DNA of 64,000 nt from a virus. The translations under genes and the position numbers were made by a program. How positions within the stretch are numbered: position 1 is the first letter of the stretch; each line of letters opens with the position of its first letter. Below the pieces are notes generated by a model. The model was not told the DNA's origin. It saw only the letters and a list, made by a program, of their open reading frames with translations, and made no database searches. The stretch is from positions 36,520-100,519 of IMG/VR virus record IMGVR_UViG_3300049844_000277; one strand, written 5' to 3'. Positions 1-64,000 of the stretch are shown here, one piece after another.

Positions 1-1203
1 AAACATTCCCGTAGACCCGAGTTGCTCAAGAAGCTGTGGGTGCTGTGCGAATAGGTCAAAAATATGACCTTGCATAGCTATAATACCGTCCAGCACGTGG
101 TCTGGAATCTGGGTTCCGGGCGCTAACCGCTCCACAATCATCTTAACAAATTCAGGCGTAGTGAGAATAACGCCAGCAGCGGACAGCGTAGAAAGCACCT
201 GCGCGACGGGATACTTAGATAAAGACTTTAGCGTATCGTCGTCGAACGACGGCATTCGCTGAACCGCGGGAAGAATCATATCGCGGTAACGCTGAATACC
301 GACGGCTTCCTGTTCAGACAAGGGCGACGTTTTGTGGTCAACTGCTACGCCTCGCACAATTTTATCAATGTCCGCGATTTTACGAATAGCAGCGCGCTTC
401 TCGTCCATCGCGTCTAGGTACTCACCGAGTTCAGCGGAGGTGCGTATGTTATACGCATTCTCTTCGGCTACTTTTTTGATCATATAGCCCGTGAGATCAG
501 CTGGCTTGGTTACAAAACTCAAATCGAAGAACTTTGGAGATGGATTGAGAGCTCCAGCGCGCAAGCCGCTAGCGGTTACTTGTCGCATTCCAAACTTTAG
601 GTGATCACAATACTGTTTACGTGTCGGAGCTTTGTGACCACAAACTGTGCAAACATCGTAGGCTATACGGGTTCCCATGCTTACAGCCGGATATTCTCCA
701 TCCGCGATCCGTTCCGCCAAATCCGGCGCGAGCTCATTCCTAAGTCCTAGGAGCAGCTCAACTCGATGCATTTGGGAGTTCCAAAATGCTTTGAGAATGT
801 CGCCGCAAGATTTCAGCGGATCTTTATTAAGATGGTGCCTATAGATCTTCCCGTGCGTCTCAAAACGCTTGTAATGATTCGGTAGAACTTCTTCTTGCGT
901 GACCCACGCGCCATCCGCCTGACAACAACCGCAAGTAGGTTTGAAACCGGTCTTGTAGGGGAACTCGTTGAAGCCGTCGCCATTACGGTTTAAATCGTAG
1001 GTTTCGTACGCTCCTAGCGCGATAACAAGAACAATGCTTGTTCCAGGTTTCGGCTCCACCGCTTTGATGTACTCAGACGCCTCGCTAGCCGTCTTAGTGA
1101 ACTTTTCACGCAAAGGTCTACCGTTGGCACCCCATAGAAGTACCGGTTGAACCGTTGCTTCGCCTGTAGCGAAGTGCGTGTCTAGTTCATAGATTTTCTT
1201 CAC
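1..1203 (-). CDS. Prohead (capsid maturation) protease-like protein, possibly with scaffold-like C-terminal part; 3' end runs off the window
   Basis: Absent from the ORF track because it stays open to position 1. My translation from GTG at 1203 (GTGA overlap with the upstream stop) gives VKKIYELDTHFATGE...THGKIYRHHLNKDP...MHRVELLLGL...GEYPAVSMGTRIAYDVCTVCGHKA... The His ... Ser (VSMG) arrangement resembles HK97/S78-type prohead proteases. The remainder is helical. Confidence 0.4.
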   Translation of the reverse strand, partial: MKKIYELDTHFATGEATVQPVLLWGANGRPLREKFTKTASEASEYIKAVEPKPGTSIVLVIALGAYETYDLNRNGDGFNEFPYKTGFKPTCGCCQADGAWVTQEEVLPNHYKRFETHGKIYRHHLNKDPLKSCGDILKAFWNSQMHRVELLLGLRNELAPDLAERIADGEYPAVSMGTRIAYDVCTVCGHKAPTRKQYCDHLKFGMRQVTASGLRAGALNPSPKFFDLSFVTKPADLTGYMIKKVAEENAYNIRTSAELGEYLDAMDEKRAAIRKIADIDKIVRGVAVDHKTSPLSEQEAVGIQRYRDMILPAVQRMPSFDDDTLKSLSKYPVAQVLSTLSAAGVILTTPEFVKMIVERLAPGTQIPDHVLDGIIAMQGHIFDLFAQHPQLLEQLGSTGMF

Positions 1204-1592
1204 GCGAATAATCCTCGTAACAACTTTACCGCGTACTCCCGCCCTAGTAGCTGAACAGAACGGGTTGCGTCGTAATCGGCCCCAGACAATTTCTCAAGCT
1301 GCGCAGATAGCACATCATCAACGAGAGACGCGGCTGCCAGCTTGTGCATGAGCTCGTTAACGACAGTAGTATCCGAAGCTACCTTTTCACCAATTCCTTG
1401 GGCGGTGTTCCAAAGTTCCAAGAACGCCGTAACAGTATCCGATGACGCGCTCTTCACTGTCCCGAACAGATTATCGCACGTTGACGCCAATAGCTGCTGC
1501 GCTTCCGCTGACACTGAAGGGTCGTCACTCGCAGCCAGCTTCTCAAGCCCGGCCACGGTCTGTAGCGTCTTCCAGAACGTGGGGTAGTGCAT
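1200..1592 (-). CDS. Hypothetical protein
   Basis: ORF track 1200..1658. I prefer ATG at 1592 (MHYPTFWK...) because AAGGAG lies 6 nt upstream and it follows the upstream stop (1595-1597) by 2 nt. Confidence 0.5.
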   Translation of the reverse strand: MHYPTFWKTLQTVAGLEKLAASDDPSVSAEAQQLLASTCDNLFGTVKSASSDTVTAFLELWNTAQGIGEKVASDTTVVNELMHKLAAASLVDDVLSAQLEKLSGADYDATRSVQLLGREYAVKLLRGLFA

Positions 1593-1594
1593 AG

Positions 1595-1816
1595 CTACTC
1601 CTTGTCCGTTTCGGTCAGAGAAGTAAGCGCGCTCAGACCCTTCTGAATCTGACGCCACTCCGCCAAACGCGTCATCATCTTCGCACCAATAATCTCAGAC
1701 GCCGTCTTTGCGTCTATCTCTTCCACGCCATACATTTTAGCCGCTATCTTGTTAAAGCCGAAACGACGTACCGCCTCGTGGAATTCAGGCGCGATAAACT
1801 CAGTTAAGTCTTGCAT
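1595..1816 (-). CDS. Hypothetical small protein
   Basis: ORF track 1595..1846. ATG at 1816 (MQDLTEF...) is preceded by GGAGG and lies 1 nt after the upstream stop. Confidence 0.5.
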   Translation of the reverse strand: MQDLTEFIAPEFHEAVRRFGFNKIAAKMYGVEEIDAKTASEIIGAKMMTRLAEWRQIQKGLSALTSLTETDKE

Positions 1817-1817
1817 G

Positions 1818-2825
1818 TTAGTGCCCTCCGTACGTGGGCCGAGCATCCGCGATAGATCGCTCAGTATCCACTAAATTCTTGATAGTGGCATAATTTACGC
1901 CCGAGCCGCCAAGTACGGCTTCTCTAAGAAAAGACCTAACAGCATTAACATCTAAAGAAAGAGTAGGCGCGAATCTTACCATTGTACCGTAAGACTCTTT
2001 AAGCATCGACTTCGCCTCGGGATTACGCGAAATCGCGTCGCTTAGAACTGGGTCGGATTTGAGTAAAGTCTCGAATAGCGCTTTACGACGAGGTTCGACC
2101 ATAAAATGGTCTCTAAGCGCATCGAAACTCGTACCGATTCCGTGCGCCATTAAGCTAACCAGTGCTCCACCCGCTGACTGCCCTAAGCCTTTACCTAACC
2201 CTTCAACTACATTCTTTTGCGAAGATTCCCAGAACGTGGGTTCCGGCGGTAACGAACGTTTTACAGCACGGGACGCAGCTCTTGCGACAGCCGCTAAATC
2301 TTTTCTACGTTGTGCCCTTACTGCCGGAGGAATCTGGAAAGATGGTGTAGCTGCTTCCTTGGTCATCGAATGGAGCTCAGCTTTTTTCTCCAAAAACTTA
2401 TCCAGACTGGCGGTAATAACTCTCGTTGGATCCGCGTAAGCGTTCATGAGTTCTTCCTCATTTTGTCTCTGGGAAGCGTCAAAGGCTTTACCAAGTATAG
2501 GCGCTAAAAACGCAGTACCTATGGCGGCTCCAGCCAATCTAGGACGCTTGGAAAGAAAACCGTGTGCGCCCTGTAAACCTCGCGCTAAAACACCTGACTC
2601 GTTTGACGCAGGGGATAAAAATTTATCAATACCTCGACCAACGGTACCCGCTAAATTCTTAACACCTTCCGCGGTTCCCTTAGCGCTTTCAATAAGCGCA
2701 AGGCCACGACGTAGGTGTCCTCGTTGACCTTCGGGAAGCTCGGTGAGAACCTCGCGCGGATCTCTTCCGAGAGCCGTCTTCTCGAACAAAGCATCCACGT
2801 ATTCTTTAAAGAGTGCGTTATTCAC
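1818..2825 (-). CDS. Hypothetical protein (335 aa)
   Basis: Long ORF with GTG start 1 nt after the upstream stop, tightly packed in a co-oriented operon. No motif recognised. Confidence 0.55.
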   Translation of the reverse strand: MNNALFKEYVDALFEKTALGRDPREVLTELPEGQRGHLRRGLALIESAKGTAEGVKNLAGTVGRGIDKFLSPASNESGVLARGLQGAHGFLSKRPRLAGAAIGTAFLAPILGKAFDASQRQNEEELMNAYADPTRVITASLDKFLEKKAELHSMTKEAATPSFQIPPAVRAQRRKDLAAVARAASRAVKRSLPPEPTFWESSQKNVVEGLGKGLGQSAGGALVSLMAHGIGTSFDALRDHFMVEPRRKALFETLLKSDPVLSDAISRNPEAKSMLKESYGTMVRFAPTLSLDVNAVRSFLREAVLGGSGVNYATIKNLVDTERSIADARPTYGGH

Positions 2826-2826
2826 G

Positions 2827-3639
2827 TCAGCGCCCTAGAGCAGGCATGTTTTTATCGACCCAAGCTAACGCCTTCGTCATTTTCTCGTAGGTCTGCCGCT
2901 CGGCGCACGCTTCCTTCAAGAGCTTCAGTTCCGGTGTTTCATCGGTCACCACGCGCTCTTGTAAAAAAGCTACCTTTTCAAAATCGGGCGGCGTGTGCTT
3001 GACGCGTAACTCCTCATACAAGAAAGCCATTTCCGCGGAAGCATCTGCGCCTAATTCTGCCCATGCGTTCTTTTCAAATTCGCTGAACTTGGGTCCGTAT
3101 CCCGGTGCTTTCTTGAATGTGCGAGCCAGGGAAGCCAATTTCTCCTCCCACTTTGCTCCGGCGGAAATCTTTTCAAGCTTAAACTCTGTAGCCAACTTTC
3201 GAAGATTCATTACAACAATATCTTCGCGGGCAGGTTTTTCAGTATACTCGGCAGTCTTCTCTTCTAGAGGTCCATCGAACTTCCGACCCAAACGCTTTTC
3301 CCGCATCATGTCGGGAACTTCGTTAGCTAGCTTATCGTTATGAACGCTGGCCGGACGAGGAGGCTCATTAGCCGTATTTAGTAGATTTCGAATTACGGTC
3401 TCAGGATCCCCTGTATCGAATTCAATCATACGGTCAGGGGCTCCTTCTTTCGCCTTGAACATGTTTTGAAAAACATAAACATTGGCCAGGCGAACAAGCG
3501 TTCGAATCTCGTCCGGATTTAGCTTGTGCTCTGAAGCAAACTTTTCGCAGAGTTCGTTAAGACTCTTTTTCGATACGAGATGCTGCTCTGCGATTCCCTG
3601 CGCATTCTTAATAAACTCATTCTCAGACCAGCGTGGCAT
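2827..3639 (-). CDS. Hypothetical protein (270 aa)
   Basis: Long ORF in the co-oriented block. Charged and helical. No motif recognised. Confidence 0.55.
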   Translation of the reverse strand: MPRWSENEFIKNAQGIAEQHLVSKKSLNELCEKFASEHKLNPDEIRTLVRLANVYVFQNMFKAKEGAPDRMIEFDTGDPETVIRNLLNTANEPPRPASVHNDKLANEVPDMMREKRLGRKFDGPLEEKTAEYTEKPAREDIVVMNLRKLATEFKLEKISAGAKWEEKLASLARTFKKAPGYGPKFSEFEKNAWAELGADASAEMAFLYEELRVKHTPPDFEKVAFLQERVVTDETPELKLLKEACAERQTYEKMTKALAWVDKNMPALGR

Positions 3640-3701
3640 TGGAAAGCTCCTTGCGAAGTTGTGTCCAGCGCCACGCTGAGTAGAAGAAGTCGGCCATGGC
3701 G

Positions 3702-4394
3702 TTAGTGCAGAATATCATCGAGCGGAACGGGAGCTTTTTCAACTGGGATTGTTTCGTCCTTACCTTCCAAGGCAATCCGTAGCTCTTCGTAAGCTTGTTT
3801 CGCTTCTTGAGGCTCCATCTTCTCAAGAATCTCTGCGTTCTTGATAGCCGTGGTCCACCACTTCTGAGCCTCCTTGGCTACGCGACTTGTAAGGCTATTC
3901 CCCTTGTGCGACATTCCTCGATAAAAAGAATCGATCATCGTATGTCGAACAATGGTACGAGTATCCACGGCGTCGCGTCCGCCATACATCCAAACCAGAT
4001 AATCTGAGCCGACCATTACGCCCGTCTTCAACAGCTCTACTGCGTAAGGGTCTCCGTCATACATGGAAGCATAGCTAATTCTTTCCAACCGGTTTCTGAA
4101 AACCGTAACATCGAAAAAGAGGTACGTGTAAGTTAGTAAAACCGATACGGGAATACTAAGTACACGCGAAACCGTAGTCGGGTCTGCGTCAGACAAAATA
4201 AACGCATCCATGACTGCACGGTGATTGCTGTCTAAGTACAAGTCGTACGCGTACTCTACCGTCGGGCTCACTTCTCCTCGGTCAACTATGTACGCGTACA
4301 ATGACTTCTCTAACTCGCCTTCAGGCGCAGGCGCAGAAGTCTTTACCATTTCCAACACCGCCTCAAACCGATGGCGGGGAGATATCTGTCGCAT
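3702..4394 (-). CDS. Hypothetical protein (230 aa)
   Basis: Long ORF that starts 2 nt after the stop of the 927-aa gene. Confidence 0.55.
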   Translation of the reverse strand: MRQISPRHRFEAVLEMVKTSAPAPEGELEKSLYAYIVDRGEVSPTVEYAYDLYLDSNHRAVMDAFILSDADPTTVSRVLSIPVSVLLTYTYLFFDVTVFRNRLERISYASMYDGDPYAVELLKTGVMVGSDYLVWMYGGRDAVDTRTIVRHTMIDSFYRGMSHKGNSLTSRVAKEAQKWWTTAIKNAEILEKMEPQEAKQAYEELRIALEGKDETIPVEKAPVPLDDILH

Positions 4395-4396
4395 AA

Positions 4397-7180
4397 TTAC
4401 CCCCGATATACGCTAGGGTCGTTTTGATTTCGAAGAACCAGAGTATTCTGGTTAATCTTCAAAATTAAATCACCCATTCCGCGGAATGTCGAGCGCAGAT
4501 TATCTTCCAGGGAAACGTAAGCAATGTCTCCGACATCACCCTTAATTCGAGTCTCATCCATCCAAAGAGTGAGTAAAACCCGCCCTAAGTTATCCAGAGA
4601 TTTCTCAAGATTAGGGAGATAGCCGGCAACCATTTCCTTAATCGCCGGAGCTTGGGCCATTGATGCCAGCGCTGCAGCGTCAAACGTGCCCGCGTCGTTA
4701 AGCTGCCCCGCTTGCTCAATGAATTGCGGATTCACCTGAGACTGGACGGTATCCACCGAACCGTCATCCGCTGCCATCATAGCTTGCGGAGGCTGCTGCT
4801 GCGCCTGAGCATTAGGGTCAGCGGCCATTTGAGCATTAGGGTCCGCACCCATCTGCTGCTGCGGTGCAGCCATTCCTTGAACCGGCGCGCCTGCGCCCAT
4901 CATCGACGGGTCCATTGGACCACCCATCGCAGCTGCCGCTGCGGCGGGAGCAGCTCCGGCTCCCCCGCCACTAGCAATCATACTCGCCCGCTGCTGGATG
5001 GCTTGAACCATCTGCTGCATTTGCGTCAAAGCCTGCATCTGGCTTTGAATGTTCTGCATCTGTTCAGCGACCGCCATATCAACGGGCGACGGACCTTGCG
5101 GAGGCTGCATCTGCGCCATCTGCATCTGCTGCATCGCGGCCTCAGCGGGATCGGCTTGCTCAGGCTGCTTCTCGGCGGCGCTCTTAGCGCGGCTCCGGAA
5201 TCCGGATTCCATCTTAGCCATGCTGTTGAACCGCTCCCCTGCCTGACGTGATGTCTCGCTAGCGCCGGGCTTGGAGAGGCGGGCCGAGGGCTCTTGCATC
5301 TTGCGAAGAACCGCTGAATCAGCGCTGCGTACTTTTTCAGCGATTACTCGGGGATCCCTAATTGACGTACGGTTCTCAGCAACGCTCAGCCGAGCCGCCA
5401 CCTTCTCCAACTTCTCCGGCTCAATAATCCAGAAAGAATAGTTCCCCTTCTCCGCCGCTTGCTTCAGGGCAAACTCAGCGTCATCAACAGAGATGACCGC
5501 GTCCGTTGCCAGCTTACGCAACGCTGAAACGAAGTTTGGCGCGTACTCACCAGAGATATTGAAACCATTCTCTCCGGTGTACTTCGACACCTTCACCTTC
5601 TCCGCGCCTTCAGCCAACATAGCGTCGGTCGTCCAGCAGAAGATGCTCTTCGGCGTGGTGAGGAAATCGCGCTGCGTGAGCTCATTCTTGGTTGGAAACC
5701 AAACGAAGTTGCTCGGCAAATAGACAATGTCCCCGTGCGTAGGAATCATTAGCTTACTGCCAGGATATTTATCGTCAGTAACCAGCGTCTTCTTGCCCCA
5801 AGAACCAATCACATCGATCCGTCGACTACCCTCAAAATCAGAGGTAACTGAATCAATAGTAACCGGAGCCGTGGCAACAAACGATGCACCGCGACGCTGA
5901 ACAAAGATACCCTTCTGACCCTTGCGAGGACCTGCGGCAGACGCTTCACCAACAGCCTTCTTGAAGACCTCAGAGCCTTCAAGCTGACTCATCGCTACTT
6001 GCGTACCGAGAAGGTCCGTAGAATCTATGAGGTCGCCGTCTTCGGTAATACCGACGTAACGGTCAATATGAAACTCATCCCGATAGCCGTCCTTGCCAGG
6101 GACACGGTACCGCTCATTGTGGCCCTGCATCTCATTCGCAGGTGCTGCGTTTGAGGGACGGAAACGAATGTTACGCGAAGGAATTCGCTTACCTTCAGCA
6201 TCGCCGAATAGGTTGATGGGGTTCGCGATAACTAAAGCAACAACAGGCTTACCGTCGCGCTTCCATAACTTGTAAGCACCGGCATCCTTAGGCTCATGTA
6301 AATCAAGATACGGTTGAATCGCTACCGCGCGATTAACACGCTTACGGTCATCCTTGGCGTAATAGCCCTTTACCTTCACGCCTTGAAAAGCGGCGGGTGA
6401 CTTAGGCCCAAAGATGTCTTTGAATTCAGCGGACGTAGTCTTGTCGTCCGCGACATACAACGCGCCACCATGATTCTTGATTCCACCGCCGTAGTCAGCC
6501 GTTTTCAGCGCATCGACAAGCGGCTTTTCACCATAGAACCACACCGCTTGCTTGAGCAATCGGGGCCGCGTCTCAAGCATCTTGGCCGCAGCCTTCTTGA
6601 CGCGAGAGGGCGCATTGCTGAGGAAAGTTAAAAATGAAAGCTCAGGCTCAGTCTGATTTCGTGCTTCATCAAAGACACGACTCGCCTGCTTAACCGCACC
6701 AGAGACGTCCGAGGCATAGCTGTAACGTCCAGTCGTCGGAGGAACGACCGTATTACGAATGTCGACGTCCGTCGGCATCGTTGTGGGCGGAGTTACACCC
6801 TTGCCCATTTCACCCAGAGATTGCTTGTCCAACTCCTCCAACCAGTCTTTGGATAGTGGGACGAAGACATTCAGATTCTTGTAGTACAAAATGTCCAGCG
6901 GCTTAATCTGATTATCCGCCATCACAACAGGAACGTAGAGCGTCTGCCCTCGCCTAAGGATAACAAACGCGCCGACACCCGAGCCGTCATCGGGTGAAGT
7001 TTCCAGGACTTTGAATGTAACAACGTCCGGAGCAATATTGGGTAATTTCGAGAGGAGGACGTTGTACGCCATTTGGGAAAGACCTTGGTCGAACAAAGCT
7101 TTCGCTTGATCGCCGGTTCCTCCCAGCTGTCCCATCGCTTGCGTCCTAGGCGAAATCGCTGGCATGTCATCTCCCGACAA
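4397..7180 (-). CDS. Large hypothetical protein (927 aa) with Gln/Met/Ala-rich low-complexity segment; possibly virion-associated
   Basis: Uninterrupted 2.8-kb ORF. The segment near 4770-5180 encodes ...AMQQMQMAQMQPPQGP...QMQALTQMQQMVQAIQQ...GADPNAQMAADPNAQAQQQ... No enzymatic motif recognised. Confidence 0.6.
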   Translation of the reverse strand: MSGDDMPAISPRTQAMGQLGGTGDQAKALFDQGLSQMAYNVLLSKLPNIAPDVVTFKVLETSPDDGSGVGAFVILRRGQTLYVPVVMADNQIKPLDILYYKNLNVFVPLSKDWLEELDKQSLGEMGKGVTPPTTMPTDVDIRNTVVPPTTGRYSYASDVSGAVKQASRVFDEARNQTEPELSFLTFLSNAPSRVKKAAAKMLETRPRLLKQAVWFYGEKPLVDALKTADYGGGIKNHGGALYVADDKTTSAEFKDIFGPKSPAAFQGVKVKGYYAKDDRKRVNRAVAIQPYLDLHEPKDAGAYKLWKRDGKPVVALVIANPINLFGDAEGKRIPSRNIRFRPSNAAPANEMQGHNERYRVPGKDGYRDEFHIDRYVGITEDGDLIDSTDLLGTQVAMSQLEGSEVFKKAVGEASAAGPRKGQKGIFVQRRGASFVATAPVTIDSVTSDFEGSRRIDVIGSWGKKTLVTDDKYPGSKLMIPTHGDIVYLPSNFVWFPTKNELTQRDFLTTPKSIFCWTTDAMLAEGAEKVKVSKYTGENGFNISGEYAPNFVSALRKLATDAVISVDDAEFALKQAAEKGNYSFWIIEPEKLEKVAARLSVAENRTSIRDPRVIAEKVRSADSAVLRKMQEPSARLSKPGASETSRQAGERFNSMAKMESGFRSRAKSAAEKQPEQADPAEAAMQQMQMAQMQPPQGPSPVDMAVAEQMQNIQSQMQALTQMQQMVQAIQQRASMIASGGGAGAAPAAAAAAMGGPMDPSMMGAGAPVQGMAAPQQQMGADPNAQMAADPNAQAQQQPPQAMMAADDGSVDTVQSQVNPQFIEQAGQLNDAGTFDAAALASMAQAPAIKEMVAGYLPNLEKSLDNLGRVLLTLWMDETRIKGDVGDIAYVSLEDNLRSTFRGMGDLILKINQNTLVLRNQNDPSVYRG

Positions 7181-7194
7181 AAATCATTGTACTA

Positions 7195-7238
7195 CGTAAA
7201 GCGAAACGGCCGCCGGTCCATTAGGACCCAGCGGCCGT
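7195..7238 (-). terminator. Candidate rho-independent terminator after the 419-aa gene
   Basis: The minus strand reads ACGGCCGCTGGGTCC-TAAT-GGACCGGCGGCCGT (about 13 GC-rich bp with a small internal loop), followed by TTCGCTTT. Confidence 0.45.
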
Positions 7239-7268
7239 CGTGGGCCCACTAACTGGGAGCGAAGGAAC

Positions 7269-8528
7269 TTAGCTCGCCGAAGCCGCGATTTCTCGAATGC
7301 GACCCAGAAGAGCGCTCTCCTTCTTCTGAGCCTTACCCGATTCGTCCTCGTGCTCAACTTCCTTCTTCATCTTCTTGCCCTTCTCAGACTTCGACTCGTC
7401 GCCCTTCATACCTTCCGCGCAAGCCGCCTCTGCTGCCTTCTTCTCCGCATGCAGATGGTTTAAGTACTCCTGCCTCGCGGTGTGGTCGTACCCAATCATC
7501 CGGCTGATAGCCGCAACCTTCTCGTCATCGCTCATCTCCGGAAGGTACGGACCCACGTCTTCCGCGGTCTTCTTAAAGAGGACCAGGAAAGCATCTTCCT
7601 CTGAAGTCTTGGAAGCTTCAATGACCGAGTTCGTCCCAGCGGGGCTGTTCTTAGGCGCCTTAGGGTGCGGCATCTCAGTGCCGACATGGTGCGTCTGAGG
7701 CTCCGAGATGTTGGCGTTACCCATTCCAACTAGGTACGCCCCCTGAGGACGATTCTTTGCGTCAAGCTTCGCCACTGAATCTACCGAGTCGGTAAGCTTG
7801 TTCTTGTCCTTACCGTCATGTAGTCCAACGAGCTTATTCGCAATCTTCTTAAGCTCGGCATCAAGCCCCGCCGCCTTCGCCGAACCGGCGTCCTTCGCTA
7901 CCGAATTCGTACCAGCAGGCGTATTCGCTGGACCCTTGGGATTCTTGCTCAAGTCACCAACGTGACCCTGCATAGACTCGAGCTCAGTCTTGCCCATGCC
8001 GTGGTGATACATTCCCTCGGGTCGTTGCTTTTGGTCTAACGCAGCAACCTCCCCATTATGTGCAGCTTGCGCGGGGTCATTACCCTTGTCGCCACCGTGC
8101 ATGAGAGCGCCGCCGGATGCTTGCTTAACCTCTTCCGCAGCCTTGGTCATACAGGCAACAGCCTCTTCGCCCGCAAGAGACTCGTAGTCCGCTTGAGCAG
8201 CGGTCTTCGTAACTTCAGCAGCAGCTTTTGCTACCTCGGGGCTGGGAGGAGGAAGCGGCATACCGCCCTCACCCGGAGGACCACCGGCAGCGCCGGCCTG
8301 CTCCATGAGCGCGTGAGCAATTTCCATGAGCTTATTCGCCACAGCGGCAAGCTCTTCCGGCGAATGACCGCCCTCAGGAGAAACTTCCGGCATTGGCGCG
8401 GCTACCGGAGAATCGGCGACAGCATCCGCCGCCTCATCCATGGCTTCCTTTGACGGAAACGCGATGATCCCCTGGCGAACCAGTTCGTGTGCAACTCCCC
8501 GTGCTGCGGCGCGCTTAAAGAGTCCCAT
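7269..8528 (-). CDS. Acidic Ala/Lys-rich protein with an internal ~49-aa duplication (scaffold- or decoration-like by composition only)
   Basis: Residues 163-211 (ALDQKQRPEGMYHHGMG...PAGTNSV) and 254-302 (KLDAKNRPQGAYLVGMG...PAGTNSV) are paralogous. AAGGAG RBS, own candidate promoter upstream and terminator downstream. Confidence 0.6.
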   Translation of the reverse strand: MGLFKRAAARGVAHELVRQGIIAFPSKEAMDEAADAVADSPVAAPMPEVSPEGGHSPEELAAVANKLMEIAHALMEQAGAAGGPPGEGGMPLPPPSPEVAKAAAEVTKTAAQADYESLAGEEAVACMTKAAEEVKQASGGALMHGGDKGNDPAQAAHNGEVAALDQKQRPEGMYHHGMGKTELESMQGHVGDLSKNPKGPANTPAGTNSVAKDAGSAKAAGLDAELKKIANKLVGLHDGKDKNKLTDSVDSVAKLDAKNRPQGAYLVGMGNANISEPQTHHVGTEMPHPKAPKNSPAGTNSVIEASKTSEEDAFLVLFKKTAEDVGPYLPEMSDDEKVAAISRMIGYDHTARQEYLNHLHAEKKAAEAACAEGMKGDESKSEKGKKMKKEVEHEDESGKAQKKESALLGRIREIAASAS

Positions 8529-8562
8529 GAAAGTTTGCTCCTTTTACTTTTACTTTGGCCGG

Positions 8563-8591
8563 AGTGTAGGCCAATGGTTGAGATTTAACAA
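8563..8591 (-). promoter_or_regulatory. Candidate sigma-70-like promoter for the 419-aa gene
   Basis: The minus strand reads TTGTTA, a 17-nt spacer, then TACACT, about 35 nt upstream of the AAGGAG RBS. The host consensus is unknown, so this is weak. Confidence 0.25.
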
Positions 8592-8633
8592 TCAATGTAG
8601 TCGGTCGGCGCCGCTACGTACAACTTAGGAGAA

Positions 8634-9083
8634 TCACCCGCCTGAAACAACTTCAGGCTTTGTATCGAACTTGCGCCCCAGTTCGCGCCCAAGAGTTCCT
8701 AACAACATACCACCGCCAAGCTGTCCCGCAAATCCGCCCAAAGGAGCCCCTAACAGAGACCCTGTTAAATTTCCAATAGCTTGTCCTACTACTTCTCCGC
8801 GATATTCAGACGGTGTCGCCTTAGTTTGTAGTGCTGTAAACACCAAAGGAAGCGTAAGAGTTCGCGAAAGATCTCCGCCTGTACGCGGTAAACCTTGCGT
8901 GTATAATCCTGTCTCTGGGTGAAAAAGTGTGCCGTGGTATATTTGCTTTGCGGCCTCTATCGGTCTTCCAATCGCTGAAATGCGTGCCGCCGTAAGAAAA
9001 TCACGAAACGCTCCCGCGCACTTAGTAGCCTCGAAATCTCGTAGTGCGTTTGACGCGCCTGCTATATACGCCCAGTCACGCAT
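8634..9083 (-). CDS. Hypothetical protein with C-terminal glycine-zipper segment
   Basis: The C-terminus reads GQAIGNLTGSLLGAPLGGFAGQLGGGMLLGTLG (GxxxG repeats). The gene starts 2 nt after the beta' C-half stop. Confidence 0.5.
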   Translation of the reverse strand: MRDWAYIAGASNALRDFEATKCAGAFRDFLTAARISAIGRPIEAAKQIYHGTLFHPETGLYTQGLPRTGGDLSRTLTLPLVFTALQTKATPSEYRGEVVGQAIGNLTGSLLGAPLGGFAGQLGGGMLLGTLGRELGRKFDTKPEVVSGG

Positions 9084-9085
9084 AA

Positions 9086-10885
9086 TTAGTAACGCCCTTC
9101 CGGACCCATCCCAAATTCAGCCCCATAAGCATAGGCGGGTACCGGATGCGTACTGTGTAAATCAGACGCAGCGCCGGTTCGTGCCCCCTGCAGAAGGGAA
9201 TCCTTTAGATATCGGTGAGCCAAGCGCGCCATCCAGTCAGGATGTAGCAGTGGATTACGTGCCATCGGACGCATCAAAAATTCTACCCGAGGTAATGTAG
9301 TGGCGACAGATACTTCCGAAATTTTATGCTCATTCAATTTCTGTATAACTGATGGTGTTAACGGAGTTCCGGCGGTGAAGTGAAGAACTTCTTTACCGAG
9401 TACACCACCCTCCGCCTGCTTCAACGGAACAGATTTACTGTGCCGTGCTGCGGCATCTCTATACGTTGAGTAAGGAATAACCTCGCCCTTTACCAACGTA
9501 GGATGCTCATCAGTATGCTCGAGAACTTTGACGTGGTTGAGGTCCGCGCGGGCAACCAACTCAAGGTGCCGCTTGTCGACATTGAGTCCTTGTCCATGAT
9601 AGATGTCGTGCAATGTGTCCACGAGGTACTGTCGTCCGACACCAAAGCCCTTGTGATGAATGAGCTCGTCTGGTTTCGGAATTCCTTCTGATAAGACATC
9701 CCCCGCCTCTACTTTCTGTCCCACATGAACTAAGATTTTTAAGTTTGGTCCGGCGTAATGTTGTAAAGCATCAACATGCACGTATGTTCCACCGTGCGGA
9801 GCTGGGATTATTTTTGTAATAGTACCTGCGTGCTCTGCTAGCGGTGCTTTATTAATGAAGGTCTGGGGGATTTCCAAAAGCTGACGGATACCAGACATCC
9901 CCTCTAACTTGGGGGATGTACCTTTGAGTAACCGCATACCGTGCTTAGCGCCGAGCGCCATTTGAGTCAACGGTTCGGAGATAGACTGGGCGGCACGGAC
10001 TCCGACGTTAACACCGATAGCGTGCGGACGTCCTCGCTCATCTAGACCCTGGCACTTACGACAGACGCCATCCTTGGTGACGCAGGTCATTGGTGAACGC
10101 ACGTACACTGTACTGACCTTTGCCTGAAGCTTAGACGCCACTTCTTTTGTAACTAAATCATTCCGATGAAATCCAGCCTGGTCTCGAGATAAATAGCGGT
10201 CAACAATATTTCCATCGGAACTATTCATTGCGAGACCGTTATCAGTTCCGCAATCGTCCTGGGTAATAACCAGCGGATACATATTGTTGGTCATCACCTT
10301 AGACATATCGCCAGGCTCTGCGATGGCCGTATAGGTTTGTACGATGTTATGTCGCGCTTCGTTTCCTGCGGCCCAATGGTCAGCAGCGGACAACCCTTCG
10401 GCGTAGGACTTACTGATTAGCCAGGGATTTATCTCCCCTTTGCTTGTCGTAGTCGCAACCGGGGACGCAATGGTTTTCATCAGCTGCGGAATATTGCCGC
10501 GCGCACCCGACAATGCCATCGAGGTCATAGAACCTGGATGCTTTTTGGTGTGCTCAAGCATCTTCTTTTGTACATCTAAAATAATCTTCTCTTTGGCGTC
10601 TCTATTGTCCGCGTTTTTAATTGCGGCGACAGCGGGCTGCATGATGCTGTCGCGTTCTTTGTACTCCGGCGTAATGTCATCCAACCCTACAGAGACACCT
10701 TCAAGCGTAGAGATGTCGTCCCCTAAGGTTTTTAGCTTAGAGACAATTTCTACGTATTCGGCAGGATCTTCCTTGGCCAAGTCCAACATTTTCTGTTGGA
10801 ACTCTTTTTTATTTAGTGTGCCCGTAATGTGATGCTTCCCGGGCAGCAGGCTATTGACCAGAAACCTACCTAACGGCTGAGCCAT
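9086..10885 (-). CDS. rpoC: DNA-directed RNA polymerase beta' subunit, C-terminal half
   Basis: Motifs colinear with bacterial beta': GVSVGLDDI, SGARGNIPQLMKT, GLSAADHWAAGNEARHNIVQTYTAIAEPGDMSKV (bridge-helix region), GVNVGVRAAQSISEPLTQMALGAKHG (trigger-loop region). It continues where the 2836-aa ORF stops. Confidence 0.85.
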   Translation of the reverse strand: MAQPLGRFLVNSLLPGKHHITGTLNKKEFQQKMLDLAKEDPAEYVEIVSKLKTLGDDISTLEGVSVGLDDITPEYKERDSIMQPAVAAIKNADNRDAKEKIILDVQKKMLEHTKKHPGSMTSMALSGARGNIPQLMKTIASPVATTTSKGEINPWLISKSYAEGLSAADHWAAGNEARHNIVQTYTAIAEPGDMSKVMTNNMYPLVITQDDCGTDNGLAMNSSDGNIVDRYLSRDQAGFHRNDLVTKEVASKLQAKVSTVYVRSPMTCVTKDGVCRKCQGLDERGRPHAIGVNVGVRAAQSISEPLTQMALGAKHGMRLLKGTSPKLEGMSGIRQLLEIPQTFINKAPLAEHAGTITKIIPAPHGGTYVHVDALQHYAGPNLKILVHVGQKVEAGDVLSEGIPKPDELIHHKGFGVGRQYLVDTLHDIYHGQGLNVDKRHLELVARADLNHVKVLEHTDEHPTLVKGEVIPYSTYRDAAARHSKSVPLKQAEGGVLGKEVLHFTAGTPLTPSVIQKLNEHKISEVSVATTLPRVEFLMRPMARNPLLHPDWMARLAHRYLKDSLLQGARTGAASDLHSTHPVPAYAYGAEFGMGPEGRY

Positions 10886-10891
10886 GGGAAT

Positions 10892-11308
10892 CTATCTCGC
10901 CCCGTATGGGTCATTAGGAGGCGGAGGTTGTTGAGGTTGAGACGGTGTCATGGCCTGCTGTATGCCCATCATAGCTAGGGGAATAGACGCTTGAATCGCC
11001 ATATCCCGCCCAAAACTTTTTAAACCTGATTTCCAACCACCTGGCTCTTGGGCTGGCGTTGCGGGGACCTCAGGTGTCTTTGGTACAGTGTCCGCAGACG
11101 TCACTGCCGGATTGGCGGTACCACCAAAAATAGGCGGCTTGCCTGCTGGCTGCTGTACCGGCGCTGCTGGCGATGTCTTCGGCGTAACAGGTTTGCCCTT
11201 CTGACCCTTCGCGAAGCGCAGCATCTGAACGGGCGCAGGCGCAGCCGTTTTCGTAAACGTCATCCACGCATCAGTAGTTCCCACAGAATAAAAGATATCG
11301 GCAATCAT
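10892..11308 (-). CDS. Proline-rich hypothetical protein
   Basis: ORF of 138 aa that is Pro/Ala-rich throughout. No motif recognised. Confidence 0.4.
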   Translation of the reverse strand: MIADIFYSVGTTDAWMTFTKTAAPAPVQMLRFAKGQKGKPVTPKTSPAAPVQQPAGKPPIFGGTANPAVTSADTVPKTPEVPATPAQEPGGWKSGLKSFGRDMAIQASIPLAMMGIQQAMTPSQPQQPPPPNDPYGAR

Positions 11309-11664
11309 ATCGCAGCTCCGTCCCGACCAATGCCGGAGTAATCATACGTAGGCGAGCCGCCGCTCCAAGGACTTGATACTCCGCCCCATCGTACGGGGTT
11401 CCCAAAACGCTCGCGACGTTTATCACGCTCAGGGGAAATCCCCGGGTCCATGTCCGTAAGATGCTTAGCTAACCGCTCCGCGGCTACGTTCATATCCCCG
11501 TGCGGAATAGCATGCTGCATGGCATGAGCGGCGGTTCTCACGCCGAAATCTTCTTCTGCGCGAATTCTACCTTCAGCGTAAGCTAAATTCGTCATACGAA
11601 AACCTAGGCTACTCTCGCCCACTACGCAATCGATTAGGTGTAACAGCGTTCTCTTTCCAACCAA
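11305..11664 (-). CDS. Hypothetical protein (start uncertain)
   Basis: The track ORF starts at TTG. An internal ATG at 11595 (MTNLAYAEG...) is an alternative. A ~52-codon GTG ORF (from 11767) in another frame overlaps the 5' end. Confidence 0.35.
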   Translation of the reverse strand: MVGKRTLLHLIDCVVGESSLGFRMTNLAYAEGRIRAEEDFGVRTAAHAMQHAIPHGDMNVAAERLAKHLTDMDPGISPERDKRRERFGNPVRWGGVSSPWSGGSPTYDYSGIGRDGAAI

Positions 11665-11750
11665 CTAAAGCTTCGCGCTTTTTAACGGCATCCTTTAGTT
11701 TCTGCGCTAATTCTTCAGCGGCGATGCGCTGTCCTTCCTCGTAAGCGTAC

Positions 11751-12380
11751 TTAAGTACCGGCTCCACGGGAACCTCCTTCACAGAACATCATTCGCCGTA
11801 GGTCATCAGCATGCTGCTGGTCAGTAAGGACCATTTGCTCCAGCATGACCTTAAGCGACAAATTATCTCCGGCCATGTCTGACAGATGTCGTAACTCTTC
11901 AATCAATTGCTTCTCAGTTTGTAGAAGAGTCATGAAAATCTGGTGGAGGTCACTCATGTTCGGGATGACACCTACCTTAGGAATAGGTTCTCCGCCTAAC
12001 GCCGTAATCTTCATTGCGAGATGGTAGGCGTCCATCCGCTCTTCTTTGATGTGCTCTTTAAAGTGGTCGTAGATAACATCTCTAAAGTGCGCACGAATAC
12101 GATCGCCATAATTCATATACATGAAGATGATGGTATATTTGTAGCGCAGCAACTTATTACACTGAGCCACTACCTTATCCTGGGCAACCGCGAAGAATCC
12201 TTCCTCGGCCGATACAGCAAGAGGATGAGCACCAGCAGATGCTGTGGCAAGCGGAGGCATGGCGAACATCTCCTCCGTGTGCGGGGATGACTCCATTGTG
12301 TCCGCCATTGGACTGCTAGGAACTGGAAGACTCGAGCCACTCTCAGCCATGGAAGTACCCACTTTGTAGCGCTGCGTCAT
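11751..12380 (-). CDS. Dps/ferritin-like four-helix-bundle protein with ~70-aa N-terminal extension
   Basis: ...YMNYGDRIRAHFRDVIYDHFKEHIKEERMDAYHLAMKITALGGEPIP... and ...LLQTEKQLIEELRHLSDMAGDNLSLKVMLEQMVLTDQQHADDL... follow the Dps pattern (F..lH..f.e....d.iAERi.aLGG.P ... gD..t...l). Confidence 0.55.
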   Translation of the reverse strand: MTQRYKVGTSMAESGSSLPVPSSPMADTMESSPHTEEMFAMPPLATASAGAHPLAVSAEEGFFAVAQDKVVAQCNKLLRYKYTIIFMYMNYGDRIRAHFRDVIYDHFKEHIKEERMDAYHLAMKITALGGEPIPKVGVIPNMSDLHQIFMTLLQTEKQLIEELRHLSDMAGDNLSLKVMLEQMVLTDQQHADDLRRMMFCEGGSRGAGT

Positions 12381-15300
12381 GTACCCACCTCAACTCGAGT
12401 ATTGAGCGTAATCTCCCCGCGCTTATAGGCGGCGAGAGCTTCTTCTCTATTTTTGAAATGGCGTACTTTATCGTTCGCGGAACTCTCGGCTTTGGACGCC
12501 AAATGTACCCCAAGCATAGCTTCCATTCGTGGCGCTACCATCAAGCTATCTTTTTCACGGTCCGAGAATAGAAGGTTTGAGAGAGTCATCCCCTTCACTT
12601 CATCTATCGCGGGCTTCAGTACGGGAACGTGGATTTGGAATGTGTCCCAAACTACGAGGCCGTCGTTGACCGCGAAAATTTGTGTGTCAGGAACAATAAG
12701 GTCATAGACGGTTTCTTTTCTTAATACCTCGACCGACTCTACTAGATCCCAGGTAATTCCAACGTTCTCAACGATCCTTGCCCAAGCATCGACATCTGGT
12801 GTTTTGGCCGTCCGGAAAAAATGCAACATACGCCGAGCGTTTTGCCTCGTAACGTATGGAGCCTCTTTTCGTTTAGATCGTAGCGTAGCCAATGATGCGC
12901 AGAACGAACTATCTTCCGCGCACGGACCAGTACGGCTGGAGGCGAGGGTCATTAGATTTTTAGGAACAGGAACAATATCCACCTGATCCACAAGTTCATC
13001 AGCTTCTAGGAGGTTCAAAGCCTCCAAAGATTTAGAGTTGTTCCAAATTCCTCTACGAAGCCAGGACACGTTACGCTGGAGGTCTACGGTACTAATAGGT
13101 ATCGTATAAGCTACAGCTTTTTGGAGACGTCCCTCCTTCGGATATGCTTCGCTCACAGAACACCGGACGCCGATAGTTTGTAACAAAAAACGTAATGAAG
13201 CTGCTAACGCAGCAGACGACGTGTGAAGGGCGGCCATCACTTGAAGTTTTGCCTTACCGGCGCTGACAGTGAGTGTACCGTCACCGTTCAACATTCCGAT
13301 GAGCACACCCCACCGAGCCTCCTCAGACCAGTCCCCAAACGCTGGCACGCGTTTCGAGAGACAAGAGCGTCCGGGTACCCTCTCATCTAAGTAACAAGTC
13401 TTGAACAGCTCAACGCACTTCTGCGCACCACTAAAGTGGTCTTTGATACTTTGTCCTGTTATTCCGTTAGATGCGTCGTGTACCTCACGATACGTATTTC
13501 GCTTAATGAGCTTACCCTCAAACGCATTCACCGCGGCAGCAAAGCGTTCACGGTGCACGTCACTAACTTTCGTGTACCCGAAATAATGATCGGTTTCACC
13601 CAGTAAGAAACCGTCGGACAAGAATGCGCCGACCATCCATCCAAACTCAAAATCCCCCTGTGACCCCGTTAACGGTAAATGCCGCACAACCGGAGCTAAC
13701 TTTCCAACGGAATCCGAGGGCGCTGTTGCTTCGATCTGACCTGTTTCATGGTTATAAATACACAACGACTCATTCGTCGACGCCGTAACGCTTAAACCAC
13801 GACGCATTTCTACTTTCGCCACTTCGCATCCGTCTTCAATCGTAAGTCCTGTCACCGGGGACATTACTGATTTACTTGCGGAGTGGTCGTAAGAAAGAAC
13901 GCGAAAACCCTCCGGAACGGCGTAACTGCGAGCACCATTCTTGTCGATACTATAGGGCTCCTCAGCGTGTGGAATCTCTTGAAGCTCCGCTTCCACCAGC
14001 GCCTGTACCGCTGAGGTCCAACAAACACGAGTCTCTGCCGCGAATTTCATGGCTGTCTCCTTGGCTTCATCGCCAAGGAGCGCTTTACAAGCCGCACCTT
14101 CTGCTGTCAACACAACTTTCGTCGAACCCAAGAAACAGTTTCCATCGTAATCCGCATTGAAGCCAAGCTCTGCGAACGGATTTACGCGAATCGTCTTCCC
14201 CGCAACAGGGACGGCGTGAGCGCCAATAAACCCGTACCGGTGGAGAGTCGGAGCGCGATTCACCATCACCGGACGCTCCTTAATCTCCGCCATCAACGCG
14301 TCGTGCGCTGCCGGATGTTTCTTTTCCAACATCTCTTTCGCTTGAATGGCTCCGAAGCCGCGACGGATAAGGCGTGAGATAATAAACTTCCCGTACATGC
14401 CCCAAAGCATGTCTATCGGAATACCTATCTCATCCATGCTCAGAGAGCCGTCTGGAGCTATGGTTCCGCGGCCGGAGATATCTTGCTGCCGCTTCATTAT
14501 TCGTTTTTGGAAAAAGGAACTGTTCCCCGATACGGAAGGTTTACCGTTACGGCGAACAACTACAGTACCATTAGGGACTGTCACACAATACACGGTTCCT
14601 TTGTACGGGTACGCCTCGGTAAAAGAGCCCGACTCAATGGTGACATCAGAAAACCCCCGCACAGAAAAAAGATAATGCGGGAGATGGTGATCCTTAACTG
14701 GCGGACAAATTCCTCTAAAAATAACTTGGTAACCTATTTTTGCAGCGAGATGCTGTAGGTCATCAATTAATTGTAAACTAGCGGTACCGGCGTGAGCACT
14801 CAGCGGTTTACGCCGATAATGGGTTTTCGGGTTTTTCACGTTCTTCGCTAACGAAGGGTGAAGGGTTCCATCTCCACGCAGATATCCGCGCAATAATCCC
14901 TCTAACATAGCAGAAGGCCACGCTAAAATATCTGAAGATAAGTGTTTACTCTCGCACCCACGCCCGCAATGATGCGTTAACCAATCCGCCAGTGAGCGTA
15001 ACCTAATAGTCCACCAGATTACCTGGTATCCATCTTTACGCGTATATGTTTTGCGTACAAAGGGAATATCCAATTTTTTAAAGCACAAATCCACCGCGCG
15101 AACGTGTGGAGACGTTGCGGCTTGACACAAAGAAACCTGGGTTCCTGTTGTGGAAATCCAACCTTCCGCAATCCACCAACCTACAAACTCCGCAAAGGCC
15201 AAAGGATCTGGAGTAAATGTTCCTACTAAATTAGCCGTACGCCGTTTTTTGTTATCCGTAGAAACTTCACACGTATCTCCCGCGAAAACCAACTCCGGAA

Positions 15301-18300
15301 AAGTACCCTCCCACTCCTCAGCGCTAACCATTACCCTCCGGCGGTCCGTGCCTATAAAAGTATCCGCGCGTACCTTTTCCCACGGAGTCCAGACATAGAG
15401 CGCCTTACCGTTACTTACGCGCTTACGGCGATACGAGACTACATGTTCGTGGTTAGGTGTTACACATAAATCAAGTTCACGGCTGCGCGTATGTATCAGA
15501 TCTCCGTCGAACGGCATGGATACTAACGCGGTCGGCTTCTGCCATTCAAATTCCCGGGTGTCTAAGTTAACCGTAGCGACACGAGTTTTTCCGGTGTACT
15601 TAGAAAAACGAACCCACCCTTTTTCTGTAAGAATATCTGTTTGATCATCGTAACATTTTGGCGTAGTTTTCCCGGTAATATGCTCGAGAAATCCCTTTAC
15701 GTTTCTCTTTTGGAGTTTGGGGTTATCTGATTCGTGCGTACCAATCACGGCGCCTACCGCGTGAAACAAGTTCTGACGAAGCTTCGCTTGTTCATCCGGC
15801 GGAAGAATTGGAGATTCAATTTGCTTCCGTAATGACTGATTATGAAGGATAGCGCTTTGGTACAGGTAGTTCGAATCACCTACTACGAGCTCAGAGCCAC
15901 TCTTCCCCGGAAGAATGGGTCGCATTATTGGAGGAAGAACAGGCAACTTGGATAGGACGTACGCATCTCCCGGCTTGAGCTCCTGCCGATTCAGCGCCTC
16001 AAGGAACTTCAACTGCTTTACTGCGTCATCTAGCTTCGTACCGGAGAGCGACTTAATAGAGTTACGGAGCTCCGCGATACGCGCCTTAACGTCGATAGCG
16101 TTAAGCTTTTTCTTTACCGCAGCGCCACCATTCGTATGGTGATACTGGTCAAAATCTTTCGCGGTCATCCCCAGCAAGCGACGGGCAGGGTCGGCGAATA
16201 CAGGATTTACAACGGGCTCGGCGAGCTCAATGTGGCTCCACCGTGTTCCAGTGGTACCGCCAGTAACCGCGGGGTCAAACAATCCCCCACGTTCAGCGGC
16301 CAAATCTTTAGCGCGTACTAACTTCTCATTTTGTACTTCGCCAGATGACATCCGTAGAATGTCTTTATCGGTAAGCGGAGAGAGCGTGCTGATACTTCCA
16401 CGCGAATCAACTTTGACCCCTGCGCCATGCAGCATACCGATGAACTTGTCATAAACGAACGACGACTTGAGTGGAGGGAGAGGCAGTCCCAGCTGAATCG
16501 CCCGCCAGAACTCATCGTTCTTCTGGCTCTTAATAGCCGCCGTCTCTCGAAGCACGTTCCGCGCATTATGTGCAACGAGGGCATTGAACTCCATTTTACC
16601 GACGGCTTTCGCGCCTTCGTCACCGCCCTTAATTGGCTGCTGATTAACGTCGTACGCACCCGTACCGCGCGCGGCGTAGTTGGTCTCCGTGGTCTTAAAC
16701 AAGCGAAGTACGTATTGCGGCCCAACCAGGATTCCCGGAATCTTTTTACCCGACACAGGGTCTATCAGCGTTTCCTTGTCCTTGACCTTGTGCTCCTTCA
16801 GTAAATCCTTTGCCCACTGTACGTTGTCACGCCCTGAAAAGTTTTCAACGACAATAGGTTTACCGATTTTCTTGGCAACCTTAGCGACACACGTCTCTAG
16901 TATTTGCGACGGATTGATTCGGGAAATTACGCCAGCCGAGGTATACAAAACCTCAATCGGCTTACCCGTCTCATCTTGAAGCATCTTGTGATCGGGAACA
17001 ATAAGGGAAACAACGCCCTTGTTTCCGTGGCGTCCTGTGTTTCCGCACCATACTGATTTACCATTTCTGCGAACATACAAAACATGTCCAGGAACAGTTA
17101 CACAGTAAACTGGTGATTTGTACGAATCTACAAAACATTCCACCTGACCCTTCTGTCGTTTGATATGTCCATGATTCACAGTAGGTGTTAATTTCGAATT
17201 AATAATTCGTACCTGCCAATAATCACGACACCAAAAATCTTTACCTTTGATTGTTTGATACCCTTCAGCTTTCGCTAACGACACATTAGCAGCTTTACCA
17301 ATATGTAGTGCGAGACGCTGAACATCATCCGCCAAACGTTTGGATGTTGTTTTGTAGCATATCGGTTGGCCATTTTTAGTATGACCGTCACCCCACATCA
17401 ACCAGTTGAATAGCGTCTCTTGATCCGCTCGAGACCAAGCGAACACCTCAAGCGGGATAAATTTCTCGTAAGACTTACCGAACTGTTTAAAGTACTGCCA
17501 ATATTGCTTGGAATGAATACGAACCTTATCACCTGTGTCCGTGAATAAAATCCCTTCCTCACGAAGAAACTTTTCTAACTGTTTTCGATTTGGCTGATTA
17601 ATTTGCGTAATCTCTATGCCGTAAGTACCGGATTCTTCAATCGTAATGAGATTACCTTCAGATAAAAACGCACCGAGAAGAGCGGCTAAGGTTTTAGTCG
17701 GAAGCGCTTTATCATCTAAAACACGTAAACCCCGGCCCCCTTGTCCCGCGCGCACAGTTATCGAGTCAAATACAAACGACTCAGGAGAGTGCCCCACCCA
17801 AATCCCATCCTTCTTATAACTGACCCTTTTTCCTGCGATTTCATACGCCGGTAAAAGTTGGAAAGATTTCTCGTTGCGCGGTTGAACGTACATATGATGT
17901 CCGTCGGTCACAAACAAATCTACCTGTTGTGATTCGATGCGGTACATCCGTCCGCCTTCTGGATACGAATGAATTGCGTCGGGCTCTAGGTACTCGATAT
18001 TTTCGCCATTCTGTAACGTACAAATCTTATCCGTAATACGTACATCCGCTATCGGTTTCCACCCTTCCCACGTGAGAACCTCAGTCTCTGCATCATAACA
18101 GAGCTTGTCTCCGACGCGCATCGGCTCACGGGTCTTAACCGTTACAACGACACGCTTGTCCGTCACATAAACATCCATGACTTCACCTTCGAAGTCGTGG
18201 TCCCACGTACGAACAAGTTCCCGATACGGCGTAACTAACGTCTTCTTTAGGTTACCGAGAAGCGCATCAGACGCCGAAAGTTTACCTCGTGTGACTCCAG

Positions 18301-20887
18301 CGATGAGTATGTCGTGAGGCATAACCTTCATGCCCTTCTTCACGACACCATTGGGGTCAAGCTTACGATACTGCTCTGCGGTATACTTCGACCCGTAGTA
18401 CTGCTGATGGATATCCCTGCCAACCTTGGAGTCGCGATCTACTTCAACAACTTCCTTGTACATATGCTCTGACGTTAACTTCTCGGCGGCGCCAGAGGAG
18501 ATAACGACGGCATCGTTGGAGTTCATTCCGTAATACGGAACGTACCCTACCGTCATATTCGTACCGAGAGCGAAGGAACCGTTGCGGGTAAAATTAGACT
18601 CCGCGAGCGGCTGATCCGCTTCTACCTTATCACCAGGCTTCACCAGAATGTCGTGATGAAGGTGTGTCTTAGATGCGAACGGAAAATTATTCTCGTATGG
18701 AACCCGAATCAAATCTTTCTCAGCAGCTACCTTTTCCCGATTACGCTCGGAGAGGTAGTCCTCTTTAAACTCATCCCAGGTATACTCATCCATGGAACCG
18801 TAGCCCCAAGGAGGACCGTGCTTCTCGTAAGCGCTTTTAGCGGCCTCTTTGGAATCGAAGCCAAGCATGCACTTGTCTTCGTCGTGAGACCCATCCTTCT
18901 TGCGCTGATGTACGACGTAAACATTATCGAAAGAACCATCTTCCTTCAGATAAACGTCGACCGTTTCACCGTCGTCGCCGACGGTCTTAGGAATGTGTCC
19001 GTAGGCCACGGACATCTTCTTTTCCCACTTCTCTCCTTCGGCGTTAGTGCCGGTACGAATATCTCCCGGTTCAAGCTCAATCTTAACGAGCACACCTTGA
19101 ACAGTCTTTTGACGCTTGACCGCCCCGCCTCGTTTCTCGAAAGCGCTCTTCTCGCTTAAGAAATCTTCAGCGTGCTTCTTTCCGCTAGGGTCGATGTAGA
19201 TGTATTGCCCATCAACCTTCACTACTTTGCCCGCTACAGGTGCCGTAGGAAGAACCAGCCCCGCGAGCTCCTTCTCCCAGCTTGAATGCTCAACACCCTT
19301 CTCAGTCAACTTATTGGCGGCTGATTGTACAAGAGGTGCTTCGCGATGAACGAGAGGAAGGGCTTGTGTTTGAACCTTACCACCCATGATGGCACGGTTC
19401 CCCTGCATCGACTCAAGGAACGGGACAAGGTTAGTTGCCGGAGAATACAACTGAGCCACGTCGTACAACTGGTGAGTCACCTTTGCCGCTGGTACGTGCT
19501 CCAACTGCCCTTTGTTCATTGCGGTGACCATTCCCGTAAGCTTTTGCTTAGGGAACGCCACGACCGCCTCGGACATTTGAGCCGCAGACAGCATCTCATA
19601 CTTACCGGACTTAATGTTCTTAGCTGCGGTGTAGAGATTTCCCGTAGCATCCCGGTGCGCCATCATCGCCGTGCGAATATCAATACCAGCGCGGAAGGAC
19701 TCAGACGTACGAACGGGGTCCAGTATCCCTAGATGACTCGAATGAATAGTACGCGCTTCAGCGGGAATCGCGCGCTCATTCGGAATACCTCCTTCGCCGA
19801 GAGATGTAACACGCACAGCGTGGTCGATGGCCTCCATCGGGTTGATGTGCGTGGGAATCGAGCTCAGTTGTGAACCCGTAAGAAAACTTCGGATGCCGGG
19901 CGAAAAGGGCGACGAAGGAAGAATCGCACGGAGTTCAGTCTTATGTGTTGCGCGACCCTTTACCTTATTTGCCAGGGCACGTGCATCCAGCGTTATACGT
20001 TCCTTGATAAAATCGTCTACCGAATGATACGTCTTGAAACGTAAAGCGTCACGATCATCAGTATCCGCATTATCCCGGTACACCTGTAATAGCCGCTTCG
20101 ACGCAACGAGTAGTGCCTGCGGCGTAACCGATGAAAAAGCGTGCCCCAAGGTTTGTTGGTTAACCTCGGGATCCATAGACGTAACAGCGTAAGCTGCTCG
20201 AATAGCATCAAGCTGTGTCTCAGGATTAGTCGCAGCACGTTTAGCCGGATGCACTACTTTCTCGTAAAGCTTATTCAAATGCTTATCGTGCTTACCTTCG
20301 AAAGCCGCCTCATTTTGATGAGCGACATCCGAGCCCCAATGAGTAGAAATATCAGCGTGCGGAACGCCTAATTTTCGAAGTACGGGGTAAAGCGGAATAG
20401 ATGTCGTCCCATACTCGATGTATGGATGTCCTTGGGCAGGGTCTAACGAAAGTCGAAAATTGGTTCCCTTCGACAAGTTAAAGGCGGCCTCTAGTTCCTC
20501 ATTTCCACGTCGCCGCGTATAGACGCCAGGCTTGAGCCGAAGTTGATTTGATACGTTGTACTCGTTACCGTCCAAAATAAAAGTATGCCGTCCTGTGAAA
20601 TAAGGAAGACTCAATAACGTAAAGTTCTTAACTTTCTCAACTTCTTTACCGGAAGCATCACGTAGTGTGACGGTTCCTTTTATCGGCTCAGAAAGAGAAC
20701 CACCGCTCAATAGCGCGTGCTTTTGATCGTTTGGGCCAAAGTCCTTTTCATGGACCTTCAGGTCACTGACCTCAATACTCTTATCCCGCAATGTCAGTGG
20801 AAAAGCGTTTCGCAACGCATCGAGCGCCTTTGCACGAATTTGAACTCGACGGGACTCGGCATCGGTAAGCACGGGAGTGAGCGACAT
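12377..20887 (-). CDS. rpoBC: DNA-directed RNA polymerase beta subunit fused to the N-terminal half of beta', interrupted by three inteins
   Basis: Beta motifs: FILDGNEYNVSNQLRLKPGVY, GEGGIPNERAIPAEARTIHSSHLGILDP, GNRAIMGGKVQTQALPL, VGDKL|TGRHGNKGVVS, GKMEFNALVAHNA. In the same frame follow beta' motifs: RWSHIELAEPVVNPVF, LPVLPPIMRPI, VNRAPTLHRYG, FNADYDGN|TFQIHVPV. Removing the three inteins (354+378+498 aa) leaves about 1606 aa. Confidence 0.9.
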   Translation of the reverse strand: MSLTPVLTDAESRRVQIRAKALDALRNAFPLTLRDKSIEVSDLKVHEKDFGPNDQKHALLSGGSLSEPIKGTVTLRDASGKEVEKVKNFTLLSLPYFTGRHTFILDGNEYNVSNQLRLKPGVYTRRRGNEELEAAFNLSKGTNFRLSLDPAQGHPYIEYGTTSIPLYPVLRKLGVPHADISTHWGSDVAHQNEAAFEGKHDKHLNKLYEKVVHPAKRAATNPETQLDAIRAAYAVTSMDPEVNQQTLGHAFSSVTPQALLVASKRLLQVYRDNADTDDRDALRFKTYHSVDDFIKERITLDARALANKVKGRATHKTELRAILPSSPFSPGIRSFLTGSQLSSIPTHINPMEAIDHAVRVTSLGEGGIPNERAIPAEARTIHSSHLGILDPVRTSESFRAGIDIRTAMMAHRDATGNLYTAAKNIKSGKYEMLSAAQMSEAVVAFPKQKLTGMVTAMNKGQLEHVPAAKVTHQLYDVAQLYSPATNLVPFLESMQGNRAIMGGKVQTQALPLVHREAPLVQSAANKLTEKGVEHSSWEKELAGLVLPTAPVAGKVVKVDGQYIYIDPSGKKHAEDFLSEKSAFEKRGGAVKRQKTVQGVLVKIELEPGDIRTGTNAEGEKWEKKMSVAYGHIPKTVGDDGETVDVYLKEDGSFDNVYVVHQRKKDGSHDEDKCMLGFDSKEAAKSAYEKHGPPWGYGSMDEYTWDEFKEDYLSERNREKVAAEKDLIRVPYENNFPFASKTHLHHDILVKPGDKVEADQPLAESNFTRNGSFALGTNMTVGYVPYYGMNSNDAVVISSGAAEKLTSEHMYKEVVEVDRDSKVGRDIHQQYYGSKYTAEQYRKLDPNGVVKKGMKVMPHDILIAGVTRGKLSASDALLGNLKKTLVTPYRELVRTWDHDFEGEVMDVYVTDKRVVVTVKTREPMRVGDKLCYDAETEVLTWEGWKPIADVRITDKICTLQNGENIEYLEPDAIHSYPEGGRMYRIESQQVDLFVTDGHHMYVQPRNEKSFQLLPAYEIAGKRVSYKKDGIWVGHSPESFVFDSITVRAGQGGRGLRVLDDKALPTKTLAALLGAFLSEGNLITIEESGTYGIEITQINQPNRKQLEKFLREEGILFTDTGDKVRIHSKQYWQYFKQFGKSYEKFIPLEVFAWSRADQETLFNWLMWGDGHTKNGQPICYKTTSKRLADDVQRLALHIGKAANVSLAKAEGYQTIKGKDFWCRDYWQVRIINSKLTPTVNHGHIKRQKGQVECFVDSYKSPVYCVTVPGHVLYVRRNGKSVWCGNTGRHGNKGVVSLIVPDHKMLQDETGKPIEVLYTSAGVISRINPSQILETCVAKVAKKIGKPIVVENFSGRDNVQWAKDLLKEHKVKDKETLIDPVSGKKIPGILVGPQYVLRLFKTTETNYAARGTGAYDVNQQPIKGGDEGAKAVGKMEFNALVAHNARNVLRETAAIKSQKNDEFWRAIQLGLPLPPLKSSFVYDKFIGMLHGAGVKVDSRGSISTLSPLTDKDILRMSSGEVQNEKLVRAKDLAAERGGLFDPAVTGGTTGTRWSHIELAEPVVNPVFADPARRLLGMTAKDFDQYHHTNGGAAVKKKLNAIDVKARIAELRNSIKSLSGTKLDDAVKQLKFLEALNRQELKPGDAYVLSKLPVLPPIMRPILPGKSGSELVVGDSNYLYQSAILHNQSLRKQIESPILPPDEQAKLRQNLFHAVGAVIGTHESDNPKLQKRNVKGFLEHITGKTTPKCYDDQTDILTEKGWVRFSKYTGKTRVATVNLDTREFEWQKPTALVSMPFDGDLIHTRSRELDLCVTPNHEHVVSYRRKRVSNGKALYVWTPWEKVRADTFIGTDRRRVMVSAEEWEGTFPELVFAGDTCEVSTDNKKRRTANLVGTFTPDPLAFAEFVGWWIAEGWISTTGTQVSLCQAATSPHVRAVDLCFKKLDIPFVRKTYTRKDGYQVIWWTIRLRSLADWLTHHCGRGCESKHLSSDILAWPSAMLEGLLRGYLRGDGTLHPSLAKNVKNPKTHYRRKPLSAHAGTASLQLIDDLQHLAAKIGYQVIFRGICPPVKDHHLPHYLFSVRGFSDVTIESGSFTEAYPYKGTVYCVTVPNGTVVVRRNGKPSVSGNSSFFQKRIMKRQQDISGRGTIAPDGSLSMDEIGIPIDMLWGMYGKFIISRLIRRGFGAIQAKEMLEKKHPAAHDALMAEIKERPVMVNRAPTLHRYGFIGAHAVPVAGKTIRVNPFAELGFNADYDGNCFLGSTKVVLTAEGAACKALLGDEAKETAMKFAAETRVCWTSAVQALVEAELQEIPHAEEPYSIDKNGARSYAVPEGFRVLSYDHSASKSVMSPVTGLTIEDGCEVAKVEMRRGLSVTASTNESLCIYNHETGQIEATAPSDSVGKLAPVVRHLPLTGSQGDFEFGWMVGAFLSDGFLLGETDHYFGYTKVSDVHRERFAAAVNAFEGKLIKRNTYREVHDASNGITGQSIKDHFSGAQKCVELFKTCYLDERVPGRSCLSKRVPAFGDWSEEARWGVLIGMLNGDGTLTVSAGKAKLQVMAALHTSSAALAASLRFLLQTIGVRCSVSEAYPKEGRLQKAVAYTIPISTVDLQRNVSWLRRGIWNNSKSLEALNLLEADELVDQVDIVPVPKNLMTLASSRTGPCAEDSSFCASLATLRSKRKEAPYVTRQNARRMLHFFRTAKTPDVDAWARIVENVGITWDLVESVEVLRKETVYDLIVPDTQIFAVNDGLVVWDTFQIHVPVLKPAIDEVKGMTLSNLLFSDREKDSLMVAPRMEAMLGVHLASKAESSANDKVRHFKNREEALAAYKRGEITLNTRVEVGT
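12644..14137 (-). mobile_element. Intein 3 (498 aa, LAGLIDADG type) inside the catalytic NADFDGD-type motif of beta'
   Basis: Junctions are FNADYDGN|CFLGSTKVVLTAEG... and ...VYDLIVPDTQIFAVNDGLVVWD|TFQIHVPV. Dodecapeptide motifs are MVGAFLSDGF and LIGMLNGDGT. The C-terminus is atypical (Trp-Asp instead of His-Asn). Confidence 0.75.
14522..15655 (-). mobile_element. Intein 2 (378 aa, LAGLIDADG type) in beta' N-half
   Basis: Junctions are ITGKTTPK|CYDDQTDILTEKGW... and ...VVVRRNGKPSVSGN|SSFFQKRIMKR. The site corresponds to the bacterial LLGKRVDYSGRS region. Dodecapeptide motifs are FVGWWIAEGW and LRGYLRGDGT. Confidence 0.8.
17039..18100 (-). mobile_element. Intein 1 (354 aa, LAGLIDADG homing-endonuclease type) in beta, inside the GDK..GRHGNKG motif
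   Basis: Junctions are VGDKL|CYDAETEVLTWEGW... and ...LYVRRNGKSVWCGN|TGRHGNKG. Dodecapeptide motifs are LLGAFLSEGN and WLMWGDGH. Confidence 0.85.
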
Positions 20888-21053
20888 GTTCGTAAGTATA
20901 GACCCTTATTTTGGTATCAGTATATGAGTCACATGCTGTGGCTCATAGAGGGAAGTACCATCACCACCACCAGAGGGGAAGTACAGTGAAAGTGGCAAGG
21001 GTACAGAAGAGGGGTGTAGTAAAAGTAACAACGAGAAAGGAAGTGAGGGCGAG

Positions 21054-21725
21054 ATGTTCCGACAGGAACTAAAGCTCCCCCTCCCCCCAATCCCGTTGCT
21101 ACGGGAAGCGCTCATCTGCGCCGTGGATGACCCTCGAAGATGGGGACAGCCAGGAACTCCGGGTGAAACAATGCCCGAAGCCAAGCAGATGAACATTCTC
21201 GCAGAAATCGCCGCCGACCTCTGCAGGGGTACGCGGTGTTTCTTCTGCGGGAGACAGCAACCGGAGACTCCTCTCGAGGATGTATACCGGTTCAATCCCA
21301 ACACCCCGCTGTGCGAATGTCTTACGCCGTATAGGCGTATGGCGTTCGATTACATCGAGGGATGGGATTGTGAGGAAGGGAAGAAGTCCATCCTCACGCA
21401 AGTGGAGAAGGGAACGATGGACCCGCAGACAAAAGTCTATCAGTATATCTGTAAGTGCGGGACGTTGGCGGTAGTCACCGCTAAAACGCTCGCGAGTGGG
21501 TTGCGAACCTATCAAAAGCACAAGAGACGTAACTTGTGCGATAGGTGCTACAAAGAGCAGGGTAGAAAGCTGGCCGCAGCTATGGTTATGGCTGCGAGGT
21601 CCAAGCATGGGGCGGAGCAAGGTCCGCATGCTAAAATTAATAAAACACCCACCCTACTGAAACCATCAGTAGATACCACAAACATAGTTGTAAATGCACC
21701 GGGGGTAGTAATCCCTCAGTGCTAG
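21054..21725 (+). CDS. Cys-rich hypothetical protein (223 aa), divergent from the RNAP gene
   Basis: GAGG-type RBS before ATG 21054; an alternative ATG lies at 21171. Cys pairs: CRGTRCFFCG, CECL, CKCG, CDRC. A hairpin terminator follows. Confidence 0.45.
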   Translation: MFRQELKLPLPPIPLLREALICAVDDPRRWGQPGTPGETMPEAKQMNILAEIAADLCRGTRCFFCGRQQPETPLEDVYRFNPNTPLCECLTPYRRMAFDYIEGWDCEEGKKSILTQVEKGTMDPQTKVYQYICKCGTLAVVTAKTLASGLRTYQKHKRRNLCDRCYKEQGRKLAAAMVMAARSKHGAEQGPHAKINKTPTLLKPSVDTTNIVVNAPGVVIPQC

Positions 21726-21800
21726 AAGGGACCGGTACTTGAACATCAAGTACGTCGCTTTGGTCGCCCTGATTCTGCTCGGGGTTTAAGGCCAAGGCAG

Positions 21801-21847
21801 CTCTCTCGTGGGAGGTATCTCTCACGAGAGAGTCTTGGTCTTGTTTC
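21801..21847 (+). terminator. Candidate rho-independent terminator
   Basis: CTCTCTCGTGGGAG-GTAT-CTCTCACGAGAGAG forms a ~14-bp stem, followed by TCTTGGTCTTGTTTC. It sits between convergent genes. Confidence 0.5.
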
Positions 21848-22343
21848 AAATATCAGGCTCTGGCGCAGTCCCGTCTACGCGAGGTTCCGGCTTCTTTTTT
21901 TTCGTCGGAATCTTCTCATACCAGCGTAACGAGATAATTACAGAACCATCCTTCTGCGGAATCTCTTGCTCCGAACCAAAGAGCATCTTACCCGCCAGAA
22001 TCGCATTGATTGTCTCTTCGTACTCAGGACGAGTTACGTGCGGGCACTCGTAATCGCCTGTGTCCGGTAAATTCGCTGCGCCAGAAGCGAAATCATTTCC
22101 GCAGCGGGAGCACGATTCCCATGGGCGGAAAATAGTAAACACTTTACGATGAATCTTGAAGTCATACGCCGTAACTCCGGCTATACCATCGGCCTCTGTA
22201 TCTATGACGCGATGCTTGTCGTTAAATGGTAACGGAAAACCATCTGGAAGGTCTCTTCCACGCTCATCAGGCTCAGATGGCCCCTGCATCGCGGCGCTGA
22301 GTACAGATGCGAAGTCAGAACCTACTTCAGCTTTTAACGGCAT
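21846..22343 (-). CDS. Hypothetical protein (165 aa)
   Basis: ORF directly downstream of the portal-like gene. Contains CSRCGN...ECPH. No family recognised. Confidence 0.5.
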   Translation of the reverse strand: MPLKAEVGSDFASVLSAAMQGPSEPDERGRDLPDGFPLPFNDKHRVIDTEADGIAGVTAYDFKIHRKVFTIFRPWESCSRCGNDFASGAANLPDTGDYECPHVTRPEYEETINAILAGKMLFGSEQEIPQKDGSVIISLRWYEKIPTKKKKPEPRVDGTAPEPDI

Positions 22344-22362
22344 TAATCACTCCCGAAGATAT

Positions 22363-25300
22363 TTATACAGGCTGATTTTGTTGCGCCATTTGCGCCTTCG
22401 CCTGCTGTCCTTGTTGGTTCTGAAGATCTTCCAGGCGTTGAATGACAACCGCATGCATCACAGCGTCTTCCTTACTTAAGCTATCCAACTGTGAACGCCT
22501 AGAACCAACATCCAGCCCCATGAGCTGCTGCACTATCTGGTCAGCCTGCGCGATGACCGCCTGCTGGTCGTAGTTGAGCCCAGGAGTACCTTGAGCCTGT
22601 AGCTGAACCTGCTGGGACAAGTTATTCTGTAGTTTTCGTAGCTCATTCTGGACGCGCTGATTGTGCCGCGCCTCATCAAGAGTTTCTTGTAGACGCTTCT
22701 CTCGTTCTGCGTCCAAATCAATGTCGAGTCGCTCTAGTATGGTAGTCATTGAGACGTACGAGGGACCCGCTTGCCCGGTAGCCATGCTGAGCAGTAATTG
22801 TTTAGACTCAGTGTCATCGACCATCTTCAAAGGCGTAAGTTTCGCCTCTATCTTCTCCCAGCCAAGATACCGGGACATCTGGTCGCTGTACCACTGTAGT
22901 AGGTCATTCATATCATCCGCGTGCCCTTGCGTTTGATTCTGAATGAGCCGGAGAGTTGCCTCCATGCCTGCTTTAGTTAGTCCACCGTAGAGGAACTCCT
23001 GCGGAATACCTAACGCAGCCATAATGCTCTTCTCAGCTTCTTGAAGCTCACCGAGCGTTAACATCGCCCGTCCATCGCCACCAAGATTGGATACACCAAG
23101 AGCTACTGGTGCCATCATTATGTGTAAGGGGTCACGTCGCCAGCGACGAATATTTTGTTTCATTTCATCTTGCCAACGCGCAAGAGAAATCATTTGCGTA
23201 AAATCTTGCTGTCCGTTTTGTGCGGGATGCAAGATACGCATTGGCACGACGTGCTCCAGCGCGATCGAATTTTTAGTAGCCCCACCCGCGATACAAAACG
23301 TGGAATCCTCCGCGATCTTGAAGTCAATGTATTGTTCCTCTTCCGACTCCTCTACCACGCTCACTCTCGCCGCAAAATAATCTTTCCAGAAAAAGCCACT
23401 CTTGCCGATGGTAATCTCTTCCGCATCCTCCCAATTCCATAGCGCGTAAAGCCGCTCTTGGGACGCACCGCTAACCCGTACGTGGTAACTCGGTCCGTTT
23501 GGGGTAATAACACGCCCATCAGCAAGCGCGTGAATCGGGGTAATGTGCTCACGAATCGTCGCAATACATCCTACGTGAAGGAGCATACGGTAAACATCAT
23601 ACGCAAGGCCCGCACTGGAGGTGGCGAGAGTATCTTGCCCTTCCCGCGTGTGACCATCCGCCTCCCAGAGACCTTTCAAGAATGCGAGCTTTACAGAATC
23701 CGGCGCATGAAATACTTCCGAAGGAACGCGCTTAACGCGCGCGGTTCCCGGAACCATGCCCTTGATGAGAGCCTTCACAATCACATCACACAAGGTAACC
23801 ATGCTACAGTTACCTCTCTGATTGTATCCACCGCACTCCAAGCCAAACTCTCGCCGAATTGCTTCCCGGAGGGGCTCTTCCGTCTTACTGCCCATCGCAA
23901 TCATAACGGTACGCTGGTTACAGGAACCATTTCCAACGTAATGCCCGAGGATATACGCGAAGTCCTCTGTCATCGGGCGCGTCGCGGGGAGGCGTTTTGG
24001 AACGGACCCTTCTTTCAGCTTCCTACGCGCAATCTTCCCAGGGACTCCCTTCACATGCTCACCGGCGCTCTCCGCCTCAAACGCCTGCGCGGAGGGTAAT
24101 GACATCGCGCTGTAAACGTAATTCTCGGTGTTCGCGAAACCGGTGTACTTAGCAACATCTACCTGCTGCGGCTCCGACGGAATTGTCCGGGGGTAGAGGA
24201 TATAATCACCCTTCTCGAACTGTTCCGCGGGACACATCACCTCTTCGTACAAATGCGGATTCTGAAGAATCTCCGACGACGTCTGCTTGTCTTTCGTATC
24301 CGACCGACGTGCGTCGCTTGTCCGTCGAAGGGTAAGGATGGGATGGTGCGGGGAAAATACCCCGCTGAGATGCCGAAGCCCCGAAAGCGTAATACGGCAT
24401 CCGATTTCATCATCCTTCGCATCCCGATACCACTTCTGCTCGACTGGACGCCACCGCCCGAGGTGTGTTCTCACCAAGTCGCCAACACGTACATCATCCG
24501 CGGGCACGAGACCGGTAGACGTCTCAATGAGTGTATCGAGACTGACGCACTCGTTCGCCTTCCTTAGCGTCATGGTGTAGAGGAAGAGCTTGATTGTCGA
24601 CGCAAGCGGAGGAAATCCCCACTGCTGGTCAATACCCGAAGGACTTGGAACCTTGATATGAAAAAGAGCGTCCTTCTCAAAACGAAACGTCTTGTTGTCT
24701 CGAATGTTTTCCAAGAACTCCATAGGCATCGAATTAATAAGATGCTTTGACCCCGATTTAACTTGGTCCTTAACGTCCTGCGGGATGTTATAGTAGTATA
24801 CAGATTGTCCCGTAATCGGATTGTAATCTATATCCATTAGCTTGGGATCCCACCGAATAATATGGACCCGGCTAGCAGCTAGAATCTTACGGTCAACGAC
24901 TGTACCACGCACATCTCGCTTGCAATGCAGGCAGTGGTAGGTGAAAGCCAGCGATTTCAGCTCAAACTTGTAATCAGTGTGCTGAATAGCAACGAGTTGC
25001 TGACAACTAGGACACTTCAGACTACGAACGAACGGCTTATAAATTGATGTAAAATGATTGCCATATATGTGCTTATCGAGCGACGCCATGAGAAGCGCAC
25101 TCTTAATCTTCAAAGTTTTTTCAAAAAGACGGCGATAGTTGCGCCGGAGTGCTTCATTCGATGTTCCGTACTCGAGGTCAGTTACGACGAGCTCTCCAAA
25201 TTTACGCAGAGCCGCGTAAACATGTGCACTATTATACATCAAATATTCGCACCATTTAAAGAGATCTTTTAGCTTTCTTGGTACAAAACCCGTTAGGAAG

Positions 25301-25374
25301 TCATGTGCAGGGTTTGGGTGTGAAGCCGCCCGGTCAAAAACGGACATTGTATCAGTGTTAGGAAGGTCAGCCAT
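22363..25374 (-). CDS. Portal-like protein interrupted by an intein
   Basis: The extein is about 576 aa. N-terminal Zn-ribbon-like CPSCQQ...CLHCKR. The central part reads ...EKSIMAALGIPQEFLYGG.... The long Gln-rich helical C-terminus is reminiscent of podovirus portal barrels. It is the first gene of the large minus-strand block. The assignment is tentative. Confidence 0.45.
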   Translation of the reverse strand: MADLPNTDTMSVFDRAASHPNPAHDFLTGFVPRKLKDLFKWCEYLMYNSAHVYAALRKFGELVVTDLEYGTSNEALRRNYRRLFEKTLKIKSALLMASLDKHIYGNHFTSIYKPFVRSLKCPSCQQLVAIQHTDYKFELKSLAFTYHCLHCKRDVRGTVVDRKILAASRVHIIRWDPKLMDIDYNPITGQSVYYYNIPQDVKDQVKSGSKHLINSMPMEFLENIRDNKTFRFEKDALFHIKVPSPSGIDQQWGFPPLASTIKLFLYTMTLRKANECVSLDTLIETSTGLVPADDVRVGDLVRTHLGRWRPVEQKWYRDAKDDEIGCRITLSGLRHLSGVFSPHHPILTLRRTSDARRSDTKDKQTSSEILQNPHLYEEVMCPAEQFEKGDYILYPRTIPSEPQQVDVAKYTGFANTENYVYSAMSLPSAQAFEAESAGEHVKGVPGKIARRKLKEGSVPKRLPATRPMTEDFAYILGHYVGNGSCNQRTVMIAMGSKTEEPLREAIRREFGLECGGYNQRGNCSMVTLCDVIVKALIKGMVPGTARVKRVPSEVFHAPDSVKLAFLKGLWEADGHTREGQDTLATSSAGLAYDVYRMLLHVGCIATIREHITPIHALADGRVITPNGPSYHVRVSGASQERLYALWNWEDAEEITIGKSGFFWKDYFAARVSVVEESEEEQYIDFKIAEDSTFCIAGGATKNSIALEHVVPMRILHPAQNGQQDFTQMISLARWQDEMKQNIRRWRRDPLHIMMAPVALGVSNLGGDGRAMLTLGELQEAEKSIMAALGIPQEFLYGGLTKAGMEATLRLIQNQTQGHADDMNDLLQWYSDQMSRYLGWEKIEAKLTPLKMVDDTESKQLLLSMATGQAGPSYVSMTTILERLDIDLDAEREKRLQETLDEARHNQRVQNELRKLQNNLSQQVQLQAQGTPGLNYDQQAVIAQADQIVQQLMGLDVGSRRSQLDSLSKEDAVMHAVVIQRLEDLQNQQGQQAKAQMAQQNQPV
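23269..24549 (-). mobile_element. Intein 4 (427 aa, LAGLIDADG type) in the portal-like gene
   Basis: Junctions are TLRKANE|CVSLDTLIETSTGLV... and ...STFCIAGGATKN|SIALEHVVP. Dodecapeptide motifs are ILGHYVGNGS and LKGLWEADGH. Confidence 0.8.
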
Positions 25375-25430
25375 TTGCGGCCCTCAGTCGTTCTTGTTTA
25401 CGCATCCTCAGTATAGCCTTTGGAGAAGGC

Positions 25431-27488
25431 ATGCCGGAAATTTCCCTCGAACAAATAAACGGAACCGCCGTATTCACTTCGGCGGGTATGCTTCCGGGTC
25501 TAGAACGCGTTCACGCAGGAATGCTGGATGTAGATAAAAAACGCTGGTGGTTTCCAGCGTATCCTCCGTTCGGACTTCTAGCAATTAACGACCTAAAAAA
25601 AATCATAAAAGGAGTCTCGTTCTCGAAAGAAGCGATACAACAAATTGACTTCTTGGAATCCGTCCCAGAGAGATTAACAAAACGTACCCTACCAGAGGGC
25701 TTTCAATTTATCACGCAGCCGTTCGAGCACCAGATTGACGTTCTCACACACGCGCTTCACTATCCGCGCTTCGCCCTCTATCTCGATCCGGGAACCGGTA
25801 AAAGCAAGATAATGGTTGACCTCAAACGCTGCTTCCCGGACGAGCGTATGTTGGTCATCACACCCAAAGTTACTGTAGTCAATTGGGTTAGAGAAGCAGC
25901 TCAACATTCTGGAAATACTCTTAAAGCCGTAGCGCTTCAAGGTACTCCAGAACAAAAAAGAGATATCATTCGAAGGTATAAGGAGTACGATATAATCATA
26001 GCATCTTATGGAACAGCAAGGAACTTGGGATATCCCCGACTGTATCCTGAAACCTTAAAAGCGTTGAAGGCGGCTACGGAAGCAGGAACCCCTCTCACAG
26101 AGAGCGGCCTTGCAACGTTGGTAAGGGGGATTCGTTTTATTTCGGATCCAGGTAGACAATTTGATTTAGCTTTGGCGTGGGCACTCGGTGCTCCAATAGC
26201 ACGAGTATGTGCGTGGGCTGAGGAAGAATCAAAAAAAGAACCACAGTGGTTGAAAGATATTGACTTCAAAATAATAGTAGCGGACGAAAGTCAAAACCTT
26301 AACAATACGTCAGCTGACCAAACAAAAGCCGCACTAGCGTTATCTAAGCAAGCGCCGCGAAGATATTTGATGTCAGGTACTCCAACTCTCGGAGACCCGC
26401 GACATCTCTACGCGCAGATGAAGTTTCTTTCGCCGGCCATCATTCCGGAAAACTGGTTACAGTTTTCAGATATGTTCTTAGTGCGAAGCACCTACAACAA
26501 AAAAATCGTAACAGGGTTCAAGAATATAAATATCCTGAACGAGCGCGTAAACAGAGTAGCAATTCGTAAGACAAAAGAGGAGTGTCTCGATCTTCCTCCG
26601 AGAACAATCATCGACGTTCCGGTGGACTTGTCGAACGAGCAGAAAAAGCTTTACAACAAGATGGTCGAAGAGATGCAGATTGATTTGCAGGATTTCTTCG
26701 ACTCAGAAAGTACTTTAGCTGTACAAAATGCTGCGGTTCTCTTGAACAAGTTGGCACAAGTTACGTCGGGTTTTATCATCGACAGCCAGCGTAAAACTGA
26801 CCTCTGCGACACCTGTATTCACCTAGTAAAGTGCGTCGATTCAAACATCCAGCCATATACAGAACGTTGCCAGGTTGTACAAAAGAGTCCGCCTGGAAGT
26901 GTGAATCTTCTTAAAGAAAACCCAAAGCTAACTATCCTCGACGGACTGCTGGATGAAATCTTAGTGAATGAAACCTCAAAAGTAATTATTTGGGGCCAAT
27001 ATCACGCCGAACTCGATTCAATAGAGGAGCTATTACAAAAGAAGAAAATTACTCTGGTGCGTGGTGGAGAAGGGAATATTCAGAAGAGAATAGATACGTT
27101 CAACCTCGACCCAGACTGTCGCGTATACCTCAGTCACGTAGCAACTGGTGTAGGTATTACTCTGAACTCTGCCGCGTACATGATTTTTTATGCGCTCCCT
27201 TGGTCACTGGGACATTATCTTCAAGCTATCGACCGAAACTTCAGAGCCGGACAGAAGATGAAGACCGTCGTATATAGGTTGATCGCCGCAGATACTGTAG
27301 ATTACTTCAAAGCATTAGCGCTCTCTGAGAAAAAAGATTTGAGCGCTATGTTGACCAATAAGATCGCGTGCGCTACGTGCACTCACGCGCAGAAATGCCT
27401 GCAAAACAATATTGAGGTATTTGAACCTGGCTGCATATATCAACGAAACGTCAAACGTACTATAGCGAAGGCGAGGGTACTCGAATGA
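25431..27488 (+). CDS. SNF2-family DNA helicase/translocase
   Basis: Walker A reads LDPGTGKSKIM. DExQ box reads IVADESQNLNN. C-terminal helicase motifs read GVGITLNSAAYMIFYALPWSLGHYLQAIDRNFRAGQ. GGAGAAGG RBS. Confidence 0.85.
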   Translation: MPEISLEQINGTAVFTSAGMLPGLERVHAGMLDVDKKRWWFPAYPPFGLLAINDLKKIIKGVSFSKEAIQQIDFLESVPERLTKRTLPEGFQFITQPFEHQIDVLTHALHYPRFALYLDPGTGKSKIMVDLKRCFPDERMLVITPKVTVVNWVREAAQHSGNTLKAVALQGTPEQKRDIIRRYKEYDIIIASYGTARNLGYPRLYPETLKALKAATEAGTPLTESGLATLVRGIRFISDPGRQFDLALAWALGAPIARVCAWAEEESKKEPQWLKDIDFKIIVADESQNLNNTSADQTKAALALSKQAPRRYLMSGTPTLGDPRHLYAQMKFLSPAIIPENWLQFSDMFLVRSTYNKKIVTGFKNINILNERVNRVAIRKTKEECLDLPPRTIIDVPVDLSNEQKKLYNKMVEEMQIDLQDFFDSESTLAVQNAAVLLNKLAQVTSGFIIDSQRKTDLCDTCIHLVKCVDSNIQPYTERCQVVQKSPPGSVNLLKENPKLTILDGLLDEILVNETSKVIIWGQYHAELDSIEELLQKKKITLVRGGEGNIQKRIDTFNLDPDCRVYLSHVATGVGITLNSAAYMIFYALPWSLGHYLQAIDRNFRAGQKMKTVVYRLIAADTVDYFKALALSEKKDLSAMLTNKIACATCTHAQKCLQNNIEVFEPGCIYQRNVKRTIAKARVLE

Positions 27489-27931
27489 GATTAATCCTAG
27501 AAAAAAACGAAATCGTCGCCATCTTGGGAAAACATTTCGACGTTGAACTAGACCCCGAAAAAGTAATCATCAAAACAGACCCGCTAGAAATCGAAGTAAG
27601 CGGAATTCCCATGACCGACGCACAACCACGAGAAGAAACGAATGTTGTAACGCTAAGGTCTGGACCAGGAACATATTCAGCGGTGAAGAGCTCTGCGGTG
27701 GATCCAACGGACATCGTCAAAAAGCGAGATGACCCCGACGCTACGACGGAACCGCCTACACCAGGAGACGATGACTTGGGCGGTCCGGGACAAGACTTAC
27801 ACCCGGCAGCAGTCCTTGCGGCATCAAAAGCTCTCGAGCGACAACTCGAACAAGAGAATCCCCTCCTTAAGAGACGAGCCGGACGAGGAACCTCTCGCGC
27901 ACCTGAAGGATTTGAAAACGAGATTACGTGA
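27485..27931 (+). CDS. Hypothetical acidic protein
   Basis: ATGA start/stop overlaps on both sides, so it is operon-embedded. No motif recognised. Confidence 0.5.
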   Translation: MRLILEKNEIVAILGKHFDVELDPEKVIIKTDPLEIEVSGIPMTDAQPREETNVVTLRSGPGTYSAVKSSAVDPTDIVKKRDDPDATTEPPTPGDDDLGGPGQDLHPAAVLAASKALERQLEQENPLLKRRAGRGTSRAPEGFENEIT

Positions 27932-28833
27932 TGACCAAAGGCAACGTTCTGGAACAACCTCACGCGACGGGCCCGAAACCCTCACGTACACAAAAACTGT
28001 TACATCAATTAAACGTTAAGGAAGACTTTCTAGACCTTAAGCTACCCAAAGGTTTTTTCTCAAACTCGCAGTACAACAGCTGGCTAATTTGCGGTCGAGC
28101 ATACGAGTTTAAGTACGTAGAGCAAGTTCCTACGCCTGAGTACGCCTCAACAAGCCGTGGAAACGCTGTGCACGCGGGCGTAGAGCACATGCTTCGAGCG
28201 AAGCTCGCTAGCAAGCACACGACAGTAGAGGAAGGTAGAGAAGTAGTAAGTAAGGTATTCGACGAAAAAGCAAAAGGCGTTGTTGATTGGGGCGAAGAAG
28301 AACCCGGTAAGATTAAAGACGTAGCCATACGACTATTTAACACCTACGCAACATACGGATTACCGAAGGTCAATCCCATAGGGATCGAAGAAGGATTCGC
28401 GAAAAAAGTAGGTGACGTACCGATGGTTGGGTGGGTAGATTTAATCGACGAACAACCCGCCGTAGTAACCGCCAACATGGCGGAAGAGGATGCCGCACTA
28501 GCTCCAACACGCTTAATCACCGCAGACCTAAAAACCGGAAAAGCGAAATGGAGCGAAAAGGAAGTAGCACTTGACCCACAGCTGACTCTGTACTCATACG
28601 TAGTCGGAACACCTTATGTGCGTGTCGACCAACTCATCGACCACAAAAAGGCACCGACATTTCTTCAAGCTAACAGCACAAGAACTCCCCGAGATGCTGA
28701 AATTTTGGTAGAGCACGTCAACGAAGTAGCTGACTTCGTAAGAAAAGGAATCTTCCCAAAAACACACATTGATAATTGGGCATGCGACTCCGGGCATTGT
28801 TCGTTCTGGGATCTGTGTAGAGGAAAAAGATAA
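27928..28833 (+). CDS. PD-(D/E)XK (Cas4/RecB-like) exonuclease with Cys cluster
   Basis: Motifs are GNAVHAGVEH, VGWVDLIDEQ, ADLKTGKAKW and QLTLYSY, plus one N-terminal Cys and C-terminal CDSGHCSFWDLC. Confidence 0.7.
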   Translation: MMTKGNVLEQPHATGPKPSRTQKLLHQLNVKEDFLDLKLPKGFFSNSQYNSWLICGRAYEFKYVEQVPTPEYASTSRGNAVHAGVEHMLRAKLASKHTTVEEGREVVSKVFDEKAKGVVDWGEEEPGKIKDVAIRLFNTYATYGLPKVNPIGIEEGFAKKVGDVPMVGWVDLIDEQPAVVTANMAEEDAALAPTRLITADLKTGKAKWSEKEVALDPQLTLYSYVVGTPYVRVDQLIDHKKAPTFLQANSTRTPRDAEILVEHVNEVADFVRKGIFPKTHIDNWACDSGHCSFWDLCRGKR

Positions 28834-28836
28834 GAG

Positions 28837-29439
28837 ATGTACTGTGCTACATGTAATACTGACTTACCAGAATCCGCGTTCGGAGATAGAGCAGAAACAG
28901 CCTCTGGAAAACGATATTATTGTCGAAAATGCGGAACCAAGAAAAACGTACACTGGCGAAAAAAGAAAGCGGCAGAAGGTTTCTGCTATTCATGCGGTAA
29001 GCGAAAACCTCTTAAAAATAAAACACGGTGTAGGCGTTGCATAGCAATAGCGAAAAAAAGATATCTTGAGAAAACACCTGAAATGCACGCGGAAGCGAAC
29101 CTGAAACAACGAACCAGGTTGGCCGCATTAAAACGGGAAGTTTACGCCGCGTACGGCGGTTATCGCTGCGCCTGTTGTGGTGAAAAACACGAAGAATTCT
29201 TGAGTATTGATCACATAGAAGGAAACGGTAAGCAGCACCGGAAGGAAGTAGGCAGTGGGGGACGCGGTAGTGCGTTGTACAGGTGGCTAAAGAAAAATAA
29301 TTTTCCACCGGGGTTCCAGATTCTGTGCATGAACTGTAACTTTGCGATAGGACACTACGAATCGTGCCCACACAACCCCACGGTAAAAAGAGTAGTTAAA
29401 CGCAGAAGAACCAGGGAACACACATGGCCATCAAGATGA
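28837..29439 (+). CDS. HNH endonuclease (free-standing, homing-type)
   Basis: Zn-ribbon pairs (CATC, CRKCG, CYSCG, CRRC) and an HNH core reading CACCGEKHEEFLSIDHIEGNG...LCMNCNFAIGH. Confidence 0.75.
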   Translation: MYCATCNTDLPESAFGDRAETASGKRYYCRKCGTKKNVHWRKKKAAEGFCYSCGKRKPLKNKTRCRRCIAIAKKRYLEKTPEMHAEANLKQRTRLAALKREVYAAYGGYRCACCGEKHEEFLSIDHIEGNGKQHRKEVGSGGRGSALYRWLKKNNFPPGFQILCMNCNFAIGHYESCPHNPTVKRVVKRRRTREHTWPSR

Positions 29440-29789
29440 GCATGAAGTGTACTCGTTGTCACCGCGAAGACATCCTCGAGCTGGAGACGCTCGCGGAAGC
29501 CACTGCTCTGGAGGAGCACCAGAAGCGTAAGGCGGTTGTGCTGAAGAAGCTCAAGGACTTCGTAGGAAGTCTTCCCGCAGAAGACCTCCCGGATTTCTTC
29601 GCGGTCCTAGGGGACAAGGTTCTGATTCACGACTACCTGTGCGACCCACAGGATGACTCAAAGCGCTCCTGCGCTAGTCGCGTAAGTGACTTGCTCGCGG
29701 GTGTGAACGAACTCGGCGAGCGTAAGCCGAGAACGAAGAAGGAAAAGGAAAAGGAAAAGGAAAAGGAAAAGACTCCGCAAGCGGCGTAA
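29424..29789 (+). CDS. Hypothetical protein with C-terminal (Lys-Glu)n tail
   Basis: ORF of 121 aa ending ...RKPRTKKEKEKEKEKEKTPQAA. Confidence 0.45.
   Translation: MAIKMSMKCTRCHREDILELETLAEATALEEHQKRKAVVLKKLKDFVGSLPAEDLPDFFAVLGDKVLIHDYLCDPQDDSKRSCASRVSDLLAGVNELGERKPRTKKEKEKEKEKEKTPQAA
29741..29770 (+). repeat. (GGAAAA)x5 microsatellite inside the coding sequence
   Basis: Five perfect hexamer units encode the KE repeat. Confidence 0.9.
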
Positions 29790-29793
29790 GCGT

Positions 29794-30003
29794 ATGAAAG
29801 AGAGGATCCCTGTGCCGGATACTGAAAAATATGGCGTTGAAGAAGTAGAAAACGCGGAAAAGCTGGCGGAGGAAAACCTAAATACGTGTCCTCGATGCCG
29901 GAGTAAACTTCGTCCGCGCGACGTCACAGGGATCCTCTTGTGTTTGAAATGTGGTACCTTACCTTTTGAGGCTACGGACCATGGCACTCCGAAGTCTCGC
30001 TAA
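29794..30003 (+). CDS. Small zinc-ribbon protein
   Basis: CPRCRS ... CLKCG in 69 aa. Confidence 0.45.
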   Translation: MKERIPVPDTEKYGVEEVENAEKLAEENLNTCPRCRSKLRPRDVTGILLCLKCGTLPFEATDHGTPKSR

Positions 30004-30235
30004 AAATTCGGCTAGAGTTCAGCGAAAACTAGCCGCGCAGCAGCATCTCATCTACAAGCTCAAAGCCATACGAGCTTTATGGGTTACAGCCCATAATACG
30101 CCGCAGGCGATTGAGAAAATGGAACGAGAGTTTCTTTTTCTTGTAGGTGAGATAGTGGAAGGTACCCCTGTAGAAAAACTTGTTATGATCAACATAAACA
30201 AGTCAGCCTTTCTACGGGAATTTAACGACGGATAG
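29981..30235 (+). CDS. Hypothetical small protein (start uncertain)
   Basis: Track ORF 29951..30235. An ATG at 29981 reduces the overlap with the upstream gene. Confidence 0.35.
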   Translation: MALRSLAKNSARVQRKLAAQQHLIYKLKAIRALWVTAHNTPQAIEKMEREFLFLVGEIVEGTPVEKLVMININKSAFLREFNDG

Positions 30236-30275
30236 CGTTCCCATTCAGCTAAAACACCGTACATGGAGGAGCCAC

Positions 30276-31250
30276 ATGGCTGCCGCCGAAAAACCTGTAT
30301 TGCCTACGTGGACCAAACCGAACCTCGTGACTATTGAACCAACACCGAGGAACCCTCCGAAGCTCATTGAACTCGCGGTCAAGGATATCCTCACGAAAGC
30401 GGGAGACAATATCCGAACAGGAGAACTTCCCGATATTGAAGAGCTTGCCAAGAGTATCAAAGCCGAAGGATTGCTAGAACCAATCATCGTTACTGCCGCA
30501 GAGACGCCGGGAAAGTACTCGGTGATTGCAGGGCACCGCCGACTGACCGCCGTTCGAAGCTTGGGCGAAGAATCTGTCCCTGCGTTGGTAGTAGATGCGG
30601 ATAGCAATCGACGCATCAAGCTAGCGCTCATCGAAAACATCCAACGAAAGGACATGGCTCCGTTGGATAAAGCGAAGGCGTTCGCGAAGCTCATCAAAAA
30701 TACAGGGCTGGAGCAGCAGCAAGTGGCTCAGGCTATCGGAGTTGCCCCAGGATACGTCTCACAATATTTGACTCTCCTCGCGCTACCGGAATCAGCTATC
30801 TCTGCGCTTCGAGATGAAACGCTTTCATTCACACAAGCGCGAGTTCTTTGCCGACTACTTCCGCACATAAAAGAAATCGACGCCCTAGTACTCGAAGCCT
30901 CCAACCTTACCGCTGCCGCGATGGAGACAAAGGTTGCGCATATCCTTGGGACGCTCAAAGCATCGAAAGCTGAAGCTGAAGCTGAAGCCGATGCTGAAGA
31001 TGATAAGGTAAACCCTGAGGATGCGGACGGACGTCCGAAGAAGAAGAGAGTAGCTAAGACCGTGGTACCCGATAAAGCAGTCGAGTATTACGCCGAAGCG
31101 GACTTCCATCCGCTCAAGAAAGAAGACATTCGGGAACTGATGGTCAGCTACAAGCGAAAAGAAGTAAACGCTGAGAGCGAGAAAAAGAGAGAAGAGTATC
31201 GCCTGATTCTCAAGGGAATCACGTTAGCAGCGGATCTTCGTCTTAAGTGA
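30276..31250 (+). CDS. ParB-like nuclease-domain / partition-family DNA-binding protein
   Basis: GLLEPIIVT...YSVIAGHRRLTAVRSLG and ALIENIQRKDMAPLDKAKAF, with an HTH reading LEQQQVAQAIGVAPGYVSQYLTL. GGAGGAG RBS. Confidence 0.8.
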   Translation: MAAAEKPVLPTWTKPNLVTIEPTPRNPPKLIELAVKDILTKAGDNIRTGELPDIEELAKSIKAEGLLEPIIVTAAETPGKYSVIAGHRRLTAVRSLGEESVPALVVDADSNRRIKLALIENIQRKDMAPLDKAKAFAKLIKNTGLEQQQVAQAIGVAPGYVSQYLTLLALPESAISALRDETLSFTQARVLCRLLPHIKEIDALVLEASNLTAAAMETKVAHILGTLKASKAEAEAEADAEDDKVNPEDADGRPKKKRVAKTVVPDKAVEYYAEADFHPLKKEDIRELMVSYKRKEVNAESEKKREEYRLILKGITLAADLRLK

Positions 31251-31259
31251 AGAGATTCA

Positions 31260-32093
31260 CTACTCAAGAAAAACATCTTGAGACGTTTCTACTTGATTTG
31301 CCAATAAGTATGTCTTGATTTGCGCGAGAGTGTCCTTCTTAATCTGCCGGACACGTTCAGAAGATAAATCTACTCTTCTGGAAATCTGCCGGAGATTTTT
31401 AGGCTCTTCTCTCGCGCCGTAATACGCCAGGACAATATATTTATCTCGTTCGCGTAGAGATAAGTTATCTAACGCACGACGTAACATAGTAAGGCCGTAC
31501 GTATTCACTAAATCACGTTCTAAGCTCACATCGCAGTGTCCAGCTACGTCAATAGCGCCAACAGCATCCAACGTAACGTGCGGCTGCTCTACATCAACAC
31601 CGCCACCACTCTTACGTTGCGCTCTTAACGCTTTCTGCTTATGGGCAGGGACACGAATAATTCCTTGACTATCTAACTCCTCTAGTATTTTCTCGCGAAC
31701 CCACCACGCAGCGTATGTAAGAAACTTAGTATTGCGTGAGGTATCAAAACGATCCGCCGCGACTAGAAGTCCTACGTTACCGGCGGATATCAGTGACGTC
31801 AATAGTTCGTTGTCGAACTTTGGTCCCTTAGTGCGATAAGCATATTCTTTCGCTACTTTCACAACAAAGCGAAGGGCTCCCGAAATAAGTCGATCACGCG
31901 CTTTAAAGTTTCGCGGAGTATTACACCTAGGACATCGGGTAGCTGAAGATCCCAAGCTATACGAAGACCTGCACGCAGAACAAGTGCGGTAGGCCTTTAC
32001 TAGATCGCGTTCCTCTCGTTGAGGAATGAATTCATTACCACGTAAATCAGCGAAATAAGCCGAGACTACACGGTCATTGTCCATTGGGTTCAT
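31260..32093 (-). CDS. Sigma-70-family RNA polymerase sigma factor with N-terminal Zn-ribbon insertion
   Basis: Region 2: LISAGNVGLLVAADRFDTSRNTKFLTYAAWWVREKI. Region 3-like: IRVPAHKQKALR. Region 4: LSLRERDKYIVLAYYG...NLRQISRRVDLSSERVRQIKKDTLAQIK. N-terminal CSACRS...CPRCNT. Confidence 0.85.
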   Translation of the reverse strand: MNPMDNDRVVSAYFADLRGNEFIPQREERDLVKAYRTCSACRSSYSLGSSATRCPRCNTPRNFKARDRLISGALRFVVKVAKEYAYRTKGPKFDNELLTSLISAGNVGLLVAADRFDTSRNTKFLTYAAWWVREKILEELDSQGIIRVPAHKQKALRAQRKSGGGVDVEQPHVTLDAVGAIDVAGHCDVSLERDLVNTYGLTMLRRALDNLSLRERDKYIVLAYYGAREEPKNLRQISRRVDLSSERVRQIKKDTLAQIKTYLLANQVETSQDVFLE

Positions 32094-32206
32094 TTTTAAA
32101 CGATCCTCGTTTTAGTGCTGGAAATAGTCAGAAGCTGGGAGTAAGGTGCCCGAGCAATCAACGCAACGAAACCAACAACTAATCCACAAATCAAGAAAGC
32201 ATAACA

Positions 32207-33250
32207 ATGGCTAAGAACAAAGACGTGACCCCCGCCGCGGAACCGGCCGTAATCGTTAATCCGCCGAACGCGACTTCCGCTATCGTCAAAACTGAAGAAA
32301 GCGGGTCTTCGGAGTTCGCTGCGCGCAAAGCTTTGGCCATGCGACTACCCGAAGCCATTCGACCTCGGGCCATGATGTTGAAGCGTCCTACGCCGAATGA
32401 GCTCATGGAGATTGTCATGAACCTTCCTGAGAATAGCCAGGAAGCGATGATGACTCTGGTGGCCAAGACTAACCCAGAGAAGCAGGGGTTGCACACCTCG
32501 TCTAGCGGCTTCGAGCCAACCGCGTTGAAGGTTTACCACGGTACCGGTAACGACCCCATTAGACCCCGACAAACGCTCCCAGGTCAATTCTACTCCGCGG
32601 ACTCTCGGGTTATCGGTGAGAAGTTCAACGCCGTTCCTCTGGCAATCTATGAGGGACACATCCTATGGCCAGAGAAGACCAAGGATTCCAACGAGAGTAA
32701 AGCACCTATCTGCGTTTCAGTCGACCGTAGGATGGGGAGCAAATACGGAAACTGCGACGCTTGTCCGCTTCACCCAAACCTTCGTCCGTATGCGCAGGGT
32801 GGGTGCATGCGAGAAATAACTGTGTACCTCCTCGACCAAGACATGACGTCCATCTACGAGCTCAAGTTCAGTAAGACGAGCGAGGGTGCCGGTAAGGCGC
32901 TCATGGGTGTCATGAAGAAGTCCAACTTCCTCTGGGAGCGCTGGTTTACCTTCGAGGCGAAGGAGCGAGTCGACAAGGGTAACAAGTGGTACATCATTCA
33001 GTCTAGTCCTGTTGCCGATGCTACAAAGGCAATCACGGATACGAAGTTCCATCCGCTATTCAACGCGCTCTCAAAGGTCATTGACGCGGACATCTACTAC
33101 ACGCAGATGGCGAACATCTATGACCGCGCTCGTAACAGTCCTGACTCGAGTGAATCGGTGGTAAACGCCACCCCGGTCGTAGCGTTCGATGAGAAGGCGT
33201 TTCTGAAGAGCGATACCGACGCCGTCCCGGATTACTCCAAGAACGTCTAA
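32207..33250 (+). CDS. Hypothetical protein; possible ssDNA-binding/annealing partner of the adjacent nuclease (position-based guess only)
   Basis: ORF of 347 aa with CDACP. It lies immediately upstream of a Cas4-like exonuclease. No family recognised. Confidence 0.5.
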   Translation: MAKNKDVTPAAEPAVIVNPPNATSAIVKTEESGSSEFAARKALAMRLPEAIRPRAMMLKRPTPNELMEIVMNLPENSQEAMMTLVAKTNPEKQGLHTSSSGFEPTALKVYHGTGNDPIRPRQTLPGQFYSADSRVIGEKFNAVPLAIYEGHILWPEKTKDSNESKAPICVSVDRRMGSKYGNCDACPLHPNLRPYAQGGCMREITVYLLDQDMTSIYELKFSKTSEGAGKALMGVMKKSNFLWERWFTFEAKERVDKGNKWYIIQSSPVADATKAITDTKFHPLFNALSKVIDADIYYTQMANIYDRARNSPDSSESVVNATPVVAFDEKAFLKSDTDAVPDYSKNV

Positions 33251-33288
33251 GCAATTATCGTCGTAACTAACAGGAGGGCGGGGCTCAT

Positions 33289-34128
33289 TTGAGCTCCGCT
33301 CTACCTGTCTGTGTCATTACAAAGGACGCGCACATGTCTTTACCCCTGCCCGAGTACGTACTGAAAGGCATGCCGTGGTCCATCTCTAAGGCGGGGGTAG
33401 TATCTAAGTGCTCCCAGCAATACGAATACAAATACGGCCCGCTAAGAAGAACGTACATTGAAGAAACGTCTTCTTCTGAGGAGAGCCGTATCGGAATCGC
33501 AGTACACCAAGCACTAGAGTTCAGCTTAGACAGGATTCCTGTAAAGCAAGCCTTCCAATTCGCCGCCGACAAGAATGAGCTCACGACTAACGAAGTAGAA
33601 AAGATCAAAAGTTTCTACGACCAAGTCACTCGCTTCGTCGCGTTCATCGAACGCTTTAAGGCAAAGTACGGAGTAAAGCCACAAAACGTACTCATCGAAT
33701 ACCGGATGGGGTTATCTCCGGAGTTCAAGCATACGTCATTCAACGATGACAGCGGACTATTCCGGGGCGTAATAGATTTGATGATGATAACCGAACAAGG
33801 TGACGCGGTAATCATCGACCACAAAACCGGAAAACAAAAAGAGATGTCGATGTACGAGGACCAGTGCAAAGCTTACTGCATCCTTGCTTTAGCCCTGCGC
33901 CCTGAACTCAAGGGAGTTCAAACAGCGATCAACTTCGTACAAACCGACCAGGTTAAGTGGAACTCCCGAGTAACCGCGGAAACTATCCGTGAAAAGTACT
34001 ACCCATGGCTCGTCGATTTCCTAACGCAAGCCTGTGCTGCGCTACAGAATCCTCCCCAGCCTAATGAGGGTTGGTGGTGTGGCTGGTGTGGATACAAAGA
34101 TACGTACTGCCCCAAATTCAAAAAATAA
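33289..34128 (+). CDS. PD-(D/E)XK (Cas4-like) exonuclease, second copy
   Basis: Motifs are GIAVHQALE, GVIDLMMITEQGDAVIIDHKTGKQK and QCKAYCIL, with a canonical C-terminal CGWCGYKDTYC and one N-terminal Cys. TTG start (AGGAGG upstream) or ATG at 33334. Confidence 0.75.
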   Translation: MSSALPVCVITKDAHMSLPLPEYVLKGMPWSISKAGVVSKCSQQYEYKYGPLRRTYIEETSSSEESRIGIAVHQALEFSLDRIPVKQAFQFAADKNELTTNEVEKIKSFYDQVTRFVAFIERFKAKYGVKPQNVLIEYRMGLSPEFKHTSFNDDSGLFRGVIDLMMITEQGDAVIIDHKTGKQKEMSMYEDQCKAYCILALALRPELKGVQTAINFVQTDQVKWNSRVTAETIREKYYPWLVDFLTQACAALQNPPQPNEGWWCGWCGYKDTYCPKFKK

Positions 34129-34167
34129 CCGCACGAGCTACTCGTGCCCACAACCCGAGGAGCTCTC

Positions 34168-37100
34168 ATGGAGAAGCCCGCAGAAATCTGCAGCGGATGT
34201 CCTCGAGAAATCGAGACAGAGACCCATCCCTACGGTTATGTTGAATCGTGGATTGATTCAAACGCCGAACTCATCATCATAGCGGAAGCTCCTGTCTGCG
34301 ATCGCCACGGTAACGTTCCTAGCTCTTTCGACGATGACAGCGGTAAAATCATTCGAACCGCCGTATCCGAGCTACGTAACTTACCTTCGCACAGTAAGCT
34401 AGCGGTCTCGTATACGTACGCAGTACTCTGTACAAGCAACCAGGGCGACAAAGACCCCGAAAAAGCCGTACTGCAACGGTGCCGTACGCTGCTCCAAGCT
34501 GACTTACGTCGCGCAAACAAGAACGCCGTCCTGCTGGTAATGGGTATGTCTGCCCTTCGCGCACTAGAAATAAAAGCCGCGAAGTTGAAGGACATGCAGG
34601 GGCGATTACTCCAAAAGCAGAAAATTGGAGAAGGTGATGACGCTCCGATATTCGATGTCGTCGTAACCGTCTCGACAAAACAGTTGTTCGCGATGCCGGG
34701 AATCTACACGACGTTCGTAGCGGACCTGCGACGAGCTGCGGACGCTGCGAGCGCAGGTGGATTAACACACGTTACCCCACTCGAAAAACTAACCGAAAAA
34801 TACGTAATCCCGAAAACAATCGAAGAAGTACGCCAAATCTGTCGCGAAATACTGAATTATCAAGAAGGTAAAGTATCTGCAGATAACTGGCCTATCTCTG
34901 TAGACACCGAGACAAACACCAAGTTTCCACACCGAGAAAACTTGAAAGTATTGGCGGTGTCCTTCGCATGGGCGGAGGGTAAAGCTACTGCAATTCCATT
35001 AGAGCACCCCACTACACCCTACGCGTACCAAGACGCGATACCGTACGTACGCGAAGTCTTAGCGAGCAAGAAGCCGAAGTTCCTTCATAATGCTAAGTTC
35101 GACCTTAAAGTCTTCATGAAAGCGGGCTGGCCGATTAACGGGTTCGCTTGGGATAGCATGCTAGGGGAACATGCTCTCGAAGAAGATAAAAAGGGACAGT
35201 ACGGATTAAAGCAGTTGACCCGTACTTTCTTCCCGGAATTCGCGACATACGCCGACTCTCTTCAAGAAATGCTCACGCACGAAGAGGGCGACTCGCAGCT
35301 CGACAACCTGAGGAAAGCGCCAAAAGCTTCAACTTCGAAAGATGGGGGATTTGAAAGTATCCCACTTCCCACGCTATTGCTTTATGCGGCAGTCGATGCA
35401 GATATGACACGGCGGCTAGTGTTACTGCAGGAAAAAAGAATTACCGACGAGCAGAACAGAGTAATCGTAGAAACGAATATAACGAAGAGAGAGCAGGCGC
35501 TGGCGATTTCGGCGAGGAAGAAAATACGGCTGAGAATTGCGCCGCTACATAGTGAGACGGAGATGTTGAAGAAGTACATGGTGCTCTACCCCGTCCCAGA
35601 ACTCTGTTCCGCTGATAAGCCGGTAAGACAACTAGTACTGAACAACGTATTCCCCGTTACCCCAGCTCTCGCGAGAATGGAGTTTAAGGGCATACGGATA
35701 GACAGACCGTACCTAACTACGTTGCGTGAAGCGTTGGGAAAAGTCGTCACAGAAACCGCTGCAGAGCTACAGGATATGGCGGGCAGAGAGATAACTCTCA
35801 ATAGTCCGGCAGAGATAGCTGAAATCCTGTTCAACAGCGGGTTTATACATCCAACAACTCACGCCCCCACGACTTATCCCCTCACAGGCATCGGTAAGAC
35901 AAAAACGGGACAGATACAAACCACCGAGAAAGTGATGCAGTACTTGGTGGCGAAGTATCAGTGCCCCTTTGCAGCTAAAAAACTAATCTACGCCAAGGCA
36001 TATAAAGCGAAAAATACGTTCTGTCAGAATGTGTGGGATCTCTCGGAGCTCGACGGGTATCTACACACGAACTACAACCAGCACGGCACAAATTCGGGTA
36101 GACTGTCCTGTGTCGCGGGAGAAACCGTACTAGATACTAATTACGGAAAAATCGAGATACAGAATCTCGATCTGGAGAAGATGCCGGGGATTACCATCCA
36201 GACCCACGAACTCCGCGAACAACCGATTCTACGTAAAATAGAAAAAGGCATTGAAGAAATGTTCGAGGTCGAACTCGAAGACGGGCGCACCATCACCGTG
36301 ACTAAAAAACATCGCTTCTTGACGCCGACGGGGTGGAAACGACTCGAGGAACTGTCAGAAAATGCCGAAATACTCTGCGCCGCCTCCGTGGGTAGTGGAC
36401 CAAATATGCGACTCGTTACAACCCGGATAAAAAGCATACGTCCCGTAGGTCCTAAGAAAGTCTGGGACCTCACAGTAGCGGTCGATCACTCTTACATCGC
36501 CCACGGATTTGTTAACAAAAATTCCAACGATGAAAACATGCAAAACATCCCCAAGAAATTGGCGGGTGTTAACATTAAGAAAGTGTTCCTCCCGGACGAT
36601 GATTCGTATGTCTTCGTCAACGCTGATGCGAAGGGTGCCGAAGTACGAATCCTAACCGCCTACTGCCGAGACCAAGCGCTCATACAATCGCTCAACGCGG
36701 GGCAGGACACGCATTGTTTCATCGCGTCCAAGATTGTTGAAATCGTACGTCAGAGTCCTGGTGCAACGGCGGTTCTCGGAAGCATGAATCTAAGCGATGA
36801 GTATCCTCTGACGTACGAAGACTTCGCGGCTAGAGACAAGCTAAAAGAAACCAATAGTAAGTACGGGGCGATGCTCGACAAATTCAGAACCGCTGTCAAA
36901 CGCGTAGTGTTCGGTATTCTGTACGGCGCCGGTCCTCAGAAAATTGCGGAAACTATTGGTATCAGTCTAGAGCAAGCACAACAGCTCATTCACACTCTGT
37001 TCGCTTTGTTTCCGTCCATCAAGACGTACATGGCGCAGACAAAGTGGGAACTACAACAATTTAATTTAGTCGAAACGTTCTTCGGTAGACGCCGTAGATT

Positions 37101-37527
37101 TAGTGTATCGGGAGCGCCGAAGTATCAAATAGGGAGAGCTGAACGTCAGACAGTTAATTTTAAAATCCAAAGCACAAGCTCTGATATCGTAATGGGACGA
37201 TTACTAGCAATCGAAGAACCTCTCAAAGATTTGGGAGGTAGACTTCTATTGACAGTGCACGACAGCCTTGGGTTTCAAATCAAGAAAAAATATATCCGAC
37301 AGCTACCTGATTTCATTTATACGTATTTGGAGAAGGGTGCAGCAGACGCCCATCCATGGCTCCCAGTCGCATTTAAATGGGACTACGAAGTTGGGTCATC
37401 ATACGGCGAACTCAAATCACTGGAATCCTACCTTGCCAACACGAAAATAGAGGAATACTCGAACGATGCCTACGTCGCCGAGGCTTTCACAGAAGAAGAC
37501 GCAAGAACCTCCCTCTCCGAACCCTGA
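34168..37527 (+). CDS. polA: Family-A DNA polymerase with N-terminal UDG-family-4-like domain and 3'-5' exonuclease domain, interrupted by a mini-intein
   Basis: UDG-like: LIIIAEAPVCDRHGNVPSSFDDDSGKII. Exo I/II/III: SVDTETN, HNAKFDLKVF, YAAVDADMT. Pol motif A: VFVNADAKGAEVRIL; motif B: RTAVKRVVFGILYGAG; motif C: LTVHDSLGF. ATG 34168 follows GAGGAG; the track ORF begins at GTG 34144. Confidence 0.9.
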   Translation: MEKPAEICSGCPREIETETHPYGYVESWIDSNAELIIIAEAPVCDRHGNVPSSFDDDSGKIIRTAVSELRNLPSHSKLAVSYTYAVLCTSNQGDKDPEKAVLQRCRTLLQADLRRANKNAVLLVMGMSALRALEIKAAKLKDMQGRLLQKQKIGEGDDAPIFDVVVTVSTKQLFAMPGIYTTFVADLRRAADAASAGGLTHVTPLEKLTEKYVIPKTIEEVRQICREILNYQEGKVSADNWPISVDTETNTKFPHRENLKVLAVSFAWAEGKATAIPLEHPTTPYAYQDAIPYVREVLASKKPKFLHNAKFDLKVFMKAGWPINGFAWDSMLGEHALEEDKKGQYGLKQLTRTFFPEFATYADSLQEMLTHEEGDSQLDNLRKAPKASTSKDGGFESIPLPTLLLYAAVDADMTRRLVLLQEKRITDEQNRVIVETNITKREQALAISARKKIRLRIAPLHSETEMLKKYMVLYPVPELCSADKPVRQLVLNNVFPVTPALARMEFKGIRIDRPYLTTLREALGKVVTETAAELQDMAGREITLNSPAEIAEILFNSGFIHPTTHAPTTYPLTGIGKTKTGQIQTTEKVMQYLVAKYQCPFAAKKLIYAKAYKAKNTFCQNVWDLSELDGYLHTNYNQHGTNSGRLSCVAGETVLDTNYGKIEIQNLDLEKMPGITIQTHELREQPILRKIEKGIEEMFEVELEDGRTITVTKKHRFLTPTGWKRLEELSENAEILCAASVGSGPNMRLVTTRIKSIRPVGPKKVWDLTVAVDHSYIAHGFVNKNSNDENMQNIPKKLAGVNIKKVFLPDDDSYVFVNADAKGAEVRILTAYCRDQALIQSLNAGQDTHCFIASKIVEIVRQSPGATAVLGSMNLSDEYPLTYEDFAARDKLKETNSKYGAMLDKFRTAVKRVVFGILYGAGPQKIAETIGISLEQAQQLIHTLFALFPSIKTYMAQTKWELQQFNLVETFFGRRRRFSVSGAPKYQIGRAERQTVNFKIQSTSSDIVMGRLLAIEEPLKDLGGRLLLTVHDSLGFQIKKKYIRQLPDFIYTYLEKGAADAHPWLPVAFKWDYEVGSSYGELKSLESYLANTKIEEYSNDAYVAEAFTEEDARTSLSEP
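36109..36522 (+). mobile_element. Intein 5 (138-aa mini-intein, no endonuclease domain) in DNA polymerase
   Basis: Junctions are TNSGRLS|CVAGETVLDTNYGKI... and ...HSYIAHGFVNKN|SNDENMQNIPK. The spliced sequence restores the PolA (T/S)GRLSS....QNIP motif. Confidence 0.8.
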
Positions 37528-37528
37528 T

Positions 37529-37792
37529 GTGGTAGTGCACACGCCTCTAGCGCTACACACCAAGAACCTCAAAGAAGCTGTAGGTACCCTCGTCATCTTT
37601 TACCTCGTAAACAACGGAAGACCTCTTCGAGGAATTTTGTTGGAATATGACGATGAGACAGTAGTTATCGCTCCTAAAACTACAATTCCCCGCGAAAAGA
37701 TAGTAGCCTTCTATCAGGCCAAAAATGCTCCTCCCAAAAACAAAGAAGTTCCAAGATCTTCTGTTCGTCGATACAGAAACGACGGGACTTGA
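37529..37792 (+). CDS. Small protein with possible Sm-like fold (start uncertain)
   Basis: GTLVIFYLVNNGRPLRGILLEYDDETVVIAPKT..IPREKIVAFY resembles an Sm1-type beta-strand pattern. GTG lies right after the polA stop; the track ORF starts at 37466. Confidence 0.3.
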   Translation: MVVHTPLALHTKNLKEAVGTLVIFYLVNNGRPLRGILLEYDDETVVIAPKTTIPREKIVAFYQAKNAPPKNKEVPRSSVRRYRNDGT

Positions 37793-38297
37793 CCCTACTA
37801 AGCATGAGATACTCGAGGTCGCGGCGATACGTACAACGCCTGATGCGAAGCAGGTGCTGACGACGTATCACGCGAAAATAAAGCCACTACGTATCGAAAC
37901 CGCGGAACCAAAGGCTCTTGAGATAAACAAGTATTCCGCGGAGGAGTGGACCTTTGACAAGTGCGTCAATCCTGAGGTTGTGGTAAGAGCCCTAATGGCT
38001 ATGTCGCACAATACGGTGCTAGTAGGGCACAACGTATCGTTCGATGAGGGATTTCTTACGGCTTTATTGCGTCAATTCTACGCGACAGTTCCGTGGGGAT
38101 ACCATAAGATCGATACAGTCGCACTCGCGTGGCCCCTATTCATGTACACTCCCGCTGAAGGAGTGAGCTTAGAAAAGGTTTGTAGATATCTCGGTACTAC
38201 AAACAAACCTGAGCATCGAGCAATGAACGATGCCCTCGCGTGCAGGGATGTGTATTTAAGTCTGATGTCTCGTTGGGAAAAAGCTTGTGAAGCGTAA
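37725..38297 (+). CDS. DEDDh (DnaQ-like) 3'-5' exonuclease
   Basis: LLFVDTETTGLDP, LVGHNVSFDEGFL and HRAMNDALACRDVY. Confidence 0.8.
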   Translation: MLLPKTKKFQDLLFVDTETTGLDPTKHEILEVAAIRTTPDAKQVLTTYHAKIKPLRIETAEPKALEINKYSAEEWTFDKCVNPEVVVRALMAMSHNTVLVGHNVSFDEGFLTALLRQFYATVPWGYHKIDTVALAWPLFMYTPAEGVSLEKVCRYLGTTNKPEHRAMNDALACRDVYLSLMSRWEKACEA

Positions 38298-38311
38298 CCT
38301 GTAGATACGTA

Positions 38312-38413
38312 AAATCTTTGTTCCAGTACATCTGGAGTCAGCGTAGCGCTGACATGCTTCCCAGAGCTCTTAGTTTGGTAGCCTAGCTAACAAATATAAG
38401 GTCAATGGCCGCC
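38312..38413 (+). repeat. Copy A of a ~100-nt block-conserved repeat containing a GTCAGCG-TAG-CGCTGAC hairpin
   Basis: Blocks shared with copy B: ATCTTT, GGAGTCAGCGTAG(C/T)GCTGACAT, TTAG, AGCCTAGCT, AAGGTCA, GGCCGCC. Confidence 0.7.
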
Positions 38414-38480
38414 GGGGAAAAATGAACTCCCTGAACCCCACCGAGCTCGAGCAAACAATAAATATATAGTAGAACATAGA

Positions 38481-38590
38481 AAGATCTTTCCTGCCCGGTA
38501 CCATTTCGGAGTCAGCGTAGTGCTGACATATGGCCCGATGTTAGCGCGAAGCCTAGCTTCAAGCTAAGAGAAGGTCATTATGGGCCGCCT
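38481..38590 (+). repeat. Copy B of the block-conserved repeat
   Basis: Same ordered blocks as copy A. The single stem difference (C to T) preserves pairing as G-U. Confidence 0.7.
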
Positions 38591-38793
38591 CCGCCTCAAG
38601 GGCAATATCCTTAAGTATGTGGCGCCTATATTGGACATTCCGCGGAATCATAGAACTAAGAGGAAAGACGTAGGGAGCGTAGGGATTCGAGCTGTAAACA
38701 CAGCGCCCGCGTAGTGCGGGCAGCCGTAAGCTGTTCAGATAAGCTATGAGATAAGCTTGAAATCAACCATATCCTCACTGAATGAGGAATCCC

Positions 38794-40398
38794 TTACGCG
38801 TAGAATTTCAGGTCATTAGACACAAGCTTATGTGCAAACCATCCGAACAGTTGTGCATGAAGACAATCGTCAGGTAATTGGGGACTGTGTCGCCAAACCT
38901 TTTTACCTGACGACGTAACTTCTTCATAGACGTTCAGAATATCTTTAATCGCTTCACGTGATTCTTCTCGTGGCGGATATACAACCGAACCCCGCTTCAG
39001 AAACATGAGATAGTTATCAATCATCGTCGTGCGGTCAGCGAGATACCTGTCCAAGCCATTGTGCTTTATCGGCTGACCTAACGCTCCGTACTGCATCATG
39101 TGCACGCGGTGAGCGCCTAGACGGTCTCGTAGCGTCGCATTAGGTAGTGCGCCTTCGCCAGCGTCACCGATGACCATCGCAACAGCGTAATGCTGGCAAA
39201 TCGCAGCGATATTCTCGACATCTGCGACGGCGTTGCTTCCTGGGTAAATTCGGAAGTAGAGCGTACGTAACTTCTGTGTTGCGGGATGAAAGCCCCACAC
39301 CCATAGGACCGTACGGCTAACGCCCGTCGTTCCGCCGCCCGACCAATCAACGCCGGCAACAGTAATCGAACAGCCTTCCAAATTTTTACCTGGCGTAGGG
39401 GATATCTGGGGGCCTGTGCACAGTGCTTCGAGCTCCTCCAGTGAAATAAGTCTACGACCTACGGCATCTGATACACCCAAGACCTCATTGCGGAACTTAG
39501 CCGCGGAAAACATGTCATGGTCACGGAGGATATCATCCCAACGCGCCTGAGCGTCCTCGACTGCACTCGGCTTTTCGGGCGTATTTTTTACACACGACGG
39601 GATGTTCAGCGGCATAATCAATTGAGAAATGTGAAAGCCTTTAATGGAGTGTTTTCCAGTACCCTTGTCGGCAATACGCATATCGATCCACTGCCCTGCG
39701 CGGGGATTTAAAACCTTCCCACAATTAAGACAAATGGGGCCGTGTTTACCGAGAGACTTCTCACTAATAACGAAGTTGTATTTACTACACCCCTCGCACT
39801 TCATCACCCATTCGCTCTGAGAAGACTGATCCCACAAAAATTGAATGGAGTTCTCCATAGTTTTCGGAGTTCCGGCGTAAGTTTCGAACCGGTACGCGGA
39901 ATTCTTCATACACGCCAAAATTACGGGAATGACACTGTCGTATAATACGTCCTGTACTTCGTCAAACAAACAACGGTCAGCGGAAAAACCACGCGCACGA
40001 TCCGCGTCATCGGTCGCGTACGTGAACCCGTTCTCTGACCCGTTCGTATACGACCGATGTAATACGCGATCCGCGTGATCTGGAGATAAGAAGTATTTCT
40101 TAATCAACGGCGAATACGACAATGTTTTACCAACACGCGTGTTAGAGAACAAGAGAGTTTGCTCGCGTGAAGGACTGGAATAGTAACTCTTGAAAAATGG
40201 GCGAGAAACAGATTCAGATATAATAAAGTTAGCCAGAGATGTGCTTTTACTGACCTGACGCGCAGTCATCAGAAGCGTCGATTTATAACCTCCGTCATAT
40301 ATCGATTTGAAAAATGGATAGTCTGTAAGACTAAAGGGAGCGCCGTCTAGCCATAATAGACGCTCAGCCACTTCCGAAAGACGTTTACTTCCAATCAC
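38794..40398 (-). CDS. terL: Terminase large subunit
   Basis: N-terminal ATPase with deviant Walker A (LMTARQVSKSTSL) and Walker B (DRCLFDEVQD). C-terminal RNase-H-like nuclease acidic motifs (VAGVDWSGGG, MVIGDAGEG). Zn-ribbon CEGCSK...CLNCGK. GTG start. Confidence 0.65.
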   Translation of the reverse strand: MIGSKRLSEVAERLLWLDGAPFSLTDYPFFKSIYDGGYKSTLLMTARQVSKSTSLANFIISESVSRPFFKSYYSSPSREQTLLFSNTRVGKTLSYSPLIKKYFLSPDHADRVLHRSYTNGSENGFTYATDDADRARGFSADRCLFDEVQDVLYDSVIPVILACMKNSAYRFETYAGTPKTMENSIQFLWDQSSQSEWVMKCEGCSKYNFVISEKSLGKHGPICLNCGKVLNPRAGQWIDMRIADKGTGKHSIKGFHISQLIMPLNIPSCVKNTPEKPSAVEDAQARWDDILRDHDMFSAAKFRNEVLGVSDAVGRRLISLEELEALCTGPQISPTPGKNLEGCSITVAGVDWSGGGTTGVSRTVLWVWGFHPATQKLRTLYFRIYPGSNAVADVENIAAICQHYAVAMVIGDAGEGALPNATLRDRLGAHRVHMMQYGALGQPIKHNGLDRYLADRTTMIDNYLMFLKRGSVVYPPREESREAIKDILNVYEEVTSSGKKVWRHSPQLPDDCLHAQLFGWFAHKLVSNDLKFYA

Positions 40399-40426
40399 AA
40401 GTTAAACCGTGGTAGGAAATGATTAA

Positions 40427-40627
40427 ATGAGCAACGTTGGACAGGAAAAAACTGTACAAGGCGAAAATTATTGGGACCGCTGCGTTATGCCACGGATTAC
40501 TCCGTACGAAGGATCGACTCTAAGCGTAGCATATAAGTGTTTCGAACTAGCCTGTAGAATCACACGATCCTTTCAACGCAAAAACATTCTTAGCGATAGT
40601 AGCGAATACGTAAGGGTCCTCGTGTAG
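40427..40627 (+). pseudogene. Relic/duplicate of the 5' end of the AAA ATPase gene
   Basis: MSNVGQEKTVQGENYWDRCVMPRITPYEGSTL aligns without gaps to the start of 41213..42496, MSNTAQNSVATTESYWDKYGIPRVTLHEALAQ (12/32 identical). Similarity ends where the oppositely oriented endonuclease gene begins (40547). Confidence 0.4.
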
Positions 40628-41185
40628 TAAGCCGAAAGCAGCATTACAATTACCGTGCGCTAACCCCCGAACAACGCCTGTAGTGTGGTCATGGTCAATT
40701 TTCGGAACCTCAAAAAGAGGGCGATCGCATAACCAACAACGTCCCGACTGAGCGATAAGTAACGTATGCCATCGGGAAAGAGTTAGTCCGTAGGTGTGAC
40801 GTGCACGGTGTCCTGGATTAGCGAGACGCCACGCTTTTGTACGCGCTTTCGCCGTTGCCGAATTAGCACGGTAGTACGCAGCTTGATACTCTCTAATCTT
40901 ATCGCGGTTACTAGCGTAATATTTCGAAGCACGAGCCTTTACTTTCTGCGGATTAGCTTTACGGTAGTCAGCTCTTTGTAATCGGATCTCTTCCGCGTGC
41001 TCCTCCCTATAATTCTTACTGTACTTCTTAATCCGAGGCGCATTCTTCTTACTATATTTTTTCTGCTGTGCGCGAATTTCCTCACGATGCGCGTAATAGT
41101 ACTGAGCCGCCAATATTCTCGAGCAGGGCGCGCATCGCCCATCTTTGCGTTTCTCCGTACTCCCACACTTGTTACATTTTCCCAT
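40547..41185 (-). CDS. Endonuclease-VII-family (HNH-like) homing endonuclease
   Basis: CWLCDRPLFEVPKIDHDHTTGVVRGLAHGNCNAAFGLL, plus N-terminal Zn-ribbon CNKCGS...CAPCS and repeated YY..NRE.IR helices. Confidence 0.75.
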   Translation of the reverse strand: MGKCNKCGSTEKRKDGRCAPCSRILAAQYYYAHREEIRAQQKKYSKKNAPRIKKYSKNYREEHAEEIRLQRADYRKANPQKVKARASKYYASNRDKIREYQAAYYRANSATAKARTKAWRLANPGHRARHTYGLTLSRWHTLLIAQSGRCWLCDRPLFEVPKIDHDHTTGVVRGLAHGNCNAAFGLLHEDPYVFATIAKNVFALKGSCDSTG

Positions 41186-41212
41186 TTACACAATATACAC
41201 TAGAGCAAACAT

Positions 41213-42496
41213 ATGAGCAATACCGCGCAAAACAGCGTAGCCACCACAGAAAGTTATTGGGATAAGTACGGGATTCCTAGAGTAACACTTCACGAAGCCC
41301 TTGCACAAATTGAACTCTCCATTATCTACAATCAAACAAGAGGAGTTTTTTGTTTAATCTCAGAAGCTGGAGAAGGAAAATCGCAAGGAATTCACCAACT
41401 AGCTCGAAAACACCGAAGGCGTGTGGTGGACATCCGAACATCGCAATTTTCTATGATTGGCGCAGGTGTTCCCCAGAGAGCAGACGAAACAGGGCACTTC
41501 AAAATCGCCATCCCAAATGATTACCCGAAACCGGGAGAAAAGTGCCTACTAGTATTCGATGAAATCAACCAAGGGCAACAACACGCCGTAGCGCTATTTT
41601 TCAAACTATTGGAAGATCGAGGAATCTACGACTACACACTCCCCAACGATTGCATCATCGTTGCTTTGATGAACCCCTCGACCGCGAACTACTCAGTCAC
41701 TAAAATTGAAACTAATTCAGCTTTTAACAGACGACTACAAAAACTCTACGTATACAACACTTTCTCCGATTGGAAGAAGCACGCACAAACAAACGACTTC
41801 CACTACACAGATGGGCTTCAGAAGCCCTGCCATCCGATGGTTGTACGGTTGCTCACAGCTACTCCCGCCATGCTGTATACCGCCAAGGATAGAGACGGGA
41901 ATAAGCAGTATGCCTGTCCCGCAACCTGGCAGACCGTATCTCTGTCGCTCTACAACCTCGCCGATGCGGGCGTGGACCTCACAAGTGAGCGAGCGGAGAA
42001 TCGAATCGCCGCGTCTATCAATATCGTCAACGCGCGGATGCTCGTGGAGTTCATCAAGAACAACGAGATACTCATCGGCCCGGAAGAAGTTCTGTTCAAG
42101 TACAAGCCGAAGAGCAAGCTTCGAGAGCGAGTGCTCGAAATACAAAAGGAGCCCGGCGGTACGTACACGCAGCTCGTAGAAGATGTCGCGCAATACATCT
42201 TCCGCGAGAGACCGGAAGCCGAAGTCATCGCGCCCAACCTCGTTCAGTTCTGGCACGATATGCCGGTCGAACAAGCGCAGCCGTTCTACCAAATGCTAGA
42301 TGCTGCCTGTCAGGCACACGGCGGTATCAAGGAGCCCAAGAACGTTCAGTACATGCAGGCGCTCACCACCGCGAATCGTCAGTATCCGCTGTGGAAAGAA
42401 ATCAACGACAGAATCAACCGCATTCACGACGAGGTCGAGAAGAAGATTCATGGGCGAGGGGTCGGGAAAGACCCCATGCTCAGTGCTCAAATGTAG
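41213..42496 (+). CDS. AAA (MoxR/dynein-related-like) ATPase
   Basis: Walker A reads LISEAGEGKSQG. Walker B reads CLLVFDEINQG. Also VALMNPS...FNRRL. Confidence 0.65.
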   Translation: MSNTAQNSVATTESYWDKYGIPRVTLHEALAQIELSIIYNQTRGVFCLISEAGEGKSQGIHQLARKHRRRVVDIRTSQFSMIGAGVPQRADETGHFKIAIPNDYPKPGEKCLLVFDEINQGQQHAVALFFKLLEDRGIYDYTLPNDCIIVALMNPSTANYSVTKIETNSAFNRRLQKLYVYNTFSDWKKHAQTNDFHYTDGLQKPCHPMVVRLLTATPAMLYTAKDRDGNKQYACPATWQTVSLSLYNLADAGVDLTSERAENRIAASINIVNARMLVEFIKNNEILIGPEEVLFKYKPKSKLRERVLEIQKEPGGTYTQLVEDVAQYIFRERPEAEVIAPNLVQFWHDMPVEQAQPFYQMLDAACQAHGGIKEPKNVQYMQALTTANRQYPLWKEINDRINRIHDEVEKKIHGRGVGKDPMLSAQM

Positions 42497-43223
42497 CGAG
42501 CTCTCGACGCAGATGCTTGGTTCTATCTTCGACGTAACGCCAAGCAACAGCTAACCGGCCAAGCTGCGCCCCCAAGGCGGAAATATCGAACGTACGTGCT
42601 TTTCGTTCGAGCTCCTCCTTGGGGAGCGCTTGCCAAGCCGCTTCGGTTTCTTTTTGAAGCACTAAGGAATCCGCGCTCAATTTACTCGTCAACTCTTCCA
42701 ACGCGAATCCCAAGCCGACGGGTGGAAGTACTAGTCCCTCGTCGAAGAGAGATACACCGACGTACGCAGCGACGCTCTCGTCATATTCAGGTCGAGTAGA
42801 TTCACCATCAGTCAGCGCAAACAAGAGCTCCGCCTCAAAAGCGGCCCACGCCATCTGCGCTGAATCACACTTCGGCACGTCGTTCGGACTTACCATCTCC
42901 TGCGTCAAGGCGTGCGTCGTTGCGCCGAATACGCGGTAATCCCAGTAAAAGCTGGGAGTCAGCGCGAGCGCAACACCCGCCATTAATTTATCTCGATTCG
43001 AGGTGTGGATGGGTAGTTCGTGCCATAGCGTTTCAGGCTCGTAAGCCGTGAAATGTGGACCCAGTAAATAACGGGCTGATACAAGTAAGGCTGTTGCAGA
43101 CGTATCTGCGTTTTGTAGCAACTCTTTAGCGGTCTGCTCGTGTACGGACGTAGGGATGCGGAAATATGCCGCATAGGCTTCCTTTACTGCGAGACGTTGT
43201 AGCTCAGAAAGCGTCATCGACAA
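42480..43223 (-). CDS. Hypothetical protein (247 aa)
   Basis: Long ORF, translationally coupled to the upstream gene. No motif recognised. Confidence 0.5.
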   Translation of the reverse strand: MSMTLSELQRLAVKEAYAAYFRIPTSVHEQTAKELLQNADTSATALLVSARYLLGPHFTAYEPETLWHELPIHTSNRDKLMAGVALALTPSFYWDYRVFGATTHALTQEMVSPNDVPKCDSAQMAWAAFEAELLFALTDGESTRPEYDESVAAYVGVSLFDEGLVLPPVGLGFALEELTSKLSADSLVLQKETEAAWQALPKEELERKARTFDISALGAQLGRLAVAWRYVEDRTKHLRRELATFEH

Positions 43224-44239
43224 TGCGCCCTCAACTGAAGCTTCAAATCCAGAGGAAGCGTATCGACTACAACAGCAAGCTTGGATTGGTCAACTTCACC
43301 CCCGGGTGCTACCTCATCTCGAAGTTCCTTGCCGCCTAAATCTTCCCAGAAAGAAGCGGGAAGCGCTGCTATCTTCTTCATCGGAACAAACGTACCACCC
43401 AAATCAACAGAATGGGCCGCCTGCTTTTCCGTATTGAACACCGTCCTCACGGCATCCGGAAGATTTCGGTCGTAGTGCTTATCTAAACCTGACTGCTCGT
43501 CGAGCTCCGCGAGAACCGACGCAAACTTCATCAAGCCTTTTCGATCAAAAATTTCTACAGGCTTCTGCTTCAAGCCGTCCGCCAAAGTTTGATACGCTAG
43601 CTTAAATACCTTCGCATCTTCGGGAAGCTTGTTTGCACGGGCCTCAACCCAATCCCGCGCGGTCTTCGTATTCGAGACTACGAGTCCCGCGAGTTGTAGG
43701 ACCTCAGGGCGGAGCTCGACGTTAAGCTCATCTGCTCGCTTCACCAACTCCGCGCAGGCCGAGACACGGTGCTCCATATCCAACTTGGGCAAGGACTCTA
43801 CCAGTTCTTCTTGTGCCCGCTTACACTGCTCAGGATTCGTCACACGAAACAGCCTAAGAGTTGGTAAAAGATATTGATTATCCTCCGAAGCTACCTTCGC
43901 CGTCTCCTCTTGGAAGATAGATTCAGGAACGGCGTATACCTCTAACGCCTGCGCGATATTCGCGCGTACCTCCTCAGGAAGCTCCGAAGCTACCTTTGAG
44001 TACGCGTAGCTCAGCATGGCGTGCTCAGGTGTATGAAGAGGAAATTTTCGCTCCGACGGCCAAGCAAAGGCCGAATCGGGAAGCGCATCAGCTTCACTCG
44101 GCTCTATCGTCGCCTGCTTAACAAACTCCTCCATAGCAGGCATACGGTTGATCTGCCGGTACAAGGTACCAAATGCGGTATCGGAAAATTGGTCAATCGC
44201 TGACATTGTTGACCTCTGCAAGAGAAGACGTCGCGTCAA
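43214..44239 (-). CDS. Hypothetical protein (341 aa)
   Basis: Long ORF. No motif recognised. Confidence 0.5.
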   Translation of the reverse strand: MTRRLLLQRSTMSAIDQFSDTAFGTLYRQINRMPAMEEFVKQATIEPSEADALPDSAFAWPSERKFPLHTPEHAMLSYAYSKVASELPEEVRANIAQALEVYAVPESIFQEETAKVASEDNQYLLPTLRLFRVTNPEQCKRAQEELVESLPKLDMEHRVSACAELVKRADELNVELRPEVLQLAGLVVSNTKTARDWVEARANKLPEDAKVFKLAYQTLADGLKQKPVEIFDRKGLMKFASVLAELDEQSGLDKHYDRNLPDAVRTVFNTEKQAAHSVDLGGTFVPMKKIAALPASFWEDLGGKELRDEVAPGGEVDQSKLAVVVDTLPLDLKLQLRAHCR

Positions 44240-44251
44240 GAGTATAGGCGG

Positions 44252-45946
44252 ATGTTGGGAAGTGAGCCAGCATACTTCTTAAAGGATATCCAAAAAATGT
44301 CAAACCAGCCTGAACAAGAAAATGCACTCCAGAAATCGATGGTTTTCTGGGTGTCCCGCCGAGGAGCCTCTAACTACTGGGCCTCGGTCGTGAATGGAAT
44401 GAATAAGAGGTTCTCTAACGACGAAGGAACAATGTCGGTGCAGCTCACAGAGAACTGGAAATATATCCTCACCTGCCATCTTCCAGCGTTCGAATCGTGG
44501 TCGCCGAGAATGCGACTACTTGCTCTCGTTCACGAATGCGCTCACGTAGTTCTTCAGCACATTCCCCGGCTGTTCAAGATGTTGGCCAATTGTACAGACC
44601 CGTTCGTACGCACAGCCATCACATCGACGTTCAACTTCGCAGCAGACTTCGCGGCGAATGACGCAATCGTTCGACTTGAAGACGGATTCACAGAAGCGCA
44701 CAAAGCCTTCATGCACGTCAGTCCAGACGGAAAGCCGATTCCTCTCTCCAAAGAAGAAGAGGAGAAACTTCCCGGTGAATGGCCATTTCTTTTGCCAGAA
44801 GAATTTGGACTACCTCGTGGAAAGACAATGGAAGAGTACTTCGTGCTCATCCTCAAGGACCTCCCGAAGTTCAAACAACACGTCGAGGAGATGATGAAAA
44901 ACCTCGAACGTATTCTGAGTGAAATGGGGGAAGACTCCGAAGGAGAAGGAGAGGGAGAATCAGAGGATGGAAGTGGCGGCCAGGGAAAATCTCCCTCCCG
45001 TCGAAACATTCCACCTAAAGGGATTCCCGGCATTCCCGACGAAATCGTCAAGCACGCTCTCAACTCACCAGAGACCTTCGAGATGTTGCAGAAGGCCTTT
45101 GATAAGATTTCCAGTAAAGCACACAAGCAGTGGAACGAAAAAGCAAAGGAGATGACACCTGAGGAAGCAATCTCTGCGGGCAATAAGCTCAAGAAGCACG
45201 CGCAGACGATGGTCAGGGCCGCGAATGACCGCGTAAAGAGAGACCGCGGATTCATGCCCGGCGGAGTCCAGAAGATAATTGACGCGCTGATGGAGCCGGA
45301 CCAGATTCCCTGGGATTCAATTCTTCGAGACATCATTCACGGAGCAATAAGCGCTCGCGTTCAAGAGGAGATGGTCTCTCCGAATCTGTCTCTCATCAAC
45401 GAAGACTACTTGGAGCCGTGGCCTGGGCAAACATTGGAATTTGGCTTCAACATCACCTGGATGACCGATACCTCTGGTTCGATGGGTGATAGTGAATACG
45501 CGCGGGCGTGTAACTGCATGAACTCGCTGCTTGCGCAGAACAAGTTCGTATCCGTCACATACTGCGAGTGTGACGCCATCATGCAAAAGGAGGTGAAAGT
45601 CACAAACATCGAACCGCTCACAGAGGAATACTTGAGCGAGCTCCGTACACGCCGAGGATATGGAGGAACTGTCTATACGCCGTTCTTCAAGCGCGTAATG
45701 GGTGCGGATGAACCTCGGGATTGGATTGATGGCGCACCACGACTAGAGGATGCGCATCCCAAACCGGACTTAATGGTAATCTGCACGGATGGTGGCGTTC
45801 GTCTCATGGGAGAATGCTTCCCGAAGTATCGGCCAGAATGTCCCATCATCTGGTTGTTGATGCCAGGCTGCCATGCTACGACCGGAATGGATGATGTCGC
45901 GCCGGACCGGTTGATTCAGATGTATAAAATGCGGGAGGAGGAGTAG
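44252..45946 (+). CDS. HExxH metallopeptidase-like (DUF2201_N-type) plus VWA-like domain protein
   Basis: LALVHECAHVVLQH (HExxH). MIDAS-like WMTDTSGSMGD. GYGGTVYTPFF and LMVICTDGG. An acidic linker lies between the domains. Alternative start at ATG 44297. Confidence 0.65.
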   Translation: MLGSEPAYFLKDIQKMSNQPEQENALQKSMVFWVSRRGASNYWASVVNGMNKRFSNDEGTMSVQLTENWKYILTCHLPAFESWSPRMRLLALVHECAHVVLQHIPRLFKMLANCTDPFVRTAITSTFNFAADFAANDAIVRLEDGFTEAHKAFMHVSPDGKPIPLSKEEEEKLPGEWPFLLPEEFGLPRGKTMEEYFVLILKDLPKFKQHVEEMMKNLERILSEMGEDSEGEGEGESEDGSGGQGKSPSRRNIPPKGIPGIPDEIVKHALNSPETFEMLQKAFDKISSKAHKQWNEKAKEMTPEEAISAGNKLKKHAQTMVRAANDRVKRDRGFMPGGVQKIIDALMEPDQIPWDSILRDIIHGAISARVQEEMVSPNLSLINEDYLEPWPGQTLEFGFNITWMTDTSGSMGDSEYARACNCMNSLLAQNKFVSVTYCECDAIMQKEVKVTNIEPLTEEYLSELRTRRGYGGTVYTPFFKRVMGADEPRDWIDGAPRLEDAHPKPDLMVICTDGGVRLMGECFPKYRPECPIIWLLMPGCHATTGMDDVAPDRLIQMYKMREEE

Positions 45947-45958
45947 AATAGGCGCACT

Positions 45959-46264
45959 ATGCCAACCGTCACTCCTCCAATAACTGATGACTCGGATTGC
46001 AGGGGCTACAAAGTACGATTCAACGAATCTTGGGAAGGGTCTATCTACAAAGCGAACCGTCATTGCTGGATGGCTACGCTAACCAAGAAACAGAAGAATC
46101 GCGCGCTTGTCATTCGTCCCGGAAAAAATTTTCCAAATCCTACGGAAGCGAAGAAATGGTGTGAAGAACAATTTGAACTAGAAGAAAAATCAGCGGTCCC
46201 ATACGAACAAAAACTTCGAGACGTACTCGTCGCAATCCGTAAACAAATAGAAGAAACCCTATAA
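45959..46264 (+). CDS. Hypothetical small protein
   Basis: ORF of 101 aa, tightly spaced in the operon. Confidence 0.45.
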   Translation: MPTVTPPITDDSDCRGYKVRFNESWEGSIYKANRHCWMATLTKKQKNRALVIRPGKNFPNPTEAKKWCEEQFELEEKSAVPYEQKLRDVLVAIRKQIEETL

Positions 46265-46265
46265 C

Positions 46266-46652
46266 ATGTCGCTATACAACTCGCTTTTCGGCCAAGAAAC
46301 TCTGGCCCCAGTTCTCCTAAACGCGCTGAACCTGTCTCGAGAAACCGTCGGAAGATATCGAGACTGTTATCTGGCGAAGGGGGAAGACTTAGGAATGCGC
46401 ATCATCGTATTCACGCGAAACGGTGGCGGTAATCGTGAAGACTACGAAGAAGTAACTCGCTATCTTCAAGCACATCCCCTGTACGTTCGCGACTGGGATG
46501 AAGAGTACGATTGTACTTACGCGTCGTACGAGTTTCGCGTACCAGAGTCGCTAGCCAAGGCCTTGGAAAAATTTGATGAGGAAGAACTCATGCCGCAGTA
46601 CGCACCGATGGAAAAATTCAAAGCGGTAATTGAGAAGCTCAACAGTCAGTAA
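46266..46652 (+). CDS. Hypothetical protein (128 aa)
   Basis: The ORF starts 2 nt after the upstream stop and is followed by a strong terminator. Confidence 0.5.
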   Translation: MSLYNSLFGQETLAPVLLNALNLSRETVGRYRDCYLAKGEDLGMRIIVFTRNGGGNREDYEEVTRYLQAHPLYVRDWDEEYDCTYASYEFRVPESLAKALEKFDEEELMPQYAPMEKFKAVIEKLNSQ

Positions 46653-46682
46653 CAGTCCTCCTCCCCCTCCCCTTCCCCCTCT

Positions 46683-46721
46683 AGGGCTTCTACGTACGCG
46701 TAGGAGCCCTTTCTTTTTCTT
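46683..46721 (+). terminator. Rho-independent terminator
   Basis: AGGGCTTCTACG-TACG-CGTAGGAGCCCT forms a 12-bp stem with one G-U pair, followed by TTCTTTTTCTT. Confidence 0.7.
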
Positions 46722-46728
46722 AGGTACC

Positions 46729-47331
46729 ATGGACCTCTACTGTCTTCGTGTTCGTAGGAACATCGCTGGACGTAAATTTCCCTTCGATAGAGTGTATCTC
46801 GCGAAATACGGGGATCACGTTATATTCAAAAGATTATTCAGGTATGCCTTCATCCTTCCCGTTGAAGGCGTACTAAAGGAAACGCTGTACTGTCTCCCCA
46901 TTGAAGACAGCATGACGCACGCATTCGACAGAGTAGAAACGCCTGAGAAAATTCCAGATGTAGAGTGGAAGACGCTCATCGACTCGACGGACTGGGTACT
47001 CGCGGTACCGATTCTATCGAAGTACGTGACCGCTAACATGCCGAGATATATTATTGCCAAGTCCACGGTGCCCCGAAGAGACAAGAAAAACTCTAACGCG
47101 TGCGCAAACCCGTTTCCAAACATGACGTACTTGCAGACACCCGAGCAAAACATTCGGCCAATATGTGTCGCATGTCCGAACTTTATCCAGCATCAGAACG
47201 GTCACTGCGAACTTGGAGATAAGCTCTGCTACGACTCTCTTTCCCTGGGAATCCGAAATCACTTTGAAGAAGGCATGATGGTTCCTCCTGCCCCGGAAAA
47301 AGAACAAGTGACTGAGGAGGGGAACGACTAA
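46729..47331 (+). CDS. Hypothetical Cys-containing protein, first gene of the RT operon
   Basis: ATG at 46729 (MDLYCLRVRR...) lies just after the terminator; the track ORF start 46630 would read through the hairpin. Contains CVACPNFIQHQNGHCELGDKLC. TAATG overlap with the RT start. Confidence 0.5.
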   Translation: MDLYCLRVRRNIAGRKFPFDRVYLAKYGDHVIFKRLFRYAFILPVEGVLKETLYCLPIEDSMTHAFDRVETPEKIPDVEWKTLIDSTDWVLAVPILSKYVTANMPRYIIAKSTVPRRDKKNSNACANPFPNMTYLQTPEQNIRPICVACPNFIQHQNGHCELGDKLCYDSLSLGIRNHFEEGMMVPPAPEKEQVTEEGND

Positions 47332-48467
47332 TGCCTGTCTACAAACAAAATTTCCTTGAGCGAATTGAAGTACGCGAGCCACTCATCAAAGGCGTACCCC
47401 TTATCGTCGATGACTGGAGTCTGGCATTCCAGCTAGGTTTTACGGGTAAGACCGCGTGGTACATCATCCATGAACGCGCCAGTATGTACCGGGAGTTCAT
47501 GCTGAAAAAGAAGTCTGGGGGTCTCCGTAGAACGTTTGATCCAACTAACCTCCTGCGCATTTTCCAGAAACAACTACGCGCACGCATTCTGTTCCCGCTC
47601 GTATCTCGCCTAGGTCCGCACGTAGCCGCGTATCAGGTCGGTAAGAGCACGCTTGATGCGGCAAACTGGCACCTGCGCGAGTGTAAAATCTGCGACGACA
47701 CGACCCGTCCCGGCACGAGTCCTGTGAAACATGAGTGTCCTCGACGGGGTGTGAAGTTCAAAATGGATTTGAAGGATTTCTTTCTATCGACTCGTCGGTC
47801 CTGGATACGACAGTATTTCCACGAAGTCGTCGGATACAATCACTACGTCTCGTCGATTCTGGGGCACCTACTGACGACGAGTTATAAAGATGAGCGGAGA
47901 AAAGACAGGAACGGCGTTCCGCCAGGCGCATTAACAGCTGGCGATATTTGTAATCTCATCTGTGATTGGAAGATAGATCAACCGCTTATGGCGGCACTAC
48001 CCACAGGCTGGAAGTACACACGGTACGCCGATGACTTGTATTTCTCGTACGACGCACCCCTTCCATCAAAAGAAGTAAACAAGATAATCCGACTAGCCTC
48101 GGACACCATCACCGGCTCCGGTTACCGGGTAAATTGGAAAAAGCTCCAAGTGCAACACTGGAGCCGGCCCCAGCGAGTACTAGGTATCAATATCAACAGA
48201 AAACTAAACATCCCTGCGACTGAGTACCGTCGAATGCACATGATTCTGTATAAAGCAAAGAAGCATGGATTCCAGGCGCAACTTACGTGGGCAAAGAAAG
48301 CCGATGTTCCGGAACTTCACGCCTGGATAACCGGCAAACTGAATTACTACGCGCGATTCGCACCAGATAAAACCAATAAACTACAACGGCTTTATCAAGA
48401 AGCGAAGGACGCGAATCCAAGCGAAGAGGCCGCGGTGTTCAACTTTGGAACCGGTGCAAACCCATGA
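47331..48467 (+). CDS. Reverse transcriptase, retron/Abi-like
   Basis: YREFMLKKKSGGLRRTFDP (RT1/2), AAYQVGKSTLDAANWH (NAxxH-like), KMDLKDFFLST (RT3), GVPPGALTAGDICN (RT4), YTRYADDLYFSY (YADD, RT5), RVLGININ (RT7, VTG-like). There is a Cys-containing ~25-aa insertion between NAxxH and RT3. GAGGAGG RBS. Confidence 0.8.
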   Translation: MPVYKQNFLERIEVREPLIKGVPLIVDDWSLAFQLGFTGKTAWYIIHERASMYREFMLKKKSGGLRRTFDPTNLLRIFQKQLRARILFPLVSRLGPHVAAYQVGKSTLDAANWHLRECKICDDTTRPGTSPVKHECPRRGVKFKMDLKDFFLSTRRSWIRQYFHEVVGYNHYVSSILGHLLTTSYKDERRKDRNGVPPGALTAGDICNLICDWKIDQPLMAALPTGWKYTRYADDLYFSYDAPLPSKEVNKIIRLASDTITGSGYRVNWKKLQVQHWSRPQRVLGININRKLNIPATEYRRMHMILYKAKKHGFQAQLTWAKKADVPELHAWITGKLNYYARFAPDKTNKLQRLYQEAKDANPSEEAAVFNFGTGANP

Positions 48468-49840
48468 ACATGTACACGGTTTGCCACGCGTACGATGCAC
48501 GTAACGCAAGGTCAGATGCACTTGCGCTTTTGTTCAATACTCCCGACACTAAAAAAATAGCAGGAATCCCTGAGCTCTCCGAAATATATCCCAACGGATA
48601 TTTCGTCACTAGTATCTCCGACATAAAATCAGGAGACCCCTACAGACACTCATACTACCAAAGACAAAGATACTCCCACAATCCTGCTCCTTACACGATG
48701 GTATCCATTTTCGCTACGTACCCCCGTCCAGATGAGGCAAAACTAAACAGCGAAGATATTTGCTTCTTCGTAAATGGAAAAACATATCAGGTTAATCTAC
48801 GTACCCGCTACAACCACTGCCTGTCGTTGTTCAAAGCGGTAGGTTGTGCGCAATGCCCTGATAACGGGCTCCCCTGCGTATCCCAGGAAGCCGAAGAGCT
48901 AATCGAGCTTGATAAGAAACTCACCGACGCCGAAAGGCCTGTGTATTTCAACGAGACAGCGTTCTCGAACAATACCGAGTTCTTGAACGATATCGACGAC
49001 ATAGAGTTCTTAAAGTACCTACAAAGAAAGCACCCGTCCCTCGGTGACTTCAAACTTGTCAAACCCGGATCAACAAGTCCACGTTCGTTCCATAGTACTT
49101 TCCGCCCGTACTGGGACCACGACTTTTCGCTAGTTCCACGTAATGAAAAAGAAAAGTCAGACGCGGCATCTCGAGCAGCACGGACACGTAAGTTCAAGAA
49201 GGAAGAATGTCCTCAGTGCGTCATCAAAGATAGCTGCTCGAATGCATCCCGGTGTGATGGTAGATATCCGCCACAGGAGACGATTATCAAGCAGGCGAAT
49301 GCGGAGCTTACTGCGGCGATAGCCGGGTCGATACTTCCCGAGTGGGCGATATGGGAAGTTGCTCGAGGCGCGGGACAAACAGCAAAACATTCCAGGTGGC
49401 ACATCATGCTCACCGGAATACTATTAGACCGATATGGAAATGGGTCTCTCCGCGCTACAGTTCACCGCGCAAAAACAGACATCGATGAGTACAAAAGACT
49501 CAATACGTACGAAGAAATCGCTGAAGTATTTAACTTAGCGAAAACGGAAAAAGATGTGCCGCCCGAGCGTGGACCACTGAGGAGCTTTGAGCTCCGCGCA
49601 GTTTGGTGGTTGGCGCTTCTTGCTCGCTCAACCGCTCGAAGGGCTACAGGTTGGGGAGGTTCCCGGTACGTCGTAAGTATCGGTGTAGATGAGAAGACCG
49701 GTATCTCGCTCGAATGGACAAACGGGCGAGATATATCCCACTGGCACAGCAACAATCTACGTAAGATTGAAGATGTATCGAGGTGCCTCACGCCGAATAG
49801 TTTGTACGGCGTAGCTAAGGAACAATTCGTTCAGCGGTAG
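48464..49840 (+). CDS. Hypothetical protein (458 aa), third gene of the RT operon
   Basis: ATGA overlap with the RT stop. Several Cys pairs (CAQCPDNGLPC, CPQCVIKDSCSNASRC). No family recognised. Confidence 0.55.
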   Translation: MNMYTVCHAYDARNARSDALALLFNTPDTKKIAGIPELSEIYPNGYFVTSISDIKSGDPYRHSYYQRQRYSHNPAPYTMVSIFATYPRPDEAKLNSEDICFFVNGKTYQVNLRTRYNHCLSLFKAVGCAQCPDNGLPCVSQEAEELIELDKKLTDAERPVYFNETAFSNNTEFLNDIDDIEFLKYLQRKHPSLGDFKLVKPGSTSPRSFHSTFRPYWDHDFSLVPRNEKEKSDAASRAARTRKFKKEECPQCVIKDSCSNASRCDGRYPPQETIIKQANAELTAAIAGSILPEWAIWEVARGAGQTAKHSRWHIMLTGILLDRYGNGSLRATVHRAKTDIDEYKRLNTYEEIAEVFNLAKTEKDVPPERGPLRSFELRAVWWLALLARSTARRATGWGGSRYVVSIGVDEKTGISLEWTNGRDISHWHSNNLRKIEDVSRCLTPNSLYGVAKEQFVQR

Positions 49841-50918
49841 GACACACTTCCTGGTACGCAAGGAAGGCTTCTGTATCTGCGAGGAGGGCGGCCGACTGAG
49901 CTTCGTCGGCTGCTCTCTTCGCTGTCGCCGCTTCGGCGGCAGCCGTATCTGCGTCTTTCTTTTTTTGGCTCGTAATGGACACTTCACCGAGCTTATTAGT
50001 ACAGGTGAGCGCCATATCGCTTCTAAACGCTTCGAGGACTGACTGTCCGTTCGTAACTTCATCCACGACCGCTGCATCCATGGCAGTCTTAGCGGCGTCC
50101 CAGATGGCTTTCGCGCTGGTGTAGGCGCTCTTTGCGGCGTCGTAGGTAGCATTATCTGCGGTACCTGCTCGATAGGCGTCGGCCACACTAACGAACGTAG
50201 TAACTGCGTTGGTGTAGGTAACCGACGCTGAAATAAAGTTGTTGACGCTTGCCCGGTACGTGCTAATAGCCGTGTTCCCGGAGTTGAAGCGCCCCAGCAT
50301 CGCGCTACACTTCTGGCTCTCACTTAACGCCGTGACGTTGTCTTCGTTCGCCGCTGAAGCTGCGGCTGCGGTTACGGTAGCGTCCGTCGTTGCTTCGGCT
50401 GCCGTCACTTTGCTAGCCAGGTACTCGGCGTGCGCCGTAGTGTACTCGGACTCCCGTTCCGCAACGATGCCCGCGGTGAGGGGCATTGAAATCGTCGAGT
50501 AGTCTGGCGGCGAGGTAAGAGGCGCCAAAAACTGCTCGTTGTAGGTATGCCAATCGGCAATCAGATTGTCGACACGTTGTTGAATGAGAAGCTTGGCGCT
50601 CGAGGCCGTAGCAATGTCATCATAAACAACCGTGAAGTTCGTGCTGAGATAAAGGGTCTGATTTAAGCCGACCGCCGTTTCTCGGCCTAAGGACAGCGTC
50701 GTCAAATCAGCTACGTTAGCGACGCGAAGAAAAGTATCTGACTTTGGATCAACTGAGTTAACTATCTGATGGACAAAAATATTTGACGTGTACGGAGAAG
50801 GCCCGTATAGGGGGAGATCTCCTGCCTCGACCGAGTCGATGCTCGAATCAATCTTGAAGCGTTGAATACTAGCTTCGTCGAGAAATACAGTGCAACGTTG
50901 TCCAAGAGTGGTAGGCAT
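49815..50918 (-). CDS. Ala/Thr-rich fibre-like or coiled-coil hypothetical protein
   Basis: ORF of 367 aa. The C-terminal two thirds are Ala/Thr/Ser-rich and helical. The 3' end overlaps the convergent 48464..49840 gene by 26 nt. Confidence 0.45.
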   Translation of the reverse strand: MPTTLGQRCTVFLDEASIQRFKIDSSIDSVEAGDLPLYGPSPYTSNIFVHQIVNSVDPKSDTFLRVANVADLTTLSLGRETAVGLNQTLYLSTNFTVVYDDIATASSAKLLIQQRVDNLIADWHTYNEQFLAPLTSPPDYSTISMPLTAGIVAERESEYTTAHAEYLASKVTAAEATTDATVTAAAASAANEDNVTALSESQKCSAMLGRFNSGNTAISTYRASVNNFISASVTYTNAVTTFVSVADAYRAGTADNATYDAAKSAYTSAKAIWDAAKTAMDAAVVDEVTNGQSVLEAFRSDMALTCTNKLGEVSITSQKKKDADTAAAEAATAKRAADEAQSAALLADTEAFLAYQEVCPTAERIVP

Positions 50919-50945
50919 TTTTTGTTTTTCTTGTTTCCCTTGTTC

Positions 50946-51311
50946 TTACGGCACCGTAACGGCGGTAGTGCCAATCACGAACGAGGTCGCGATTATATCA
51001 TACTCTTGCGCCAAGCTCGTCAAGCGTGACTCGATGGTCGCCGCAAAGTCGATAGCCTGATTCGCCGCAGTATACAACTGGGTAACAGTGTTTTGTCGGT
51101 AAAAGGGAATGGCGGGCGTTGCTACGTCGGGATACGTCTGCACGTCAAGCACGGTGGCTATATGGTCATAGAGGCCGTCGCTGTACCGGTACACAAACAC
51201 AGCGTCATCGATATTAACCGTACTGGTGACCGTAGCCGCAACGCTGTATTGCGCCGGTGGACCAGTAATCGTCGACTGAACCAGATTGTACGTGATGCTA
51301 GTAGCGGCCAT
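50946..51311 (-). CDS. Hypothetical protein (121 aa)
   Basis: ATG at 51311 (MAATSITYNLV...) follows GGGAG. The track ORF starts further upstream at 51395. Confidence 0.45.
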   Translation of the reverse strand: MAATSITYNLVQSTITGPPAQYSVAATVTSTVNIDDAVFVYRYSDGLYDHIATVLDVQTYPDVATPAIPFYRQNTVTQLYTAANQAIDFAATIESRLTSLAQEYDIIATSFVIGTTAVTVP

Positions 51312-51427
51312 GGTGCTCCCAGTATAGGCCGCACATCTATCCATGTCTAAACAACTTCGAATCGGCCTTTGGGATGTGCAGAAGACCATCCCCATTCTCT
51401 ATTTCTACCGTGTAAACCCCCGAACTG

Positions 51428-51937
51428 TTGATGACGACAAACTCAGATTATTGGCTGAGATGGGCAAGCGCCCAAGGAGCTACGATGCCGGCACACTCCC
51501 GAGGTCAAAGTCAAAGTCAAATCCAAAACCCAAATCTGGACGTGTTTCTAGAAGGTGACGTATATACGACGAATTGTCGATGCTCTGATTGTGGGAACAA
51601 TCACAGGAAAACAGAAAGAAAAGAATATTACTGGGCCACGGTCTCGAACTGCCACCGTGAATTAGCTCGAGCAGCAGAGGTTTACACGGCGGTCTGGGAG
51701 CCGAACACGGCGGGGTCTACCGTCGCAAAGCAGCTCATCGTTCCGCTGACCATCGGCCTCGCGGAGCTTGAAGTTCATCCTGAAAAATTTGAGAGCATCG
51801 CTCGTCGAAGCGTGTGTGCTCCGTACGGGGGATATCAATCCTTCGTGCATTTCATCCAAGGCTATCTGCAAGCGTGCATCGAGTACCCTGACGCCACCGT
51901 GCGGGTATCTACGCATAATTGGGGGCTACGTGATTGA
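51428..51937 (+). CDS. Hypothetical protein (169 aa)
   Basis: ORF with CRCSDCGN. It contains a (GTCAAA)x3 microsatellite near 51503-51520. Confidence 0.45.
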   Translation: MMTTNSDYWLRWASAQGATMPAHSRGQSQSQIQNPNLDVFLEGDVYTTNCRCSDCGNNHRKTERKEYYWATVSNCHRELARAAEVYTAVWEPNTAGSTVAKQLIVPLTIGLAELEVHPEKFESIARRSVCAPYGGYQSFVHFIQGYLQACIEYPDATVRVSTHNWGLRD

Positions 51938-52250
51938 TCTAATCGAGCAGCTAACTCGGCAGAAGGAGTTCTCTCTTAGGACCTTTGGGCCCGGCGATTC
52001 ACGCGAGAGATTCGCTGGATTGCGGGAGCATATTGAGAAGGAACTGAGAGAGCTGGAGTCCGCCCCGTACGACTTGGAAGAGTGGATAGACATCATCTTG
52101 TTGGCGCTGGACGGCGCATGGAGGACCGGCGCAAGTCCAGCAGAGATAATCGCAATGCTCCAATACAAGCAACGAAAGAACGAAGAAAGAAAGTGGCCCC
52201 GCTGGCAAGACGTTTCGTTTGAGCGAGCGATGGAACACATCAAGGACTAA
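51930..52250 (+). CDS. MazG-like / DUF550-type nucleotide pyrophosphohydrolase
   Basis: LREHIEKELRELESAPYDLEEWIDIILLALDGAWRTGASPAEIIAML. GTG 51930 follows GGGGG and overlaps the upstream stop by 8 nt; the track ORF begins at 51768. Confidence 0.4.
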   Translation: MIDLIEQLTRQKEFSLRTFGPGDSRERFAGLREHIEKELRELESAPYDLEEWIDIILLALDGAWRTGASPAEIIAMLQYKQRKNEERKWPRWQDVSFERAMEHIKD

Positions 52251-52275
52251 CTGCGTAGTATCCCTCCCCACGACT

Positions 52276-52614
52276 ATGTCTGACTGCTCTTCTTCTTCCC
52301 TTCCCTCCCCTTCTTCCCTTCCCTCTTCTTCTTCCCCTTCTTTTGACGCCGACATTCTGGCCGATGCCGAATCACGCGAGTACAACGAGTTCCTTCGCCG
52401 CGCTTACCTCCGCCGACGAATAGATAAACCTGGCTCTCGGTTAATCGGATACGGCGGCATGCCGAAGAATGACCAGCAAGCGAGATTCGGGCCCGCGATT
52501 TGGGAGTTTACGCCGGAGATCGCCAATATGGCGGCGCGGTATGCTTCTTATGTGCAGGGTCGGTACCTCCGATATCTCCGCGTCCGTCTTCCCCCACGAC
52601 ATCGGGAGTCATAG
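52276..52614 (+). CDS. Hypothetical protein (start uncertain; the 5' part is a Ser/Pro-rich translation of a C/T tract)
   Basis: Track ORF 52219..52614. The 5' ~90 nt is a polypyrimidine tract that may be non-coding. Confidence 0.3.
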   Translation: MSDCSSSSLPSPSSLPSSSSPSFDADILADAESREYNEFLRRAYLRRRIDKPGSRLIGYGGMPKNDQQARFGPAIWEFTPEIANMAARYASYVQGRYLRYLRVRLPPRHRES

Positions 52615-52619
52615 TCACA

Positions 52620-53651
52620 ATGGAACGTGCGTACGGCGTAGCAATTGCCTCCATCTATTTGGAGAAGCTGAAGTATCACGTCTTTCCTATTCGGCAGATA
52701 CTCGGAATAACGACTGGAGAACCCCGCTGTGACTGTACGGATGAAACGTGTCCGAACGTCGGAAAACATCCGCGAGTAGCGTGGTCTAAGAATACTGCGA
52801 CCGCGTCTGCTTGGGAACGTTGGCCAAATGACGGCTTTGGAATCGCAACAGGTGCGCGTTCGGGTATTTGGGTCTTGGATGTCGACCCGAAGAATAACGG
52901 TCCGGAGACACTACGGGTGCTCGAGCAGGCTCCAGGGCACGCTCCATTACCCAGGACAATAACCGTAAAGACGGGCTCGGGAGGGGAACATTACTACTTC
53001 CGATATCCTGGTCCGAATTACCGTAACACCGCCGGTGCGCTCGGGTTGGGACTAGACACGCGTGGTGACGGTGGATTCGTCGTTGGGCCTGGGTCACTGC
53101 ACAAGAGCGGGCGACGGTACACGTGGAAGCATGGGCCCGCCGATGCGCCGCTCGCCGATCCGCCTGAGTGGTTGCTCAAGTTGGTGAAGCAAACAGCCAA
53201 ATACCGGCGAGACGTGAACGTTGAAAAACAAGGGCTGCACACAGCACCTGTCCCACGCGCAGAGGCGGAATATCTTCTCGAAATAATGTTGGACCCGGAC
53301 TGCAGGCTAACGCAGTGGATGCGCACGTCTCCCGACGACGTCAGCCGAGAAACGTGGCGAGGATTTGCGACAAACCTCGCTTGCGCTGTAGTCGATCATC
53401 CTGAGTTGATCGAAAAAGCCTGCGAAGCGTTCCACGAAATCTCGTCCGGATATTCGCGCTATAAGGTTTCTGAAACGGAGCGAGTATTTAGAGATTCCGT
53501 AACAGTTGCACGGGTTTACGGCCCAATGTCGTTCGAGCACATGGTGAGGTCAGGAATGCCCTCAGAGCACGCTATTCCTCCCCACGCAAAAAACTTGTTG
53601 CACTCCGCGCAGTTGGAGATGCGGAGAAAAAGGCCTCGCAAGTCGGATTGA
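52620..53651 (+). CDS. Bifunctional primase-polymerase (Prim-Pol, archaeo-eukaryotic primase superfamily)
   Basis: YHVFPI...GKHPRVAW...GFGIATGARSGIWVLDVDPKNNG...TVKTGSGGEHYYFRYP...GLDTRGDGGFVVGPGSLHKSGRRYTW. ATG 52620 lies right after the upstream stop and a GGGAG. Confidence 0.8.
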   Translation: MERAYGVAIASIYLEKLKYHVFPIRQILGITTGEPRCDCTDETCPNVGKHPRVAWSKNTATASAWERWPNDGFGIATGARSGIWVLDVDPKNNGPETLRVLEQAPGHAPLPRTITVKTGSGGEHYYFRYPGPNYRNTAGALGLGLDTRGDGGFVVGPGSLHKSGRRYTWKHGPADAPLADPPEWLLKLVKQTAKYRRDVNVEKQGLHTAPVPRAEAEYLLEIMLDPDCRLTQWMRTSPDDVSRETWRGFATNLACAVVDHPELIEKACEAFHEISSGYSRYKVSETERVFRDSVTVARVYGPMSFEHMVRSGMPSEHAIPPHAKNLLHSAQLEMRRKRPRKSD

Positions 53652-53826
53652 AAAGTGGAATCCTCTCCGCTTCACACTTCACGCTTCGCGTCCGCGGCGC
53701 CTTCGAAAAACCTCGCCACACCCTTGCCGTCCGAACACATAAGCGGGTCTTCCCGTACCCACTCAGTCAAAGACGGCAAGGATGTGACGTAGGCGCCCCA
53801 CCATCCCCCACGGAAAGAGGAGCATA

Positions 53827-55728
53827 ATGCTGCTGCCTAGTCCTGCTGAGGTCAAAGAACTAATCGTCTCTGCAGCCTTTCAAAGCGATGCGTTCATCGT
53901 GGCAAAAGGCGAAAAGACGCAAACAATGAAGGATATAGAAGCTGAAAAAGCGGCCCACGCAATGGCGGCCCGTCAGTCTAGTGGTCTACCACAAAGTACA
54001 AACGCACTTCAAACTTCGCCAAACCCGGACCCTGCGCCACCTCCCGTAGTGGAGAAGTTGGCCGGGGTTCTTAAGTTCCTAATCCAGAATGACCCCGTAC
54101 TGCTAGCAAAAACGAAGATTGAATTCAAAAAGCATTTCACAGGAGTCCTGACAAAGGGAAAGCTCATCTTAGAGCCTCTTTGTGACTCCCTCTTCGATTC
54201 AGCATCGGCCGAAGACATCACCTACAAAGAATTACGTAAGTTGGGAATGCATCGGGGCGGGCAGATACCCGGCGTGGAGACGTTGGGCCGGTGGATTCGA
54301 AGTGAAGCGTATAGCCAGTGCGTACCCAACGGACCACTGACCGATGACTACGTCTCCTTAATAGTCTTACTCACGCTCGACCCTGAGCTTCTAAAGGGCA
54401 AGCTGGAGTGGGACGATATGAACAAGGCTATTACGATTAACAGAGAACCTATTGATTTAGCAAAGACAGTAAGTCGAATCCGTACGCAGATAGGGGATAC
54501 TTACTCTCAGGAAGTCGGACGCTTACGTAAAATGCGTCGAATCGTCCCCTCACATCAATCTGTAGAGCAAGCCCTGGAAGCCCTGGCGAAGGAAAATCCG
54601 TTCCACGCAACGAAAGAATGGATGGACGCGCTCCCTGCGTGGGACGGCGTCGACCGCATGCTTCCGCTCCTAAAGGCTATCAGAGGCTGGGTGGATACGT
54701 CTGCCATTGACATGCCGCAACATATAAAAGAAGAGCACGAAAGGATAAACAACCTAGCGCTGAAACAGCTAACCAAAACACTCATCGGCACGGTAGCTAG
54801 AACATACGAGCCCGGGTGTCAGATGGACACGATGTTAGTGTTAAAATCCAAGCAGGGGACCAAGAAATCCACATTATTCCGCGTACTGGCACCAGCAGGT
54901 AGGTTCTCGGCATCGCACGGTGAATTCGGGACTAAAGACTCCCGAATGGTATACACGAAGAATACCTGGGTAGAGATTGCGGAACTGAGTGGGATGCAAC
55001 GCAAAGAAATACAAACAATCAAAGCTGAAATCAGTGACCGCAGTGATGACTTCCGACCACCGTACGCTAAAGCTATCATCAATAACCCTAGGTGGTGCGT
55101 GCTCGTAGGGTCTACGAACGACGATAAGTTCCTGAAAGACCAGTCGGGGTCGCGTCGATTCTGGATTATCGTCATAGGAGACGACACGAAGGCGGATATG
55201 GTCTTCGTGGAGAACAATAAGCCACAGCTATGGGCACAGGCGGTGGCTCTCTATAAGGCTGCCCCTATGTGCCAGGACTGCCTCGCGCGGGCCGATGGGG
55301 AGACCCGCTGCCCGACGCACCGCTGGTGGCTTACCGACGAGGAGGACAGCTTCAGAGAGAAGTACAACGAGAACTTCACGGAAGTGGAACCCTACGTAGA
55401 GGCGCTCAGGGACTGGATGAGCAGCGCAATCTCGGACCGTCGTTCGTCGAAACAGGGGCTACACACGGCGGTAAAAAATACCGACCACATGACGGTCGCG
55501 CAATTTCTTCAGGAGGTCATTATGCTACCGCCAGAGAAGGTTTTTGATCGAATCCAGCAGGATAGAATGGCCCGAGCACTCAAAATTTGCGGATACACTA
55601 AAAAACACACAGAACACGGAAATATTTGGATAAGTCCAGGAATGCGCAATAGACCAGATTTGAAATTAGTCGCTAAAGAAAAAACAGAGGCGGTATCGGA
55701 GAATTTGACAAAAACGTCGGAACAATGA
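53827..55728 (+). CDS. VirE / D5-like primase-associated P-loop helicase
   Basis: Walker A reads LKSKQGTKKSTLF. Also WVEIAELSGM, FRPPYAKAIINNPRWCVLVGSTNDDKFLKDQSGSRRFWII. AAGAGGAG RBS. Confidence 0.75.
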   Translation: MLLPSPAEVKELIVSAAFQSDAFIVAKGEKTQTMKDIEAEKAAHAMAARQSSGLPQSTNALQTSPNPDPAPPPVVEKLAGVLKFLIQNDPVLLAKTKIEFKKHFTGVLTKGKLILEPLCDSLFDSASAEDITYKELRKLGMHRGGQIPGVETLGRWIRSEAYSQCVPNGPLTDDYVSLIVLLTLDPELLKGKLEWDDMNKAITINREPIDLAKTVSRIRTQIGDTYSQEVGRLRKMRRIVPSHQSVEQALEALAKENPFHATKEWMDALPAWDGVDRMLPLLKAIRGWVDTSAIDMPQHIKEEHERINNLALKQLTKTLIGTVARTYEPGCQMDTMLVLKSKQGTKKSTLFRVLAPAGRFSASHGEFGTKDSRMVYTKNTWVEIAELSGMQRKEIQTIKAEISDRSDDFRPPYAKAIINNPRWCVLVGSTNDDKFLKDQSGSRRFWIIVIGDDTKADMVFVENNKPQLWAQAVALYKAAPMCQDCLARADGETRCPTHRWWLTDEEDSFREKYNENFTEVEPYVEALRDWMSSAISDRRSSKQGLHTAVKNTDHMTVAQFLQEVIMLPPEKVFDRIQQDRMARALKICGYTKKHTEHGNIWISPGMRNRPDLKLVAKEKTEAVSENLTKTSEQ

Positions 55729-55788
55729 ACTTATTAAAAAACAATAGGTGTAAGCAAGTTTCGGGCCAACAAACTTTTTCAAAAATTC

Positions 55789-56125
55789 CTGAAAGGGGCG
55801 TTCAGCCGCAAATGTCCGTAATTACTAAAACTCGAAGAAAAACCTGAACAGGCTGAATGCCCTGACATGGTGCTTCTTATATAAGCATGGAGTAACAGGG
55901 GTATTACTGACCCACCCTGGGTCATTTTTGACGGACACTGGGTATAAAGTTCAGAAACATATTCAGGGTATTCAGGTATTCAGTTATCCAATAAAATCAA
56001 GTACTTAGAACGAAAAATGGCTGAATACCCCCTGAATATCCCCCCCTATGGCACCAGAATTGCTTGTGCGGTCAAAATCGAACTTTCTGGGCTATTTTCT
56101 GGGCTATTATTTTGTTCAGTATTCC
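55789..56125. repeat. Iteron-like array built on a TTCAG/CTGAA core
   Basis: Three direct (A/G)TATTCAG units lie at 55959-55983. Two inverted units, CTGAATAC and CTGAATAT, lie at 56021-56039 across an AT-rich spacer. CTGAACAGG-CTGAATGCC-CTGACATGG lies at 55844-55870, and further TTCAG/CTGAA copies lie at 55789, 55801, 55950 and 56115. Confidence 0.6.
56085..56108 (+). repeat. Perfect tandem duplication TTCTGGGCTATT x2
   Basis: Read directly at 56085-56096 and 56097-56108. Confidence 0.9.
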
Positions 56126-56436
56126 TTTTAACCAAATGCCCGAACTGGCGAACATTGATCACGTGCCATCCCGCGCGCCCAACATTGATCCCGTGCTGTC
56201 CGAGCCGACCCTCAGCGGGGTCAAGCTCCCGTGCTGTCCGCGCCAGCCTCCGGCCGGCCCCGCTTCCGCAAGGGAAACCTTCCCGACGTCCCGACGAAGA
56301 CTATACCCTAGCCTAGCCTTATCCTCCACCCCCGTCCCCACTCTCGCTGTAGCCGTAGATTTCCTGGCAAGTCTCGCCAAAGGCCTCCAGCGGGCCGTAG
56401 GACCGACGAACCGGCGTAACCCGGTCCGACCCCTTG

Positions 56437-56482
56437 CCCGACCCCCGAACGTCGCTCCTGCGCCCGCCTAGGCCCCTTCCCG
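56437..56482 (+). repeat. 46-bp exact direct repeat, copy 1 (C-rich island)
   Basis: CCCGACCCCCGAACGTCGCTCCTGCGCCCGCCTAGGCCCCTTCCCG. Confidence 0.9.
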
Positions 56483-56561
56483 CCGGTCCGCCGAATCCGC
56501 CTCAAACCGCCCTGAGTGGCCTCCAGGCGCTCAAACGCCCCAGACCCGACCCAAGACCCTA

Positions 56562-56607
56562 CCCGACCCCCGAACGTCGCTCCTGCGCCCGCCTAGGCCC
56601 CTTCCCG
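56562..56607 (+). repeat. 46-bp exact direct repeat, copy 2
   Basis: Identical 46-mer located 125 bp downstream of copy 1. Confidence 0.9.
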
Positions 56608-56645
56608 GCCTAGACTCGAGGGGAACTCTCGCCGGGAGAAGACCC

Positions 56646-56870
56646 TTGAAGCCCCTACCCGCCCTGACGCTTCGCGACGTCCTCAAGAACGAAATTGAAA
56701 ACGATCGACGGAACGTCGAACAGATTTCCGTCTCTCGCCAGGATTCAGTTAACCGTTCAATCGCCATATGTGCGCGCCGGTACATCGAAGCGCTGGACTT
56801 TGGCGATGAAACGTTGTTGTTTGATGCCGAAGATAATTTGCGGCTTGCGCTTGATAACGTTCGTTCTTGA
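56646..56870 (+). CDS. Hypothetical small protein (TTG start, uncertain)
   Basis: ORF of 74 aa with protein-like composition (…RDVLKNEIENDRRNVEQISV…). It contains no ATG. Confidence 0.3.
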   Translation: MKPLPALTLRDVLKNEIENDRRNVEQISVSRQDSVNRSIAICARRYIEALDFGDETLLFDAEDNLRLALDNVRS

Positions 56871-56888
56871 TTATTCGCTTACTTCAAA

Positions 56889-57446
56889 ATGTTATTTCTC
56901 GGAGTCGATCAATCACTACGCAGCTCCGGAGTGGCTGTCATTTCCGAGGAACAAGAATCTGTCTATCTTGGGCGTATAGCCCCTGCTAAGCTTTCAGATG
57001 CACCAAGGTTGGCTGCAATAAGAGACGCATTACAGACACTCATTACTACAACACCAGACATCCGCTTTGCCGCGCTAGAAGGGTACGCGTATGACGTTGG
57101 CGCTGGTAGAGTGTTTGAGCTGGGTGAAGTTGGCGCTGTTGTTAAGTTGGCGCTTTATGACGCTAAAATCCCGTTTATCGTCGTTCCGCCGGCCTCTCTA
57201 AAGCAATTCGTAGCTGACCACGGCAACGCCAATAAGACGCAAATGCGGATATCTGTATTACGTCGTTGGGGTTATGACATTACCCAGGACGACGAATGTG
57301 ATGCCTTTGGTTTGGCGCAAGTCGCTAGAGCTGTACACCTTAACAAGGGCACGACTCGCTCCGAACTCGAAGTACTGAAGAAGCTACGTACAACAGACAA
57401 GAAGGTTTCTTTAGTCAGCTTCAAGACCCGATTCCCTTCCATCTAA
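56889..57446 (+). CDS. RuvC-like Holliday junction resolvase (phage type)
   Basis: MLFLGVDQSLRSSGVAVI (first Asp), ALEGYAY (Glu), DECDAFGLAQVA (Asp..Asp). Confidence 0.7.
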   Translation: MLFLGVDQSLRSSGVAVISEEQESVYLGRIAPAKLSDAPRLAAIRDALQTLITTTPDIRFAALEGYAYDVGAGRVFELGEVGAVVKLALYDAKIPFIVVPPASLKQFVADHGNANKTQMRISVLRRWGYDITQDDECDAFGLAQVARAVHLNKGTTRSELEVLKKLRTTDKKVSLVSFKTRFPSI

Positions 57447-57458
57447 GAGAATAAGAAT

Positions 57459-57659
57459 ATGCGTTGCTCCAACTGCGAATCCCCGATGAAGGATGTCGAC
57501 GGTATGACTGTTCGGCTTAATAAGGACAATACAGCCCTCACGCATCTCTGCGGTGAGTGTATCTCAGGAGTTTTGACGCTTAAGATTGTCTTGTCCCGTC
57601 AGCGGGCGCAGGATTCGTTTACGTTTTCTGGTTATTTGCCGGTAGCGTCGGAGAGGTGA
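57459..57659 (+). CDS. Small zinc-ribbon protein
   Basis: CSNCES ... CGEC in 66 aa. Confidence 0.4.
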   Translation: MRCSNCESPMKDVDGMTVRLNKDNTALTHLCGECISGVLTLKIVLSRQRAQDSFTFSGYLPVASER

Positions 57660-57886
57660 GTGAGAGTGAGGAGCTTATGAGCAAGAGACGTTGCATCGAG
57701 TGCGAAGAAATAATTCCACCGGATTCTCTTTTTTACCGAGTGACTCGCCCAGGAGACCAAGCCATTGAGAGCTGCTGTGCGCGATGTGTTCCGAGCTTAC
57801 GGGCTCGCGTGAAGGCCGCCAATGCTTTGTACGTGGAATTCGGTCGCGCCGATGAGGTGGCTCCTTTACCGCAGCCGGTGAACTGA
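57656..57886 (+). CDS. Small zinc-ribbon protein
   Basis: CIECEE ... CCARC. GTGA overlap with the upstream gene; alternative ATG at 57677. Confidence 0.4.
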   Translation: MSESEELMSKRRCIECEEIIPPDSLFYRVTRPGDQAIESCCARCVPSLRARVKAANALYVEFGRADEVAPLPQPVN

Positions 57887-57889
57887 ACG

Positions 57890-58375
57890 ATGCCTCTTTT
57901 ACCGAGTACATTGTCGTCCGGACTCATAAAGCTCGACGACCCGAGTGGTCCCAATCCCAAGAACATCCCTGCGGTAGCGCAGGCTTGGTTTAATCTTTGG
58001 TGGGACTATGCGCAGAACATGACGTACTTGGTTCCTGGAGGCGGCGGACGGCCTCTCGTCGAAAGTTCGTTCAAATCAATTTTGATGGGCGGGCTTTCAC
58101 CGGTTCCTGTGCCGATAACTTTCTTTGTAGCTTTGGGCACAGCGATGTTGGCGGCGTGGGCGACGCTAGGAACTCCGGCGACTCTCACACCGCCGATTGT
58201 ATCCCTGATTCCGCAGCCCGTACCGTTTGCACCAGCGGGCGTCGCAATAGTTCCAATCGGGATGGCATCAAAAGATAAGAAGCTTCCTCGGGCGGCGCTA
58301 GCGACGCTCATTCATACGTGGACAATCACAGCGCAGGCCGTTGGTCCCAGCGGTCCTGTGGGGCCTATCTCGTAG
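57890..58375 (+). CDS. Hydrophobic/membrane-like hypothetical protein
   Basis: Hydrophobic stretches include FFVALGTAMLAAWATLG and AGVAIVPIGM. Confidence 0.4.
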   Translation: MPLLPSTLSSGLIKLDDPSGPNPKNIPAVAQAWFNLWWDYAQNMTYLVPGGGGRPLVESSFKSILMGGLSPVPVPITFFVALGTAMLAAWATLGTPATLTPPIVSLIPQPVPFAPAGVAIVPIGMASKDKKLPRAALATLIHTWTITAQAVGPSGPVGPIS

Positions 58376-58699
58376 GTGACCGGGATGATTATCAGTGAAC
58401 GCGACGGGTGGGTAAACCCACGCCACGCATCCGTTGTTTATGATTTGTTCTGCCGCAACTGCTGTTTACCACGCTCGAAGCACGTCGACGGTAAGTGCTT
58501 ATTTGATTCTACCTCTTTCGAGTTTGCATCTCTGGAGCGACAAATATCACTCGCTTGCGCGCAGATGTTTGAAGGTAGGCCGGCTACTGAGCGTACGCTG
58601 GATATAGTCCAGCAGTACGCAGCTTATTTGCGAAGGGATTTATGTCTCTTGGGGTTTACAGAAAAGAATCCAACTGGAATACAGTTTAAACATGTCTGA
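58376..58699 (+). CDS. Hypothetical protein (107 aa)
   Basis: ORF contiguous with its neighbours. No motif recognised. Confidence 0.4.
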   Translation: MTGMIISERDGWVNPRHASVVYDLFCRNCCLPRSKHVDGKCLFDSTSFEFASLERQISLACAQMFEGRPATERTLDIVQQYAAYLRRDLCLLGFTEKNPTGIQFKHV

Positions 58700-58943
58700 T
58701 ACTTCCGATGCGGTTGCGTATTTTCGAGACCGAGAGAAATTTTTATTCAAGCGTAGTTTGAATGAACTCTTCTCCGAGCAGGAAGCAGTGTGGGAACGCC
58801 ACTCTCGCACACTCGACCGATTCAATAGATTGACCGACGTAACGGCGGTGACCAGTGAAAATACAGTAAATATGGTAGCGGTTGATGTGTCGGGGAAGGG
58901 AATCTATTCCTCGGATGTTGGGGTATTTTTTCTAAGTCGTTAA
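58692..58943 (+). CDS. Hypothetical protein (83 aa)
   Basis: The ORF overlaps the upstream stop by 8 nt. Confidence 0.4.
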   Translation: MSDTSDAVAYFRDREKFLFKRSLNELFSEQEAVWERHSRTLDRFNRLTDVTAVTSENTVNMVAVDVSGKGIYSSDVGVFFLSR

Positions 58944-58955
58944 AGGAGTCTTAAA

Positions 58956-59867
58956 ATGTCTGCTCAAATTGTTCCGTTTCAGTTCGAAGGCGAAGAAGAA
59001 GTTCGAGTCATCATGAAGAACGGAGAGCCGTGGTTCGTTGCTTCAGACCTGTGTCGGGTCCTGGACATCAAGGACGTCTCCGTCGCCGTACGTAACTTCC
59101 CGGAATCACTGATTGGTCGGTGTTTAACACCGACGAGCGCGGGGGAGCGAGAAGCCATTACCCTCAGCGAAGCCGGCATGTGGCGGCTGGTCATGCGCTC
59201 CGACAAGCCCAAGGCCCTCGAGCTCCAACAGTGGCTTTCGGAGCACGTACTTCCGAGTATTCGTAAGACCGGTGTGTACTTTGCCGGGATTTCTCCTGAA
59301 TCGCTGAAAAGCCAGCGCGTTCAGCACGCTATTCAGCTCGTACACCTCACTGCTGAATTCGAGTTAGCACAGGAGCAACTTAACGAACATACCCGGCAAC
59401 TGATTCGGCAGAATCAGGCTCTCAATAAGCATGAACAACAGTTGAAGACCCTCGAAGAGACAACGGCCATCATCGACGACTACGTCACCATTAAGGGAGC
59501 CGCAAAGAAGCTCGGGGTACGCATCGATTCAACTCTCGCTGGAATGATGGGTAAAGTCGCAGCGACCCGAACTAAGCAGCGGGGGTTACTCATTCGAGAT
59601 GTTGCTGATTTACAACACGGAACAGTGCACGCATATCCTCGAGAAATCGCGGAAGAGGCAGTGCTGTTTGTAACGGCGAATGAACCACAGCGGCTCATCG
59701 AAAAACAAGAAGCCGCAGCGAAGAGGGAAGCGAAGAAGCTTGAGCAGATGAAGGAGGAAGCTAGCGCAGTTCCTACTTCTAACGGAGCGTCGAAGCATAG
59801 GCTCCAATTTATCGATCTTCCGGATGACGCATTTTTGAAGGAAGATGATAAGTCGACCATACAATGA
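58956..59867 (+). CDS. BRO-N domain protein (antirepressor-like)
   Basis: QIVPFQFEGEEEVRVIMKNGEPWFVASDLCRVLDIKD...WRLVMRSDKPKALELQQWL. AAAGGAG RBS. Confidence 0.7.
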   Translation: MSAQIVPFQFEGEEEVRVIMKNGEPWFVASDLCRVLDIKDVSVAVRNFPESLIGRCLTPTSAGEREAITLSEAGMWRLVMRSDKPKALELQQWLSEHVLPSIRKTGVYFAGISPESLKSQRVQHAIQLVHLTAEFELAQEQLNEHTRQLIRQNQALNKHEQQLKTLEETTAIIDDYVTIKGAAKKLGVRIDSTLAGMMGKVAATRTKQRGLLIRDVADLQHGTVHAYPREIAEEAVLFVTANEPQRLIEKQEAAAKREAKKLEQMKEEASAVPTSNGASKHRLQFIDLPDDAFLKEDDKSTIQ

Positions 59868-59946
59868 GCTAGGAACGCCCGTGCCTATTTCGGCGGATCT
59901 CGATGTTGAATAGTTCTGAAGAGACGATTATTTTACGGGGAATCTA

Positions 59947-60339
59947 GTGAGTATTAAGGAACAGTTAAAGAAGTACACAAAGGCGCATCACCGGTTGGAA
60001 TGGTTAGCCCGGGTTGAGGTTATACAGGAAGAGGCAGCTAAGGACGCGTATGGAGCTGCGGAGGAGATTCGTACTCGTCAGTTAGAAGTAATAACCCATT
60101 TGCTAAAGGCTGAATCTAGTAGCAAGCTCATTACGGAGCTGAAGCAGATTCGCGAACAGCGCGCGAATGACGATGATTGCGCGGATGAGACGGGAATGGA
60201 GACGTTGTGGGAGTTGGTTACGCATGGGGCTGCAGGACTTCATCACGATTTGGATTTCTCCAATAGGCGGAAACTGGACGCGTATGTTCGCGTTCTCAAC
60301 GGGATTCTTCGTATGGCTACGAAGGGGTCTGAGTACTGA
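59947..60339 (+). CDS. Hypothetical helical protein
   Basis: ORF of 130 aa with GTG start. Confidence 0.4.
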   Translation: MSIKEQLKKYTKAHHRLEWLARVEVIQEEAAKDAYGAAEEIRTRQLEVITHLLKAESSSKLITELKQIREQRANDDDCADETGMETLWELVTHGAAGLHHDLDFSNRRKLDAYVRVLNGILRMATKGSEY

Positions 60340-60376
60340 GTTCCCGGGAATCACTTTTTATTGAAAGGAGTTTTAC

Positions 60377-60691
60377 GTGGCTCTATCGACCGCATCACAC
60401 CAGTTTCAGGATTTGGGCGAGGTACGTACGGTGGTTAAGCAGGGAGAACCGTGGTTTGTCGCGGAAGATTTGTGTCAGATGCTGGGGGTAGAGGATGTTC
60501 CAGGAGCTGTTGCGCTCATTCCACGTGTTTTAAGGGAGACTGTGGAGGTTGAGACTTTAGATGGGCCGGAGCAGGCGGTGGTTCTTCGTGAATCTGGTAT
60601 GCATTTATTGGTGCAAAGAGCCAATTCGATTAATTCACTGCCCCTTCGTACGTGGTTGAAAGAAACCATTATTCCGAGCATTGAAGTGTGA
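60377..60691 (+). CDS. BRO-N domain protein, short paralogue
   Basis: FQDLGEVRTVVKQGEPWFVAEDLCQMLGVEDV...LRTWLKETIIPSI. AAAGGAG RBS with GTG start. Confidence 0.65.
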   Translation: MALSTASHQFQDLGEVRTVVKQGEPWFVAEDLCQMLGVEDVPGAVALIPRVLRETVEVETLDGPEQAVVLRESGMHLLVQRANSINSLPLRTWLKETIIPSIEV

Positions 60692-60972
60692 GCAAAGAAC
60701 AGCAGCTCCAGGGAATTACGCCGTACGTACTTAGATTGAGCGCTCACTACGCTGCGTTGGGCATCGGTACGTATTACCCAAAGGGCTATAGCCAGTTCGA
60801 TCGTGTTGAAGTAGGTGTCAAGCAACCTTGGCAACCAGGCAAGCTCTTCACCGAGTCTTGTCTGATTCTCGAGGTTGCTTTTTTTAGCTCTAACGAGATG
60901 CTTCGCTACGTGGAGTTCGCACTGACGCCGGCTGGGTTTGGTGGGCGGCCGATCGTCAAAGAGATTAAGTGA
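60688..60972 (+). CDS. Hypothetical protein (94 aa)
   Basis: GTGTGA start/stop overlap with the BRO-N gene. It competes with an antisense ORF at 60475..61011. Confidence 0.35.
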   Translation: MSKEQQLQGITPYVLRLSAHYAALGIGTYYPKGYSQFDRVEVGVKQPWQPGKLFTESCLILEVAFFSSNEMLRYVEFALTPAGFGGRPIVKEIK

Positions 60973-60979
60973 GTTATCG

Positions 60980-61396
60980 CTATAATCCGAACACGCTACT
61001 CGCCGCATCATATCCTTGTCGGTAAGCAGCAGGGTCTCCCGCCTTCTTCACCTCTTCGTAGAGCCCGCGGACCTTCTTGTCGCTCTTGTTCGCCTCGTCG
61101 TGCGCGGTCTCGTAGTTCATCCCACGGTTCTTCATCAGACGATGCTCGATGGCCTCGTGAATGACCGTTGAGACGCGGTCCTTAGGGGAGAGGTTCTTCT
61201 CCACCCACATCTCGCCTTTCGGGATGTACGAGTACCGCGAAGGGTTCCCGCCCATCGTGAAGTCGGTGTCGATGTCGTCCCGGACCTTCGTTCCGTCCAC
61301 CGTCTTTATTTTTAGCTCGTCGGGGCCTGAACGGGGCGCAGTGTCGCGGCGTTTTTCATCTGCTATTTTGGTGAGGTTCGTTGTTCTCGTAACCAT
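60980..61396 (-). CDS. Small HExxH-motif protein (possible minimal metallopeptidase)
   Basis: STVIHEAIEHRLM in a 138-aa ORF. Nothing else recognised. Confidence 0.35.
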   Translation of the reverse strand: MVTRTTNLTKIADEKRRDTAPRSGPDELKIKTVDGTKVRDDIDTDFTMGGNPSRYSYIPKGEMWVEKNLSPKDRVSTVIHEAIEHRLMKNRGMNYETAHDEANKSDKKVRGLYEEVKKAGDPAAYRQGYDAASSVFGL

Positions 61397-61561
61397 TTCT
61401 TAGTTTAGTTCATTTTGAGTAGGCTTAATTCCTTGGCGACTGTTACGGAATATCCTGAAATTCTTGTCCGGTACCCGCGACGTTGACAACTTCATGCCGC
61501 TGCCCGGTTAGGTTTGTGATGGATAGTCGTACCATGTAGAGAGTATAGCTATACTCCCTCC

Positions 61562-62122
61562 ATGCGCGTCGCCATCTATGATAAAAATCCAGGGTATGGT
61601 CTGTGGCAACACTTCCTCGCCTTAACCTGGCGCATCGGCTGCTGCATCCACTGGGTGTTCGGTAAGCTTGATGCGTATTACGGCGCATCATCGTGGGATG
61701 ATGCTTTTAAGTGGCTTGAGTCGAGGCCGGGGATGCTCACATCAGTTCAGTATTGGGGGCACGGAAGTCCCGGCACGGCGTGGCTTGCCGGGAAGCCGAT
61801 CGACGTCACCCAATTTAAACGTATCCAACATAAAGTAGTTCCGGCTACCGTCCTTTGGTTTCGTACGTGTTCGACGTTTCAAGGCGAGAGCGGACACACG
61901 GTATCGAAGTACCTGACTAACCTGCTAGGCTGTACCGTAGCCGCGCATACTCGAATCATCGGCGTATTTCAGGGCGGCTTACACACTCGACGTCCCGGCG
62001 AAGAACCAAGTTGGCCTGTGACGGAAGGCGAATTCCCGAATTCCAAATTGGCGCAGCTAGGACTTAAGTGGGGCAACAACACTGTCCTGTGCTTGGCGGC
62101 GAGAATTCCTAAGGGTTGGTAA
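61562..62122 (+). CDS. Hypothetical protein (186 aa)
   Basis: Isolated plus-strand ORF containing SVQYWGHGSPGTAWL. No family assigned. Confidence 0.45.
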   Translation: MRVAIYDKNPGYGLWQHFLALTWRIGCCIHWVFGKLDAYYGASSWDDAFKWLESRPGMLTSVQYWGHGSPGTAWLAGKPIDVTQFKRIQHKVVPATVLWFRTCSTFQGESGHTVSKYLTNLLGCTVAAHTRIIGVFQGGLHTRRPGEEPSWPVTEGEFPNSKLAQLGLKWGNNTVLCLAARIPKGW

Positions 62123-62183
62123 TAGTCTCGACTTCACTAAACCGTCTGCTTCACCAGCGCGGTAGACCTTGGGGTTTAGTGAA

Positions 62184-62256
62184 CTCCCCGAGTAGGACTC
62201 GAACCTACGACCTAGCGATTAACAGTCGCTCGCTCCACCAGCTGAGCTATCGGGGA
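62184..62256 (-). tRNA. tRNA-Asn (anticodon GTT)
   Basis: The reverse complement folds as TCCCCGA-TA-GCTC-AGCTGGTG-GAGC-G-AGCGA-CTGTTAA-TCGCT-AGGTC-GTAGG-TTCGAGT-CCTAC-TCGGGGA-G. The 7/4/5/5-bp stems are perfect, the T-loop is TTCGAGT, and CCA is not encoded. Confidence 0.9.
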
Positions 62257-62261
62257 AGATG

Positions 62262-62459
62262 TTACTCTTTTTCTTTTTTAGCTTTTTCGCGGGAGATAAT
62301 CAGATTCGACGACATCGGAGTTAGTCCGTGTTTGGCGGCGAGCTTCTCTCTTACGTCTTTTGCCGCATCCATGAAACTCTTGAGAAGCTTGTTCTGCGTG
62401 AATCCATTCTTCTTTTGCAGGAATGTGATTTCCCAAGTGAACTTGACGATATCACTCAT
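62262..62459 (-). CDS. Hypothetical small protein
   Basis: ORF of 65 aa between the tRNA and the membrane-protein pair. Confidence 0.35.
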   Translation of the reverse strand: MSDIVKFTWEITFLQKKNGFTQNKLLKSFMDAAKDVREKLAAKHGLTPMSSNLIISREKAKKEKE

Positions 62460-62466
62460 TTAGAGA

Positions 62467-62910
62467 TTACCGAGTAACGTAGACACCTAATACCACGCCC
62501 GCTATTACTCCGACGGCGAGGCCGACCCCGCCCGCGATGGCCCACGCTGGAAAAGGTCCGGGGCGTGCCTCTGCAGCGGTAGCGCGCGTCGTCTCAAGTG
62601 TGAGCAGGAAGTTCAGCCTCTCGTTATTTGATTGCAGAGTACTACACGCAGTCTTCTCGGCGTTCAGCGCTTCCTTAAGCTTGCTTACCGCTTTTTCGTG
62701 TTCTACTTTGATTTCGGCGTGCTTATTCTCCAGTTTAGTCAGCCTGTCTATTTCCAAATCCAGCGCAATCAACTTCCAAGCATCGTTGAACTCATAGCAC
62801 GCCTTATCGCCGCACATCTTCCACTTGGGGATGTACTTCAACTCGTTAGCATGCGCGGGTACAGAGAGACAGACGATGATAGTGATAGCGCCGAAGGGTC
62901 TACGGTTCAC
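62467..62910 (-). CDS. Secreted/lipoprotein-like coiled-coil protein with C-terminal TM helix (unimolecular-spanin-like topology)
   Basis: N-terminal signal reads MNRRPFGAITIIVCLSVPAHA. The central part is helical. The C-terminal TM reads FPAWAIAGGVGLAVGVIAGVVLGVYV. Confidence 0.35.
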   Translation of the reverse strand: MNRRPFGAITIIVCLSVPAHANELKYIPKWKMCGDKACYEFNDAWKLIALDLEIDRLTKLENKHAEIKVEHEKAVSKLKEALNAEKTACSTLQSNNERLNFLLTLETTRATAAEARPGPFPAWAIAGGVGLAVGVIAGVVLGVYVTR

Positions 62911-63305
62911 AGCTTAACTCCCGCAAGCTTGTTGAGCGCCGTCCAGTCTTTATTTGCTACGGCTTGTAAGAGCTTCATCTGAGTTCGATGTTCTTCTTCG
63001 ATGAGATTGAGCTCTTCCTCTTTTCGCCGGACGGCTTTCAGAGATTCCTCGGCTACAACCTCGGCGACCATCCTTCGCTGCAGATTCGTCTCGACTTTCG
63101 CAGCAACGGCGGCCTGTTCAGCATCGAGCTTCCATCGATTGATTTCGTCTCGACGGATAGCCAATTCAGCGGCCCGCTTCTTAAGCAAACGATGAATCTG
63201 CACAACCATGACGGCAAGAAGTATTCCGCCTAGCAGTTTCCACCACCAGCTAGGCGGGTTCTTCACCTTCTTGGCGAGCTCGAGGATGCGGGATTTGATG
63301 GTCAC
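62907..63305 (-). CDS. Type-II membrane coiled-coil protein (i-spanin- or holin-like topology)
   Basis: TM reads WWWKLLGGILLAVMVVQI, followed by a long charged helix. 4-nt overlap with the downstream gene. Confidence 0.35.
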   Translation of the reverse strand: MTIKSRILELAKKVKNPPSWWWKLLGGILLAVMVVQIHRLLKKRAAELAIRRDEINRWKLDAEQAAVAAKVETNLQRRMVAEVVAEESLKAVRRKEEELNLIEEEHRTQMKLLQAVANKDWTALNKLAGVKL

Positions 63306-63323
63306 GGTTTGTTTACGTAGCTG

Positions 63324-63614
63324 TTAGGCGTCTACTGTCTCTGTTGTATCTTCTTTGGCTTCGTCGTTGGTTTCAGATTCGTCGTCGGCTTTTTCTTTAA
63401 TTTTTGGCAATACGTCGACTGTGAACGTTAGTGTCATAGGGATCGGCGTACTGTTGTTCGCATACTCGTCTACAAGCGTAGCGAGGAATACGAGCTTTAA
63501 TCTGCGTGTAGCATCCTCGGATGTGCTTCCCAAAGCCCACGCCCAGTTCAGTCCTGGGACGAAGGCTTTGTGTGTACCATCGAGCTGCTCTTCGATTCCG
63601 ATGCGGATTAGCAT
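63324..63614 (-). CDS. HicB/UPF0150-like fold protein with acidic tail
   Basis: IRIGIEEQLDGTHKAFVPGLNWAWALGSTSEDATRRLKLVFLATLVDEY...TPIP follows the HicB N-domain pattern. Confidence 0.35.
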   Translation of the reverse strand: MLIRIGIEEQLDGTHKAFVPGLNWAWALGSTSEDATRRLKLVFLATLVDEYANNSTPIPMTLTFTVDVLPKIKEKADDESETNDEAKEDTTETVDA

Positions 63615-63623
63615 TTAATAGGC

Positions 63624-64000
63624 TCAAGGAGGACTGATTGTGATCGTTCTCACTGTTCCACCGATTTTTATTTTGAGCGCGGAGCCGGTGACCCAGATGT
63701 CTCCGTCTTGTGGACTTCCTGGATCTCCTGTACGTGGTGCTATGCGTATAGTACCTCGGTTTGAGTTTATCGCAGAGAATATCGCCGCTAAGCCTGTATT
63801 TGCAATATTTTGACCATAGAAGCAGGTATGTGTACCGTTGTTACTCGTATTCGAATCAATGGAGGAGTAATAGCCTATATGCGCTGATGAGCCATTACTA
63901 GGATAGCTATAGGTGGAGAAAGCGTATCCGTCAGAACAAGATCCGATTACCGCGGCCGTCTCCGGGGAGTTTACAGTTGATGACGCGTAAATCCCGCTCG
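63624..64000 (-). CDS. Tail-fibre-like protein, C-terminal end (5' part outside the window)
   Basis: Absent from the ORF track. My translation of the minus strand gives ...SSIDSNTSNNGTHTCFYGQNIANTGLAAIFSAINSNRGTIRIAPRTGDPGSPQDGDIWVTGSALKIKIGGTVRTITISPP*. The P..GDIW...LK.. ending is common in phage fibre C-termini. Confidence 0.4.
   Translation of the reverse strand, partial: SGIYASSTVNSPETAAVIGSCSDGYAFSTYSYPSNGSSAHIGYYSSIDSNTSNNGTHTCFYGQNIANTGLAAIFSAINSNRGTIRIAPRTGDPGSPQDGDIWVTGSALKIKIGGTVRTITISPP

Follow-up and report, generated by a model that had tools for sequence, protein, structure and literature searches.

What is a segment of some 500 nt, C-rich and poor in ORFs, doing behind a pair of replication genes of a large uncultured phage? 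We raised this question for an island in a contiguous 64-kb stretch of viral DNA (64,000 nt; the window), whose composition differs strikingly from that of the surrounding sequence:

56130..56645, no strand assigned: GC/C-rich non-coding island, the expanded counterpart of a 99-157-nt GC-rich segment in related phages.

These 516 nt have a GC content of 0.68, with C at 0.44 and G at 0.24. The 500-nt window starting at 56176 marks the maximum of the entire 64 kb for GC (0.688, compared to a mean of 0.506, SD 0.036), for C (0.448; mean 0.261, SD 0.032) and for skew, and in 100-nt windows across 56150-56699 GC ranges from 0.55 to 0.75 and GC skew from -0.18 to -0.42. A preliminary description of the sequence had pointed out a strongly C/G-rich, strand-asymmetric island with runs such as CCCGACCCCCGAAC and CCGGCCGGCCCCGC; both runs are present, and the island is indeed the compositional extreme of the window. 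Its label 'foreign' is apt as a description of composition, but not, as detailed below, as a statement on provenance. The same description had reported an exact direct repeat of 46 bp, and this too holds, with copies at 56437-56482 and 56562-56607, spaced by 125 nt, where none would be expected by chance. The 46-mer occurs exactly twice in the sequence and is embedded in a 64-nt repeat of 89% identity with the same spacing. Shorter repeats precede it:

56151..56257, plus strand: short direct repeats, AACATTGATC[A/C]CGTGC twice and TCCCGTGCTGTCCG twice.

The previously noted unit AACATTGATC(A/C)CGTGC..TCC is found at 56151-56171 and 56181-56201 (86% identity), and a second pair occupies 56189-56219 and 56227-56257. 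Small tandem units, TCCCGACG (two copies) and CCCAAGACCCGA (2.2 copies), are also present, while no similarity was found between the island and the remainder of the 64-kb window.

The predicted ORFs of the island overlap on both strands and are rich in Pro, Arg and Ala, as had been noted, and the suspicion that they are chance frames is supported by the absence of a period-3 signal (z = -0.4, versus 2-8 in the flanking genes) and of homologues in any search. The two 46-mer copies sit in different phases, none of the island ORFs has a Pfam or PHROG match, and a 135-aa island ORF yielded 0 phmmer matches among 1.84 billion representative proteins. When we compared island ORFs with 12 related loci by tblastn, and the ORFs of the relatives with the island, the gene next to it, ORF74, was the sole match; a conserved homologous protein, which would speak for a genuine coding frame, was thus looked for and not found. 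The island is non-coding.

The gap that contains the island is 917 nt long and separates two replication genes from a small operon:

52500..53651, plus strand: Prim-Pol gene, a primase-polymerase of the archaeo-eukaryotic type (Pfam PF09250, E 3.8e-36).
53827..55728, plus strand: gene of a VapE-family helicase, the presumed origin-binding initiator (Pfam PF05272, E 8e-55; PHROG DNA helicase/primase families).
56646..56870, plus strand: ORF74, a conserved small gene with a TTG start and GGGAG 9 nt upstream of it, directly upstream of the RuvC gene.
56889..57446, plus strand: gene of a RuvC-like Holliday junction resolvase (PF02075, E 2e-8; phrog_159, E 3e-31).

ORF74 is a real gene, judging from its period-3 signal (z = 2.4), and in tblastn it matches the gene preceding RuvC in four related loci (L014, L015, L016 and L021) with 46-53% identity and E-values of 1e-16 to 5e-18. 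Besides Prim-Pol and the VapE helicase, the genes of this uncultured family of ~190-kb phages include those for a DNA polymerase A with an intein and for an RNA polymerase in which beta and beta' are fused, so that the phage codes for an RNA polymerase of its own. More distant database relatives of the helicase include VapE-family helicases of Streptococcus phages, at less than 35% identity, and a search for the host by way of the helicase returned no close relative in GTDB genomes.

The comparison with related genomes that the preliminary description had suggested proved the most informative. In 11 related phages, with helicases 48-62% identical to that of the window, we found the same layout, including phage-specific iteron words and, at the same place, a GC-rich segment; the search for closer relatives, above 62% helicase identity, brought up nothing but identical copies of this phage itself. 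The corresponding gap of the relatives measures 462-555 nt and ends in a GC-rich segment of 99-157 nt with a GC content of 0.64-0.73, which is 7-13 points above the background of the respective locus. The genomes of the relatives have a GC content of 55-62%, compared to 50.6% for this phage, in which the island, at 68%, exceeds the genome by 18 points; this argues that GC-richness has been retained at this site rather than drifting to genome composition. The C-skew, by contrast, is specific to this phage among the relatives compared. The C/G ratio, 1.82 in the island, is 0.83-1.5 in the segments of the relatives and below 1 in two of them, and given this lack of conservation some 360 of the island's 516 nt may be filler without a function. 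Small genes that lie between the gap and ORF74 in relatives are missing in this phage. The short repeats at 56151..56257 align with a family-conserved block, ..GCC..CCGGC..CATGGGTC.GTGC.GAA.

What the segments do share, in all 11 relatives, is a conserved motif of ~35 nt at their end, with the consensus G(A/T)(A/T)CGTCGY..C....CGC.GGG.CC, which lies 33-75 nt before the start codon of the next gene, whichever gene follows. The 46-mer of the window contains this motif and aligns with it at the same position in all relatives. While each relative has a single copy, always on the plus strand and 426-510 nt past the helicase stop, the window has three, one of them inverted:

56385..56412, minus strand: inverted motif copy (GGTTCGTCGGTCCTACGGCCCGCTGGAG), the best window hit (9.6 bits) to an HMM built from the relatives only.
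56437..56482, plus strand: copy 1 of the 46-mer, an extra motif copy with its core at 56446-56480, supported by the HMM and a shuffle control.
56562..56607, plus strand: copy 2 of the 46-mer, the positional counterpart of the relatives' single motif, with a GAACGTCG core at 56572, 74 nt upstream of the ORF74 start.

The three top hits of the relatives-only HMM in the window were 56385-56412 (minus), 56446 (plus) and 56571 (plus). As single hits against the whole window they are marginal (E 0.1-0.4), yet none of 1000 shuffled islands reached 7.9 bits. In blastn, the inverted copy is 79-81% identical to the motif of L053 and L016, and it is closer to the variant of L053 and L019 than to the direct copies of its own phage. 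Neither the motif core nor the motif HMM recurs elsewhere in the 64 kb or in the 7-14 kb loci of the relatives. No hairpin is conserved within the motif: RNAalifold returned 0 pairs and no covarying pairs, and DNA folds of 12 motif instances gave z-scores of -1.0 to +1.7, with one exception at -2.5. In the conserved block upstream of the motif, RNAalifold found just an invariant 3-bp GCC/GGC stem, again without covarying pairs. We also considered the 46-mer pair to be the remnant of a decayed 125-nt tandem duplication and rejected this, as the flanks of the 46-mers lack significant similarity (p = 0.24 and 0.44), indicating instead that a discrete module of ~55 nt was copied.

The left half of the gap, between the helicase gene and the island, offers a context for this motif:

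55795..56120, no strand assigned: origin-like iteron cluster of CTGAAYR words, at 55799 (-), 55844 (+), 55853 (+), 55960, 55969 and 55977 (all -), 56021 and 56032 (both +) and 56113 (-).
55908..55929, plus strand: terminator-like hairpin within the iteron region, TGACCCA-CCC-TGGGTCA followed by TTTTT, from a consensus scan.
55995..56007, plus strand: site AATCAAGTACTTA in the AT-rich trough, matching the IHF consensus; one of just three matches in 64 kb.
56084..56107, plus strand: perfect tandem 12-mer TTTCTGGGCTAT, two copies, from a repeat scan.

Nine of the 45 CTGAAYR matches of the window fall within 321 nt, where ~0.2 would be expected. Each relative uses a word of its own at the corresponding positions, with few copies outside the gap; examples are CTGAACC in L014 (9 of the 10 matches of the locus), CTGACTA in L019 (5 of 5) and GTGAAGG in L023 (5 of 6). 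An AT-rich trough, with a GC content of 0.34-0.45 over 55650-56100, is common to all relatives, the IHF consensus is matched once per locus, at the corresponding position, in L010, L011, L013, L053 and L054, and the hairpin at 55908..55929 aligns with a conserved block, ..TGGTCATTTT, of the relatives. With a cluster of words, an AT-rich segment beside it, an IHF consensus site and the genes of a presumed initiator/helicase (VapE) and Prim-Pol immediately upstream, this part of the gap resembles an origin of the iteron type.

Based on these results, we consider it on balance probable that the island, non-coding and GC-rich, forms the right-hand flank, in an expanded form, of what is likely the replication origin and control region of this phage. 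Origin activity, a role of the motif and a function of its two extra copies are what we infer from this arrangement, which would operate as follows. The helicase/initiator would bind the phage-specific iterons at 55795-56120, and the DNA would open with the aid of an IHF-type bend and the AT-rich trough. Opening would be bounded by the GC-rich flank, the carrier of the conserved ~35-nt element, and this element would be the place of the next site-specific step: most likely, the Prim-Pol/helicase pair would load or prime there in a sequence-specific manner, or else transcription of the downstream operon would start or be controlled there. As the motif lacks a conserved hairpin and is found at one locus per genome, both roles, that of a priming site and that of a promoter, are putative. 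In the lineage of this phage, the flank would have grown from ~100-160 nt to 516 nt by local duplication and inversion of the element, from one copy to three, and by the addition of C-tract-rich filler. Further points weigh against an origin flank: the strong C-skew is not conserved, known GC-rich origin flanks measure ~28-29 bp, compared to 100-500 nt here, and other strand-biased simple tracts occur in the same phage (at 46656-46682, 52287-52344 and 29735-29772) and are absent from the relatives' loci, which suggests a general tendency of this phage to grow such tracts.

Among the alternatives, a place in transcription deserves most attention, although we would give it only a minor share of the probability. 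The island would then be the promoter/operator and 5' leader of the ORF74-RuvC operon, and the motif would bind a transcription factor or the multisubunit RNA polymerase of the phage, with the additional direct and inverted copies acting as further or divergent control sites; such a function would be compatible with that of an origin. The position of the motif, upstream of the first start codon past the gap in every relative and likewise, as copy 2, upstream of ORF74, agrees with this. Sigma-70-type hexamers were not found, and they would not be expected in a phage with its own beta/beta' RNA polymerase. On the other hand, the distance between motif and start codon is variable, and a general promoter was rejected, as the motif is absent elsewhere in the 64 kb and in the relatives' loci and sigma-70-like sites were not seen. 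A sigma-54-like site, which we checked by eye, does not match the required spacing.

Somewhat less probable still, and in our view unlikely, is a neutral, lineage-specific expansion of a small core, through slippage during replication or through illegitimate recombination within repeats of high GC content, which would leave copy 2 alone functional. That 99-157 nt and one motif suffice in the relatives is readily accommodated by such an expansion, as are the small tandem units of the island, the simple tracts elsewhere in this phage and the lack of conservation of both C-skew and C-tracts. It does less well with the motif copies themselves, since the 46-mers are identical while their flanks have no significant similarity, and the inverted copy keeps the family consensus; moreover, the sequence is 100% identical in four assemblies.

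A more specific version of the origin flank, suggested by analogy and rather doubtful as it stands, would make the ~35-nt element a linear start site for Prim-Pol and the VapE helicase, analogous to ssiA/ssiB of RSF1010. The layout of three sites on both strands, within a tract prone to G4/i-motif and R-loop formation, might then alter the firing of the origin, for example its directions. If true, a large phage with its own RNA polymerase would for the first time have a defined priming-site origin.

The C-tracts cluster at three sites:

56420..56446, plus strand: C-tract pattern of four runs of at least three C with loops of up to 7 nt; the plus strand is i-motif-type, the minus strand G4-type.
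56538-56559, plus strand: C-tract pattern similar to that at 56420..56446.
56643-56664, plus strand: a further such pattern.

Three of the four canonical four-tract patterns in 64 kb are these island sites, and five of the 12 regions with a G4Hunter |score| of at least 1.5 lie in 56021-56667. One may therefore think of a G-quadruplex/i-motif or R-loop-prone element, in which structures formed by the G-rich minus strand, or RNA-DNA hybrids with a leftward G-rich transcript, help to open or prime the adjacent origin. The strong, sustained skew is in keeping with such an element, which we nonetheless regard as improbable: the homologous gaps of the 12 related loci contain no four-tract pattern, C-tracts are to be expected from a composition of this kind, neither strand, when folded as a single strand, does better than shuffled sequence (z = -0.2 and -0.04), and a leftward transcript would lack a known promoter. 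The earlier idea of a structured or C-rich regulatory element thus stands in part, insofar as the island is best read as a DNA element with a regulatory or structural role and C-tracts do cluster here; the C-tracts, which are specific to this phage among the relatives compared, are not the conserved feature. A structured non-coding RNA was rejected in view of the same fold z-scores and the lack of covarying pairs and of an Rfam match in the island; a scan of 55000-57500 against Rfam (E<=10) gave two chance-level matches, both outside it.

Captured foreign DNA had been among the possibilities of the preliminary description. That the island was taken from a host or a mobile element, or imported through recombination with a related phage of higher GC content, now appears very unlikely. 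Its excess in GC over the genome, the absence of the relatives' small genes between the gap and ORF74, and the resemblance of the inverted copy to the L053/L019 variant could be taken as traces of such an import. However, all relatives have homologues of the GC-rich segment and its motif at this very site, and a donor is not in evidence: blastn of 55700-56900 against the 50,697 phage records of INPHARED found no match, and the nucleotide search proposed for the 46-mer found its core neither in IMG/VR nor in 185,579 GTDB genomes. Terminal inverted repeats and target duplications were looked for and not seen, and the island is unlike the remainder of the window.

We assign even less weight to a rut region, in which C-rich plus-strand RNA would allow Rho to stop transcripts that run on from the helicase operon before they enter the following one. 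The region is untranslated, and C/G ratios of 2-3.4 in 78-nt windows extend over 56254-56389 and 56426-56618. Yet it is not G-poor (14-31% G), windows with a C/G of at least 2 are common in the genome (90 plus-strand regions), the ratio is below 1 in two relatives, and as to the island itself, its fold energy is ordinary, an intrinsic terminator of canonical form is already present further upstream (55908-55929), and the phage has its own RNA polymerase.

A genome terminus, pac/cos region or concatemer junction, the remaining earlier proposal, can practically be dismissed: three assemblies do break inside the island or at its edge (L061 ends at 56466, L007 starts at 56578 and L008 at 56645), but the Logan contig ends at 56466 and 56578 each overlap the 46-mer by exactly 30 nt, as expected of a k=31 assembly-graph branch at which the repeat, not a genome end, breaks contigs, both L009 and the window span the region, the homologous gap is internal in the relatives' 171-190 kb contigs (at ~80-103 kb in four of 187-190 kb), and the terminase gene is 16 kb away. 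L009, a separate JGI assembly, holds both 46-mer copies at 100% identity, so a single assembly cannot have created the repeat as an artefact.

If the island is indeed an origin flank, it points to where an uncultured family of ~190-kb phages starts replication and to a candidate element for site-specific control or priming, and binding, priming and origin-cloning work would have concrete sequences in the shape of its iteron words, IHF site and 35-nt motif. The 46-nt repeat also accounts for the assembly breaks at 56.4-56.6 kb, which do not mark a genome end. In all likelihood we are looking at an origin flank of an ordinary type that was enlarged in this lineage, and the general significance of the island is modest.

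Among known systems, the origins of staphylococcal pathogenicity islands lie 3' of the rep gene. The replication module of phage Sfi21 of Streptococcus thermophilus contains a non-coding, ori-like region with repeats, in or next to the primase/helicase genes (PMC6356513). The relationship of these elements to our phage is distant (less than 35% identity), and neither a GC-rich expansion nor the 35-nt motif is reported for them; their function is experimentally supported, that of our gap putative.

The order of elements in the gap is that of iteron-type theta plasmids, for example RK2, whose oriV contains an AT-rich and a short GC-rich region. In pMOL98 (as described in PMC9499019), the iterons are likewise accompanied by an AT-rich region with a GC-rich one beside it, next to the initiator gene; here, an IHF-consensus site is present as well. 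The GC-rich segment of such plasmids is, however, 27-29 bp long, compared to 99-157 nt in the relatives and 516 nt in this phage, DnaA boxes are not among the elements recognised in the gap, and the replicon is a ~190-kb phage with DNA and RNA polymerases of its own.

For the coupling to Prim-Pol, the Sulfolobus plasmid pRN1 provides a parallel, as its essential non-coding origin lies directly downstream (3') of orf904, the prim-pol/SF3-helicase gene, past a terminator-like hairpin, and similar phage loci were proposed in the same study (PMC4234260). In our phage, too, the helicase gene is followed by a terminator-like hairpin (at 55908) and by non-coding blocks that are conserved. The pRN1 origin differs in being a ~100-nt stem-loop conserved in structure and not in sequence, while here sequence is conserved, covarying pairs are lacking and iterons are present.

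The comparison that bears most directly on the ~35-nt element is with oriV of the IncQ plasmid RSF1010, where RepC iterons are accompanied by GC-rich and AT-rich segments and by ssiA and ssiB, long sequence-specific priming sites on both strands that are used by the primase RepB' (PMC8567376). There are clear differences: ssiA/ssiB form a hairpin at nt 7-27, whereas our motif has no conserved hairpin; the motif of the relatives is a single copy on one strand; sequence similarity is lacking; and the GC-rich part spans 100-500 nt here. Nevertheless, RSF1010 encodes an initiator that binds its iterons (a part that the helicase would play in our phage), a helicase of its own and a primase whose fold is archaeo-eukaryotic, to be compared with the Prim-Pol gene here, and the unusually long (~40 nt) single-copy sites that flank the RSF1010 iterons on complementary strands (PMC8567376) may have their counterpart in the ~35-nt sites on both strands of the window.

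The C-rich island at 56130-56645 is a real, non-coding feature, conserved in a family of uncultured phages and enlarged in one lineage. The window derives from a large phage for which INPHARED holds no close relative, and which also encodes a family A DNA polymerase and a large terminase; homologues of its VapE-family helicase (48-62% identity) occur on metagenomic contigs, the longest of 187-190 kb. The island and its surroundings comprise the following features:

52500-53651, Prim-Pol gene, upstream of the island
53827-55728, VapE-family helicase gene, upstream of the island
55908, terminator-like hairpin, inside the 917-nt gap between the helicase gene and ORF74
55995-56007, match to the IHF consensus, in the gap; one of only three in the window
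56151 and 56181, short direct repeat AACATTGATC(A/C)CGTGC
56646-56870, ORF74, downstream of the island; its homologues adjoin RuvC upstream in the related loci L014, L015, L016 and L021
RuvC gene, likewise downstream of the island

Elsewhere in the window, a 2836-aa RNA polymerase protein (12377-20887, - strand) carries beta (Rpb2_3, Rpb2_6) and beta' (Rpb1_1, Rpb1_2) domains in one chain, with matches to LAGLIDADG and intein-splicing domains and an InPase-like insert, and a separate 599-aa protein (9086-10885, - strand) carries Rpb1 domain 5. Given these Rpb1 and Rpb2 domains, the phage encodes its own multisubunit-type RNA polymerase, apparently fused and intein-interrupted. The 1127-aa DNA polymerase (34144-37527, + strand) has an intein-splicing domain match at residues 678-793, and the window further contains a tRNA-Asn(GTT) gene (62183-62257, - strand), a Bro-N domain protein (58956-59867, + strand) and a 564-aa HNH-endonuclease-like protein (44252-45946, + strand).

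Across 56150-56699, 100-nt windows show a GC content of 0.55-0.75 and a GC skew of -0.18 to -0.42. Of all 500-nt windows in the 64 kb, that beginning at 56176 has the most extreme values for GC (0.688; mean 0.506, SD 0.036), C (0.448; mean 0.261, SD 0.032) and skew (-0.30), so that the unusual composition reported for this stretch in the preliminary description is genuine. The same holds for its exact 46-bp repeat, present at 56437 and 56562 only, 125 nt apart (chance expectation 0) and embedded in a 64-nt repeat with 89% identity between copies, and for its shorter repeated unit, recovered at 56151 and 56181. Since the flanks of the two 46-mer copies lack significant similarity, the unit copied was a discrete module of ~55 nt; the remainder of the island has no match elsewhere in the 64-kb window.

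The island lacks a period-3 signal (z -0.4, compared to 3.3 for the helicase 3' end, 2.4 for ORF74 and 8.1 for RuvC), and the 125-nt spacing places the 46-mer copies in different phases. Its overlapping Pro/Arg/Ala-rich ORFs, on both strands, had been regarded as chance frames, a view in keeping with the lack of matches in Pfam or PHROG and of counterparts in related loci, with tblastn run in both directions. No conserved protein emerged for an island frame, and a search of 1.84 billion representative proteins returned no homologue of the longest one (135 aa). ORF74, unlike these frames, is a real gene, with homologues of 46-53% identity (E 1e-16 to 5e-18) in the four related loci.

Comparison with related genomes, proposed in the preliminary description, uncovered a GC-rich segment at the same site in every relative, where it ends the gap (99-157 nt; GC 0.64-0.73, 7-13 points above locus background) and terminates in a conserved ~35-nt motif, roughly G(A/T)(A/T)CGTCGY..C....CGC.GGG.CC. 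This motif lies 426-510 nt past the helicase stop and 33-75 nt ahead of the next start codon, regardless of the identity of that gene. The 46-mer aligns to it, and an HMM built from nine relatives, excluding the window sequence, yielded as its three top matches on both strands of the whole window 56385-56412(-), 56571-56589(+) and 56446-56464(+); none of 1000 dinucleotide-preserving island shuffles reached 7.9 bits (99th percentile 4.2). Relatives carry a single copy, always on the + strand, the island three, one of them inverted. By position, the relatives' motif corresponds to copy 2 of the 46-mer, whose GAACGTCG core (56572) lies 74 nt before ORF74. Together, the alignment, the HMM matches and the shared GC-rich segment indicate that the island is homologous to the family feature, 3-5 times longer and with three motif copies.

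The strength of the C-bias is specific to this phage, with a C/G ratio of 1.82 in the island versus 0.83-1.5 in relatives. Of the window's four canonical four-tract C patterns, of i-motif type on the + strand and G4 type on the - strand, three fall in the island; the relatives' gaps contain none. The island's retained 68% GC is all the more conspicuous because the genome has only 50.6% GC, compared to 55-62% in relatives. Pure pyrimidine tracts occur on the + strand at 46656-46682 (27 nt; immediately behind a stop codon and ahead of a terminator-like hairpin) and 52287-52344 (58 nt; upstream of Prim-Pol), and a 38-nt purine tract, (GGAAAA)n, at 29735-29772 (+). The absence of such tracts from eight relatives' loci suggests that simple, strand-biased tracts tend to expand in this phage. 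In relatives, two to four small genes separate the gap from the ORF74 homologue, or two to ten precede the ORF74-RuvC pair when L010, L011 and L013-L016 are compared; in L011 and L054, a DUF4031 gene is among them. The window has none of these genes, which makes this stretch a hotspot of gene gain and loss.

The gap opens with a CTGAAYR cluster (9 of the window's 45 matches within 55799-56119, in both orientations) and contains an AT-rich trough. Its IHF site was identified with the consensus WATCAANNNNTTR; in five relatives, the sole match lies at the homologous place. A perfect tandem 12-mer, TTTCTGGGCTAT x2, occupies 56084-56107, between the last iterons and the island. The relatives' gaps (462-555 nt, n=11) keep the same block order, and, past the helicase gene, each relative from L010 to L024 repeats a word of its own at homologous positions and almost nowhere outside the gap (CTGAACC, 9 of 10 in L014; CTGACTA, 5 of 5 in L019; GTGAAGG, 5 of 6 in L023; GTGAACA, 4 of 5 in L011). 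Lineage-specific repeats at conserved positions beside a helicase gene are as expected of initiator-binding iterons, and we infer an origin function for the gap from this sequence pattern. That each relative has its own 7-mer would permit testing for co-variation of the helicase's DNA-binding part with the iterons. In much more distant phages (L002, L003 and L004; 28-32% identity), IHF-consensus sites also lie just downstream of VapE helicase genes, a hint that the origin-after-helicase layout could be widespread.

Neither island strand folds better than shuffled sequence, and Rfam gave two chance-level matches only, neither within the island. Conserved or covarying pairs were found neither in the ~35-nt motif nor in the conserved block preceding the GC-rich segment, and the motif instances have no hairpin in common. 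Conservation thus resides at the DNA-sequence level, which points to protein recognition, rather than to an RNA or hairpin.

An iteron-type origin and control region is the best-supported reading of the gap. The iterons would be bound by the helicase/initiator, an IHF-type bend, together with the AT-rich trough, would let the DNA open, and the opening would be bounded by the GC-rich flank, bearing a specific site for the following step. This site may serve Prim-Pol/helicase loading or priming, functionally like RSF1010 ssiA/ssiB, or, about equally probably, as promoter or operator of the downstream operon. The regulatory element considered in the preliminary description is supported, in broad terms, in this form; the C-tract patterns, absent from the relatives' gaps, are not the conserved feature. 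The extra 360 nt of the island may be partly neutral. Rho utilisation is a weak explanation of the C-rich island, as this genome has many windows with C/G of at least 2 and the island shows no depletion of G. Captured foreign DNA, also suggested initially, is not supported: searches of INPHARED, IMG/VR and GTDB genomes revealed no donor, and no mobile-element ends were seen at the island. Nor is a genome terminus or concatemer junction, since the homologous gap lies internally, at ~80-103 kb in four 187-190 kb contigs from relatives.

Other assemblies contain the same phage at 100% identity, and a JGI contig spans both 46-mer copies. In the Logan assembly of SRR35532809, one contig stops at 56466 and another begins at 56578, both overlapping the 46-mer by 30 nt, as results from k=31 graph behaviour at a two-copy repeat; short-read-graph reconstructions of this phage are thus expected to fragment at both copies.

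In its layout, the gap resembles plasmid iteron origins such as that of pMOL98, where an AT-rich region lies beside a short GC-rich region (PMC9499019), IncQ oriV, the origin of pRN1, which lies 3' of that element's prim-pol/helicase gene (PMC4234260), and the non-coding ori region in the replication module of phage Sfi21 (PMC6356513). The ~35-nt motif, lacking a conserved hairpin, departs in this respect from the IncQ priming sites ssiA/ssiB of RSF1010 (PMC8567376). From all four kinds of origin, the gap differs in the length of its GC-rich part and is set apart by the linear 35-nt motif, which, in the window phage only, is triplicated and occupies both strands.
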